A DNA stretch of 64,000 bases, from assembly GCF_026210795.1 (NCBI RefSeq), contig NC_089429.1, forward strand, positions 3,410,001 to 3,474,000, in the 5' to 3' direction. Source of the stretch: Rhizophagus irregularis. Taxonomy: Eukaryota. How positions within the stretch are numbered: position 1 is the first letter of the stretch; each line of letters starts with the position of its first letter. The position numbers and the translations under genes are program-made. Shown here piece after piece: positions 1 to 64,000 of this stretch. Under the pieces are notes generated by a model. That model ran no database searches and was not told the DNA's origin. It was given only the letters and a program-made list of their open reading frames with translations.

Positions 1-2183
1 CATTTTCGATTCAAAGTCTTCTTACAATCCATTTTGCGATGTCCAGAAACAAGCAGTGCATCGGGTCGATTGTAATGAACCGAATTGAATCGAAATATGG
101 TAGACGCAATAATTCAGACCATCTAACTCCAGTTTGCTTTACAAATCGTTTTTTTGCTGCGTCCGAATTACAGCGTCTCCATCCTATAGCATCTTGACGA
201 TGTTGAGCTGAATCACGGCAAGTAAACCATTCGTCTATTTCATTTATCTCAGCGAAATTATGCTGCCGATTTTCATAATTCGCCTTCTTTTCGCATCTAT
301 GACATGACACCAAAGCGGAAATATGTCCGCAAATTTTTCTTGCAGCCGGTATGTCACATGAAACAAGAATCAGAGCTGCGCGAATTCTTTTCCCTTCTTG
401 ACATTCATACGTTTGATTTAATGTCACTCCTTCCCAAAGTGACTTCAACTCATCAATGATTGGCGCCAGATAGTGATTAATCTTATGTAAACTTACTTCA
501 TCTGGGCCGGGTAATAAGCCAAAAATCAAGATATTATTACGCTTGAATCTGACATCCCTCGGAAAATTACCGATTGCAGCGTATATTACTCCGGTGCTGT
601 GGATTGTGCCGTCGAAGGGTTGAAACCAATCCAAATTCAAAATCAATCCGAGGTGCGAATCAGCAACATCAGATCGGAAAAAATTATTCAAACTTTCATC
701 TGTCGTTTCTTTAAAAGTTTTCCAAACTTCACCATCGTATATATCAGTTAGGATATTATCGAAAGTTGGACGATTTATCCAATGCCTTAGAGAATTTTCA
801 AAGTTAGGTTGACGATACTAAGGTTGCTTGCCAAAACCTAGAGGTTTAGGCAAGATGGCGTTTTGCCGAAAAGCGAAATTCTGCCGAAACTATATTAAAG
901 TTATATTAAAAAACTGGCGAAACTTTGGAGAAAGGCGAAACTGCTGAAACTTATTATAAATGCCGAAACTGCCGAAACTCTGCCAAAACTATAATAAATC
1001 TATAGTAAAATTTTGACGAAACTAATCGTAGGATTTTGAAGAGGTTTAGACAAGCAACCTTAGACGATACATTGCTTCCAATTGCTGCTTAATACTCACA
1101 AACGGAAATAATAATTCAGGTTTGATTGAAATTTGGTTATTTAACAATGTTGTTTTCTGTGCCAAAGGTGTTTGGCACAACCTTAATCTTTGAGTTGTCA
1201 AATTAGGAAATTCGACATGGCAACACTTCATGATGGCAGGTTGCTCATTTTGGAGAAAACTTTTTATTTCCTGTTTGTTGTATAATTTGTGGCATTTGGA
1301 ACACGCCACAAAACTATGAAACTGGTCTTCAAGATTAAGGGCTTTTCTTGCTAGATATAAAGTGTCAGGAAATGTGTCAAAATCAGGACTACCGATTTCT
1401 GTTAGAACAAGCTTCAAGAATTTTATCAATGATTCTGTAGCTGTTTCTGGTAAGTTAAACCTGGTTCAGAAGCTTATGATCCATAATAATATCCATAAGA
1501 ACCGATTATTTATTGATTGTTCAGTATCAGAATCTTGAAATATTTCGAAAGGTGGACATGAATAATCTTCAAAAATTTTGTGGTATTCGTCATCATTGGA
1601 TGGTTCATTATCGGATGATTCATTTCTATCATCAATATTTGCATCTTCCTCCGTAGTATATTCAGAAGATTCAGAAGATTTATCATCTACTATATCTCCT
1701 AATTCAGCAATTATAACCGGTCGAACATATTTTCTTGATCGTTGTCTACTAGGCAATTCAGCTTCCGATTCTCTCATTCGTGGTTCATCTGATATTGAGG
1801 CACTTTCGTATGGTTCGTTACTAGGCAATTCAGCTTCCAATCTTCGTGGTTCTCTGATATTGAGGCACTTTTAGCTTACTAGGCAATTCAGCTTCATCAG
1901 TTAGATGTACTTCTGTTCTTTCTGAATCATCATCTTCTGAATCTTGGTTAATTTCATGGATAGTTTTCGTACGATGATCTACTAATCGTCCATTACATTC
2001 AGAACAATTACATGCAACTAACCTTCCAATACGTGATGATGTAGGATAAGATTGATTTGAAGATTCTTCGTCAATTATATTTGACACTGATCTGGTTCTT
2101 TGTATACGTGATGAAGGTATGGCATGAGGTCTAGAATCTGATTCTTCATTGAGTATACTTGATAATGATCTTTTTCTCGTCAT
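1..2183 (-). pseudogene. Tnp2/Transposase_21-family (CACTA/EnSpm) transposase, disrupted, running off the window
   Basis: ORF pieces 1830-2183, 1466-1840, 1046-1429 and 11-691 carry CNCSEC, CSKCHKLY, LNLDWFQP, LLPGP, CDIPAARK and DPMHCLFL. Removing the MITE at 819-1062 restores EAMYRQPNFENSLRHW...IYDGEVWKTF. Confidence 0.88.
819..1062. mobile_element. hAT-family MITE (244 bp)
   Basis: TIR TAAGGTTGCTTG...CAAGCAACCTTA; perfect 8-bp TSD GACGATAC at 811-818 and 1063-1070; internal GCCGAAAC repeats; same TIR as 45377-49969. Confidence 0.95.
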
Positions 2184-2299
2184 TTTTGTGAACGTTTTTC
2201 AAAATAAAGTTAATTGTTAATAATATATCAATAATATCAATATAATTCGTTTAAAATACTTAAATTAGAATAAAATCATCAACTGCGTCGATGTAATAC

Positions 2300-2711
2300 T
2301 AAATTTATTAAAATCATCAATCTACACTTAAATTATAAATATAAATCATTCGATTAATAATATTAATAATAAAATAGACTATTCGATTAGTATGATGGCG
2401 AAAGTTTCTTAAAGTTTAATTTTTTAAACAACTTCATTTTTTCTTACCAACCTTTTTCTTTTTAGAGTTTAATCTTTTTAGAGTTTAATTGTCGATATAA
2501 TACTTAAATTATATTAAATTTATTAAAATCATCAACTATCACTTAAATTATAAATATTACATGATGTCGATTTGCGTTCAAATCGTTTGATTAATAATAT
2601 TAATAATAAAATAGACTATTCGATCAGTATGATAATGAAAGTTTCTTAAAGTTTAATTTTTTAAATAAAACTTCATTTTTTCTCACCAACCTTTTCTTTT
2701 TAGAGTTTTAA
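2300..2711. repeat. Two direct copies of a roughly 180-200 bp AT-rich block between the divergent genes
   Basis: ATTAATAATAAAATAGACTATTCGAT...AAAGTTTCTTAAAGTTTAATTTTTTAAA occurs at about 2300-2473 and 2515-2711. Confidence 0.75.
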
Positions 2712-2751
2712 CGTCTAATACTCTTCGCAACCAAAAAAAAATAAAAAAATA

Positions 2752-4773
2752 ATGAGCCAAAATTCGCAACCAAAAAAAATAATGATCCAAAATAGAAAAA
2801 ATAAAAATACTGAAAAAGGTTTGGCTAGTGATAATCGAAATAAAACGATTACTAACATCAATAAAAGTTCGTCCAATATCCAACAAGCTGTTGAAGGGAC
2901 TGCCACGCCAATTCATGAGCAAGCTCAAACACTAACATCAATAAAAGTTCGTCCAATATCCAACAAGCTGTTGAAGGAACTGCCACCCCAATTCATGAGC
3001 GAGCTCAAACTACTAATATCAATAAAAATTCGTCCAATATCCAACAAGCTGTTGAAGGGACTGCCACCCCAATTCATGAGCGAGCTCAAAGTGTAAAAGA
3101 GAAATATAAAAATCTTCGGCTTCCGGATTCGTCCAATACTCAACCACCATCTGCTGCGCCAAGTCATGAACGAGTCTAAAGTGTAAAAGAGAGATATAAA
3201 AATCTTTGGCTTCCGGTCAGATATCAAACTAATGAACCTACCCGCAATGATGATGATACATCAACAGGTCTGTATCGTGTATATATCGTCAGTTAGATTT
3301 AGTATTTTTTTTTTGTTGATTTTACATTTTTATACAGAGAATCGGAGGTTATCTCAAGAAGTATCCGATTTGCGTGCGAAGTGTTTACAGTTAGAACGAC
3401 GAAATAATGAATTAACCAAACATACAGCTGTCGTTGCCACTTAAATAGCTCGCTTACGAGAAGATAATGAATTTTTTGCTGGTGTTAACGCAGAATTCGG
3501 TTCTGAAAATGACGACTTGAAAGAAGAGGTTAACGAATTAAAAATGAAACTCGAACAATACCAGATACGATCATCATCTGAAAGCCTTGATGTTATTGAT
3601 GTTCCAGAAGAACGGTTAGCAAAACGGTTCAAATCGGATGAGTCAAAAAAAGTAAAGAAGACGGTACACTACGCCGAAAATCAACCAAAAGAAAAACAAG
3701 AAGAACAATGTGAAAAGGAGGCGAGGGTTTGTAATTTTGTAATTTTAGGCAGAATTGTACAGTCTTTATACTTTTATACTAATTGTTCCGATTTAAAGAT
3801 TGAAATGAAAATGATTCTCAAAACTATTAAACCTAATGACAATTTGGATGATAACGAAACATTTAATAGTCCAAAAAATGTTGAAATTCATAGTAGATTA
3901 ATTCCCGAACTTCGAAGGGCGATGTTTCCGAATTATAAACCTTCAGTAGCACAATTGACCAACTGGTTGAGCGCCCTCCATAAGTCGCGAAGATCACAAA
4001 CACAACTGAAAAAAAGTGGAAAAAGTGACGAGGACAGTCGTAGAGTTCACAACAACAGTCGCGTACAAAATGTAAAATTGTCGAATTTTTTCCTTTATCA
4101 TCATGTTAATGATTCATGCTAATTTTCTTATATATTTATCATTTAAGAAAAAATTGCGTCGAATTAAGGCTGCAAAGAATCTTTATAGGAAAAGTGACGA
4201 AAGAATAATTAGTTATGAAAAACGCCAATTATTAAAAATGTTGGCAAATCGATCTTACCACTCACCGGAAATCAGTGAGTCAGATGAAGAGAATCCAGAT
4301 AAGACGATCGTATGCGTCTATGATTATTTTTGGTGATCACAAGAGGTTTATACTTCGATATTTATTATACTTCGATATTTATACTTCGATATTTATACTT
4401 CGATATTTATACTTCGATATTTATACTTCAATATATCACTCTCGTTCCTTTCTTTATTTTGTATTTATTTTATTTATATTGTCTTTTTTAGCTAAAAAAT
4501 TTACTTCGAAACGTCATCGACTCACATTCAGCAGATATTCAAATGGCAAAATTACAACGACCTCGCCAGTATGATGATGAAGTTCAACACTTCGACCGAA
4601 TGCACCCTGAAGATGCTCCACAATGGTCATATGTCGAGCAAAAGGATTTTATATATGATATGGAAATCGATAGTAGAAGTGGTTTTGACGAAGATGAAGA
4701 CTATGGTGAAGAAACGGAAGAGGTGTTAATCGATAGTCAAAAAAGTGCAGCCGGTGATGATTTAGCTGAATGA
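2752..4773 (+). pseudogene. CACTA accessory gene: multi-exon, repetitive N-terminus, coiled coil, acidic tail, function unknown
   Basis: Exon-like ORF pieces are joined by GT-AG introns (e.g. 3268-3337). Homologous to 31654-33903 (QLTNWLSALHKSRR vs QLTKWLGCLHKSSY; HSPEISESDEE vs HSPEISETDEE). In-frame stops are present. Confidence 0.7.
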
Positions 4774-5148
4774 AGTGGGACTATCGATTACATTTATTTA
4801 AAAATTTTTTTTTTCATATATTATTCGTAAATATTTCTGATAATTAATATATAACGTTAATAAATTTAAATCGAATTTTCTATATATAATAATTTTCCGA
4901 ATTTAGTATGATTTAGTTCTGATTTATGTCCGATTTAAGTTTCGAAGTACATTTGATTGACTGTCTGAATTTAGTATGATTTAGTTCTGATTTATGTCCG
5001 ATTTAAGTTCCGAAGTACATCTGATTGGCAGTCAATCAGATAACAATCGGAATATATTTTTTTTGTAAAAATCGGACATATTTCAGCCGTAATTTGACCT
5101 AAAATCGGATATCCGATTTTTAGCCGATTTGCCTTATTTCGACTAGTG

Positions 5149-5548
5149 TATTTGAATATTGGGTAAATTTTAGGTTGATTTGCTATTTTGTCTGATTTTT
5201 TTTTGATTTCAACCAGCATCAATCAGCCATCAATCAAATATAATGATTTTTTGCCAAATTTTTATTGAATTTTTATTGAATTTTTATTGAATTGTCAATT
5301 TTCCATAAATCGGAAGTACATATTTGAATATTGGGTAAATTTTAGGTTGATTTGTCATTTTGTCAGATTTTTTTTTGATTTCAACTAGCATCAATCAGCT
5401 GTCAATCAAATATGATGATTTTTTTCTGGATTTTTATTAAATTGTCCGATTGGCATCAATCAGATGTGCCGATTTGTAATGTCTGTCAATTTTGGTCTGA
5501 TTTTTAGCTGATTTTCCATATGTCCAATTTTTTTGATTTCGACCAGTG
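5149..5548. mobile_element. Right-end remnant of a CACTGG-type element into which the 1-5148 element inserted
   Basis: Ends TTTCGACCAGTG at 5548; sequence closely matches about 44806-45364. Confidence 0.8.
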
Positions 5549-6230
5549 GTAATTTTATTTATTTGTAATTAATTAACAATTAAATAAATAAATTAATATT
5601 ATAATTAAATTTAAATTATAAATTTATTAGCATTCATATTATTGCATTAAATAAATATTATTTTTGATATGCGTTTAATAATAAAATCAGTAAATTATAG
5701 CTATTAGCCTATTAAGTCTATTAAATATACTTCAAATATGTATATCGGCATTATCGGATAAATGTATATTATCTATCTGATATTTTACTATAGGCAAACG
5801 TGGTATAGTAGTCTTCATCTTTATTAAATTTATTCGAACATTACAATTTAAAAATAAAAAGAAAAATTAAACAAATAAAACTAACTAAAAATAAAGCTAT
5901 ATAGTCTCCTAAGAAAAAATAAAGTAAAAAATTAATCTGAAAAAAAATAATTGCATTACACTAAATTTTCCCAGATCTTTCCCCTTGATATATTCCAACC
6001 AAAGTAGAAGCAACTATGCTAACAAAATAATGAATAGCGCGTCCACTATAAAAATTGACACTCCATCCTGCAAAAGTTGTTATTCAGTAGCACCGTTAAA
6101 TGACTCATAAAACCCAAAAAGTGATTAAACTAAGGCAAACCATATTTCATTGAGTTTTTTAACCAATCAGTTTCAGAGTCACATGAATCATGTAGGGTCA
6201 GAGGTGTAAAGATGAGTAAGGTAAATACAC

Positions 6231-6752
6231 CATCAGGAAATTTGTTTAAGCGTAATTTAGTGTAATATTTCAGAGGTGGTGTAAAATTTCGAAATATTAC
6301 ACTAAAAACGTAATATTACAAAAGTTTACGCTTTTAAATTTGAATAATTATAGTAATTTATGAATATCTTGCTATCTACTGATCCAATCATGACGATCTA
6401 TAGCTCATTGGAATCAGCTTATCAAGACGAATCGAATGGTAGCAAAATCATATCTCTATGTTCGATAGATGACTTTCTATTAATTTAAAACTTTATTGCA
6501 TACTATAGAGCGTTCTATCAACTGTAGAAATGCAATTTTACTACCATTCGATTCGTCTTGATGAGCTGGTTTCAATGAGCTATAGATCGTCTTGATTGGA
6601 TCAGTAAATAGCGAGATATTCTTAAATTACTATAATTATTTAAATTTAAAAGCGTAAACTTTTGTAATATTACGTTTTTAGTGTAATATTTCAAAATTTT
6701 ACATCACCTCCGAAATATTACACTAAATTACGCCTAAACAAATTTCCTGATG
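6231..6752. mobile_element. Fold-back MITE with long TIRs (CATCAGGAAATTTG), 2-bp TSD
   Basis: Inverted arms over 200 bp; AC on both flanks; second copy at 43200-43709. Confidence 0.9.
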
Positions 6753-7041
6753 ACAGATTTTGGCAAATTCGACGGCTGAGGAGTAGTTTTTAACTTATGT
6801 ATAATATTTATTGCATTTTCCCATCTATCTTTGTCATAGGAATGCAGATTTCAAATTCGTCTTCTGAATTTCTGAACAAAATTATTGTGAATGGCGGCGA
6901 TAACCTTCATCGCAGAATTTCTTAGGATAGATAAATCGACTAATAAGTCGACAAAAAGCTTGGGCAGACAGCCATGAACAAGGTCATAAGAGGACCAATT
7001 TGTAGAAGAAAAGGAGCAGCATGAAAGGGAAGAGTAATGAA

Positions 7042-7320
7042 CACTGGTAAAAAAATGGTCTATCCTACACATATCCTATACATATCTTACAAATATCGGG
7101 TACTCAAAATGTAGAAAATCATACACAAATAATACACATATCATACACATATCGGGTACTTATATATATAGTATACCTATTAGGTACCTGATATATGTAT
7201 GATATATATATTAGTACCCGATATGTGTATAATATGTGTATTATTTGTGTATGATTTTCTACATTTTGAGTACCCAATATGTGTAAGATATGTGTAGGAT
7301 AAATCATTTTTTTACCAGTG
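7042..7320. mobile_element. CACTG-type MITE (279 bp)
   Basis: TIR CACTGGTAAAAAAATG...CATTTTTTTACCAGTG; 3-bp TSD GAA; palindromic body. Confidence 0.95.
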
Positions 7321-8386
7321 GAACGGGGTAGGATCAATATCAGCTAATGTTCCTGCTTCTAGAATTTTAGAAATCAAATGATCTTGATAAGATTGGAGAG
7401 TTTGTTGCATATACAAGCGATGTTTATTGCACATAAAAAGGTGCATTAAATCTTCCATGCAGTCGATACAAAAATAGCAAGTTAATTCGTTCATGTATAA
7501 GTCAGGACGTGTTCTTTTAAGGTTTTTCAAAGTGGGTAACTCATCCAAGAAAAGCTTAAATTTAAAGATATGGTGCTATGAAGCATGTTCAAAAGTGAAG
7601 GAAACATCATGAGAAGGTTCAAATTTCAAAACGAACTAAGTAAGATCCCAATCAACAATATAATCTATAAGAAAATAATAGAAAAGTGAAGTGAAATCAC
7701 GTTAAATGTAATAATTTCCGCATCAACTGCGTTTAATAGTATTGTTTGAGAAGATGACGCAGATTGGACTCGCAGACAACATCATTATCATAAGTTAAGA
7801 CAAAATCGTGGGCAGAGACAAGATCCAAGCCAGAGATTAAAATACTGGACGATAAGGTATGAGCAATGTTGGCTAAGGAATCAGCAAAATCATTCAAATA
7901 GTTGTCAGAGTGGGTTGTGATATTGACTAGAAGAACAGTCAAATTCTTGGAGAAGATAGTTCGTTCAATAATAGCCTAGAGTTCAAAGTTCGTAGTTTTA
8001 TAATAAAGCCGGCTATTAGAATAAGTAGAAGAAAAACAACCTCAGAGGCCATTGATGGCAGTTTGCAAGTCAGTATAAATAGTAACTTCTGAGTCGCGAG
8101 GAGAGATAGTTAAGACTGCGTAGATAACGGCAGCTTCAGCTCAAAAAGAAAAGGGATTATTCCGAATAATGCCATGTGCATAAGTAGCAATAAAGTTGGG
8201 AAAGCCAGAATCTAATACAATTTGCATCCAAGACTAGTCCATAGAAACGTCAGAAGTTCCTAAGTTAATAAGAACTCCATTAGTGAAAAAGATATAATGT
8301 GAATCTGTAGAGGAAACTAAAGAAGAGTTAGCAAAAATAGAGGCAACCAAGGATTCAATAGTAGTAGGGATAGCAGGAGCCTCAAT

Positions 8387-9546
8387 AGGACCCCGAAGAA
8401 TACATATAATACTGGGATCCAATTTTGTATAAACTTACTATGTAATTTCTTAATAAGTTATATGTTTGAAATTGTATAACCAAATAGCAGTTACGCAAAA
8501 AGTCAGATTTTTATTTGTATAACAATAATGATTTTTACAATAAGTAAGATTTTCATTTTGTATAACGGATATTAGAATTTTTTTTTATATACGTTTAAAA
8601 TTTTTTAAAGTTTTTTTTTATTTTTTGTTTAAGAAATTTTTAAGATATTTTTTAATAAAGAGTTTTTTTATTTGTTTTAAAAAACACTTGAAATATTTTT
8701 TAATAGAAATTGTTTTTTGTTTAAGAAGTTTTTAAGGGTTCGTTTAAAGACATTTTTTTAATAAAAATGAAGAAATTTTTTTAAAATTCATTTACAAAAT
8801 TAAAAAAAATACATTTTATTATATATCTCAGCATCCAGTGATCATAGAGAAATGAAACACAGCTTATTAGATTCGTCTCAATACGATGAGTCGAATGGTG
8901 GTAGTTTCATATTTCTAGGCGCGATAGATACCGAGTTATGTGATAAAATGTAAAAATGCACAGTAGACGAAAATACAAAGTGTCGATGTGTGGTATAGCT
9001 CATCATCTATCACACCTAGAAACACGAAACTACTACCATTCGATTCGTCTTGTCAAGACGAATCCAACGAGCTGTGTTTTATCTTTTTACGATCACTGGG
9101 TGGTGAGATATATAACAAAATGTATTTTCTTTTATTTTGTAGTATACACCCAAATTTTTGCATAAAACTTACTATATTATACATATTGGGCATCAATATC
9201 TATCGGGTATTTAAAATTTTAACATGCAATTTTGTTTAAAAATTTTATTTAAGTTATTTTTTAATAATTTTTTTTAATAATTTTTTTTAAAAAAATTTTT
9301 TAAGTATTTGTTAGAATTTTTAAATAGTTTTTAATAATATTTATTAAAATTTTCAATAAAATTTATTTGAAATTTTTCTTTAAAAATTTTTTTTTATATA
9401 AACTCAGATTTATAATTGTATAATTTATAATAAAATTTGAACTTATGTGATGATTTTGTATAAAGCTTCTAATAAAATTAGGCGTATAAAGTTATATTAA
9501 AATTTTGGGTCTGGATCTGAGTTGTATATATATTCTTCGGGGTCCT
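8387..9546. mobile_element. Non-autonomous TIR element with 8-bp TSD, superfamily uncertain
   Basis: TIR AGGACCCCGAAGAATA...TATTCTTCGGGGTCCT; TSD GCCTCAAT at 8379-8386 and 9547-9554; internal inverted repeat at about 8805-9130. Confidence 0.93.
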
Positions 9547-12299
9547 GCCTCAATGGTAGCTATAGGGGAGAAATCAGGAGTAACATCCCATCTATTATAA
9601 TGAAAACGAACACCATCTTCTATATCAGCCCAAGTAAAAAGGGTAGTCACTTCAGTGGTATCGCATCTAATCCGTTCATTAGTAATGGGTAGGATAAGCG
9701 AATATAGTAAAGAGACCTTCAGTATGCAAAAAGTTAATTCAGCATTCCGTCTTTTAGAAGGAAGTAAAGGGTATGAGCGGTGCAACCAGGGCAGGGAAAA
9801 AGTTTAATGATATCGCCAGGTAAAGATTTACAATTAGGAGAAATCCAATATATAATGAAGCAGATGTCTCGATCTGGTTGGACCAAAAGTTGTTTACCAA
9901 AAATGGGAGAACCAATTTCATCTAACGTGACAATCCAGTTCATGGTAGTAGAAGGAGAAGAAAGACAGGAATCAAGTTTATAGAACGAGAAGACGTTCAC
10001 AGGTAGAAAAGTTATATATTCATCGATTAAGCAATTATTAGAATCAGAAATAGTAGTTTGTCATTGGATATCTTTATACCAAAAGGGGATGTGACCAGGG
10101 CCACATTCACTGGTCAAAAACTAGGCAAATGTGGCATAGTAGCTTTTATCTTTATTAAATTTATTCAAACATTACAATTTATAAAAAATAAAAAGAAAAA
10201 TATAAAATAAAACTAACTAAAAACAAAGCTATATAGTCTTCTAAGAAAAAATAAAGTAAAAAATTAATCTAAAAAGAAAAATCGCATTACACTAAATTTC
10301 CCTAGATTTTCCTCCTTGATATATTCCAACCAAAGTAGAAGCAACTATGCTAACAAAATAACGAATAGCGTGCCTACTATGAAAATCGACATTTCATCCT
10401 ACAAAAGCTGTTATTAAGTAGCACCGTTAGACAACCCATAAAACCCAAAAAGTGATTAAACCAAGGCAAACTAAATTTCATCGAGTTCTTCAACCAATCG
10501 GTTCCAAAGTCACATTAATCGTGTAGGGTTGGAGATGGTAAAGATGAGTAAGATGTGTACGATGACAGCGGCAAATTAGATGGCCTCAGAGTAGTTTTCA
10601 ACTTATGAGTAATGTTCATTGCGTTTTCCCATTGATAAGTTTCATAAGAACGCGGATTCCAAATTCTTCTGAATTTTAAACAAAATTATTATGGATAGCA
10701 GCGACAACCTTTATCGCAGAATTTCTTGGGATAGTTAAATCAACAAATAGGTCAACGAAAAGTTTAGGTAAACAGTCACGAACGAGAGCATAGGAGGACC
10801 AATTAGTAGAAAAAAAGGACCAACATGAAAGAGAGGTAAGTTTAGTAATAAACGGAGTAAGATCGATATCAGCCATTTTACCGGCTTTATGAATTTTTGA
10901 GATTAAATGATGTTGATAAGTTTATAGAATTTGTTACATAGGCAAATGACGTTTTTTGCACATGAAAAGGTGCATTAAATATTCCATGCGATCGATACAG
11001 GAACAGCAAGTTAATTTGTCCAAGTATAAGTCTGGGCGAACTCTTTTAAGCTTTTCCAACACAGGTAATTCATTTAAGAAAAGTTTAAATTTGAAGGTAT
11101 GGTGCTGAAAGGCATGTTCAAAAGTGAAAGATGCGTCATGAGAAGGTTCGAATTTCAAAGTGAAGCAAGTAAGATCCCAATCAACAACATAATCTATATT
11201 ATCTGATAATAAAGAAATGAAATGAAATCACGTTAGATGTAATAAATCACGCATCAACTGCGTTTGATAAAATTGCTTGAGAGGATTGGACTCGCAGATG
11301 ACATCATCATCATAGGTTAAAATGAAATCATGGGCAGAGGCAAGATCCAAGCCAGAGATTAAAATACTGGATGATAAAGTGTGAGCAGTATTGGCCAAGG
11401 AGTCGGCAAAATCATTCAAATAGTTGCCAGAATGTGCTTTAATTTTAATTGGGAGAACAATCAGATTCTTGAAGAGAATAGTTCGTTCAATAATAGCCCA
11501 AAGTTCAAAGTTCGTAGTTTTGTAATAAAACTGGCTATTAGAATAAGTAGAAGAAGAACAACCTCAAAGGCCATCAATAGCAGTTTGCGAGTCAGTATAA
11601 ATGATAACTTCTGAGTTACGAGGAGAGATAGTTAAAACTGCGTAAATAGCGGCAGCTTTAGCACGAGAAGAAGAGGAATTATCCCGAATAATGCCATGTG
11701 CATAAGTAGTGATGGAGTTGGGAAAGCCAGCATCTGGTACAATTTACATCCAAGACCAGCCCATAGAAACGTCAGGAATTCCTAAGTTAATAAGAGACCC
11801 ATCAGTGAAAAAAATGTAACGTGAGTCCGTAGAAGGAATTAAAAGAGAATTAGCAAAAACAGCGGCAGCTGATGAGGATTCAATAGTGGTAGAAATAATA
11901 GGAGTTTCAATGGCGACTACAGGAGAAAAATCAGGAGCAATATTCCATCTATTAAAATGGAGACGAACACAATCTTCTATATCAGCCCAAGTGAAAAGAG
12001 AAGTCACTTTAAAGGTATTGCATTTTATCTGTTCATTGGTGGTAGGTAAAATGAGCAAATATTATAAGGAAACCTTTGGTGTACAAAGAGTTAAATCAGC
12101 ATTCCGTCTTTTAGAAGGAAGTAAAGGATATGAGCAGCGCAACCAGGGCAGGAAATAAGCTTGATGATATCACCAGGCGAAGATTCACAATTGGGAGAAA
12201 TCCAATGGACAATAGAGCAGGTACCACAACCTGCCTGGACTAAAAGTTGTTTTCCAAAAATAGGAGAACCAAATTCGTCCAACATGACAATCCAATTTA

Positions 12300-13531
12300 T
12301 TGTCCGGAGCGTAGCGAAGGACTATTTATTGTACGGAACTAGATAAATTTGTAGTACCGGTTTAACCCATGTAATTTTTCCTTCCTTCCACCTACGTCAT
12401 TACCACAATTTCCTTTTTGAAACATAATGCCCCTGCTTATTTCCCTTTATACTTTTTATTTTTAGTAACATTGTATGCAATGTCCTTGATTACTTGATAA
12501 AGCAAAATGTATCATATTCATTATATAAAAAAAAAAAGACCCCGTATTTTAAAAAAATTTTGTCACGTCGCGTTACTCCGCGTATCACATCTGATAAGAT
12601 CAATAATCAAACAAATAAGTCACATGAAAAAAAAAAGTACTTTCCTATTTCCTTCGTCTTACCCTTCCCCTTACTTCTCTCACTTTTTCTGGTGTTTAGT
12701 TTCCTTGAGCGTGATATTTCAGGTTTTCATTTTTTTTTTCTTTAATTTTTTTATCTTAATGACCGGTTTTTAACATTTTTTTCTTTTTTAGGCATTGTTT
12801 GTTAGCCCTTTGGATACATAGAAACTTGGTGAGAACATCTGCAAATGTATTTTTTCGAATTTATTTATTCTAACAAAGCATTGTTAACATTCAATTTTTC
12901 TCTTTTTTTAGATGGTTGATGTTTAAAACAAAATACTGAAAGTTACCAGCAGCGCCAAGGAAAAATGGTTTTTTATGAATAAATTTTGGTGTAAACTTGG
13001 CCCTTTCAGACTTTTTTTTTTATTTTTCTTTTAATGAAATGTTACTAATAGTTCTTTTCTTTTTTTCTTTTGTAGGTGATTCTTTGAGTCTCTTGGACAT
13101 ATATTTTGGTAAGTGAAGTATTCTTTTTACTTAAATCAATTCTTTTAGCGAAATGTTTGCTAATATTTCATCTTCACTTTTTTTAGAGTCATCTGGACGC
13201 GTTAGATTTAGGTAAGATATTTTTTTTACTTTGTTATTTGTTTTAACAAAATAACGAAACTTTTACTAGTAACATTTTGTTTTATTACTTTTTTTTAGAC
13301 AGTTTCTTCAAATATCTATGGACATGAATTTCGGTAAGGTTGGAAATCCGGTTCTCCATAGATGCATTACGGTATGTGTTTAAATATTTTTTTTTTGTCT
13401 TTTTTTTTATTTTTAACAAAATGTAACGTCTGCTAATATTTTGTTTGTTTCTTTAGTTGCAGATTTTAGGCAGCTTTTGGGTGACGAAACGACTTATTGC
13501 TCCGGACTTACAACGGTTCCTGTTTCCCTAG
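12300..13531 (+). mobile_element. Non-autonomous Helitron2/Helentron-like element containing a micro-exon array
   Basis: Inserted between A and T with no TSD; ends CTAG; subterminal inverted repeat GTCCGGAGC (12302) / GCTCCGGAC (13499); 5' partial hairpin GTCC...GGAC; short 3' hairpin AACGG-TTC-CTGTT. Confidence 0.72.
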
Positions 13532-14603
13532 TAGTAGTAGGAGGAGAAGAAAGGCAAGATTCTAACTCATAAACTGAGAAGTCATTTGTAGGCGAAGGAG
13601 TAATATATCCATAGAGCAACTGATTATTAGAGTCAGGAATGGTGGTAGATTTTTGAATATCTTTATATCAATAGGGGATGTTACCAGGGGCGCGTTGTCC
13701 AACCAAATTATTATAATAAGCCTCCCAAGAGATTAAATGGATACCTTGTGGAGTTACAAGCTGAGATAAATAAAACAGCTGTCATTTACGTAGGATAGGA
13801 TAATAAGCTTTGAAAGCTTTGGGCGTCATGCATTCAAATAAAGAAATGTGACCATCAAGCAAAGATAGATTTGGGAGCTTCTACAGTTAAGTTTGAAGCA
13901 AATGAAAGGGAGTAGAATTCAAGAGAGCAATAGTGCATGCGATATAATCTTTCCTGAAAGAAAAAAGAGAAGATCATATAGACCAGTCCTTAATTAAAAG
14001 AAGAGAAATAGAAATCAAAAAAAAATATTGAAGTAAACGTATTCTATATATAAAAAGAGATTGCATAATAGAAGAAGAAGAATTAGCCATTAAAAATAAA
14101 TTAGTAATATGACATTGTCGTTGATGAGCGAACAAATTAATCAAGCCCAAAGCTTGAGATAAAAATAAAATAGGGTTGGGGAGAGAACGAGAAAAGTTAG
14201 CTTTTTGTTTAACAACAGAACGTATACTTTTTGTTATTAGGTGGCAATCGGACTCAGAGAGGTGAGTAACTTGCATCTGATATTCAAGCTTTGGTATAAG
14301 AATGGCATTATGTAAATACATGACTTGTTTGGCAGAGAGCTTTACAGGTCAAATAATCACAGCAAAGGAGTTACATTCACGTTTGAGTTGTTTCTTAACA
14401 AAATCATGGGAGCTGTTAATAGTGAACCAAACACCTAAAAAATGAAAAGAAGTCGTCATCGAAATTGGAGTAATAGTAATAGAAGGAACTCTATTAAGAA
14501 GGGATAACTCCAAATTAAAGGTAACAGAAGGAAGAGTAGAATTTGAAGATAAAGGAAGCGAATTGGTAATTAACACATATTTGTTTTAGTTGGCAAAGGT
14601 ATT

Positions 14604-15889
14604 TAAAGCTCCGCATGAGCCAGAGCCAGCTGCAAGAGCTGGCTCAAGCTTTTAATCTGTGCCATTGAGCTATTGGCGATTAAATTGGTTTAGATCGCAC
14701 CATGTAAACTGAAATGGCTCGAGCCGGTGATAGGCTCGGCTCAAAAAGCTCAAGCCAGTAATAGGCTCGGCTCAAAAAGCTCAAGCTGACTTGAGTTATC
14801 ATACAAAAAACGTTGCGAAAACGTTTTTTGTATAACATTATATTAAAAAAAACGTTTCGCAACGTTTTTTTTAATTCTTTAGTAAAAAACGTTGCGAAAA
14901 CGTTTTTTTTACTATATTATTTTAGAAAAAAATGTTTCGCAACATTTTTTTAAATTCTTTAGTAAAAAAACGTTGCGAAAACATTTTTTTTATCTAATAT
15001 TAGAAAAAAACGTTTCGCAACATTTTTCTAAATTCTTTAATAAAAAAACGTTGCGAAAATGTTTTTTTCACTATATTATATTAGAAAAAAATGTTTCGCA
15101 ACGTTTTTTTAAGTTCTTTAATAAAAAACGTTGCGAAAATGTTTTTTTCACTATATTATATTGGAAAAAACGTTTCGCAACGTTTTTTTAAGTTCTTTAA
15201 TAAAAAAATGTTGCGAAAACGTTTTTTCAGCTATATTATATTGGAAAAAACGTTTTGCAACGTTTTTTAAATTCTTTAGTAAAACGTTGTGAAAACGTTT
15301 TTCACTATATTATTTTAGAAAAAAACATTTTCGCAACGTTTTTTTAAATTCTTTAGTAAAAAAACGTTGCGAAAACATTTTTTTCACAATATTATATTAG
15401 AAAAAAACGTTTTGCAACGTTTTTTTAAGTTCTTTAATAAAAAAACGTTGTGAAAACATTTTTTTCACAATATTATATTAGAAAAAAACGTTTCGCAACA
15501 TTTTTTTAAGTTCTTTAATAAAAAAACGTTGCAAAAACATTTTTTTCACAATATTATATTAGAAAAAAACGTTTCGCAACATTTTTTTAAGTTCTTTAAT
15601 AAAAAAATGTTGCGAAAACGTTTTTTTCACAATATTATTTTAGAACAAAACGTTTCACAACGTTTTTTTTAATTCTTTAATAAAAAAATGTTGCGAAACG
15701 TTTTTCTGAAGATAAAGCTCGAGCGAAGCTTGAACTCGAGGCCATGAAAACTCGCGGTTCGCTCGGCGTTCACTTTAGCAGGCCTAAAATTTTTATGGCT
15801 CGGCTTATTCTGACTTAGGCCAGAATTTTTTTTTCGAGCTGAGGCTGAGCCCAGGTATCGGCGTCGGCTCGCCCACGTACGGAGCTTTA
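14604..15889. mobile_element. Non-autonomous hAT-type element with internal palindromic minisatellite
   Basis: TIR TAAAGCTCCG...CGGAGCTTTA; 8-bp TSD AAGGTATT/GAGGTATT (one mismatch); GAGCC/GGCTC subterminal repeats. Confidence 0.88.
14805..15710. repeat. Tandem repeat, about 77-bp unit, 11-12 copies
   Basis: Alternating AAAAAACGTTGCGAAAACGTTTTTT and its near reverse complement AAAAAACGTTTCGCAACGTTTTTT. Confidence 0.92.
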
Positions 15890-16471
15890 GAGGTATTATT
15901 AATCTGATAATATTCTTCTGTAATGGATAACATAGATTCCATGCTGGCTTTTGATGAGGAGACAAGAGTAAAGTCATCTATAAATACTAGATTATTAATC
16001 CGCAAATCAGGGGAAGAGTCTTGAAATACAGTTAAAGAGGGTGTAAAAAGAACATAAGGGTCTATCATTTTGTTCTTCAAAACAGTAAGTAAAGGATCAA
16101 TATAAATAATCCATAAAAGAGAAGAAATAACTTCATTTTGATCAATACCAATGCGAACCCTATAAGCAGGAGTAGATCCATGAGCAATGAAAATGCTATT
16201 ACACTAGTCAAAAACCAGGCAAACGTGGCATAGTAGCCTTTATCTTTATTAAATTTATTCGAACTTTGACAATTTACAAAAATAAAAAGAAAGATATAAA
16301 AATAAAACTAACTAAAAACAAAGCTATATAGTCTCCTAAGAAAAAATAAAGTAAAATATTAATCTAAAAAGAAAAATCGCATTACACTAAATTTCCCCAG
16401 ATCTTCCCCCTTGATATATTCCAACCAAAGTAGAAGCAACTATGCTAACAAAATAACGAATAGCGCGCCCA

Positions 16472-19400
16472 CTATAAAAATCGACACTCCATCCTGCAAA
16501 AGCTGTTATTAAGTAGCACCGTTAGATGACCCATAAAACCCGAAAAGTGATTAAACCAAGGCAAACCATATTTCATCGAGTTCTTCAACCAATCGGTTCC
16601 GGAGTCACGTGAATCGTGTAGGGTCGGAGGTGGTAAAGATGAGTAAGGTATGTACGTCGACAATGGCAGATTGGATGGCTTCAGAGTAGTTTTCAACTTA
16701 TAGGTAATATGCATCGCGTTTTCCCATCTACTTTTCTCATAAGAACGCGGATTCCAGATTCGTCTTCTGAATTTCTGGACAAAATTGTTATGAATAGCAG
16801 CGATGACTTTAATCGCAGAAGTTCTTGGAATGGATAAATCAACAAATAAGTCGATGAAGAGTTTGGGTAAGCAACCACGGATAAGGGCGAAGGAGGACCA
16901 ATTTGTAGAAAAAAAGGACCAGCATGAAAGAGAAGTAAGTTTAGCTATAAATGGAGTAGGATCAATATCAGCCAAATTGCTCGCTTTCAGAAGTTTGGAA
17001 ATCAAATGATTTTGATAAGATTGGAGAATTTGTTGCATAGGTAGACGTCGCTTTTTGCACATAAAAAGGTGCATCAGGTCTTCCATGCGGTCGATACAAG
17101 AACGGCAAGTTAATTCGTCCATGTATAAGTCTGGTCGGGTCCGTTTAAGCTTTTCCAGTGTAGGCAAATCATCCAAGAAAAGTTTGAATTTAAAGGTTAG
17201 GTGTCTTGAAGCGTGCTCAGGAGTAAAGGATGCATCATGAGAGGGCTTAAAATTTAAAGTGAACCAAGTAAGTTCCCAGTCAACAATATAATCTATATTA
17301 GTTGATAATAAAGAAATAAAGTGAAATCGCGTTAAGTTTAACAAATCGCGCATTAACTGCGTTTGATAATATTGTTTTAGAAGGTGTCACGGATTAAATT
17401 CACAAACAACATCATTGTCATAAATTAAGACAAAATCATGGGCAGAGGCCAGGTCCATTCCAGAGATCAAAATACTGGATGACGCGGTATGAGCAGTATT
17501 GGCCAAGGAGTCAGCAAAATCATTCAAGTAATTGCCAGAATGAGCTTTAACTTTGACGGGAAGGACAGTCAAATTTTTTGAGAGGATGGTTCGTTCGATA
17601 ATAGCCCAAAGTTCAAAATTTGTAGTTTTATAGTACAAACGACTATTTGAGTAGATAGAGGAAAAACAACTTCGAAGACCATCAATGGCAGTTTGCGAGT
17701 CAGTATAAATAGTAACTTCAGAGTCGCGTGGAGAAATAGTTAAAACTGCATAAATAGCAGCAGCCTCAGCTCGAGAAGAAGAGGGATTATCTCGTATGAG
17801 GCCGTGAGCATAAGTGGCGATAGAGTTAGGAAAACCTGCATCAGGGACTATTTGCATCCAAGACCAGCCCATAGAGACATCGGGAGTGCCTAAATTGATA
17901 AGAGACCCATCAGTGAAAAAGGTATAGCGCGAATCCAAGGAAACGACCAGCGGGGAATTTGCAAAGACAGCAGCAGCCGAGGATTCAATAGTGACAGGAG
18001 TATTAGGGGCTATAGCGGTATCTGCAGAAGAAGAATCGGAATCAAAATCCAATCTACTATAATAATGACAGACACCATCTTCTATATCAGCCCAGGTAAA
18101 AGGTGAAGTCACTTCAGAGGTAGTTCGTCTAATTCGTTCATTGGTAGTGGGCAAAATAAGCGAATGTTGTAAAGGGACCGTAGGCGTACAAAGGGTTAAA
18201 TCAGCATTCCGTTTTTTGGAAGGAGGCAAAGGAGTATGAGCAGCGCAACCAGGGCAAGGAGAAAGTCTAATAAGATCACCAGGCGAAGATTCACAATCAG
18301 GAGAAATCCAGTGAACAATAGAACAAGTACCACGACTTGCTTGGACTAAAAGTTGTTTGCCAAAAATGGGAGAACCATAATCGTCCAATGTGACAATCCA
18401 ATTTTTTGTAGTAGGAGGAGAAGATAAACAAGGAGTCAAATCATAAAAGGAAGAGTCAATCGTAGGCGTAAAATTAAACTGATCCATCAAACGATTATTG
18501 GAGTCAGGAATAGTGGTAGCATGTTGAATATCTTTGTACCAATAAGGGATACGGCCAGGGCCACGTCGTCCAACCAAATTGTCATAGTAAGCCTTCCAGG
18601 AAATTAAATGAGTTCCTTGGGGAGTAACAAGCTGAGATAAATAAAACAGTTGTCGTTTACGCAGGATGGGAAAATAGGCTTTAAAGTTTAAAGGCTTTAG
18701 GCGTCATGCATTCAAATAAAGGAACGCGTCCATCTATCAAGGACAAATTTGGAAGCTTCGATAATTGAGTGTGAAGCAACCGAAAAGGAGTAGAAGACAA
18801 GAGAGCAATAGTGCATGCGATATAATCTTTCTTGAAAGAAAATAGAGAAGACCATATAGACCAATCTTTAATTAAAAGGGGAGAAATAGGAATCAAAAAA
18901 TTATATTGAATTAAACTCAATCTATAAATAAAAAGAGATTGAATAAAAACAGAAGAAGAATTAGCCATTAAAAATAAATTAGTAATATGACATTGTCGTT
19001 GATGAGCAAACAAATTAATCAAGCCCAAGGCATGAGACAAAAATAAAATGGAATTAGGTAAAGAACGAGAAAAGTTTGCTTTATGCTTTACAACAGATCG
19101 TATACTTCTCGTTATTAGGTGACAATCAGATTCAGATAAGTGAGTAACTTGCATCCGGTATTCAAGTTTCGGTATAAGGACGGCATTATGTAAATACACA
19201 ACTTGTTTGGAAGAGAGCTTTGCAGGGCGAATAGTCGCTGCGAATAAGCAGCATTCACGTTTGAGTTGCTTTTTGACAAAATCCCGGGAACTTTTAATGT
19301 TGAACCAGACACCTAAAAAACGAAAAGAAGTTGTCATGGAAATTGGGGTAATAATAATGGAAGGAACACTATTTAAAGAGGATAAATCCAAATTAAAAGT

Positions 19401-22106
19401 AATAGGGGATATAACAGAATTCGAAGTCAAGGGCAACGAATTAGTAATTAACACATATTTGTTATGATTAGCGGAAGTGTTATTGATCTGATAAAATTCT
19501 TCAGTAATGGATAACATAAATTCCATGCCAGCTTTTGACGAGGAAATAAGAGTAGAGTCATCCATAAATGCTAAATTATTAATCTTCAAATCAAGAGAAG
19601 GACTTGGAGAATCAATTAAAGACGGTGTAGAAAGAACATAAGGGTCCATCATCTCATTCTTCAGAATAGTAAGTAAGGGATCAATATAAATGACCCATAA
19701 GAGAGGAGAAATAACTTCGCCTTGGTCAATGCCAATGCGAACCCTATAAGCAGGCGTAGATCCATGAGCAGTGAAAACGCGATTAGTGCGTTTCATAAAA
19801 AGTGAAAGGATGAACTTAACAGCGGAGGCTGGAAGACGTATACGTTCTAAAGCGAAACGTAACATCGTTAGATCAACTGAATCAAAAGCTTTAGAAATGT
19901 CTTGGGAAAGAATCCAAAGTGGGTTTTTGTTGACATCAGCATCATGGATAATAGATTCTAGAGTAATAATAGGGTCACGGCAAGAACCTCCAGGAAGACC
20001 AGCGAAGTTACCACCTTTAAGGACATGATGTGAAGCCATAATGGTAGAAAGGCGATTATAAAAAAGTTTGACAAGAGATTTCCTAATCACTTCAAGTAGA
20101 GTAATAGGGCGAGTATTTTTTAATTGACACTTCCATTCGTGAGGTTTGGGGATGGGAAAAACCATTGCTTGTCGCCATAAGTTAGGAATATCAGCTTTGG
20201 AAAGGCATGCTTGAATCAAAATGAGGAGTAAAGCTGAGGTACGAGATCCGAGATGTTTGAGCATTTCATAGGTAATCATGGAAGGACCAGAGGCTTTACC
20301 GTTAGGAGTAGAAGAAACGGTGGATAACCATTCATCAAGGGTAGGGGGATTCATTAAAGAATCATAGATGGAGGAGGACACATCATCCATAGGTTGATAG
20401 GCAGAAGACCATCTATCAGGTAGTGCATCAATAGATACAGGAGGAGTGGACTTTATAGGTACAAAGTTTTGGAAATGGTTAACAACAGCGTCATCTATGT
20501 CCTTAGGAGCAGTTAACAACTGAGGTTGAGAAGGATGGTCGATGAAGATACGGTCCAAAGTGATACGGCGACAGGTGCGAGAAAGCGCTGAATCAATAAA
20601 GGAGGAAAGGTCAGTTTCAAAATTATTATTCCTATCGTCCAAGTGAGCACGGATGGAGGAGTCTTGGAATTCTTTTTCTTGAAGTAAATGAAATCCCCGT
20701 AAGGATTTTGAAATATTGGATAAATCATCAAGAAGTGACTTGAAATTATCTTGTCGACATGATGAAAGAGAAAAGGGCAGAGTAGGAATGAAAGTAAAAA
20801 CTTTCTTATATAATTGAAGAATGTTTTGAAGTCGATGCAAATGTATAGACCACTTATGTTCATGAGCAGTAGAATAAGTTAAAGGATATTTGCGCAATAG
20901 ACGTATCGAATGCATTAGGCGATTTAAAAACCGATAATTTTGAGTTAAAATTTCCAGATCTTTAGGAACCTTAGGAGTATAATTATTGCCAACAGTAGAA
21001 GAAGGTAAAGTAACGTTGGCGGATTTAAGGATTCGCGATTGAAGATATTCGCACATCTGATTGATATGCCAGGAGGAAAAGGTTGATGGTGAAACATCAC
21101 ATAAGGCATCAGCTTTGTCAGCAAATTCTGTCCATTGAGTATCAGTTACAGAATCAAATTTGAAAACGCGACGGGTTTGGCGCTTAAATTGACGAGCGCG
21201 AGCCAATTTGGTAGAGGCAAAAAGTAAAGACATATCATAATATGTGATGACAGGGTTGTGATCAGATGTGCAGACGTCTTGAGCATTAAAAATACAGGCA
21301 GTAAGAGCAAATCCTTTGAGAAGAGGGCAGGACCATACATAATCAACACGAGTAATGTGGTCATTGCGTTGAAAGGTACCTAAAGAGTCGGAAAGATTAA
21401 TGGGTGTAAAATCTTTATAACCATGAGAAAGGAGATGAAAAAGTAATCGGTGTATATGTTTTGAAGCAATTTGAGGTTGATTAAAATAAATAGGATAATA
21501 TTTATCTAAATGCATATTAAAATCGCCACAAACAGCATGATAAAAACCAGCTTGTTTAGTAAGGATAAGTTGTTGAATAAGCAAATCAATAGTGTCAGTG
21601 CGCAGAACACTTTCAGCAGGGGGAGGGATATAAATAACAAATATACGCAATTTAACATTGCCTTTGAAATATAAATCAACAGAAAGCAGTCGTGAAGAAT
21701 GAGATTTAAAGTCTTGTACATGTGATGCAAGAGAATTTTCTATAAATAGGGAAACACCACCAGAAGAAAGAATTTGTATAGAAGTATCCAAATTCGAAGA
21801 AAACACAGTATAATTAGAAAGTCGTTTGGATAAAAACTTCATTTGTTTAGGGTGGATATGAGTATCAACAATACCGCCAAAGGAAATATGTTTTAGAGAA
21901 AAGAAGGTAGAAATCTCTTCTAATTTAGTCTGACCATGCATTTTAAGGCCATTGACATTAAAAGAGGAAATATTAAATGAATTGGGGATAGGAGAAGTGT
22001 TACTAGGAGAAGAAAATAATGATTCATGTGAAAAAAGTTCAGTAACATTATCGGGGTTGGGAGGGTTTCGTACAAAGGTGTCATAATTAAAATTATTGTC
22101 CGACAT
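16472..22106 (-). pseudogene. LINE ORF2: AP-endonuclease, reverse transcriptase, RNase H, C-terminal Cys/His knuckle; one frameshift and one nonsense codon
   Basis: APE motifs SFNVNGL, GDFN, SDH; RT motifs QDISKAFDSV, QGEVISPLL, LAFMDD; RNase H motifs FTDGS, SRAEAAA, YTDSQ, KVKAHSG, NDFAD; CRSC...EDLMHLFMC. 7-bp duplication near 18680 and CGA>TGA at 17387. Confidence 0.93.
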
Positions 22107-22156
22107 TAAAACACAATGATAAAAACAGTCGGGGAGATAAGATTTGAAGAAGAAAA

Positions 22157-24279
22157 TTAAATAGAAGAAGCTGAATCAGCTTGTTCTGGGGGGCACCACC
22201 AATGGAGCTAATGAATTGTTTGATATGACCAGTAAGTTGGTCCAATTTACTTTCAATAACGACTCTACTATTTTTGAGATCATTAATTTCTTCTTGCGTG
22301 GAGGAGATAGGGGTAAAAGGAGGAGCATTTGGAGAAAGGTGAGAAGAAGGAAGTGATGTGTCAGGGAATAATAGTGAATGTAGGCGAAGGTCGCGTTAAA
22401 ATGCTTTTGGGGGGCAGTGAAGATTTAGCGGAAGACTGAATATTAAGCGGAACATGAGTTACAGGGGCATCTTTGCATGAGGTCCGGTTCAGGTTCGTTG
22501 GGCGCAGGGAAGTGGATCGAGGCCAAGGTGTGATTCAATACGAGTCATCCGTTGGTCAGCAAGTTCAAGAGCGGAGATGCGTTTGTGAAAGTTGGCAACT
22601 TCACATTGTAATTCTCGCAAAAGGTTTAAAATGTTATTAGCATCATCAGGAGATAATGCAGAGTTAGGAGTTTGTCGGGGTAAAGGACGTGCTGTAGAAC
22701 GAGAGGAGGAAGAAAAGGAGACCGATCGTTCTTTGCTATTATGGCGGGCACGTTGAGAGGTATTGGGAGGGGGTTTGTTATGATTATTAGCATTATTAGT
22801 GCGGTCGTGGGAAACGTTATTGGCTCGTCCAGAATTGGAAACAGATCGATCTTTAGATTTGGAGCGAGATCGAGAGCGAGAACGTGCATTGGCAGTATTA
22901 GAATTGGAGCGATGAGGTTGATTAACATTAAATCGTTCTTTGAGTTTTGCAACGGGGTCGCGAGTGCGACTTCTACCTCTGGTTTGTTTGAGTGGGCAAA
23001 AATTTGGAGCACAACCTAATTTGCCACATCTGCGACAAAGTTTGTTAGTATTATCTGGGGAGGACCAGAAAAGCACTTTGCCTTGGAAGCTGACAGTCTG
23101 TTCCATAGCAGCATCCATGGTTTCTTGGGAATTGAAGGTGACATAAGCCCATCTTTTGGGCTTGTAAGAGTTTAGAGAAAGCGGCACATTGACAGCTTTA
23201 GCGCCGAAAGTACAGTAAGGGGAAGCCAAATTGATATCCTTAACATTGGGGGGAAGTTGGGTGAGGGTGGCAACGTATTGACGGCGCGCAGCCTTTTGAT
23301 CCACAGTATAAGAACATGGAGTAATTCTGAGGCAGGTGGAGAAACAGTACACAGCCTATTGGTCGGTAAAACGAGCAATAAAATCGGCGTGATCATAAAC
23401 AATGCGGGCTTGCTGAACTTTGGCATTAGGCCTGGAGAAAAGGCGGCAAGAGGTGATATTACCAAATTTCTTAAAATAAGCCATGAGGTTGTCTTTTTTA
23501 ATGAAGAAAGGGATATCGGTAACTTGGATAGCCCGGAGATCTTCATTGGATCGGAGTTGGCGAGGGTCATGTGCATAAAAGATTAAGTCAGGGAACTCGG
23601 GATGGGTGGAACCAACGCACAAATCGCGTGCTTCAGCTGTATGGAAGTGGATAACGAGGCGTTTGGCTTCACCAGAGCCAGTCATACGTGCTTTTCCAGT
23701 GAACGACTCGTAAGTTTCTAAAAAAAGGTTATTAACAGCCTCAATAAGGGCTTTGTTGGTAGGGAAATTCTTAAGAGATTCAGGGGCAGCATTCGGTGCA
23801 GCCGCAGCCTGAAAATCTTCTCTGGTTATGGCGAGGGTCACCACTGGATCTGGAGTATGATCGTCATCTGGAGCACCATTGGTATCCAAATTGGGTGACG
23901 CGTTAGGGGGTTGTTGCAAGTCTTTGTTTAAAGGTGCATGCATAGACGCGTCCACATTTCCAGAAGACGCGACGTGACTGGGCGCAGTTGGCGCAGCAGA
24001 TTTTTTCGGGGAGGAGGTCGAAGTATTTTCGCCAGAGATATTTTGTTGAGGAGAAGAGGAAAGTCCATCTACTCCAACGTCAGCCGTCTGGACATCGGCA
24101 ACGTAGTCTTCTTCCATAGAATTTTCGGTAATCATACGATTACGTTTCTGCTGGACAGTGTTTTCACCATCAGAGCTTGAGTTATCGGAGTTATTATTAT
24201 TTTTTCGTTCTTGACGGGAAGCTTTCCTACTATTAGGGTTATGACTTCCACGGCCTCTCTTGGCATAGTTACCAGACAT
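22157..24279 (-). pseudogene. LINE ORF1: RRM-like domains, Cys knuckle, RS-rich segment, coiled coil; disrupted
   Basis: RRM-like AIQVTDIP...FKKFGNI and LTQLPPN...WAYVTF; CRRCGKLGCAPNFC; in-frame TAG at 23356 and frameshift(s) near 22500. Confidence 0.82.
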
Positions 24280-24420
24280 AGTAGAGGGCTTTGAGTTGAG
24301 AATATATAAAATATAAAATTTTATTAGTAGTTTGTATTATTTTTTAAAAATAATAAAAAATATTTTTCGTCGAAAATTTCGTTTTTGAAAAATTCAGGAG
24401 AGAGTTACTACTGCATCATC

Positions 24421-24696
24421 AAAACCAATATAGTACAGTATACAGATATGTATTCGATATGTGTAGTATTAATGCAGAAAATCAGGTACCCGATATGTGT
24501 AAGATATGTGTAAATATATATATCGTTTACATATCGTATACATATCATATACATATCGGTACCCGATATGTATATGATATATATATTTACATATATCTTA
24601 CACATATCGGGTACCTGATTTTCTGCATTAATACTACACATATCGGGTACATATCTGATACATATCTGCTACCCGATATATTGGTTTTTGACCAGT
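24421..24696. mobile_element. Body and right end of the CACTG MITE that was split by LINE copy 3
   Basis: Fold-back sequence ending TTGGTTTTTGACCAGT (terminal G missing); its left TIR is 16202-16217. Confidence 0.85.
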
Positions 24697-26389
24697 CTTA
24701 TTAATATAGGCACTCCCGATGTCTCTATGGGCTGGTCTTGGATGCAAATAGTCCCTGATGCAGGTTTTCCTAACTCTATCGCCACTTATGCTCACGGCCT
24801 TATACGAGATAATCCCTCTTCTTCTCGAGCTGAGGCTGCTGCTATTTATGCAGTTTTAACTATTTCTCCACGTGACTCTGAAGTTACTATTTATACTGAC
24901 TCGCAAACTGCCATCGATGACCTTCGAAGTTGTTCTTCTTTTGTCTACTCAAACAGTCGTCTGTACTACAAAACTACAAATTTTGAGCTTTGGGCGATTA
25001 TTGAGCGAACCATCCTTTCCAAAAATCTGACAGTTTTTCCCATTAAAGTTAAAGCTCACTCCGGCAATTATTTAAACGATTTTGCTGACTCCTTGGCCAA
25101 TACTGCCCATACCGCGTCATCTAGTATTCTGATCTCCGGAATAGACCTGGCCGCTGCCCATGACTTTGTCTTAATTTATGATAACGATGTTGTCTGTGAA
25201 TCTAATCCGCGACACCTTCTCAAACTATTTTATCAAACGCAGTTGATGCGCGATTTGTTAAATTTAACGCGATTTCTTTACTTTTACTTCTTTATTGTCA
25301 TCTAATATAGATTATATTGTTGACTGGGAACTTACTTGGTTTACTTTAAATTTCAAGCCCTCTCATGATGCATCTTTTACTCCTGACCATGCATCAAGAC
25401 ACTTAACCTTTAAATTCAAACTTTTCTTGGATGATTTGCCTACTTTGGAAAAGCTGAAACGGACTCGACCAGATTTATACATGGACGAATTAACTTGTCG
25501 TTCTTGTATCGACCGCATGGAAGACTTGATGCACCTCTTTATGTGCAAAAATCGTCGTCTACTTATGCAACAAATTCTTCAATCTTATCAAAATCATTTG
25601 ATTTCTAAACTTCTGGCCGCCGGAAACATGGCTGACATTGACCCTACTCCACTCATTGCTAAACTTACTTCTCTTTCATGCTGGTCGTTTTCTTCCACAA
25701 ATTGGTCCTCTTATGCCCTTGCCCGTGGTTGTTTGCCTAAACTTTTTATTGACTTATTTGTCGATTTATCTATTTCAAGGAACTCTGCGATTAAGGTTAT
25801 CGTGGCCATTCACAACCATTTTGTTCATAAATTCAGACGACGAATTTGGAATCCGCGCTCTTATGATAAAAGCCGATGGGAAAACGCGATGAACATTACC
25901 TACAAGTTGAAAACTACCCCAAAGCCTTCTAATTTGCCTTTGTCAACGTACATACCTTACTCATCTTTACCACCTCCGACCCTACACGATTCACGTGACT
26001 TCGAAACCGATTGGTTAAAAAACTCGATTAATTATGGTTTGCCTTGGTTTAATCATTTTTCGGGTTTTATGGGTCGTCTAACGGTGCTACTTAATAACAG
26101 CTTTTGCAGGATGGAGTGTCGATTTTTATAGTGGGCGCGCTATTCGTTATTTTATTAGCATAGTTGCTTCTACTTTGGTTGAAATATATCAAGGGGGAAG
26201 GTCTGGGGAAATTTAGTGTAATGCGATTTTTCTTTTTTAGATTAATTTTTTTTACTTTATTTTTTCTTAGGAGACTATATAGCTTTGTTTTTAGTTAGTT
26301 TTATTTTTATATTTTTCTTTTTATTTTTGTAAAAATTGTAAAGTTCGAATAAATTTAATAAAGATAAAGGCTACTATGCCATGTTTGCC
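24696..26389 (+). mobile_element. LINE family A copy 4 (RNase H to 3' UTR), inverted relative to copy 3
   Basis: ORFs 24688-25305 and 25295-26131 are nearly identical in protein to 16472-17903; followed by the same 16-nt CACT end. Confidence 0.92.
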
Positions 26390-28479
26390 TGGTTTTTGAC
26401 CAGTGTTAGTGTGTTTCATGAAGAGTGATGAAAGGATAAATTTAACTGCGGAAGCAGGAAGACGTATACGTTCAAGGGCGAAATGTAACATTGTAAGATC
26501 GACTGAATCAAAAGCTTTGGAAATATCTTGAGAAAGAATCTAAAGTGGGTTTTAGTTGACATCAGCATCATGGATAATTGACTCTAAAGTGACGATAGGG
26601 TCGCGGTAAGAACTACCAAGTAGACCAGCGAAGTTACCACCTTTTAAAACATCATGTGAGGCCAAAATAGTAAAAAGACGATTATAAAAGAGTTTGACAA
26701 GAGATTTTCTAATCACTTCAAGTAAGGTGATAGGACGAGTGTTCTTTAATTGACACTTCTATTCGTGAGGTTTGGGAATAGAAAAGACCATTGCTTATCA
26801 CCATAAGTCGGAAATATCAGCTTTGGAAAGGCAGAATTGAATCAAGATAATGAGTAGGGCTGAAGTACGAGGTCCAAGATGTTTGAGCATTTCATAAGTA
26901 ATCATGGAAGGACCAGGAGCTTTGTTGTTAGGAGTAGAAGATACTGTAGATAACCATTCATCAAAAGTAGGGGAATTCATTAAAGAATCATAGATGGAGG
27001 AGGACACATTATCAATGGGTTGATAAGCAGATGATCATCTATCTGGTAGTATGTCGATAGAGGTAGGGGGAGTGGATTTAATCAGCACAAAATTTTGGAA
27101 ATGGTTAACAACAGTATCATTTATGTCCTTAAGATCAGTAAGTAGATGAAGTCGAGTAGAATGATCAAGAAGGACACGATCTAAAGTGATACAGCAACGG
27201 GTGCGAGAAAGTGCTGATTCGATAAAAAAAGAAAGGTCAGTTTCAAAATTATTATTTTTATTATCTAAATGAGCACGGATAGAAAGGTCTTGAAATTCTT
27301 TTTCTTAAAGCAGGTGAAATCTCCGTAAGAATTTTGAGATGGTGGATAAAGTATCAAGAAGTGATTTGAAATCATCTAGACGACATGATGAAAGGGATAA
27401 AGGGAAAGTGTGACTGAAAGTAAACACTTTCTTATATAATTGAAGAATGTTTTGGAGTCTAATTAAATGAATAGACCACTTATGTTCGTGAGCAGCGGAA
27501 TAAGTTAAAGGATATTTGCGCAATAGATGTATTGAGTGCATTAGGCAATTTAAAAACTGATAGTATTGAGTTAATGTTTCCAGTTCCTTAGGGACTTTAG
27601 AAGTATAATTATTGCCAACTGTAGAAGAAGGTAAAATGGCATTAGCAGCTTTGAGGATACGTGATTGAAGATATTTGCACATTTGATTGATATGCCAGGA
27701 GGAGAAGACTGAAGGTGAGACGTCACAATAAAACGTCAGCTTTGTCAGTGAATTCTGTCTATTGGAATTCAGTAACAGAGTCAAATTTGAAGACGCAGCG
27801 GGTTTGGCGCTTAAGTTGTCGAGTGCGAGCCAATTTGGTGGAGGCAAATAGTAGAGACATATCATAATATGTGATAACAGGATTATGATCAGGTGTACAA
27901 ATGTCTTGAGCATCAAAGATGCAGGTAGTAAAAGCGAATCCTTTAAGAAGAGGGCAAGACCAAACATAGTCAACACGTATAATTTAGTCATTACGTTGAA
28001 AGGTACCTAAAGAGTTGGAAAGATTAATAGGAGTATAATCTTCATATCTATGAGAAAGGAGATGATAAAATAATCGGTGAATATGTTTAGAAGTAAGTTG
28101 AAGTTGATTAAAGTAAATAGGGTAATATTTATCTAAATGCATATTAAAGTTGCCACAAACAGCATGGTAAAAACCAGCTTGTTTAGTGAGAATAAGTTGT
28201 TGAATAAGCAAATTAATAGTGTCAGAGCGCAAAACTTTTTTAGCTGGAGGAGGAATATAAACTACAAATATGCGCAATTTAACGTTGCCTTTAAAATATA
28301 GATCAATGGAAAGTAAACACGAAGAATGGGATTTAAAATCTTGGACATGAGAAGCAAAGGAATTCCCTATTAAAAGGGAAACACCACCAGAGAAAAGAAT
28401 TTGTTTAGAAGTATCCAAGTCTGAGGAAAAAATAGTATAATCAATAATACGCTTGGATAAAAATTTTATTTGTTTAGGG

Positions 28480-30131
28480 TAAGGATGGGTCCACAAATAA
28501 TTTCCAAAATCCGCAATATTGCAGATTTTGGAGTTGAATTGCGGTTAGTAACCCACAATTCCGCAATTCTGATTGGCTGATAATTAAATTTTTTTTTAAT
28601 GTCTTTAAATGATAATTTAATCAAAAAAAAAATTTTTAATAAATTTATTTATTTATTATTTATTAGAAACAATAAAACCATAATTTCTGAAATGGTGCAA
28701 CTGCGTCAAAAACTAAATCAAACACAGATAACAATGACGAACTTAATACTACTAATCAAAGTTCCGGCCAGAATCTACAAAAAAAAGTAGTGAAAGAACG
28801 TTAATAACGTTCTTACATAAGAAAAAACACAAAAAACCCTCCGCTTTCTCCTCTAGAAACACCTATCGGTCTCCATTTCCAAGTTCTAGGCTGGAATCTA
28901 CAAAAAAAAGAAGAAAAGAATGTTAATAAACGTTCTTACATAAAAAAAACAAAAAACTCGCTTCCCCCTTGAAAATACTCACCGGTCTCCATTTCCAAGT
29001 TCCAGGCTGGAATCTACAAAAAAAGAAGTAAAAGAACGTTAATAAACGTTCTTACATAAAAAAAAAAAAAACCAACTTCCACCCCTTTAAAATACTCGCC
29101 GGTCTCCATTTCCAAGTTTCAGACCGGAATCTACAAAAAAAAGAGGTAAAATAATATTAATAAACGTTCTTACATAAAAAAAAATAAAAAAAACCTACTT
29201 CTCCCCTTTAAAATACTCACCAGTCTCCATTTCCAAGTTCCAGGCCGGAATCTACAAAAAAAAGAAGTAAAGAACATTAATAAACATTCTTACATAAAAA
29301 AAATAAAAAACCCGCTTTCCCCTCCCTTTAAAATACTCACAGGTCTCCATTTCCAAGTTCCAGGCCGGAATCTACAAAAAAAAGAAGTAAAAGAATGTTA
29401 ATAAATGTTCTTACATAAAAAAATCCAAAAAAACCCTTGCTTCCCCTCTGGAAACACCTACTGGTCTCCATTTCCAAGTTCCAGGCTGGAATCTACAAAA
29501 AAAAAGAAGAAAAAAACGTTAATAAACATTCTTACATAAAAAAAACAAAAAAACCCACTTTCACCCCTTTAAAATACTCACAGGTCTCCATTTCCAAGTT
29601 CCAGGCCGGAATTTACAAAAAAAAGAATGAATTTTTTTAAAATGAAAAAAAAAATATTTAAAATTGCGCAATGCAATTAGTTGATTTGTACTATGCTGTC
29701 CGATAATCTAATCCAGATCATTAATAACCGTTGAATTAACCGGTTGATATGTTTCTTCTAAAAAATAAACTAATTTTTTTAAAAAATTTTATTAATAAAA
29801 AACCGAATTTTTTTTACTTTTAGTAATAACAAGAAATCGGTTTCTTTATTAGTTAATTATTAAAAAAATTACATTTATTAAAAATAATTATTCTTTTTTT
29901 TGCGAGCAATCTGCAATTCTGCAAATGTTCCGCAATTCCATAAAGTACCGCAATTCAACCGCAATTGAATTGCGGTACTTTGGATTATTTGCGGAATTGC
30001 GGAATATTTGCAGAATTGCAGACAATTGCGAATTGCAGATTTGCGGATATTTAGACTTCAAAATCTGCAATGTTCCGCAATACTGCAAATCGCAATTATT
30101 CTGCAATTGCCTATTTGCGGCACCATCCTTA
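28480..30131. mobile_element. Non-autonomous hAT-type element containing a micro-exon array
   Basis: TIR TAAGGATGG...CCATCCTTA; 8-bp TSD GTTTAGGG at 28472-28479 and 30132-30139; CCGCAATT subterminal repeats. Confidence 0.92.
28750..29625 (-). repeat. Tandem array, about 118-bp unit = 31-nt exon-like core plus intron-like spacer (7 units plus a terminal exon)
   Basis: Minus strand reads TTTTTGTAG|ATTCCGGCCTGGAACTTGGAAATGGAGACCG|GTGAGT. Confidence 0.85.
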
Positions 30132-31653
30132 GTTTAGGGTAAAGATGAGTATCAACGATACCACCGAAGGAAATATGTTTAAGGGAAAAAAAAGAAGAAA
30201 TTTGTTCTATTTTAGTTTGATCATGCATTCTAAGGCCATTAACATTAAAAGAGGAAATATTAAAAGAATTAGGGATAGGGGAAGTGTTACTGGGAGAAAA
30301 AAATAAAGATTCATGTGAGAAGAAATCAGTAACAAGATCAGAGTTGAGAGGGTTTTGTACAAAGGTATCATAATTAAAATTATTATCCAACATTAAAACA
30401 CAATGATAAAAATAGCCAGGGAGATAAAATTTCAAAAAGAAAATTAAACAGAAGAAGCTGAATCATCAGCTTGCTCCAAGGAAGCACTACTAATGAAGCT
30501 AATGAATTATTTGATATGGCCAGTAAGCTGGTCCAGTTTACTTTAATAACAACTCTACTATTCTTGAAATCGTTAATTTCATCTTGCGTAGAGGAGATAG
30601 GAGTAAATGGAGGAGCACTTGGAGAAAGAAGAGAGGAGGAGTGCAGCAAGGTAGGAGCAGGAGCAATGGTAGTTGAAGAAGGTTGAGGCTGCGTTAAAAT
30701 ACTTTTTGGAGGAGAAAAAGATTTAGCTGACGGCTGAATGTTGAGCAGAACATGGGATACAGGAGCATCGGTAGTTGAAGAAGGTTAAGGCCACGTTAAA
30801 ATACTTTTTGGAGGAGAAAAAGATTTAGCTGATGGCTGAATGTTGAGCGGAACATGGGATACAGGAGCATCCACTGGTCAAAATAGTCCAAATCGGCCAG
30901 AAATCGGATGTCCGATTTTAAGCTGAATTTGGTGATAAAGATGGCCAATTTATTAATTTAGGTAAAGTTCCGATTGGCAGGCCAATTGACGCTGATCAGA
31001 ATATCGAATTGCTTAGTATTTTTAATCTGAATTGTTTAAAAAAATATATTCATAAATTTACCGAATTGCAGTGAATTTATTCTGAATTATGATAAATTTT
31101 GATAAATTGTGATAAATTTTAATCTGAATTGCAGTAAATTTTAATCTGAATTACAGTAAATTTTAATCTGAATTGCGGTAAATTTTCTATTCTGAATTGC
31201 GGTAAATTTATTCTGAATTGCGGTAAATTTATTCTGAATTGCGGTAAATTTTAATCTGAATTGCGGTAAATTTTAATCTGAATTGCGGTAAATGTTCTAT
31301 TCTGAATTGCGGTAAATTTTCTATTCTGAATTGCGGTAAATTTTCTATTCTGAATTGCGGTAAATTTTCTATTCTGAATTGCGGTAAATTTATTCTGAAT
31401 TGCAGTAAATTTTCTATTCTGAATTGCAGTAAATTTGCAGTAAATTTTATTTTGAATTTATTCTGAATTGCAGTAAATTTGCAGTAAATTTATTTCGAAT
31501 TGTAATTAATTTTTTTCTGAATTAAGACAAATTTATTTTGAATTATGGAAAATTCTAATACTAATAATTTGGAATATTAATTATATATATATATATATAT
31601 ATAGATTTTTGACGAAAAAAAGAAAGTTTTCTACCGAATTAATTCAGATTTGT

Positions 31654-33903
31654 TCATTGCGCGTCGTCTATATGTAAATCAGAATCTGAATTATTATGAT
31701 TATTGCCGACCGTTGATTTGATGGTTTTTCTTTTCCTTCCTTGTTATGGTCTTCATCATTTTCGGTGGTGTTGCCAGTTGCTGGTGTTGTCCCTCTACTA
31801 ACTTCTTCTACTTCATCATATTCAGTGTTGAAACCCTGATCGACATCAGTATCGCATATTAAATCTTGTTGTTGTACAATATAAAACCATTCAAGAGTAT
31901 TCGACGGATATGGTCAGTCGTATTTTTGTACTTCATCATCATATCTATGTTCGCGTATTAATTTCGCCTTATTTAATGAGTGTACATCAAATACATTTCG
32001 TAGCAAATTTTTAAGCTGAAGAAACAATAAAATATAAAAATTAAATCCAGCAATTCGTCTGAAAAATCAAGATTCAGAAGTTCTAACCTCATCAGATCTC
32101 CACGAATAGTCGTAAATAGCGATTATGGACTTTGTTAGGTCTTCTTCGTCTGTCTCGCTTATTTCTGGAGAATGAAATAAGCGATTGGATAACATCTTTA
32201 GTAATCTATGCTTATCATATTTTGTTATCCGTTCATCGTCAAAACTATATAATCTCTTTGCCACCTTTATTCAGCGGATTTTCTTCTAAAATACGTTATA
32301 ATTTGAATAAAATTTAATATATAATTGGAATAAAATTCAGCATAATAATTATAAATTATTACTAACGTCATGTACTCGATTGTTTGAGTACACCTGGTGT
32401 TTATTTTCATTGGCTTTTTCCCTATCCATTAATCTTTGATGAGAATAACTAGACTTGTGGAGACAACCCAACCATTTTGTAAGTTGCTTATTCAAAGCGG
32501 GAAAACATGGAGCAAGAGCTGAACGCAATTCAGAGACTAGTTTATGACGAATCTTGAGATTTTTCACGCTATTGAACGTTTTATTGTAATCTAGTCCTCG
32601 AGTTTCATCGATGATTTTCAAAATAGACTTCATTTCAACCTAAATATAACAATCAAATAATGATAACTGGTACTTAATTACTCAATACTGCAATTTTAAA
32701 TAACTGAATCAAACAAATAAAATTAATATACCCCAACTTCTTTTTTGTCGTACTCATCATTATTGTTAGAACCAGACCTTTCTTCCTCCAATTTTTTCTT
32801 GTATCGCTCGAACTTTTTGTCTTAATTCTTTTTTGACGTTTTGCCGGCTATTCGAGATCTGTCTGCCTATAAATGGCTTTAGGCAGGCAGATTTTTGAAT
32901 ACCTGTTTAAGCTTTCATGTAGATCGTCATTCTTGTCTGCAAAAGCCTCATTTACTCAAGTCAAAAAATGATTTTTGTCAAATAATCGGTTATTTTCGTG
33001 TTGAAGCCTTGCATTCTCTACTTGTACTTCATCAATTCGTTTCTTTAATTTTAGATTTTCTAAATAAAGAATTTTATTAATAGTAATATTTTTTTACGAA
33101 TAATTCTGAATTTATACGAATGAAGTCAAAATCGTACCTGCTTCTAAATCAGTATCGTCATCATCAATCACTTTTTCATTACCTTGATCGTCTTTAACCA
33201 CTAATACGAATTTTTGTGGAATTCGAATATTCCCATATCATTTTTTATTTCCGATAACATCTCTTGTTGATCTATAAAATTATTAATTATCGTACATGTC
33301 AATCAGCAATTTTCCAAAATTCAATTACCTTTTATAGGAATATTTGGCGGTTCAATTTCTATAACCTCATCGTCAGACTCTTCTTGAGTCAGCTTAGTCG
33401 ACTTTGCAGATTTGAGGGTCGACTTGATGGGTGTCGATTTGCTAGTCGACTTATTGGTCTTGTCACTTGTCTCATTCAGATCACTTTCTTCTTCCATTCT
33501 TCCCTGTTGACGCTTAGATCCTTCGCTCGGTGTTTCTTCTTGAAACCTTTGCTGCTTTTGTTTGTTTAACTTGGTGAATGACGATTTGCTAGTCGACTTA
33601 TTGGTTTTGTCACTTATCTTATTCGGATTACTTTCTTCTTCCGTTCTTTCTTGTTGATGATTAGATCCTTCGTCAGGTGTTTCTTCTTGAAACTTTTGCT
33701 GCTTTTGTTTGTTTGACTTGGTAGATGACGATTTGCTAGCCGACTTATTGGTCTTGTCACTCGTCTCATTTGGATTACTTTCTTCTTCCATTCTTTCCCA
33801 TTGACAATTAGATCCTTCGTCAGGTGTTTCTTCTTGAAATCTCTGTTGCTTTTGTTTATTATTTTTTTTATTGTTTTTTTTTATTATTGCTATTATTTGA
33901 CAT
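31654..33903 (-). pseudogene. CACTA accessory gene, multi-exon, homolog of 2752-4773
   Basis: ORF pieces 33321-33791 (41-aa tandem repeats), 32349-32633 and 32067-32264; GT-AG introns; stops present. Confidence 0.7.
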
Positions 33904-33979
33904 TTTGATATTCACTCAATATTCGTTTAAAAAATTGAAGCAGGTTCAATATCGTCATATCGTCCTATTTATAAATTTA

Positions 33980-36900
33980 AAAAATCAAATCAATTAATAA
34001 TAAGAAAATCGTTAGCGTTCTACTGTGTTGACTTCTTAATTGGAAAATCAACTATAAATCATAATTAAAAAATCAAATCAATTAATTAAAATTAAGAAAA
34101 TCGTTAACATCCTACTGCGTTGATTTCTCAATTGACAAATCAACTATAAATCATAATTAAAAAAGACAAATCAATTAATAATAAGAAAATCGTTAGCGTT
34201 CTACTGCGTTGACTTCTCGATTGGAAAATCAACTATAAATCATAATTAAAAAATCAAATCAATTAATTAAAATTATACAGGTCGAAATATAAAAAATCAG
34301 TCACCAATCGGTTATATGATTGATTGGTGGCTGATTTGAAGCTGATTGGTTATATATTGGTGACCGATTCTTTTAATCTGTCACCAATCGGTCACCAATC
34401 AGGCATAAATTGCCAATCAGTCATCAATCAGTCATATGACTAATTGGTAACTGATTGGTTGCCGATTTGTTTACAATATTTGATTTACATATTAAAGTTA
34501 AAAAATTAGCATTATAGTCATGTAAAGCAAGTCAAATTATACTTAATCTGAGCTTTTGAGTTTGTTTTGATAAATATATTAAGTTTATTATTGACAATCA
34601 GTTACCAATTGGTCACCAATCTGACATAGCCGATTGGTGACTGATTGGTGACTGATTGGTTTACAATATCTGATTTACATATTAAAGTCAAAAAATTAGC
34701 ATTATAGCCTTGTAAAGAAAATCAAATTATACTTAATCTGAGCTTTTGAGTTTGTTCTGATAAATATATTAAGTTTATTATTAACAATCAGTCACCAATT
34801 GGTCACCAATCTGACATAGCCGATTGGTAACTGATTAGTGACTGATTGGTTTACAATATCTGATTTACGTATTAAAGTCAAAAAATTAGCATTATAGCCT
34901 TGTAAAGCAAGTCAAGTTATACTTTATTTGAGCTTTTGAGTTTGTTCTGATAAATATATTAAGTTTATTATTGACAATCAGTCACCAATCGGTCACCAAT
35001 CTGATATAAGCGATTGGTGATCGATTGGTTACTGATTGATTTGTAATATCTGATAGTTTTTAAGAATTCAGGATTTTTATTTATTACTTTAATATGTAAA
35101 ATTGGATCAATGAAAGAAAATCGGCTACCAAATTAATAGCCGATTAGTGACCGATTGGCTTTTAAAAAAACATTCATTTAATAAAGATAAATGGCATTCT
35201 GATTTACAAATTTTTTATTTTTGGGTCATAGTTTTCGTCCAAAAACCTGAAAAAAAGATGAAAGAAACGTTTAATAACATTTCTTAAAGAATTAATAAAA
35301 AACCCCACTCTCTGACCCTCTTTTTACCTAAATTCTAAAGTCCAGTTCATAGTTTTCGTCTGGCAACTTAAAAAAGAAAAAAAAGAAGCATTTAGTAACG
35401 TTTTTTAAAGAATATAATAAAAAAAATCCACTTCCTGACCTCCTTTTTTACCTAAATTCCAAAGTCCAGTTTGTATTATTCGTCCGGCAACCTAAAAAAA
35501 AAAGAAAGAGAAGCATTAGAACGTTTCTCTTAAAAAAAAATATTATCCCTTTCCTCCTTCACTTTACATAATTCCAAAGTCTGGTTCGTAGTTTTCATCT
35601 GGCAACCTAAAAAAGAAGCATTTAGTAACGTAATAAAATAAAAAAAACCTACTTCCCAACTCTCCTTTTACCTAAATTCCAAAGTCTGGTTCGTATTATT
35701 TGTCCGGCAACCTAAAAAAAAAGAAAGAGAAGCGTTAGAACGTTTCTCTTAAAAAAATAAAATATTATTCTTCTTCTCCTTCACTTACATAATTCCAAAG
35801 TCCAGGTCATATTATTCGTCTGGCAACCTAAAAAAAAAGAAAGAGAAGCGTTAGAACGTTTCTCTTAAAAAAAATATGTTATTCCAGTTCATAGCCGGTA
35901 AGTTGATAAGTCAAATCGGGTAGCAATCGGTTAACAATATAATATTGACCGATTGATGATCAATTTCTTTTCCTGCAATTTGTATCACTCGTGAATTAGG
36001 TGAGATGTGATCCGTAATCTAGATCAGGATAATCCAATTTGGAAAAAAAAAAATTTCTTTTTTATGGACGAAAAAAATTGCTGGACTTTGAGAATTGAAG
36101 TAAGAGAGGCGTTTTTCGTTGTTTTTTTTTAATAAATTAAACTAATTTATTTTTCTCTTTTGTAGGGTTACTGGACGAAAACTGGACTCTTGGAATTGAG
36201 GTAAGGGAGGGCTGAGGGAGAAGGTTTTTCATTTTTTTTTAATATATTTTTTTCTTTTTTGTAGTGTTGCCGGACGAAAAATATTGCCAGACTTTTGGAA
36301 TTAAAGTAAGGGAGGGCTGAGAGAAAGCTTTTTTGTTGTTTTTTTTTAATAAATTAAACTAATTTGTTTTTTTCTTTTTTATAGAGTTGCCAGACGAAAA
36401 TATTGCCGGACTTTTGGAATTGAAGTAAGGGAGGACTGAGGAAAAGCTTTTTCGTTGTTTTTTAATAAATTAAACTAATTTATTTTTTTCTGTTTGATAG
36501 AGTTGCCGGACGAAAAACATTGCCGGACTTTGGAATTAAGGTAAGGGAAGGTCAGGGAAAAGAGTTTCGTGATTTTTTTTTTTAAATAATTTAATTTATG
36601 TTTTTTCTTTTTTTAAGGTTAGCCAGACGAAAAATATGATCGGATTTTTGGAATTGAGGTAAAGGAGGACTGAGCAGAATCTACTTTTTTGTAAGGTTGC
36701 TGGACGAAAATATACTAACGTTTCATTCCTTTAGACTAATTTGAATCTCGATAAAAAATAGAGTTGTTTCTTTTCTAAGCGAGTCCAAGGCATTGGGAAG
36801 TTTGACTGGAACCTGGAATTTTTTAGACGTTTCTGGATCATTGATTTCGGTGGGACAGAGCAATTTTTTTTAAAAAAAAAAATTTTTTTTATAACAAAAC

Positions 36901-39900
36901 GCTCACTAACGTTTCAATTTTTTTTTTTGTAGATGGTGATATTGGAATTCAGTGAATTTATTATTCAAAATATATTGTGAAGGCAATTGGATGATGATTA
37001 TCTAACGAAGATTATGTTATGGAGTCTTTAAACAAGAAAATTTAAAGGTTCTTAAGATCTCCTTAGACGTAAGTATCGTTATGTTTATTTTTTTTTTAAA
37101 AAAAAAACAATCTTTTTTAATGAATCGTTTATTAAAATGTTTCGTTTATTTCATTTTTATAGACAACCGATTCTTTGTTATCTTTGGACATTGATTTCGG
37201 TAAGGGTAAATATTCTTGGATTATTTATTTAATTAAATAATTACTAATGTTTGTTTGTTTAAAAATCTTTTAGACAGCTTTTCTACTCTTTGGACGTGGA
37301 AATTTGGTGAGTATGATGTTTCTTTTAATTTTTTATTCTATCTTTTAAAGGACATTAACTAATTTCTTTTTTTTTAGATGGTTTGTTTCTCAGCTCTTTG
37401 GATGTAAAATTTGGTGAGAACATCCCTTTAACAAGACGTTTTGTATTCCAGGTCTTTAGATGAGTGAAAACTTTCGTAGGGATTAGGCCATCGAATATAA
37501 ATCTACTCCACTCTTCCAACACTTTCGCCGTCTTTTCCATTCCTTTTCCATCCCTTTTCACACTTTCGTCTCCCCTTTCCCATTCTTTTTTCCTTTCCAT
37601 CTCTTTTATCTTTTTTAGACGACTTTTCAGCCCTTTGGATATGGCATTCTGGTAAGTTTTGTAATGGTTCTATAAGGTAAAATCAAATATTAGTCCAAGA
37701 TGGTTTTCAGTATATAATAAGGTAAAATTGTTTATATTTCTGAACCTGTATAATATTTAGTCATTAGCAAATTAGATTTTTTCAATAACGGGTTTAATAA
37801 CATGTTTTAAAATATTTTTTTTTATACAGTTTTTATAAACCAGTTCAAAACTCTTTAAACTCCATATGGGAAGGGTTATATGGGATATCTGATGGAAAAT
37901 TTTTTTTAAGAGATTTTCTAAAAGTTCATATGGAAAGGATTCGTATGGGATATCTGATAGAAAATTTTTTTTTTGAGAGATTTTTTAAGATTCGTATAGG
38001 ATATTTTTGATAAATAAAGATTTTTTTTTTTAAGATTTCTAAGTGTTCGTATGGGAAGAGTTCATATGGAATATTTTGATAAAGATTTTCTAAGAGTTCG
38101 TATGGAAAGAGTTCGTATGGGATATTTTAATAGAGATTTTTTTTGTGAAATTTTTTAGGGTTTGTATAGATGTTTTTGATAGAAAATTTTTTTTTGAAAT
38201 TTTCTAAGATTCGTATAGGAAATAGGAATTTTTTTTGAAATTTTCTAAGAATTTGTATGAGATATTTTTAATAGAGAATTTTTTTAGAATTCAAACATTA
38301 AATAAAAAATAATATACTTTTTATTAAATTTATATTAAATAAATTAATATTATTAAGCAATTTTAAAAAAATTTAGGTCTCCGAAAGTCAAGGTAAAATT
38401 TAATACAAATTTAAAAGGTCATTATATATAAGGTAAAATAATGAGATGAGTGAATTTGAAATTTTCAGTTTCTGGAGATGCGATATTTATCTATTATATC
38501 TATTATTAACCAATTAAAATTCGGTCTGATCTTTATGCACGTGATCTGATCTTAACATGCATATAAATTACCAAACTCAAGTTTGTTTATTTTTCAAAAA
38601 ATATACACGCTCTTTCTTTTTTATTTTTTTTTTACTCTCTTTACATTTTACAGGTATATTAATTATTGTATTTTTGTCATTAAATTTATTGTACTGACTA
38701 TATTTTATTTTATAATATTAACTTTATCACTTTTTAATATTACTAATGTAACGTTATATTTCTTTTATTTTATATTACTAATGTTATTCTTTTTTTTATA
38801 TTTTACTAACATCATCACATATTTTTCTTTTTTTTTATCAAACTCTTCATAATACTAACTTTGTATTTGTACTTTACTATGATTACTAACTTTTATATTT
38901 ACACTTTACTATTTATTAAATATTACTAACTTTATCAGTTATATTCTAACATCTGTTTTCAAATATTACATCATTTTGTAGTATAAAGTATTTAAAAAAG
39001 ATTATGAATGGTTTTTATTTAAATAAAGACACTATGTATTTTATTGTTTGTAGAGTTTATAATTTTAATAAATATTATAATGTGCTGTAATAAATTTTAT
39101 TATTGGTTATGTGATTACTACTATAAATTAACCCATAAATTGACCATAAATTGACCATCGATTAACCATAAATTGACCATCGATTAACCATAAATTGACC
39201 ATCGATTGACCATAAGTTAACTATCGATTGACCATAAGTTGACTATCGATTGACCATAAATTGACCATCGATTGACCATAAATTGACCGCCAATCGGTCA
39301 CCAATCAGTCACCAATCGGTCACATCGGTCACCAATCTATCACCAATCTGTCACCAACCGGTCACCAATCTGATACCAATCTGACACCAATCGGTCACCA
39401 ATCTGATACCAATCGGTATATCAATCCGTCATCAATTGGACTGCCCGGTTGGTATTGGATTTTGGCAGAAATTGGATGCCAATCAGGCACAAATTGGATA
39501 CCCGATTGATGACTGATTGATGACTGATTTGATACTTTTTGACCTGTGTTAAGAAAATCGTTAGCGTCCTACTGCGTTGATTTCTCAATTAACAAATCAA
39601 CTATAAATCATAATTAAAAAAGACAAATCAATTAATAATAAGAAAATTGTTAGCGTTCTACTGTGTTGATTTCTTGATTGGAAAATCAACTATAAATTAT
39701 AATTAAAAAATCAAATCAATTAATTAAAATTAAGAAAATCATTAGCGTACTACTGTGTTGACTTTTCGATTAGAAAATCAACTATAAATCATAATTAAAA
39801 AATCAAATCAATTAATAATAAGAAAATCATTAGCGTTCTACTGTGTTGATTTCTCGATTGAAAAATCAACTATAAATCATAATTAAAAAATCAAATCAAT

Positions 39901-40117
39901 TAATAATAAGAAAATCATTAGCGTTCTACTGTGTTGATTTTTCGATTGAAAAATCAACTATAAATCATAATTAAAAAAGACTAATCAATTAATAATAAGA
40001 AAATTGTTAGCGTTCTATTGCGTTAATTTCTCAATTGAAAAATCAACTATAAATCATAATTAAAAAAGTCAAATCAATTTATAATAATAAGAAAATTGTT
40101 AGCGTTCTACTGCATTA
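33980..40117. repeat. About 88-bp tandem repeat between the divergent genes, split by the 34276-39548 insertion
   Basis: Unit AAGAAAATCGTTAGCGTTCTACTGTGTTGA...AATCAACTATAAATCATAATT; about 3 copies at 33980-34275 and 6-7 copies at 39549-40117. Confidence 0.85.
34276..39548. mobile_element. Non-autonomous CACAG-type (CMC/CACTA-like) element, 5.3 kb, containing divergent micro-exon arrays
   Basis: Ends TACAGGTCGAAA...TTTTGACCTGTG; TSD TTA at 34273-34275 and 39549-39551; GTCACCAATCG subterminal repeats at both ends; the host tandem repeat resumes exactly. Confidence 0.88.
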
Positions 40118-40928
40118 AAATTTGATATACTTTAATGCGGCAAGTTATACTTTGTCGAAATTTGCAGTAAAATCGAAAATATTTCTTGTATATTTAGATT
40201 CTGTAGCGATATTGTTATTATAGCAATACCACTTTGATTAATACAAAATTGTTACTTTTCAACTTTCGCTAAAATTTACAGTTTCTTTTGATAAGGTTTG
40301 TTTGGCATCCGAAAATGATAAAGGGATGATAAAGTGATTATCTTGTAAATAAAAGTTATTTTAAAATAAAATAAGCTTTTTATTTTAAAAATAAGCTTTT
40401 TATTGTAAAATAAGCTTAAATCATATTGCAATTTTTAAAAGTATATTAATTAGAAAATTCGCAAATTTATTATATAAAATTGCCAAATTTGTGAAAAAAA
40501 ATATTAAATCCTAAAAAATTATTGAAATAATCATAGAAGCCAGGATTACATTAATTATATATACAAATTATACAAATTTTGTGTTATTCCAAATTTTATA
40601 AAAATCGGCCTTTTTACAAATTTGGATTTTGCCAAACTTATTAAACTTATTCAAACACTAAACAAATAAGCAGAAAAAGGTCAGTCTTTAGTATACTTAA
40701 CGATCTTGATGATGAAAAATCACCATCAAATCAGCTATCTTCTACTTGTAGAAATAGATCAATTTCTAGTATAATAAACGAAGAAATAGTATCTTCTGCT
40801 AGATCAACAAATAATAAAAGAAAACTAGTAGTTTGTAACTGTCTTGATTGTGATGGTGACTTGGTGGATTCTCGTACAAAAGAAATTCACGATTCCAGAC
40901 ATCAAGAATACCAAGATTTGCAAGATCT

Positions 40929-41082
40929 ACAAGTTGAATAAGCAATCACTCGTTTAAGATCATTTTGGAAAAGACCAGTGGTAGCCGCCATGAAAGCTGT
41001 CAAAGATCTGATCCAAAGAAGTAATAACAGAGCCATTTCACTGTACTCTAACAAAGGAGAAATTCGGAGAAATAAGAATACC
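40929..41082 (-). other. nad5: NUMT: fragment of mitochondrial NADH dehydrogenase subunit 5
   Basis: Translates as [51 protein letters not shown], which includes the ND5 signature [13 protein letters not shown]. Confidence 0.9.
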
Positions 41083-43199
41083 AAGTTCATCAACTTGAAA
41101 TAGGTGAAACATCAACACCCACTTCAGCTGAACAAATGATTGATGAATCTATTAGACAAGAATCGGAAGAATCAGATAACAGTAATCAAGATGATGTTGA
41201 TGATGAATATCAAGATATCGAATTTAACTTCTTATCTCGATAACGTGCAAGAAAGTATACAAATCATCCGGAAATTTCAGAAGATCCAGAAGATTCATCA
41301 TCATCCAAATATACTACAGAGGAAGATATCTACAGTGATACATTGTCTATAGGCAGTGAATCAGATAATGATCCAATTTTGGAATTTCTGGAATTTTTGA
41401 AGACTATTCACCACCTAGTTATGAACCATTTCAAAACCCACTATATTCAGAATCGAATTATAATCGATTTTTATGGATGTTACTTTGGATAATGAACTTT
41501 CGAATAAGATTCAATATCGCAGAGACAGCTACTGAGACTCTAATAAAATTTATGAAATTGGCCCTGTACGAGTTCAGTAGTGACGATTTTAATGATTTTC
41601 CAGATTCGCTTTACTTAACAAGAAAGAAGCTTGGATTAAACGACCAATTTCATAGTTTTGTACCTTATCCGAAATGTTACAAATTGTATAAAAAAGAGGA
41701 AGTGGTAGATTTCAAACAAGAGGACAATCCTGCTATAATAAAATGTCAACACATAGAATTTCCCAATTCTTCAGTTCATAGATCACGTCTTTGCAATATG
41801 GCATTGTCTGAAAAAATTAGCGTATCGACAAATCGAACAATAATATGACCTAATTTAATGTATCTGTTTGCTGGAATCAATCAACAATTTGCCACTATAT
41901 TTTGTCGGCCTGGGTTTAAAAATTCTTTCTGACATTGGACTAATCGGTCGAATTTTGATAATATTTTGACCGATATATATGATGGGTAAGTGTGGAAGAA
42001 TTTTAAAGAATAGGACAATGAAGATTCGCCAAATTTTTTCAGAAGCGAAGTGGCCGATTCTCATCTTGGCTTGATGCTGAATCTTGATTGGTTTCAGCCA
42101 TATGATAGTACTATTTATAATATCGGTATCATATACGCTGCTATATGCAATTTGCCATGCGATATCCGATTTAAACGTGAAAATTTATTGACTCTTGGCA
42201 TTTTACCTGGGCCAAAGAAGGTCAGCTTACATAAAGTAAACCACTATTTAGCACCAATAGTTAACGAATTGGAAACACTCTGGGCTGGGTTAACACTAAA
42301 TCGTACTTATGAATGCGAAAATGGAAAGAGAGTTCGTGGTGCTTTAATCTTAGTATCATGTGACATTCCTGTCACAAGAAAAATTTGCGGTCATGTTTCT
42401 GCCTTAGTTTCATGTTACAGGTGTGAGAAAAAAGCAAATTATGAAAATGTGCAGCATAATGTTGCTGGAATGGATAATGTAGGGTATTCTGCTCAAGATT
42501 CGAATGAGCACTGGCAAAACGCATTAGGTTGGCGAAGATGCAACTCAGACGCTGCTAGAAAGTGCTTCGTCAAAGAAACTGGCGTTAGATGGTCTGAATT
42601 GTTGCGTCTATCATATTTCGACCCTATTAGATTTATTACAGTCAATTCAATGCATTGCTTATTTCTGGGCATTGCTAAGTGGATAGTAAAACAAATTTGG
42701 ATCGATGGGGGTATTTTGACACCAAATTCTTTAAACAAAATTCAGAAAAAGATGGACGAATTTCAGATACCATCCGATTTAGGTCGAATTCCAGGAAAAA
42801 TTCATAGTGGAAAGGGATTCACCAATTTTACGGCCGATCAGTGGCGAATATTCTTTACAATTTATTCAACTGTATCACTTTGGGAACACCTTTCAGACGT
42901 AGATAGAAGAATTCTGACTCATTTTGTCAGAGTTTGTTCGATTTTGGTAAATCAGATTCTAGAATCTAATTTGGTGAATGAAGCCCATAGAAGTCTTATT
43001 GAAATAGTCAAATTAATTGAAAATTACCACGGCAGAGATAAGATCACACCAAATCTTTATCTTTCTCTGCATTTGCGTGATTGCTCATCTGATTATGGAC
43101 TATTATATGCGTTCTGGTATTTCTTTTTCGAACATATGAACGGTATATTAGGTAAATATCCGTTAACGATTTTTTAACGATTTTAACGATTTCAATATT

Positions 43200-43709
43200 C
43201 ATCAGGAAATTTGTTTAGGCGTAATTTAGTGTAATATTTCAGAGGTGGTGTAAAATTTCAAAATATTACACTAAAAACGTAATATTACAAAAGTTTACGC
43301 TCTTAAATTTGAATAATTATAGTAATTTAAAAATATCTCACTATCTACTGATCCAATCAAGACAATCTATAGCTCATTGGAATCAGCTCATCAAGACGAA
43401 TCGAATGGTAGTAAAATCATATCTCTACGTTTGATAAATGACCTTCTATTAATTTAAAACTTTATTACATACTACAGAGCGTTCTATTAACTGTAGAAAT
43501 GCGAATTTACTACCATTCGATTCGCCTTGATGAGCTGATTCCAATGAGCTATAGATCGTCTTGATTGGATCAGTAGATAGTGAGATATTCTTAAATTACT
43601 ATAATTATTCAAATTTAAGAGCAAAACTTTTGTAATATTACAATATTTCAAAATTTTACACCATTTCCGAAATATTACACTAAATTACGCCTAAACAAAT
43701 TTCCTGATG
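43200..43709. mobile_element. Fold-back MITE (same family as 6231-6752) inside the transposase intron
   Basis: CATCAGGAAATTTGTTTAGGCG...CGCCTAAACAAATTTCCTGATG; TT on both flanks. Confidence 0.9.
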
Positions 43710-45847
43710 TTAGCTTATAATTTATTGATTTCGCACTTTTAGGTTCGTTACCAAACAGCAATAGGAAAATTGAGTCTGAACTTATGCGCCAATTAATGTT
43801 TGATAAACAAATCGAAAATATCATAAGTTTAGGTATCGAAGTAAAAGGTCTTGAATTGCTAAACAGTCAGCGTACTATCGGGTCCCTTTCAGTTACTGAT
43901 GAATTTTTGTCAGATGAGATGCATCGATTTTGGTTGAATTCATAAAATATTAAGGATTCACAGATTTCTGGCAAAGAAAGCTTTCCAGGTGAATTTTTCA
44001 AGCCGGTATCTCATAATATACTACTTTCAAGTGAAATGTTAAATTTAATGGTCGAATATTACAATGCGACTTACAAATTATTTGGATTTCGAAGGCCTCT
44101 TGTAAAAGGTTTAGATAACGATATAATAATTAGAGTCAAAATTAACCAATTCAGAAGGTGTCAGATTGGTTCAGAAGTCTTTAGATCGTCATTATCGTTA
44201 AGACATGTAAAAAGTTCGTATGTCTTAGCAAAATTTATTACGGATGATGAAGATGTCGACACCTACCCAGGTCAAATTCAGTATTATTTTACTCACGTAG
44301 TAGACTTTCTGGATGGTCCTGTTGAACATTTTCTAGCATACGTTTATTGGTATAAACACGCAAATTCAACCAATATTCGATACTATTTCAGCAGTGATGA
44401 AATTTGTAATGTTGAGTTGTGGAATACTGAATTTTATATAATAAGTCGTGATTGTATAATACTTGTGCATCATATTTTAGGTAGATTTGTACCAGTAAGT
44501 TACAAAATCTCAAACCGGCAAAATGCAAGAGAGTATTTAGCCGTAAATCCATCCAATTAGTAGAAAATACCAATTATAAACTTATAAGTTTTAGACATAA
44601 ATTTATAATAAATTGAGTAATTGACTATAAATTTGGTGTTGATTTTTTCCGAATTTCTGAATTTTAATGACAAATCATGTTTTTCAAAAGTTAATTTTGA
44701 TGACTTTTTTTGTATCAATCAGCTGTCAATTAAGTATAATGATTTTTTGCCAAATTTTTATCAAATTTTTATTGAATTATCAATTTTCCATAAATTGGAA
44801 GTACATATTTGAATATTGGGTAAATTTCAGGTTGATTGCCATTTTGTCTGATTTTTTTTTTTGATTTCAACCAGCATCAATCAGCTGTCAATAAATATAA
44901 TAATTTTTTGCCAAATTTTTATTGAATTTTTATTGAATTGTCAATTTTCCGTAAATCTGAAGTACATATTTGAATATTGGGTAAATTTTAGGTTGATTTG
45001 TCATTTTGTCTGATTTTTTTTTTGATTTCAACCAGCATCAATCAGCCATCAACCAAATATAATGATTTTTTGCCAAATTTTTATTGAATTTTTATTGAAT
45101 TTTTATTAAATTGTCAATTTTTCATAAATCGGAAGTGCATATTTGAATATTGGGCAAATTTTAGATTGATTTGCCATTTGTCTGATTTTTTTGATTTCAA
45201 TTAGCATCAATCAGCTGTTAATTAAATATGATGATTTTTTGCTAGATCTTTATTAAATTGTCTGATTGGCATCAATCAGATGTGCTGATTTGTAATGTCA
45301 GTTGATTTTGGTCTAATTTTTAGCTGATTTTTTATATGTCCGATTTTTTTGATTTTGACCAGTGTAATGAGGTGCTTAAAGTTGCTTGCCGAAACTCTTA
45401 TATAGTGCCGAAACGCCGAAACGCCGAAACTGCGAAACCTATCAAAATTGCGAAACTGCCGAAACATGCCGAAACCTCTATAATAGGTTTCTCCATAGTT
45501 TCGGCATAGTTGATCATAAGATTTGCATATAGTTACGCCAAGTTACACCAATTAATAATATAATTTAGATGATCAAATAATCTACAGATAAAAGATTAAA
45601 CTTCAATATTTTACCATCGTCTTAGTTCTTTTAAGCTTTATCTAGTGTTAGAATTTTCATTTCTAACTCCCATATTAATATTATGATATTACACGTTTTT
45701 ACAGTTTTTTTTTAAGGGGCTTATATTCATTAAAGGAAAATGCGTAACATGCATTTAATAAACCCAATTCCGTCATCTCCTTTAACACTGAACTAAAGTT
45801 TCTTTTACCATTTTCTTAATAATAAAATTAATAATAAACTGTTTCAA

Positions 45848-48148
45848 ATGACTGATCACATAGAAGATTCACCCATTAAAAAGAAAAATAGAGGAGGTCG
45901 GTCACCTAATAGCATTTGGGAAGATATTAATAAAGGAGAAGCTGTTGGTTCTGGCAAATTTGCCGCCTCCTGCAAGTACTGTAAGAATACATGGTCACGC
46001 GATGAAGTTTCAAAGCTCGAAGAGCATCTTTCAAACCATTGTCCAGATACACCAGCAGCAGTTATTAGAAGGTATATGACTAAAGTAATGGAACGGCAAG
46101 ATAAGTCCAAGTCATCCAAAAAAAGAAAATACTCTGAAGGTCAAAGTAACATGGATGATTACCATGATTCAACAGAGCTTAACGAACAAAGATGTACACG
46201 AATTAATCGTGTATTAGTTAAATTTTTTATTGCGTGCAGAATTGCGTTTAGAGTAGTGGAACATCCCTTTTTCATCAATTTTATAAAAGAGCTTAATGCC
46301 GGGTACAATACACCAACAAAGGAAGTATTAGTAAATCAACTACTTGAACGTGAATTAGCTCAAGTGAACTTCAAAGTTAATTCTGAGCTTGAAAAGGAAA
46401 CGAATTTAACGTTAGGTTTGTTAAATTAAATAGACTATCATACGTCATTTTTATTTAATCTTACTTACTATATAATATTAATTTATAATTTAGCCTTTGA
46501 TGGTTGGACGTCTGGTACATATCGTTCAATTTGGAACTTCATTGTAATGACTCCGTCACGTAAAGAATATCTTTATCAACTTTCTGATTTGTCTGAAAAT
46601 TCGCACACTGCAGAATATCTAGTTACGGTAATTGAAAAGGTTATAGAAGGTATTGGAGAAGATCGAATATGTGCTGTAGTTTCCGATAATGCGGCCAATG
46701 TTTGTAATGCATGAAAAATTATACATGAGAATCATCCAAAGATTGAGAATGTGTGATGCATTGCACATTCTATCAATTTAATTGCATGCGACATCGTCAA
46801 GGAGAAGCTTGGGGAACGTTTATTAAAACGTGTTAATATTTTGACAACCTTTTTTAGAAGTTCTCATCAGGCTAATGCAAAACTTGCTCAAATAATTAAA
46901 GAAAAAGGAATTAGTGGAGGAGGATTAAAATTATATTGCAAGATACGCTGGACTACTGCTAGTGAATCCGTAAATTCAGTAATAAATTTGGAATCAGCAC
47001 TAGAAGAAATGGCTAGCGATCACGATAAAGTGCTAACAAATGATAAAATAAAACCGATTATTCAATCGAGAAATTTTTTTTCAAATTTACGAGTTCTTGG
47101 ATTTGTTCTGGATCCTCTAAGAAAAGCGGTACTTTCATTAGAATCGAGAAGAGCTACACTTGCAGATTGTTTCCTGAGCTTGGCAAGACTTGCAGCTACA
47201 TTAAAAAAGTTACCCAAATCATTAAATCCTGCATTCCGAAGTCATTGTATCAAAGTAATAAATGAAAGATTTGATGAGTTCGATGATGATAAGTATATTA
47301 CTTGTTTTTTTATGGATCTCAGATTTAGAAACGCGCCACTTAAAAAATGCGCCCTTATGAGAATTATCAAATGTGCAGCTTCAATCGGGAAAAATTTAGG
47401 TTTCGACCGTTACGAAGCTGAAACTTTATGTGATCAAATACAGAAATATATTAATGAGCAAGAGCCATTTGACCTAGATATCAGTTTTGCTAAAGATAAT
47501 CCCGTGAATTGGTGGAAATATATTAATACCGAACCAGAACCAGATGCCCTGCCAAGAATTGCAAGTTATCTATTTGCAATATGTCCTAACTCAGCAACTT
47601 GCGAACGTGGATTTTCGACTTTAGGATGGCTATTTCATAAACGTCGCTTAAATCTTAATGTGGATAAACTAGAATCCATGTGCAAATTAATTTTGTATTG
47701 GAAATCCAATTCAAAAACTGAACTTGGATTTTATGGAATTGATCAAAAAAAGAATACTCGTCTTAGTGATGATGAGATCAATATACGTATTGCAGAAGCT
47801 TTTACAGAAGATGACGATGAGGAATATAATGAGGAGCAAGCTTCTACTCAGAGATTAACTACAAGCGGCGAAACAATACCCGAAGACAATTGCCATGTAG
47901 TAATCGAAAGTCTATGAATTGATCAATTTGTTAATTTATCGCATGATTCAATTACTAGTGAAATTGGCGATATTCTAAGAGATATATTGGATGATTCAGA
48001 TGAAAATAATGCGGAAGATGATGAAGTTGATGATAGTGGTAATAACAAGAGACCCGGAGAAGGTGACTATGATTATGATATAGATGATGTATTAGGTATG
48101 GATGACGGTGATAATAATGACGATAATTATGATGATAATGAGGAATAA
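45848..48148 (+). pseudogene. hAT transposase (BED finger, DDE, dimerisation domain), intron 46416-46493, premature stops
   Basis: CKYC...HLSNHC; spliced LAFDGWT; VSDNAAN; CIAH; RW; CERGFS; TGA stops near 46712, 46754 and 47915. Confidence 0.92.
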
Positions 48149-48817
48149 TAATAATGAGAAATAATTACAATAGTTAATCCAATGAGAATTAATTCTAATA
48201 TCATGTGATTTAAATAATGATACTATTTAGGAAATAAATGATGTAATTATGCAGGGCAAAATATTCGCGATCAAAGTCCAGTTAACATATAATTATGCAG
48301 GCAATGCAGGCAATTGTAATTTTATATTATATTTTAAAACATTGCAATTTAATTAAGGAATAAGGATAAGCATATTATATTTTAAAAATAGTGCAATTTA
48401 ATTAAGGAATAAGGATAAGCATATTATATTTTAAAAATAGTGCAATTTAATTAAGGAATAAAAATAAGCATATTATATTAGAATCAATAAGTTTTAAGGA
48501 CTTCGTTGATTAAATTTATTACATTAGATCAATAAATTTTAAGAACTGCGTTACAAAAAAAAATTTAGAACTGCGTTAATTAAATTTATTACATTAGAAT
48601 CAAAACTGTATTTATTTTGTTACAAATACTTTAATTATGTAGAATGTTATTATGTTTATCAGTTCATGTTTTAAACATTATAACGAATTTTAAAATTATT
48701 ATAAATATTATGAAATTTGAATTTTTTTTTCGCAATTCAAAACCAAATTGTATTTTAATTTTCAAATTGTATTTAATTTTCAAATTTCAAGTTACGAAAA
48801 AATCATAAAAATAAAAA

Positions 48818-49491
48818 ATGGCAGCATTAGTACCTTTTGTCTCACCGCCACCACCAGTATTCCAATGGATATTAACGCAGCTAGGCAATTAATCGCAGAG
48901 CGGAGAAACTTACATCAGCAATTCGAAAGAATTGCAAACCGTTATCATGTAAATGCATGGACAATAATAGCAAATAGGGTGTTCGTTGCAACGGGATTTG
49001 CAGCGACACCCAGGCAATGCCAAACAAAATGGAATGCTCTCAAACGAGGTTATGAAAACCTCAGTAGGATAATAAATAATAATGATGACGACATTCCTAT
49101 TATAAGCCCAAATAGTTTCGATAGAGCGTGTTTTGCTGATATGAACGATGAATTCTGGTTACAAACCGGTAATTATTATTAATTATTATTTTAAATTAAT
49201 TTTATTTAGGCAATTCATTCAATTCATTAATATTTTTATTGGATTTTAGATCTGTTTAGACGAGAGTATCGATGGCAGCATGCTGCGCATGATCGACGTC
49301 GATATGAATATAGATTGCGAAGGAAAAGAAGAAGGTCGCGATCTAGGTCTCGATCAAGAAATAGATCAAGAAGTAGAGATAGAAGACGAGATAGAAGTAG
49401 AGATAGAAGACGAGATAGAAGTAGAGATAGAAGACGGGACAGAAGTAGAGATAGAAGAAGAGGTAGAAGCAGGTCCCCACATAGAAGATAA
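48818..49491 (+). pseudogene. Myb/SANT-like (trihelix/MADF-type) domain plus C-terminal RS/RD dipeptide domain; intron 49169-49249; probable 1-nt deletion near 48868
   Basis: FQW-(D)INAARQLIAERR...AWTIIANRV...QCQTKWNALKRGY; exon 2 in frame gives RRRSRSRSRSRNRSRSRDRRRDRSRD...RSRSPHRR*. Confidence 0.75.
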
Positions 49492-49686
49492 AGATATTAT
49501 TAAATTTTAATTTTTATTATATTTTTAATCGTGTATTTTATTAGTTTAATATTAAATATTATAAAATAAATATTTACATACAAAAAATCATATTGTCTTT
49601 ATTCTTATAAATTGTTTAAATGCCGAAACTCTAATTAAATCATATAGAAAGTATTGCCGAAACGCCGAAACAGTTTCAGTAAGTTA

Positions 49687-49841
49687 GGGCAGTGACATTT
49701 ATTACGTAATATCTATTTACTATAAGCCCATACTCCCCCACCCCCATGTAATATGAAAAATCTTACGTTACACTTATATGTTATATGACCTTTAAATACC
49801 CTCCCACCCCCTAAAATATTACGTAATAAATGTCACTGCCC
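49687..49841. mobile_element. MITE with TTA TSD (Zator- or PIF/Harbinger-type)
   Basis: TIR GGGCAGTGACATTTATTACGTAAT...ATTACGTAATAAATGTCACTGCCC; TTA on both sides. Confidence 0.9.
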
Positions 49842-49969
49842 TTACGGCAGTTTCGCGATTTTGATAGGTTTTGCAGTTTCGGCATTTCTTGATGATTTCG
49901 TGAAACTAGTTTCGGCAGTTTCGCGTACGCCATTTTGCTGAAACCCTCTAGTTTCGGCAAGCAACCTTA

Positions 49970-52900
49970 GGCATAGTAGCCTTTATCTTTATTAAATTTA
50001 TTCAAACTTTACAATTTACGAAAAAAATAAAAAGAAAAATATAAAAATAAAACTAATTAAAAACAAAGTTATATAGCCTCCTAAAAAAAAATAAAGTAAA
50101 AAATTAATCTAAAAAAGAAAAATCGCATTACACTAAATTTTTCCAGATCTTCCCCCTTGATATATTCTAACCAAAGTAGAAGCAACTATGCTAACAAAAT
50201 AACGAATAGCACGTCCACTATAAAAATTGACATTCCATCCTGCAAAAGCTGTTGTAACACCGTTAGACAACTTATAAAACCCGAAAAATAATTAAACAAA
50301 GGAAAACCATATTTCATCGAGTTCTTCAACCAATCAGTTTTGGAGTCACGTAAATCGTGTAGGGTCAGAGGTGGTAAAGATGAGTAAGATAAGTACATAG
50401 ACTTTACGGCTGAGAAGTAGTTTTTAACTTATGAGTAATATTCATCGCAAATTCCCATCTTCCTTTATCATAGGAACGTGGATTCCAAATTCGTCTTCTG
50501 AATTTCTGAATAAAATTATTGTGAATGGCAGCGATAACCTTCATCACAAAATTTCTTGGGATAAATATGTCGATTAATAAATTGACAAAAAGCTTGGGCA
50601 AACAACCACGAACAAGGGCATAAGCGAACCAATTCGTAGAAGAGAAAGACTAGCATGAAAGGGAAGAAAGTTTAATAATGAACGGGGTAGGATCAATATC
50701 AGCCAATTTACCTGCTTCTTGAATTTTAGAAATCAAATGATTTTGATAAGATTGAAAGATTTGTTGCATAGATAAGCGACATCTCTTGCACATAAAGAGG
50801 TGCATTAAATCTTCCATGCGGTCAATACAAGAATAGCAAGTTAATTCGTTCATATATAAATCTGAACATGTTTTCTTAAGTTTCTCCAAGGTAGGTAAAT
50901 CATCCAAGAAGAGTTTAAATTTAAAGGTATGATGCCGTGAAGCGTGTTTAAAAGTAAAGGAAGCATCATGAGTGGGTTCAAATTTCAAAACAAACCAAGT
51001 AAGATCCCAATCAATGATATAATCTATATGAGAAGATAATAAAGAAGTAAAGTGAAATCGCGTTAAGTGTAACAAATCACGCATTAACTGCGTTTGATAA
51101 TATTGCTTGAGAAGGTGTCGTGAATTGGATTCGCAGACGACATCATTATCATAGGTTAAGACAAAATCATGGGCAGAAGCAAGATCCAAGTTAGAGATCA
51201 AAATTCTAGAAGATAAAGTATGAGCAGTGTTGGCCAAGAAGTCAGCAAAATCATTTAGATAGTTGCCAGAATGGGCTTTGATTTTGACTGGGAGAATAGT
51301 CAAATTCTTGGAGAGAATGGTTCGTTCAATAATAGCCTAGAGTTCAAAATTCGTAGTTTTATAATAAAGCTGGCTATTAGAATAAATAGAAGTGGAACAA
51401 CCTCAGAGGCTATCAATGGCAGTTTGCGAGTCAGTATAAATAGTTGCGAGGAGAGATGGTTAAAACTGCTTAGATAGCGGCAGCTTCAGTTCGGAAAAAA
51501 GAGGGATTATCTCGAATAATGCCATGTACATATGTAGCAATAGAGTTGTGAAAGCCAGCATCTGGTATAATTTACATCTAAGACCAGCCTATAGAAACGT
51601 CAGGAGTTCTTAAGTTAATAAGGGACCCATCAGTGAAAAAGGTGTAATGTGAATCTGTAGAGGGAATTAATGGAGAGTTAGCAAAAATAGCGACAGTTGA
51701 GGATTCAATAGTGATAGGGATAACAGGAGCCTCAATGGTATTGATAGGGGAGAAATCAGGAGCAATATCCCATCTATTATAATGAAAACGAACACCATCT
51801 TCAATATCAGCCCAAGTAAAAAGGGTAGCCATTTCAGAAGTATCGCATCTAATTTGCTCATTAATAGTAGGCAGGATGAGCAAATGTGATAGAGAGACTT
51901 TTGGTGTGCAAAGAGTTAAATCAGTATTCTGTCTTTTAGAAGGAAGTAAAGGAGTATGAGCAGTGCAACCAGGGCAGGAAAGAAGTTTAATAATGTCACC
52001 ACTCACCAGGTGAAGATTCACAATTAGGAGAAATCCAATGTACAATGGAGCAGGTACCTCGACCAGATGTGACCAAAAGTTGTTTACCAAAAATGAGAGA
52101 ACTAAATTCATCCAACGTGACAATTCAGTTCATGGTAGTAGAAAGAGAAGAAAGGCAGGATTCAAGTTCAAAGAATGAAGAATCATTTGCAGGTAGAGAA
52201 TGATTATTAAAATCAAGAATAGTAACTTGTCTTTGGATATCTTTGTACCAAAAGGGAGTGTAGCTAGGGCCACATTGTCCAACTAAATTACTGTAATAAA
52301 CCTTCCAGGATATTAAATGGGTGTCTTGTATAGTTATGAATTGAGATAAAAAGAACAGCTATCATTTGCGCAGGATGGGATAATAAGCCTTAAAGGCTTT
52401 AGGTAACATGCATTCAAACAAAGGAATGTGTCCATCAAGCAAAGATAATTTTGGAAGCTTCGAAAGTTGAGTTTGAAGCAAGCGAAAGGGAGTAGAAATT
52501 AAGAGAGCAATAGTGCAGGCGATATAATCCTTTTTAAAAGAAAAAAGAGAAACTATATGGACCAGTCTTTAATTAAAAAGGGAGAAATGGGAATCAAAAG
52601 GTTATATTGAAGCAAACGTATTCTATAAATAACGAAAAAGAGATTGCATAAAAGAAGAAGAAGAATTAGCCATTAAAAATAAATTAGTAATATGACATTG
52701 TTATTGATGAGCGAATAAATTAATCAAGCCCAAAGCTTGAGATAAAAATAAAATAGGGTTGGGAAGAGAACGAGAAAAATTAGCTTTATGTTTCATTACA
52801 GATTAAATACTTCTCATTATTAGGTGGCAGTCAGATTCAGACAGGTGAGTAACTTGCATCTGATATTCAAGTTTTGGTATAAGGACGGCATTGTGTAAAT

Positions 52901-53282
52901 ACACAACTTGTTTGACAGAGAGCTTTGCGGGTCGGATGGTTGTAGCGAAAGAATTACATTCGCATTTGAGTTGTTTCTTGATGAAATCACGGGAGTTTTT
53001 AATGTTAAACCAAACACCTAAAAAATGAAAAGAAGTTGTCATAGAGATTGGAGTAATAGTGATAGAAGGAACTCTATTTAAAGAGAATAATACCAAATTA
53101 AAGGTAACAGGGGAAAGAGTAGAATTTGAAGTTAAAGGTAACAAATTAGTAATTAACACATATTTATTGTGATTGGCAGAAGTGTTATTAATCTGATAAA
53201 ATTCTTCAGTAATGGATAACATAGATTCCATGCCAGCTTTTGACGAGAAAACAAGAGTAGAGTCATCCATAAATACTAAATT
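49970..53282 (-). mobile_element. LINE family A copy 5 (end of RT to 3' UTR), degenerate
   Basis: ORF pieces 52803-53270, 51578-52123, 50650-51303 and 50404-50601 match ORF2; the last ~9 nt of the 3' end are clipped at the hAT TIR. Confidence 0.9.
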
Positions 53283-54536
53283 TTAAGCACATTTTAAGAA
53301 TATTTTAAATATGTAAAAAATACATTTATATTGTACTTAAATTCTAGTTTAAGTATATTTTAAGTATAATTTAAGTACTTGGGCAAAAAACAAGTACATT
53401 AAAAGTATATTTTAAAAGTATTTTAGATACATTTTAGGTATATTATAAGTATATCTATACTTACCGTTCAAACCCAAAAGTTTGGGGTTTGTCCAGTGGA
53501 AATACCAGGACAAATGGGATTTTTCAGCACTTCCTAAAATCCCATGATGGAAAAACTGGAAAAACCTAGTTTGGGCCATAATCCCAAATGGCCAAACTCA
53601 GACCAATCTAAAATCTGATAGACAAATGACAAATTTAATATGAATTTCCCCAATTTATGTAAGAGACAAAATAAGTAAATTTAAATTCCTTTCTAATATT
53701 ATTTAATCATCTTAACTATATTTAATGTTAATATCTAAAAATATCATTAATTAAATATTTAGAATGAATATATTTCATTTGGAATCATTGGCTTAAATCC
53801 CATTCTTTTTTAATTGCAAATGCTCCAAGTGAATTAAATTTTATTAATAATAACATCAGTCAAGATGAATTCACCACTGCTTTTAACCAAATTACTATAG
53901 CAATGAAAGAAGGTATCGATTTATTTGAGGATAATGATTTATTTCCAGCTTTTGATGATGACAGTGAAGAGAATAATGATTTGTAATTGCAAAATGAAAA
54001 TGGATTAAATTTGGAAATAAGCAAATTAATTTAGTTAAATATAAATCAATTAGGTTCTATTAATGAAAATTAAGCAAATATAAATAAATCGAAAATTGAA
54101 TATGGAGATAAAAATTTTAATATTAAAGACTTGTTACATGATGATTAGGATAGTTTATTTTTATTAAAATTTTAATATAAAATTGTAATTTCTGTTAAAT
54201 TCATAAATAATAAATTGAATCGTAAATAGTTTGGGTTTGGGATATTCACTTTGTCTAGATTATTATAGTTTGGATTTAGAATTTTGTCCAGTTTATCCAT
54301 ATTTATCCAATTTATCCAGGTTTAGCTGATTTGTCCAGTTATGGCCGTCCAAACTTAATTTTTCCAATTTTGACATTACACCCAAATCCCATGGGATTTG
54401 GGTTTGGGTGGGTATTTATAGAATTTTAGTTTGGACGGCAAGTATAAGTATATCGCAAATTAAAATTGATACTTATTTTAAGTATATTTTAATAAAATTT
54501 TAAGTATATTTTAAGTATAAAAACTTTTCATGGGGG
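53283..54536. mobile_element. Remnant of an AT-rich element (TTTTAAGTATA repeats), possibly ending ACTTTTCATGGGG
   Basis: The same repeats flank the 53456-54446 insertion; only one putative end is seen. Confidence 0.35.
53456..54446. mobile_element. Non-autonomous hAT deletion derivative
   Basis: TIR TATACTTACCGTTCAAAC...GTTTGGACGGCAAGTATA; 8-bp TSD AGTATATC; acidic transposase-tail-like remnant at about 53820-54145. Confidence 0.88.
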
Positions 54537-55713
54537 AATTTACAGCGTTATGTTAATTGATAAAAAAAATGCCGTTTGAAATTTCTGTTTTCCCAAGAAA
54601 CAACAACGTCAAATACATACATAACTTCCAAAAAACTTGTTACAACTGGTGCTATTATATCAGAACTTCATTATTATGTCCATATTTATATGACTTGTTT
54701 ATTATTTTTTTAAAAAAATTTAAGATAACTATTCCTATTTTGAGATTACGCTAAAACTTAATAAAAGTCCTTTTATTATTCATATATTTCATAATATTCA
54801 TATTTTTTACAAACTGGACATATTTGTGAAAGAAAAAGTGATATAAAAGTGCGTAGTGTTATTAAAAATATAATAGTTGACAGAAATAATAATCAAAAAA
54901 AGTTTTATAAGCGTCAAAAAAAAGTTAAAGAACTAGAAATTGTTTATACTATAGAAGTAAAATAGTAGTAAATACTATGAAATTTCTGTTTCCTACATAT
55001 AAAACTTTATAAACTGCAAAGAAAAAAAACTTTTTATAAAAATTTTTTTTTTTTTCTAAGATCTTAAACATATATTGCAGGTATTAAATTACGCAATTGT
55101 ATAACAATATGGTTGCATTTTATTTGATATAAAAATATGATTGACATGGCTTATATATAAATGTTACGCCACATTTTATTATATAAATTCTATCAATCAC
55201 ATGTGGATCGGCAATTAAGCTTTATAGATCAGTCAAATAAAAAAATAAATATAATTAGTATTTTTAATTTTTAATTATTACAGAACTCAAATAATATTAA
55301 TGCAACTCACAAATAAACTTTAAATACTGAAGTAAAATATATTTTATGGTATAATTCTATTAATATTAAAGCTAGAAATGTAATTTTACTACTATTAGAA
55401 TTCTCTTATCAAGATGAATTCAATGATATAAATTTATTAAAATCAAATCACTAGTTGTATTTAAAATGAAGTATATAGGGTAATAAAATTTTAAAAACAT
55501 CTCTATAATACACAACTTTTGAAAATTTTTAATATAAACTCTAAATAAACTCAAATATAAGTTGTATTAGTGTTATTTGAGTACTAATCTAAGATAATTA
55601 GTAGAGGTCTATGATCAAAATTAGTAAATTAGTTTTTTAAAAATGCAATTGATTGAATTAATATATCTGTTATCATATTAACTCTTTATTTATGCTTAAT
55701 TCTTCAGAATATA

Positions 55714-58700
55714 GAATAGACAAGAGAGTAGAAATTACACGAGATTATCAAACAACATGGCTATCCAGCATATTAGATAGAAACACTCTCACAAATATAG
55801 TTATAGATAAAGTGTTAGTAAATGAGGAAACAGGAATTTCGACTAAAAGACTAGCTACAGAACCGAGAGAAGTTAAAAAAGCAGTGGACAATGATTTCGC
55901 GAACATGTTTAGGAAAAGAAACACACTGCTGGATACAATGACACCAATTTGGCAACAAATTTATGAACCCGTAGGTAAATTCAAAGAAGTGATGGAATCT
56001 ACAATAGAAAAGATCACTATGGCAGAATGGAATAATACCGTTAAAGAATTAAATAAAGAGTCGGCTGCGGGGTTGTCTGGTATAAATTACAGAATCATCT
56101 TACAATTGCCTGAAGAATTAATCCTCTTCATGGTCAAGTTCGGAAACTTGACACTACAAACTGGACTTGTGCCTATGGCATGGAAAACATCGGTCATTCT
56201 TTCCATACATAAGTCCATCAACTTTGAATACAACATTTTGAATACTCGACCTATTGCATTGTTGGATTGTTTTCGGAAAACCTTTACAAAGATGATCACG
56301 AATAGGTTGAGTTCAGTTTTGAAATAATGTAACGTACTACAGGAATACAATTGTTGCGGTTTACCCGGAGAATGCACAAGCGAACCAATATACCTAGTTA
56401 ACAATTTTATAGAGGATGCCAGGGAAAACAGTAAGGAACTATGGGTCCTCACACAGGATATGAAAAAGGCGTTTGACTCAGTGGGATTAAAGGTTTTAAA
56501 ACGAGCCATGCTTTGTATTGACATCCCAGCATCATTGGTTGAATGGATTATAGCCCTCTTCAAACACAGACACCTTAAAGTAGCCACAGCGTATGGCTAA
56601 GTGATGGGTTCACCGGAAATGACGGAATTGATCGGGGTGACGCACTTTTCCCGCTATTGTGGCGGGAATTTTTTTATGATCCGCTGTTGATAAGAATACA
56701 TCAAAAAGTCGAGCAGATATGAAATGAAGGTTACCTGGCCGAATGATATTAATGACCCTATCACATGGACGCAATACAGGCTTCAGGTCCCCGTATGTGC
56801 ATATATGGATGATACGATATTCTTAGAATCATCAAGATTTAGGATGCAAAATATAGTAGATATAGCAAATGAATTCTATATAATTAATGATATTGATATC
56901 AACGCTAAGAAGTCAGAATTGATAATCATCAACCCAACTGTGGAATGGCACGAACAAAATATTGAACTAGGTCGTGATCGTTCTATAATTCAAGCCACAA
57001 ATGAGGAAATAAGGTATCTTGGAGTCTGGTTCTCTAATAAACCGAGCAGACGACGATAGATGCAACGCCTATCTATGATAGTCAATGATTTTTGTACTAT
57101 AGTCCGTAGGAAATTCATTTCAGCTGGTCAATGCATTTACCTAATCAATAGAGTATTAATACCTAGACTAATATATACAGCTCAAATTATGACATTATCA
57201 GAGCATGATTGGAATCACATATTTGCTCCGGTAATGAAGGTGGTAAAAAATTGGTTGAAATTACCTAAGAACACACCTTCGTCATTATTATTTCATGAGG
57301 GATGTCTCGGTATGGATCATCCATGGAAACTCCACTGCATCAATACCATAACAGACTTAACGATTAGGTTGAATAGTGATTCATACGCAGTGACATCAAC
57401 ACAGATTAGACTCAGAGACGCGCAGCTTAAATCACTCATCACGGATCCGATTTTTGACTGCGATCTTCAAGTAATGCCTTGGATAAAGCCTCAAGCCCAG
57501 AAAAACGTCTCATTTAATGCATTGGTAATAGCTAAGACCCTCGACATGACAATGGCAATAGACCCGATTGATAGATCAATCTGGAGTGTATTAGGGGGAA
57601 AGAGCTGATATTAAAGTTCTTTAAACAATATCAACTCACAAAATACATATATCGGTTAAACCAAAGCCCACATTACCCAATATTCTATATTGATCAATTA
57701 TTTATCAGGGGTACACATCTTATGACATGAAAACAATATCGTAAATTAGCATTACTCCCGGTACAAGGAAGGGTAGCCAGATGGTATCGTGATGTGACCC
57801 ATTTGTGCACATCCAGAATAGATAATTTAACAGTAAATGATGATCTGGAGCTTGCTAAAGTTAACCATTGGGTTTTTTTAATGGATATCACACCGGACGC
57901 ACGCCGTAAACAAGTTGTCTATGTTCGGGAACCTTTGGCTAATTCAGACGCATGGTCAATAGGCAAAGTTAACAAAATACTCTGACACGAACAGGGGATT
58001 TTAGTGAATTATCGACCAGGATACAATAATAACGGAATCATAGGATATCAGGACACGGGATGATCTATACCGGCTTACTATTGCAAGGTGGCAATATTAG
58101 AAAAAAGTTCTAATATGCGCGGTTGGAGTTTCCCTAGTGAATGGTTGTCATCAACTCATCGATCTAACACCATGATACCTGATGATATGGTACCAACAGC
58201 GGCCCTAAATCCTATAATTAGTTTACCATTGGTTCAAGACATATGGATTCACAGATGGATAGATGATGATAACCTGAAAGCTCAACTAATAGATATTAGA
58301 AATATACTAGCAGAGAGAACAGAGGTAGAATATTACATAGATGGTTCGTTCATGCCAAGCATCCCTACATCAGTGGGCAAACAAAACCCTAATCTAGTGT
58401 ACACAAATATGAGTGCAGCATTTTGTGTTAATAATGAACCTGCTTTGTCAGCCCAAACAAATTTATCATTATAGCCCTCATCTACACGTGCAGAATTAGT
58501 GGCCATTTTCCTGGCATTACTCACAGGTCCTATGAATGCAAAAATCAGGATCTATACAGACAGTCAAAGCGCCATCTACATGATCAATAATCAACATAAT
58601 AAATCAGGCAGGAAACTACTAAAACAGACTAATTCTTTAATCTTACTCAAGATAGATATTCTTTTACAAGAAAAAAAGATGGATCTAGAATTAGTGAAAG

Positions 58701-60119
58701 TTAAGGGACATAGTGGAGATGTTATGAATGAAATGGTAGATGAATTAGCTAAAAATACAAGTAACAACAGCTGCTACTTTAACAACAGGTTTAGCTATAG
58801 TAGTAGGACAGTTAGATTTTTTCCAATTTTCAAACAGATCCCAATAGAGTACAATTTAAGGAAATTTATCAAAACTCTAATGAATGCTAAAGTAGCAGCA
58901 GAATGGTCAATGTTAAAAACCAATAAACATGAAATACCAATTGCCTGGAATATAACATGGAACTTAATTCATAGATATAAAGAGTTTAATTGTATTTCAG
59001 TTAAAAAACACTGGCATTTAATTTTTATTATTAAACTATTTGCTAAACTTCTTCCTATAGGTACTATCCTGTTACAGCGAAAACCAAATATATACAAAGA
59101 TTTTGTTTGTCCCAGGTGCAATGCTAATAAAGAAGAAAACAGATATCATTTTATTGAATATGATGCCAATAAGGATCTATGGCCTATAATTAAAAGTAGA
59201 ATGCAAGATGATGTGATTCCTATAATTCAAAAATGGAGTAACATACCAGAAAACACACCTAAAGCCATAAGTGAGAAATTAAACCAGATACTAGGATTAC
59301 AACATGATAACAAAAAATTTATTGATTTTAGCTCATTGGCCTTGGAAGCTAAAATTAACACCAATATTTCTAAAATTTCAAAACAAACATTTGGATTCTC
59401 AGAATCAAAAAACATTTTATTCTTGGCTTCACTTTTGGACTCCTTTATTATTCACTTTAAAGAACTAATTTGAATACCAAGATGTAATGCTACTATTGCA
59501 TGGGAAAAGACTAGAAATATTGGAAGAAAAGAAAAATTAAATGAATCTGAAAATATGGATCGTTACTTCAAATCCTCTCACCAACAGGTTAAACACTTAA
59601 AACAGGATAAACAAATTTTAAAGAAGAACAATTATTCAGATTTACAGGAAGATCAAATTGCAGTCTTGATGATATTTCAATTGAGTTGGATTCAGTGCAG
59701 TCTGAAAATTCATTAAATGAAAATCACATTATATCAAAGTGTTATAGAGTGGGAAAAAAAGCTCAAGAATCAGATGAGTTTACTAATTAGTAATAACTGG
59801 TGGTATAGCTGGGCGATATAAGAAAACAAAAAATATTATTAACAATGTTATAATAGATCTAATAACAACATAATTAATTTTACTCTGAACTTAAATTCAT
59901 TAATTTTGAAAGGAAAAAAAAAAAAAAAAAAAAAAAAACCTCAAATCTTGTAGTTCAAATTAATTGGTATAGTATCAACTATCATTTTTCTTTTATTATC
60001 TATATTTTGATGATTGCATCCTGCTGGGTGGATATAGCTCATGATAATTTGTTTGTATGGTATATAAACTTAATATCAATAAAGCATATATAAATCATTA
60101 AAAAAAAAAAAAAAAAAAA
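55714..60119 (+). mobile_element. LINE family B, 5'-truncated ORF2 (RT, RNase H, Cys knuckle) with poly(A) and long TSD; degenerate
   Basis: NTRPIALLD, QDMKKAFDSV, AYMDD, YIDGS, YTDSQ, KVKGHSG, CPRC; TSD (AA)TTCTTCAGAATATA at 55698-55713 and 60118-60133. Confidence 0.92.
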
Positions 60120-60145
60120 TTCTTCAGAATATATTAGGGAGTTTA

Positions 60146-60481
60146 AGGAAGTGACATATATGACGTAATTATTAGAGGGGAAGGAGATAATTAAAATCTG
60201 ATGTTACACTTATTCTATTTATATAAATTGTATAATTAAATTTAATTGGTTATTAAATCTGACAAAGGGGGGAGGGGTAGAATTCATAGTAAAATATAAT
60301 ATATGCCACTTCTCTTACAGATATTACGTAATTATTAAAGGGGGAGGGGTAACCAAAATCTTACATTACACTTAATAAAATATATAATTTATAAATATTA
60401 TAATTTGATTGGTTATTAAATCTGACAAGAGGGGGGTAAGTTTATATTAAACTGAATATTACGTAATATATGTAACTCCCC
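60146..60481. mobile_element. MITE with TTA TSD (Zator- or PIF/Harbinger-type), related to 49687-49841
   Basis: Imperfect TIR AGGAAGTGACATATATGACGTAAT...ATTACGTAATATATGTAACTCCCC; TTA flanks. Confidence 0.75.
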
Positions 60482-60743
60482 TTACATTCAATAGTAGATA
60501 GTAATGTTTTATATTGCACTTAATTTGGTTTTTAGTAATCATAAATCTCAGATATTTAGTTTAAATCCAATTGGTGTAATCCAATATGCCATTTTGTTAA
60601 GGATGGAAGAATCCTATAAAAATTATAGTGAATTTAACTAATAAATTTTAGTTATACTATAATAGTATTACAAGTATAATAGAAAACTGTTTTCTATTTT
60701 AGCAGTACAGTAGGTCTTAGTATTGCTTTAAAATAGGATACTA

Positions 60744-63620
60744 CACTAGTTGAAATAAGGCAAATCGGCTAAAAATCGGACATCCGATTTTAGGTCGAAT
60801 TATGGCTGAAATATGTCCGATTTTTACAAAAAAATATATTCCGATTGTTATCCAATTGACTACCAATCAGATGTACTTCAGAACTTAAATCGGACATAAA
60901 TCAGAACTAAATCATACTAAATTCGGACAGTCAATCAGATGTACTTCAGAACTTAAATCGAACAAAAATCAGACTATTTTTTTCTGAATTTATTTCAATT
61001 TTTATTATCAAATTTATTAAATGTATTTATTAATTAGATGCTTAAAAACTTTATAATTATATTATTATTATTAGCATCTATCTAAATTACAAATAAATAT
61101 TGGCAATTCAAAATTATAATAAAATAATAATAATAAAATAAACTATGATTCGTACTTACGAATCTTGGTTTTGGTTCATCCATTCGTCGGAAATCCACCC
61201 AAACTTATAAAAAAAAGAAAAGAACGATTATTAGTAACCGTTCATTAATATTAATAAAAAAATTTAACCAAGATTCGTATATACCTACGAATCTTGATCT
61301 TTTTCCGTTCTCCAGAACTTGGAAGCCCACCCGAACCTATAAAATAAAAGAAAGGAACAGTTAGTACCCGTTCCAAAATAATAAAAAATAAAAATAAAAA
61401 ATAAACCAAGATTCGTATTTACTTATGAATCTTGGTTCCTTTTCTTCCGATCTTTGGAAGTCAACCCAAAACCTAAAAAATAAAAGAAAGGAACGGTTAG
61501 TAAACCATTCCAAATAAAAAAAACAAAACCAAAACCAAGATTCGTATATACTTACGAATCTTGGTTCTTTTCCGTACTTCGGAATTCGGAAATCCACCCG
61601 ATCCTAAAAAAAAGAAAAGAACGGTTATTAGTAACCGTTTATTAATAATATTAAAAAAAAAAGAAAAAAAAATCAAGATTCGTAATTAGTAGTTACTTAC
61701 GAATCTTGATTTTCCGTTCTTCAGAATTCGAAAATCCACTCGATTCTAAAAAAAAAGAAAAAAACGGTTATTAGTAACCGTTCATTAATAATATTAAAAA
61801 AAAAAGAAAAAAAAATCAAGATTCGTAATTAGTAGTTACTTACGAATCTTGATTTTCCGTACTTCAGAATTCGGAAATCCACCCGATTCTAAAAAAGAAA
61901 AGAACGGTTATTAGTAATCGTTCATTAATAATATTAAAAAAAAAAGAAAAAAAAATCAAGATTCGTAATTAGTAGTTACTTACGAATCTTGATTTTCCGT
62001 TCTTCGGAATTTGGAAATCCACCCGATCCTAAAAAAAAGAAAAGAATGGTTATTAGTAACTATTCATTAATAATATTAAAAAAAAAAGAAAAAAAAATCA
62101 AGATTCGTAATTAGTAGTTACTTACGAATCTTGATTTTCTGTACTTCGGAATTTGGAAATCCACCCGATCCTAAAAAAAAAGAAAAGAACGGTTATTAGT
62201 AACCGTTCATTAATAATATTAAAAAAAAAGAAAAAAAATCAAGATTCGTAATTAGTAGTTACTTACGAATCTTGATTTTCCGTACTTCAGAATTCGAAAA
62301 TCCACCCGATCCTAAAAAAAAGAAAAGAACGGTTATTAGTAACCGTTCATAATAATAATAATAAAAATAAAAATTAAACCAAGATTCGTACTTACTTACG
62401 AATCTTAGTTCCACTTTTTCCAAAGATCGGAAGCCCACCTGAACCTAAAAAAAGAAAAGAACGGTTATTAGTAACTGTTCATTAATAAAATTAAACAAAA
62501 CAAAAAAATTAAAACCAAGATTTGTATATACTTACGAATCTTGGTTCTTTTCCGTTCTTTGGAACTCGTGAACCTAAAAAAAGAAAGAACGGTTATTAGT
62601 AACTGTTCATTAATAAAATTAAAAAAAAAAACAAAATTAAAACTATGATTCGTATATACTTACGAATTTTTGGTTTTTTTTCGTTCTTCGGAACTCGGAA
62701 ACCCCTCCTGAGACGCCGAACCTATAAAAAATAAAAGAAAAAGAACGGTTAGTAATAACCGTTCCAAATATTAAAAAAAGAAAAAAAAAACTAAGATTCA
62801 TAGTACGGAATCTTAGTTTTTTTCCGTTCTTCGGAAACTCACCCAAATGGCCGAACCTATAAGAAAAAGAAAAGAACGGTTAGTAACCGTTCATATAATA
62901 GGAAAAAAAATAAAATAAAAAATAAACCAAGTTTCGTACTTGTACTTACGAAACTTGGTTCTTTCCGTTCTTCGGAACTCGGAAGCCAACCCGATCCTAA
63001 AATAATAAAGAAAAAAACGGTTATTAGTAACCGTTCGTTAATATTACAAAAAAAAAACAAAAAAAAATTAAACCAAGATTCGTTTACTTACAAATCTTGA
63101 TTCTTTTCCATTCTTCGGAACCAGGAAGCCTGCCCGAAACCTATAAAAAAGAAGGAACAGTTAGTAACCGTTCCGAAATATTAAAAAAAGTAAAAACCAA
63201 GATTCTTAAGAATCTTGGTTCTAAATCCCCTTTCTCTTCCCCCTTTCCCCATTTTTTACCTTAAAGTCCAGTTTCGTGTTAAAGCCGGCGTCCTCCTATA
63301 CGTCCTACAAAAAAAATAATGAAAAGAAACGTTAGTTCGTTTCTTAAATTAACAAAACTTCACTTTCCTGTTTTTTACCCTTTTTTAAACTTTGATATGC
63401 GTAACGTGTGACGTTTAATTAGACTATTCGACCAATGTCTAATCGTAGATCATGGTCGAATTTTTAATTGAATATAGGCCAGCCTTTTTCGACTAGTGAA
63501 ATCAGAAATCGGCTATGCCGAATGTCACCTGATATACAGACGATCGTCAATTATTAGCCAAAATTTAGCCAAAATAAGGACGATTTGCCTTATTTCCGAT
63601 TTGCCTTATTTTGACTAGTG
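60744..63620. mobile_element. Non-autonomous CACTA element (2.9 kb) containing a micro-exon array
   Basis: TIR CACTAGTTGAAATAAGGCAAATCGG...CCGATTTGCCTTATTTTGACTAGTG; TSD CTA; the first ~230 bp are the reverse complement of about 4920-5148. Confidence 0.93.
61145..63380 (-). repeat. Tandem array, about 140-bp unit = ~45-nt exon-like core plus intron-like spacer with two hairpins (about 15-16 units)
   Basis: Minus strand reads TTTTTAG|GATCGGGTGGATTTCCGAATTCCGAAGTACGGAAAATCAAGATTC|GTAAGT. Confidence 0.88.
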
Positions 63621-64000
63621 CTAGTTAAGCATTTCCTACCTTCTGAATTTAAGTTTCCATCTAATAGTGCATATATAAGATACTTTTTAGTATAATGAGT
63701 GGTTTGCAGATTAATTATATTAGAATTAATCATTATGTATTTTTTTTGTATATAAACTTTTTAAAAAAAATAATTAATGAACTTTTAGCTAAAATTCTCC
63801 TTTTTTACTAAAACTCAAAAATTGTGCTTTGCAAATTTTTTAGCATCAATTTAATAAGAGCTATAAAAAAATAATCAGACTATCAAATCATATTGAGATA
63901 ATTGCATAGCCTTAATTTTTTAACTTTTTTATTAATTTATTAATCCCAAATAATACTGATATAACTTACATAAGGAGTTGCGTAAAGTTTATATGAAAAA

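Follow-up and report, generated by a model that had tools for sequence, protein, structure and literature searches.

LINEs that insert into other transposons are known from frogs and crocodilians. In Xenopus, Tx1L (and Tx2L) is described as an APE-type non-LTR retrotransposon that occupies one site in the DNA transposon Tx1D, where its endonuclease nicks (PMC1950540, PMC6719617, PMC4494074). Tx1D itself is given as a non-autonomous element of the piggyBac family (PMC4494074). For crocodilians, Tx1-Mar and SINEU-3 are reported within Mariner-N4_AMi and Tx1-9_AMi within Harbingers (PMC4494074). The Tx1 clade is described from animals in the same account, and Tx1 and R1 are named as the APE groups with target specificity in PMC4640811. 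In Rhizophagus irregularis, automated annotation lists 'LINE R1' and 'L1-Tx1' (PMC8647823, PMC11075540), and the CMC superfamily (CACTA/EnSpm, including Plavaka) is reported to be prevalent (PMC11075540). Where these two reports list LINE and CMC families, targeting is not mentioned, and the main text of PMC11075540 has no occurrence of the whole word 'target'; its TE library or Supplementary Fig. 1 may already name the LINE family discussed below. In literature outside Repbase and subscription papers, no report of fungal LINEs targeting TIRs or kinase genes was found by title or abstract. Neither a fungal host nor a target at the very end of a transposon was found described.

Here we analyse a 64-kb stretch of R. 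irregularis DNA (the window), AT-rich and dense in repeats, in which a LINE, designated LINE-A, recurs at the ends of CACTA-type MITEs. Like Tx1L on Tx1D, LINE-A is an APE LINE at one site of a non-autonomous DNA transposon. It differs from that animal, piggyBac-based system in its fungal host, its CACTA-type target, its use of the terminal 16 nt, its having hit both ends, and its RNase H. With the crocodilian Tx1-Mar and SINEU-3 it shares a preference for DNA transposons, a 16-nt duplication, tandem copies around the duplication and the same test for hitch-hiking, whereas those are Tx1-clade elements of animals, and their reported sites lie outside the TIR, in the interior (near position 240, or about 300 bp from the end; PMC4494074). 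The R1-clade LINEs R1Bm, SART1Bm and TRAS1 are likewise sequence-specific APE LINEs, but their targets are insect rDNA and telomeric repeats, and SART1 has a poly(A) tail whereas LINE-A has none.

LINE-A is an APE-type LINE without poly(A)

Profile searches recovered an ORF1 with an RRM followed by an ORF2 with the order APE, RT, RNase H. In copy 3, whose positions (1-8203) serve as coordinates for all copies, ORF1 (about 22492-24279) carries the RRM and is broken by a single in-frame stop, ORF2 (16472-22106) by a frameshift and a stop. Copy 3 ORF2 matches RVT_1 at 4e-21 and RNase H at 6e-12; its endonuclease match (Exo_endo_phos_2, 2.7e-4) lies under the curated Pfam cut-off, and the RRM matches of ORF1 are weak. 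Among its metagenome relatives, L011 and L015 match Exo_endo_phos. RNase H sits between RT and a C-terminal motif that we take to be of the CCHC type. The separate ORF1 and the ORF2 with endonuclease then RT place LINE-A among APE-type non-LTR retrotransposons. It bears the marks of target-primed insertion: 5' truncation (copies 1, 2, 4 and 5), target duplication (15 nt at copy 4) and no LTR. The APE motifs NVNG, DTH, YIP, GDFN, RVD and SDH are present in LINE-A and kept in most of 13 aligned relatives. At 21900-21930 (minus strand) the ORF2 endonuclease reads D-T-H, as do 11 of the 13 relatives, the other two being gapped there; the motif is normally E-T-H, E being the usual metal-binding residue. 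No match to the EN domain was found among PDB sequences.

The 3' end of LINE-A lacks poly(A). TTTGCC closes copies 1-4, 27 nt past AATAAA, and a boundary at GCC is supported by a distant poly(A)-tailed relative (L074), in which TTGCC stands directly before the A tail. The first-pass annotation had used the flank of copy 1 to fix the true LINE end; that flank does differ, but it sets the end to within a few bases only. Folded as RNA, the last 279 nt gave z = -1.9, with 8 of 200 shuffles equally stable, and we claim no structure.

The same annotation had called this LINE Tx1-like, which we retain as an analogy only. A Tx1-clade ORF2 is typically without RNase H; LINE-A has one (6e-12) and a fungal host. 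Against PDB sequences its RT scores R2 and L1 alike (66-72 bits), and Atlas matches are to RVT_1 clusters only. Because of the RNase H, the fungal host and an RT without placement, we do not file LINE-A as Tx1. The R1 clade and I group have the order APE-RT-RNase H-CCHC, with which LINE-A agrees, in order alone and with its RT unplaced. Protein relatives of the long ORF of copy 3 reach 98% identity, and those named among the 120 of 145 matches listed come from R. irregularis or R. clarus, which points to a Rhizophagus host; more distant relatives include Entrophospora proteins. The window also holds a second, distant and decayed LINE (55662-59473, plus strand); it encodes RNase H, is 30% identical to LINE-A, and has a long run of A residues nearby, around 59914.

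LINE-A ends at one position in CACTG termini

Features of the window, numbered from its first nucleotide
Feature	Position	Strand	Description
Second decayed Tnp2 transposase	11-817	-	
LINE-A copy 1	5793-10107	-	5'-truncated, copy-3 positions 5852-8203; split by three later insertions
Intact related CACTG MITE	7042-7320	.	3-bp GAA duplication; no LINE in its TIRs
TIR terminal 16 nt at copy 2 3' end	10108-10123	+	CACTG TIR, 15/16 match
LINE-A copy 2	10124-30871	-	copy-3 positions 1950-8203, five pieces; hosts composite unit
Left TTA target duplication of MITE unit, inside copy 2	16199-16201	+	
Outer left TIR piece, at copy 3 3' end	16202-16217	+	16 nt
LINE-A copy 3	16218-24412	-	full length
Inner left TIR copy	24410-24427	+	7 nt exact (24421-24427); longer extent putative
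MITE core	24421-24695	.	palindromic; parts 74-77% identical to intact MITE at 7042
Inner right TIR copy (copy 4 15-nt duplication)	24682-24696	-	
LINE-A copy 4	24696-26389	+	5'-truncated at copy-3 position 6518; 1.7 kb
Outer right TIR piece, at copy 4 3' end	26390-26405	-	16 nt
Right TTA target duplication	26406-26408	+	
Complete CACTG terminus, different subfamily	30872-30887	+	joined to copy 2 5' end
Decayed CACTA-type (Tnp2, PF02992) transposase	41372-43177	+	
LINE-A copy 5	49970-53284	-	copy-3 positions 4844-8194; 5' flank not TIR

At copies 2, 3 and 4, the last on the opposite strand, the GCC end of the LINE is joined directly to a 16-nt CACTG/CACTA terminus, exactly as the first-pass annotation had read these junctions. 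Three of the four intact LINE-A 3' ends in the window therefore bear the TIR piece in one register; the exception is copy 1, whose 3' flank has no recognisable TIR. In copy 5 another insertion has removed the 3' tip, about 9 nt, so this copy does not bear on the point. A 14-nt terminus pattern has 12 matches at two or fewer mismatches against 1.05 expected, a count reached by 0 of 100 shuffles, and all four 16-mer matches at one mismatch or fewer in the window lie at LINE-A junctions.

Compared with the piece at 10108, the terminus at which copy 2 begins is the same in the outer 12 of 16 nt and differs in the inner 4. Next to it, at 30658-30871, is a tandem duplication of 102 nt, and each of its units stops precisely at the 5' truncation point of copy 2; reverse transcription that primed anew may have left this scar. 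Copy 1 adjoins the TIR piece at 10108 with its 5' end, and its 5' remainder is absent from the window. Copy 1 may have inserted at the junction of copy 2 or may host a larger insertion; no right-hand CACTG end in the window carries ATT. Stop density is similar in copies 1 (11 in 685 codons), 2 (23 in 1839) and 5 (12 in 982). Tandem arrays with periods of about 80, 120 and 135 nt lie at 14802-15715, 28756-29627 and 61107-63222; the first is also palindromic, and two of the three are within insertions in copy 2.

The probable target is a CACTA-type MITE

The MITEs have CACTA/CACTG termini and 3-bp duplications, TTA around 16202-26405 and GAA around 7042-7320, and no coding capacity, as expected of non-autonomous CMC/CACTA elements. 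The intact, LINE-free copy at 7042 indicates that the MITE family exists independently. CACTG/CACTA ends, 3-bp duplications and Tnp2 remains are what these targets have in common with the CMC elements of R. irregularis. The Tnp2/CACTA superfamily likely moves the MITEs, a link suggested by Tnp2 remains and related termini in the window, where no end pair with a matching duplication is linked to any transposase. CACTA termini of another type stand at 5148, 60744 and 63620, and their positions 15-21 resemble the last 7 nt of LINE-A, such that these 7 nt together with the TIR piece mimic that type over its positions 1-21 (about 22 nt). The likeness may be a relic or, since relatives that use other targets or bear poly(A) can also end in GCC, chance.

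Other elements are also present in the window. Two 92% identical copies of a 520-nt palindromic MITE with CATCAGG-type ends lie at 6231-6752, inside LINE-A copy 1, and at 43200-43709, at the end of a Tnp2 gene. Remains of a hAT transposase (BED finger, dimerisation domain) occupy 45797-47917, and a Myb/SANT ORF at 48721-49182 may belong to a Harbinger element.

One MITE carries LINE-A in both TIRs

Copy 2 is interrupted by a 10.2-kb unit with CACT ends (16202-26405), bounded by the 3-bp TTA duplication. From left to right it consists of an outer TIR piece, copy 3, a 275-nt MITE core that is a near-perfect palindrome, copy 4 reversed, and an outer TIR piece. Since both copies lie inside one TTA-bounded unit, a single MITE has a LINE in each of its TIRs, in the same register. 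This occupation of the left and right TIR by copies 3 and 4 was absent from the first-pass annotation. Around copy 4 the duplication is 15 nt (24682-24696 and 26391-26405). Around copy 3, AAAACCA is present at both 16211-16217 and 24421-24427, as had been noted; the 5' end of this copy, formerly put at 24420, is remapped from contigs to near 24409-24412, and for this reason the 7-nt duplication is probably a decayed 15-nt one. With its outer ends 8.2 and 1.7 kb from the core, the doubly invaded MITE is probably immobile.

TIR sequence flanks both ends of LINE-A at other loci

The 3' and 5' ends of LINE-A were followed separately in contigs from 6 of 24 listed public runs. Counts refer to the 24 of 243 loose-end rows listed for the 3' side and the 16 of 19 listed for the 5' side, and are not genome-wide fractions. 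Among the 3' rows, 5, 6 and 7 contigs (X4, X5 and X9, respectively) pass through the TIR piece and then diverge at about 50% agreement, which indicates many different flanks; 4 contigs each in X3 and X4 depart at the LINE end without a TIR piece. Contig depth over 16206-16219 relative to 16234-16247 was 0.10-0.29, but depth is not copy number and we do not count it as evidence.

Among the 5' rows, 8 depart from the reference at 24406-24413, and 5 of these, representing 4 distinct sequences, enter the TIR. The X12 row continues from the TIR into the MITE core. In rows from X1 and X5, which have the same sequence, the TIR is repeated in tandem at a 17-nt period with a variant in common. One X5 row runs from the TIR into the 3' end of another LINE copy, head to tail with one TIR piece between, the pattern described for SINEU-3 (PMC4494074), and a further X5 row enters the TIR and is too short for context. 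The other 3 of the 8 rows (4 contigs) are not TIR. In 4 runs no contig spans 24415-24470, the 5' junction of copy 3 and the left MITE arm, and these are uninformative.

The near-exact 16-mers, all four of them at LINE junctions, together with the variable flanks past the TIR piece, raise the question of whether the 16 nt are a 3' tail of the LINE itself, captured once and copied to unrelated sites. That the 3' piece of copy 2 is of the MITE-A type, though its 5' neighbour is another subfamily, would suit such a tail. Random insertion of a tailed LINE does not predict TIR at the 5' ends of copies 2, 3 and 4 and in 5 of 8 contig rows, however, so the 16 nt are not merely carried along. The 5'-side TIR already largely refutes this explanation, which we regard as very improbable. 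A LINE has been called target-specific when more than 20% of its flanks are one repeat type, a cut-off taken from PMC4494074; 3 of 4 3' ends in the window and 5 of the 8 listed 5' rows pass it, both small samples. Specificity is nonetheless incomplete or eroded, given the 3' end of copy 1, the 5' end of copy 5 and the contigs without TIR.

Junction-bearing copies are separate insertions

Copies at the same site have different 5' ends, copy 3 being full length and copy 4 starting at 6518 of 8203. Between these two, dN/dS is 0.10 (95% bootstrap 0.06-0.15) at dS 0.37, with 96 of 137 differences at third codon positions, and copy 4 has 0 in-frame stops in 474 codons. The ratio is 0.17 for copies 3 and 2 (dS 0.59) and 0.12 for copies 4 and 2 (dS 0.84), and it is below 0.4 in all 10 copy pairs. 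The different 5' ends and a dN/dS of 0.10 at dS 0.37 argue that copies 3 and 4 do not descend from one neutrally diverged founder. The same ratio speaks against the idea that copy 4 arose from copy 3 by simple inverted duplication, which we reject. Two of the 17 R. irregularis proteins listed, P0019 and P0037, resemble copy 4 more than copy 3, indicating that the copy-4 lineage has members elsewhere. Identity between copies 3 and 4 reaches 98% in the first 200 nt and again in the last ~300 nt. Some conversion between the two arms is possible but would not be required, as all 17 proteins, the 2 copy-4-like ones among them, conserve the first segment at 95-100%.

Copy 2 groups with copies 1 and 5, apart from 3 and 4 (bootstrap 100), and a protein segment agrees: copies 1, 2 and 5 read NRW..PDFSP there, and copy 3 reads SRLDFDSDSS. 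The earlier view that two diverged subfamilies share the junction is borne out. Support was also obtained for its proposal of repeated sequence-specific targeting, for which it had looked to different 5' truncations in the same site and to low dN/dS between junction-bearing subfamilies; both were found (dN/dS 0.10-0.17).

The alternative it offered was a dual-mode hybrid, in which a few founding insertions made a LINE-plus-MITE composite that then spread by CACTA cut-and-paste or by duplication through its outer 16-nt ends. The 10.2-kb unit has the CACT ends and the 3-bp TTA duplication that such a composite would have, but the same duplication is expected if the MITE inserted first, and direct support for the hybrid did not emerge. 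The likeness to the 5148-type terminus over about 22 nt could be taken in its favour but may be a coincidence, given that relatives aimed at other targets, or carrying poly(A), share the GCC end. An X12 contig across a LINE-TIR-MITE junction has a depth of 312 against 65 for another junction contig, though depth, again, does not measure copy number. Against the hybrid, CACTA ends as a rule require subterminal repeats beside the TIR. Moreover, the junction-bearing copies have diverged under purifying selection and differ in 5' ends and contexts. We consider such hitch-hiking unlikely.

Relatives occupy other fixed sites

An RT alignment search against metagenomes retrieved the best 80 of 424 loci, at 35-52% identity. 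A CACTG TIR at the LINE end was found in 0 of these 80, and the exact 33-nt LINE 3'-end pattern in 0 stretches of the metagenome contigs; viral contigs gave 46 pattern matches and 0 relatives. Tails end in an A run in 12 of 27 metagenome loci inspected. An RT tree built with FastTree from 98 sequences (midpoint-rooted, sequences under 260 aa excluded, no named clade references) joins 14 metagenome loci to the Rhizophagus LINE family with support 0.999; the junction is visible in 5 of the 14. The GCC end of L015 falls within the coding strand of a CACTA transposase 47% identical to that of the window, and one and the same 9-10-nt piece of the transposase site is retained at the L015 5' junction and where L005 and L006 have tandem junctions. 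These junctions (L015:7783-9381, L015:1-80, L005:5298-5345, L006:6338-6385) place a close relative in the transposase coding sequence just before a PNL motif. In L002 the GCC end precedes a 19-nt motif that recurs (15/19) before the 5' end of L001, of the same family. This is the closest metagenome family (49% RT identity), with the same TIR-like motif at its 5' and 3' junctions (L001:127-145; L002:5546-5564).

Outside the 14-locus clade, five loci lie antisense at DLG codons of kinase genes (L008:6324-6339; L009:1108-1123; L011:577-592; L012:84-99 and 7823-7838; L033:282-297). All three flanks tested have Pfam kinase matches, and four 5' flanks are only 81-91% alike over about 100 nt, so that different kinase paralogues are involved. 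L012 has a 16-nt duplication with one mismatch, and at the 3' junction of L011 the site is absent. These relatives comprise a LINE family without poly(A) and a sister family, and their position suggests LINEs that target a multigene family of the host. The few loci, in metagenome assemblies, indicate that fixed-site insertion without poly(A) occurs elsewhere in the lineage. Related families differ both in target and in predicted endonuclease loop.

A model for insertion into the TIR

For the fixed 3' junction, the TIR on both sides of copies 3 and 4, the separate lineages, the TIR at 5' ends elsewhere and the head-to-tail copies, we favour sequence-specific target-primed insertion of LINE-A into the CACTG TIR with a 15-16-nt duplication. 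We give this reading, whose nicking step is deduced from the junctions, a probability of about 0.78. The LINE-A endonuclease would recognise the TIR and nick just inside position 16. The first nick would fall on the strand reading CACTG..AAAAACCA, immediately 3' of AAAAACCA, and would prime reverse transcription beginning from the GCC end. A second break, at the terminus or 1 nt inside it, would yield the 15-16-nt duplication. AGT microhomology between the TIR end and the LINE 5' end may guide full-length joining, and the duplicated TIR piece could be targeted again. Less certainly, the transcript may extend beyond GCC by a few bases derived from the TIR, which would pair with the primer; for SART1/R1, pairing of the RNA 3' end with the target has been proposed (PMC7265360). 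Such read-through into the TIR could explain the differing inner 4 nt of copy 2, as could, alternatively, a later insertion at 30872.

It is also conceivable that the LINE does not read the site with its own endonuclease and uses nicks or open DNA that arise when the CACTA transposase acts or when the MITE extrudes a hairpin. The transposase cuts at the transposon terminus, where the outer end of the duplication lies, and the MITE core is a near-perfect palindrome. The priming junction, however, is 16 nt inside the end, away from the transposase cut, and junctions already bordered by LINE sequence were used again. Relatives occupy fixed coding motifs without a TIR, and the APE motifs are intact. 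Guidance by breaks or structure therefore seems improbable to us.

Implications

Targeted insertion of LINE-A would extend transposon-on-transposon targeting, known for animal Tx1, to a fungus and to the TIR, a sequence that the transposase must recognise. Insertions there could freeze CACTA elements, and the LINE would gain an abundant, harmless site. They would also confuse repeat annotation of mycorrhizal genomes. More tentatively, LINE-A may be part of a fungal radiation, as yet undescribed and distinct from Tx1 and R1, of APE LINEs with sequence specificity that dropped poly(A) and repeatedly switched among multicopy targets. The switched targets would be CACTA termini (LINE-A), a CACTA transposase codon motif (L015), a TIR-like motif (L001/L002) and DLG codons of the expanded kinase family (L008, L009, L011, L012 and L033). 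If so, LINE-A would be a hyperparasite by which transposon ends are duplicated and disabled, while relatives of LINE-A would have a family of protein-coding host genes as their target. Families that differ in target and in predicted endonuclease loop would offer a natural series for studying how APE specificity changes, and a kinase-targeting relative would bear on the turnover of the large kinase family in these fungi.

Follow-up and report, generated by a model that had tools for sequence, protein, structure and literature searches.

What is a series of very short exons, repeated head to tail and provided with splice signals that lie in hairpins: a gene, the relic of one, or a device of the mobile element that carries it? 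The question is raised by the minus strand near one end of the window, i.e. the whole stretch of 64,000 nucleotides of Rhizophagus irregularis DNA that was analysed. A first-pass annotation had recognised a tandem array of micro-exons there, and had proposed a TE-borne, heavily spliced transcript that could be non-coding or give a repeat peptide. We tentatively read the array as an intron-dense, partly spliced non-coding cassette that may keep non-autonomous elements active through gene mimicry, an account that is quite possible if still short of probable.

The element and its ends

The micro-exon array is the interior, or cargo, of a larger transposon: an element of 2,877 bp at 60744..63620 (minus strand). 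Its upstream terminal inverted repeat (63596..63620, minus strand) begins with CACTAGT and is identical at 24 of 25 positions to the end of a transposase-coding element at 5124-5148. The downstream terminal inverted repeat lies together with subterminal repeats in 60744..60973 (minus strand), and both flanks carry the 3-bp target-site duplication TAG (63621..63623 and 60741..60743, minus strand). The last 231 bp of the element are 93.5% identical to window positions 4918-5148, the end of the autonomous partner whose PF02992 (tnp2 transposase) ORF occupies 11-817. Since no frame stays open for more than 98 codons and the ends are shared with the PF02992 element, we classify it as a non-autonomous CACTA/CMC element, with CACT(A/G) inverted ends, the TAG duplication, partner-shared ends and no transposase of its own. 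The array is thus TE-borne, as had been proposed. Non-autonomous CACTA/CMC-EnSpm elements are reported, and are expressed, in R. irregularis according to the available text of two studies (PMC8647823, PMC11075540); another transposase in the window is 91% identical to an R. irregularis protein.

Four metagenome contigs (L001-L004) carry the array unit at about 70-77% identity; they were found by a metagenome scan with the branch stem and are therefore biased toward intact branch stems, and a scan with the exon-end motif returned 0 loci. Between the upstream end of the element and the array lie a second, inner CACTA-like end (63483..63498, minus strand) and a CpG-rich motif (63394..63415, minus strand) that probably acts as promoter. 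The motif is common to L004, where the inner end precedes it at equal distance, and to window position 12560. The depth of poly(A) reads starts just downstream of it.

Anatomy of the array

From 63378 down to 61160 the minus strand can be parsed into 16 exon-like pieces (38-58 nt) with 15 intron-like spacers (83-119 nt) between them. AG is present at 16 of 16 acceptors and GT at 15 of 16 donors, the units, coordinates and motifs being as first described; the exceptional donors are an AT at 61426 and a degenerate one at 62806. In minus-strand order the array comprises a putative first intron with a branch hairpin (63305..63378); exon 0 (63260..63304), which is similar to the exons of other arrays at 35200-36700; an intron of 119 nt (63141..63259) with a purine-rich start and a GT-less copy of the donor hairpin at about 63193-63222; and 15 hairpin units (61160..63140; exons 1-15, introns of 83-98 nt). 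Six of these units are near-identical and form the core (exons 7-12; 61556..62311). Within a hairpin unit the donor in its stem is followed by a U-rich spacer, the branch hairpin, the polypyrimidine tract and AG. The donor loop of five core units (7-11; 61686-62257) also contains a perfect TACTAAT, too near the donor to serve as an ordinary branch point. In L004 and P0122 the first exon is rich in pyrimidines; the window copy has no such exon.

The signals of U2 spliceosomal introns (GT, branch motif, polypyrimidine tract, AG) are thus ordered on one strand. A strict pattern for donor, branch, polypyrimidine tract and AG matches 61100-63400 at 10 places on the minus strand and at 0 on the plus strand, against a mean of 0.11 and a maximum of 2 in 300 Markov sequences; because the units are copies of one another, this count shows order and strand bias rather than ten independent events. 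By hand count over the window and L001-L004, 38 of 41 hairpin donors carry GT, 36 of these 38 with G at +5, and GT is found in 0 of 2 hairpin copies (homologous to each other) situated within an intron that has a donor of its own further upstream. The loop bases +4 to +6, which are outside the palindrome, remain donor-like across loop lengths of 4-19 nt. The units are about 70-77% alike and their exon lengths drift while the splice signals are kept, and these signals look to be under selection. Recent changes of G+1 (3) are about as common as those at other CpG positions of the stem (3-4; hand count).

Coding capacity

A protein search with the exon-containing frame gave three R. irregularis proteins among eight candidates; with two more isoforms for one of them, five public gene models at three loci are concerned. 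All five are predictions, and all are chains of array exons in window order, with 2-4 core units against six in the window, so that the core copy number varies. Decoded by hand, their donors are the GT at +1, the GT at +5, a GT in the 3' arm of the stem, or, if the hairpin donor has suffered damage, the upstream site at 62842.

That the spliced chain encodes a repeat peptide is most improbable. In one of its frames the exon chain reads 241 codons without a stop (0 of 2000 base shuffles; with random exon phases, about 0.03 per frame path), 9 of the 16 exon lengths are divisible by 3, and five annotated proteins exist. The open frame has no ATG, however, and in the frame first proposed for the peptide none occurs from the stop at codon 60 to that at codon 204. 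The five models keep the exons in one order yet differ in the frame in which they read the same exon, the proposed frame of the core exons being used in 0 of 5, which makes such a peptide unlikely. The remainders 0/1/2 of the parsed exon lengths in L001-L004 are 6/11/7 of 24, so the frame is not kept there either. No Pfam match was obtained in a scan of the three gene-model proteins, and a near-length protein search yielded 0 of 1 candidates. A coding micro-exon gene, for which a conserved frame with a start codon was sought and found absent, was likewise rejected. With no conserved reading frame, and none open beyond the 98 codons given above, the suggestion of a non-coding transcript gains support.

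Transcription and splicing

Two poly(A) runs with the same species label contain 1,475 and 1,904 reads of the family. These are mostly 90-95% alike and hence mostly derived from other copies. Their summed depth per bin ranges from 5 to 277 in the array and from 1 to 12 in the subterminal region, with an abrupt border: 238.6 in bin 63275-63381, then 1.06 in the next. Contig depth in run X16, whose kind is unrecorded, shows no drop across 63381, so that contaminating DNA is no explanation for the step in RNA. The core units have little RNA depth (5-25 in bins 61670-62097); taken with the likeness of the reads, this suggests that the window copy may be silent. Transcription of the array is accordingly shown for the family, on the poly(A) reads over the array, and not for the copy in the window. 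Read mates are balanced between the strands and give no transcript direction; oligo-dT could also capture antisense RNA, that strand being rich in A.

Heavy splicing had also been predicted, but the reads fall short of showing it. Many poly(A) reads retain introns, the branch and polypyrimidine positions being deeply covered, and most of the top RNA loose ends listed pass from an intron into an exon. The best 15 of 95 joints, all ranked by contig depth, include no junction from within the array; spliced reads from divergent exons would align poorly. A comparison of RNA depth between exons and introns was not used, contig depth being a poor normaliser. One class of loose ends, at 61537 (57, 58 and 39 reads in runs X21, X22 and X24), agrees by eye with positions 1475-1483 of L003 in 9 of 9 letters and then with 1575-1595 in 18 of 21. 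This match to L003, a proxy that is different DNA from that of the sequenced strain, indicates that a 91-nt GT-AG intron is skipped in a related copy, immediately beyond the downstream end of the array. Reads of this class pass through the hairpin donor unspliced, and a stem is also predicted near the donor of the L003 junction. Splicing is therefore supported, only indirectly, by one downstream junction and by the gene models, and opposed by the introns kept in much of the poly(A) RNA and by the want of an in-array junction among those best 15.

Read differences in X21 comprise C>T at 107 and G>A at 111 places, against 57 and 53; such an excess is as expected if many copies are methylated. 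The observed/expected ratio of CpG is 2.06 in the array, a value inflated by clustered G/C, against 0.65-1.08 in the LINE and transposase regions; in the other arrays it is ordinary (0.90-1.26).

Hairpins at donors and branch points

In 26 of 43 donor hairpins 92.7% of the cells are paired, against 87.0+/-0.8 after shuffling, and 13 cells are altered on both sides, against 2.9, a number reached in 0 of 500 shuffles. The 26 were picked by hand; since 4 near-copies, both GT-less copies and 11 further hairpins, of which some are bulged or damaged, were set aside, these figures lean high. One pair of the stem is A-U in 19, U-A in 6 and G-C in 1, with zero mismatch. In the branch stem 310 of 328 cells (41 units) are Watson-Crick pairs, and G-U and A-C occur 9 and 8 times, i.e. 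with no RNA-strand bias; the same test on the donor stem (raw count 7:25) was set aside on account of misregistered rows and bulged outer pairs. From the donor-stem covariation and the branch-stem pairing, the palindromes are maintained, be it as RNA or as DNA, between which the G-U/A-C counts do not distinguish.

The co-varying stem around the donor, as first described, is upheld by these double-sided changes; full pairing of the donor is not. By folding, 13 of the 15 hairpin units have +1/+2 paired, with a probability of at most 0.14 of being unpaired, +5/+6 (the second GT) lie mostly open in the loop, and only +1 to +3 are paired in most units. Similarly, the reported overlap of the branch motif with a hairpin loop applies to ten TACTAAT-type units, where the branch A is predicted to be looped, and fails in four of five TACTAAC-type units, where it is predicted to be paired. 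These positions were read from the folded structures, the automated branch pick having often taken an upstream look-alike.

Two other explanations turn on these hairpins. In the first, which we consider improbable, hairpin-masked donors would stall spliceosomes and thereby trigger siRNAs through RNAi, after the example of transposon introns in Cryptococcus, either dampening the element's own family or serving the host. With 8-19 bp the stems are short for a Dicer substrate, the branch and acceptor signals are of strong consensus, and the read-matched L003 junction also has a stem predicted near its donor; furthermore, a cargo that silenced itself would not be expected to spread with several types of element. 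Consistent with it are the predicted pairing of +1/+2, the abundant intron-keeping reads, the recruitment of RNAi by stalled spliceosomes in C. neoformans (PMC6232588) and the 41% of R. irregularis sRNA loci given as unannotated in the available text of PMC8647823. In the second, quite improbable in our judgment, the palindromes would be a DNA landing pad for a VANC- or TnpA-like transposon protein with a part in anti-silencing or transposition, and the splice signals would be secondary. VANC and TnpA are described as binding tandem motifs in non-coding transposon DNA (PMC10398659, 10.64898/2026.08.24.746577). The strand-symmetric mismatches, the covariation by Watson-Crick pairs only and the two copies in which the hairpin persists without GT would fit such a site, but it would leave unexplained both the one-strand order from donor to AG and the RNA border at 63381, and its half-sites would have a spacing that varies from 4 to 19 nt.

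Other cassettes in the window

Five further exon/intron cassettes with no clear ORF are situated in three other mobile inserts of the window, which we take to be CACTA-, hAT- and Helitron-like. The hAT-like non-autonomous insert (28480-30131; 9-bp inverted ends, 8-bp duplication) lies in a LINE and contains one cassette (28760-29600, minus strand) of seven units, each with a 31-35-nt exon, an 85-90-nt intron and a branch hairpin. The CACAGG-ended insert of 5.3 kb (34276-39548; TTA duplication) is nested in a CACTGG-ended element (30872 to about 45364) and holds three cassettes at 35230-37450, with divergent arrays at 35230-35860 (minus) and 36060-37450 (plus). The Helitron-like insert (12296-13528; asymmetric inverted ends, CTAG end, promoter-like motif at 12560), again in a LINE, has a cassette at 12700-13500 with 6-7 non-identical introns and short exons between them. 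Several of these cassettes have branch hairpins of differing sequence. An exon motif, TGGA(C/T), recurs in arrays B-F, where 15 of the 34 segments parsed (false parses included) contain it against about 0.07 expected per segment; it is only a lead. Non-autonomous DNA elements need only their ends, and recurrent intron cargo therefore suggests a benefit.

Several neighbouring features were recorded in passing. An 88-bp tandem repeat (33977-34267, 39550-40112) upstream of the autonomous element's second ORF has units with AG, a short hairpin and a weak GT on the minus strand, and may represent a further leader array of exons and introns. In L004 (about 1-240, minus strand) an array of the 35230-35860 type adjoins a CACTA-like end in opposite orientation. 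An 81-bp palindrome-rich tandem array in a LINE (14805-15705) is free of splice signals; long inverted repeats of perfect type (MITE-like), some CACTGG-ended, occur at 6231-6752, 7042-7320, 8793-9141, 24443-24657 and 43199-43631; and a long AT-rich intron-like stretch at 38654-39000 contains about eight consecutive TACTAA(C/T). A Myb/SANT-like DNA-binding ORF (PF13837) is found at 48721-49182 and is of a kind typical of PIF/Harbinger elements.

The array could also be a passive relic, which we regard as unlikely yet worth serious consideration: the units would have come under selection while serving a coding transposon gene as its 5' leader, and non-autonomous derivatives would afterwards have carried and expanded them as a satellite, with DNA template switching to keep the palindromes and no present function. 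In favour of this, a leader intron occurs in duplicate at the second ORF of the autonomous element (2200-2800), the compensatory changes involve Watson-Crick pairs alone and show no bias toward G-U, mutations of G+1 (3) are about as frequent as those of the other CpG positions in the stem (3-4), the core copy number varies, and palindromes and tandem repeats abound in the window. Against this, no ORF is found downstream of the hairpin unit type in the window or in L001-L004, the bases +4 to +6 stay donor-like at every loop length from 4 to 19 nt, and cassettes recur in unrelated types of element.

A possible role in gene mimicry

We favour mimicry of a gene because several observations converge on it: the element's ends and duplication, the RNA border at 63381, GT kept despite drift, the L003 junction, the five gene models, cassettes in three unlike inserts and the CpG ratio of 2.06. 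Counting against it are the missing in-array junction among the best 15 of 95, the possibly silent copy, mates on both strands, the G-U:A-C count of 9:8, the C>T/G>A excess and the ordinary CpG ratio elsewhere. Under this mechanism a promoter near 63400 would drive sense transcription of units that probably grew through tandem duplication. The stems, with +1 GT paired and +5 GT exposed, may slow or shift the choice of donor and so give partial splicing; dense loading with splicing factors would then shield the element from silencing. Resembling an intron-rich host gene, it would stay open for transposase supplied in trans. In human cells, mobile DNA that carries introns is shielded from HUSH even if these are not spliced; the protection scaled with intron length, was smaller for short or stuffer introns, and was not conferred by a spliced stuffer (PMC8770142). 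HUSH is an animal system, and for Glomeromycota the literature search brought up no silencing system that senses introns.

More generally, DNA transposons of several superfamilies in Glomeromycota might share a portable gene-mimic cassette that licenses escape from silencing, a wider proposal that is possible though we would not call it likely. Such a cassette would consist of a promoter, non-coding micro-exons and hairpin-tuned introns, and its sole product would be the fact of being spliced. If the cassettes are general cargo, they would explain part of the unclassified repeats, about a quarter of the R. irregularis genome (PMC8647823), as well as part of the 'orphan' multi-exon gene models, five of which are chains of array-family exons. 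They would also offer a natural many-copy test, in an early-diverging fungus, of introns marking DNA as self, and a test of how stems at donors and branch points tune splicing.

Comparison with known systems

The array is a real cargo architecture, apparently new to the literature searched, in a known class of transposons. Such arrays are not described in the available text of PMC11075540, PMC8647823, PMC11952901, bioRxiv 2022.10.19.511543 and PMC8469720, and no prior description was found by title and abstract; the supplementary TE library of PMC11075540 may hold the family as a consensus. With non-autonomous CACTA/CMC-EnSpm elements the array element shares CACT ends, a 3-bp duplication, subterminal repeats, ends in common with a PF02992 element and the absence of transposase. 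It differs in its interior, where exons and introns form a tandem array that is transcribed and has structured splice signals; the word 'intron' is absent from the main text of PMC8647823 and PMC11075540.

Intron content or splicing kinetics decides the silencing of mobile DNA in HUSH and in the stalled-spliceosome RNAi of Cryptococcus (PMC8770142, PMC6232588). Both are host systems of other lineages, and their likeness to the array is by analogy. VANDAL/VANC and Spm/TnpA resemble the array in their fast-evolving tandem repeats, in non-coding transposon regions and in a link to escape from silencing, but concern protein-binding DNA motifs, with no splice architecture described in the available text (PMC10398659, 10.64898/2026.08.24.746577).

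Many short exons in series are known from multi-exon non-coding snoRNA host genes and from the micro-exon genes of Schistosoma. The array departs from these in giving no Rfam match at gathering score, in its unconserved exon phase and in being transposon-borne; a snoRNA or miRNA host gene was rejected, all 16 Rfam matches being far below the gathering score. An introner was rejected as well, the intron being found only in tandem with homologous exons (window, L001-L004) and not dispersed alone. The introner-like elements (PMC8469720) and sister stwintrons (PMC9860276) of fungi do resemble the array as near-identical spliceosomal introns with predicted hairpins. Those introns insert singly at unrelated sites in genes and pair the two ends of the intron, whereas in the array whole exon-plus-intron units stand head to tail in a transposon and form local stems, of which one lies across the exon-intron border.
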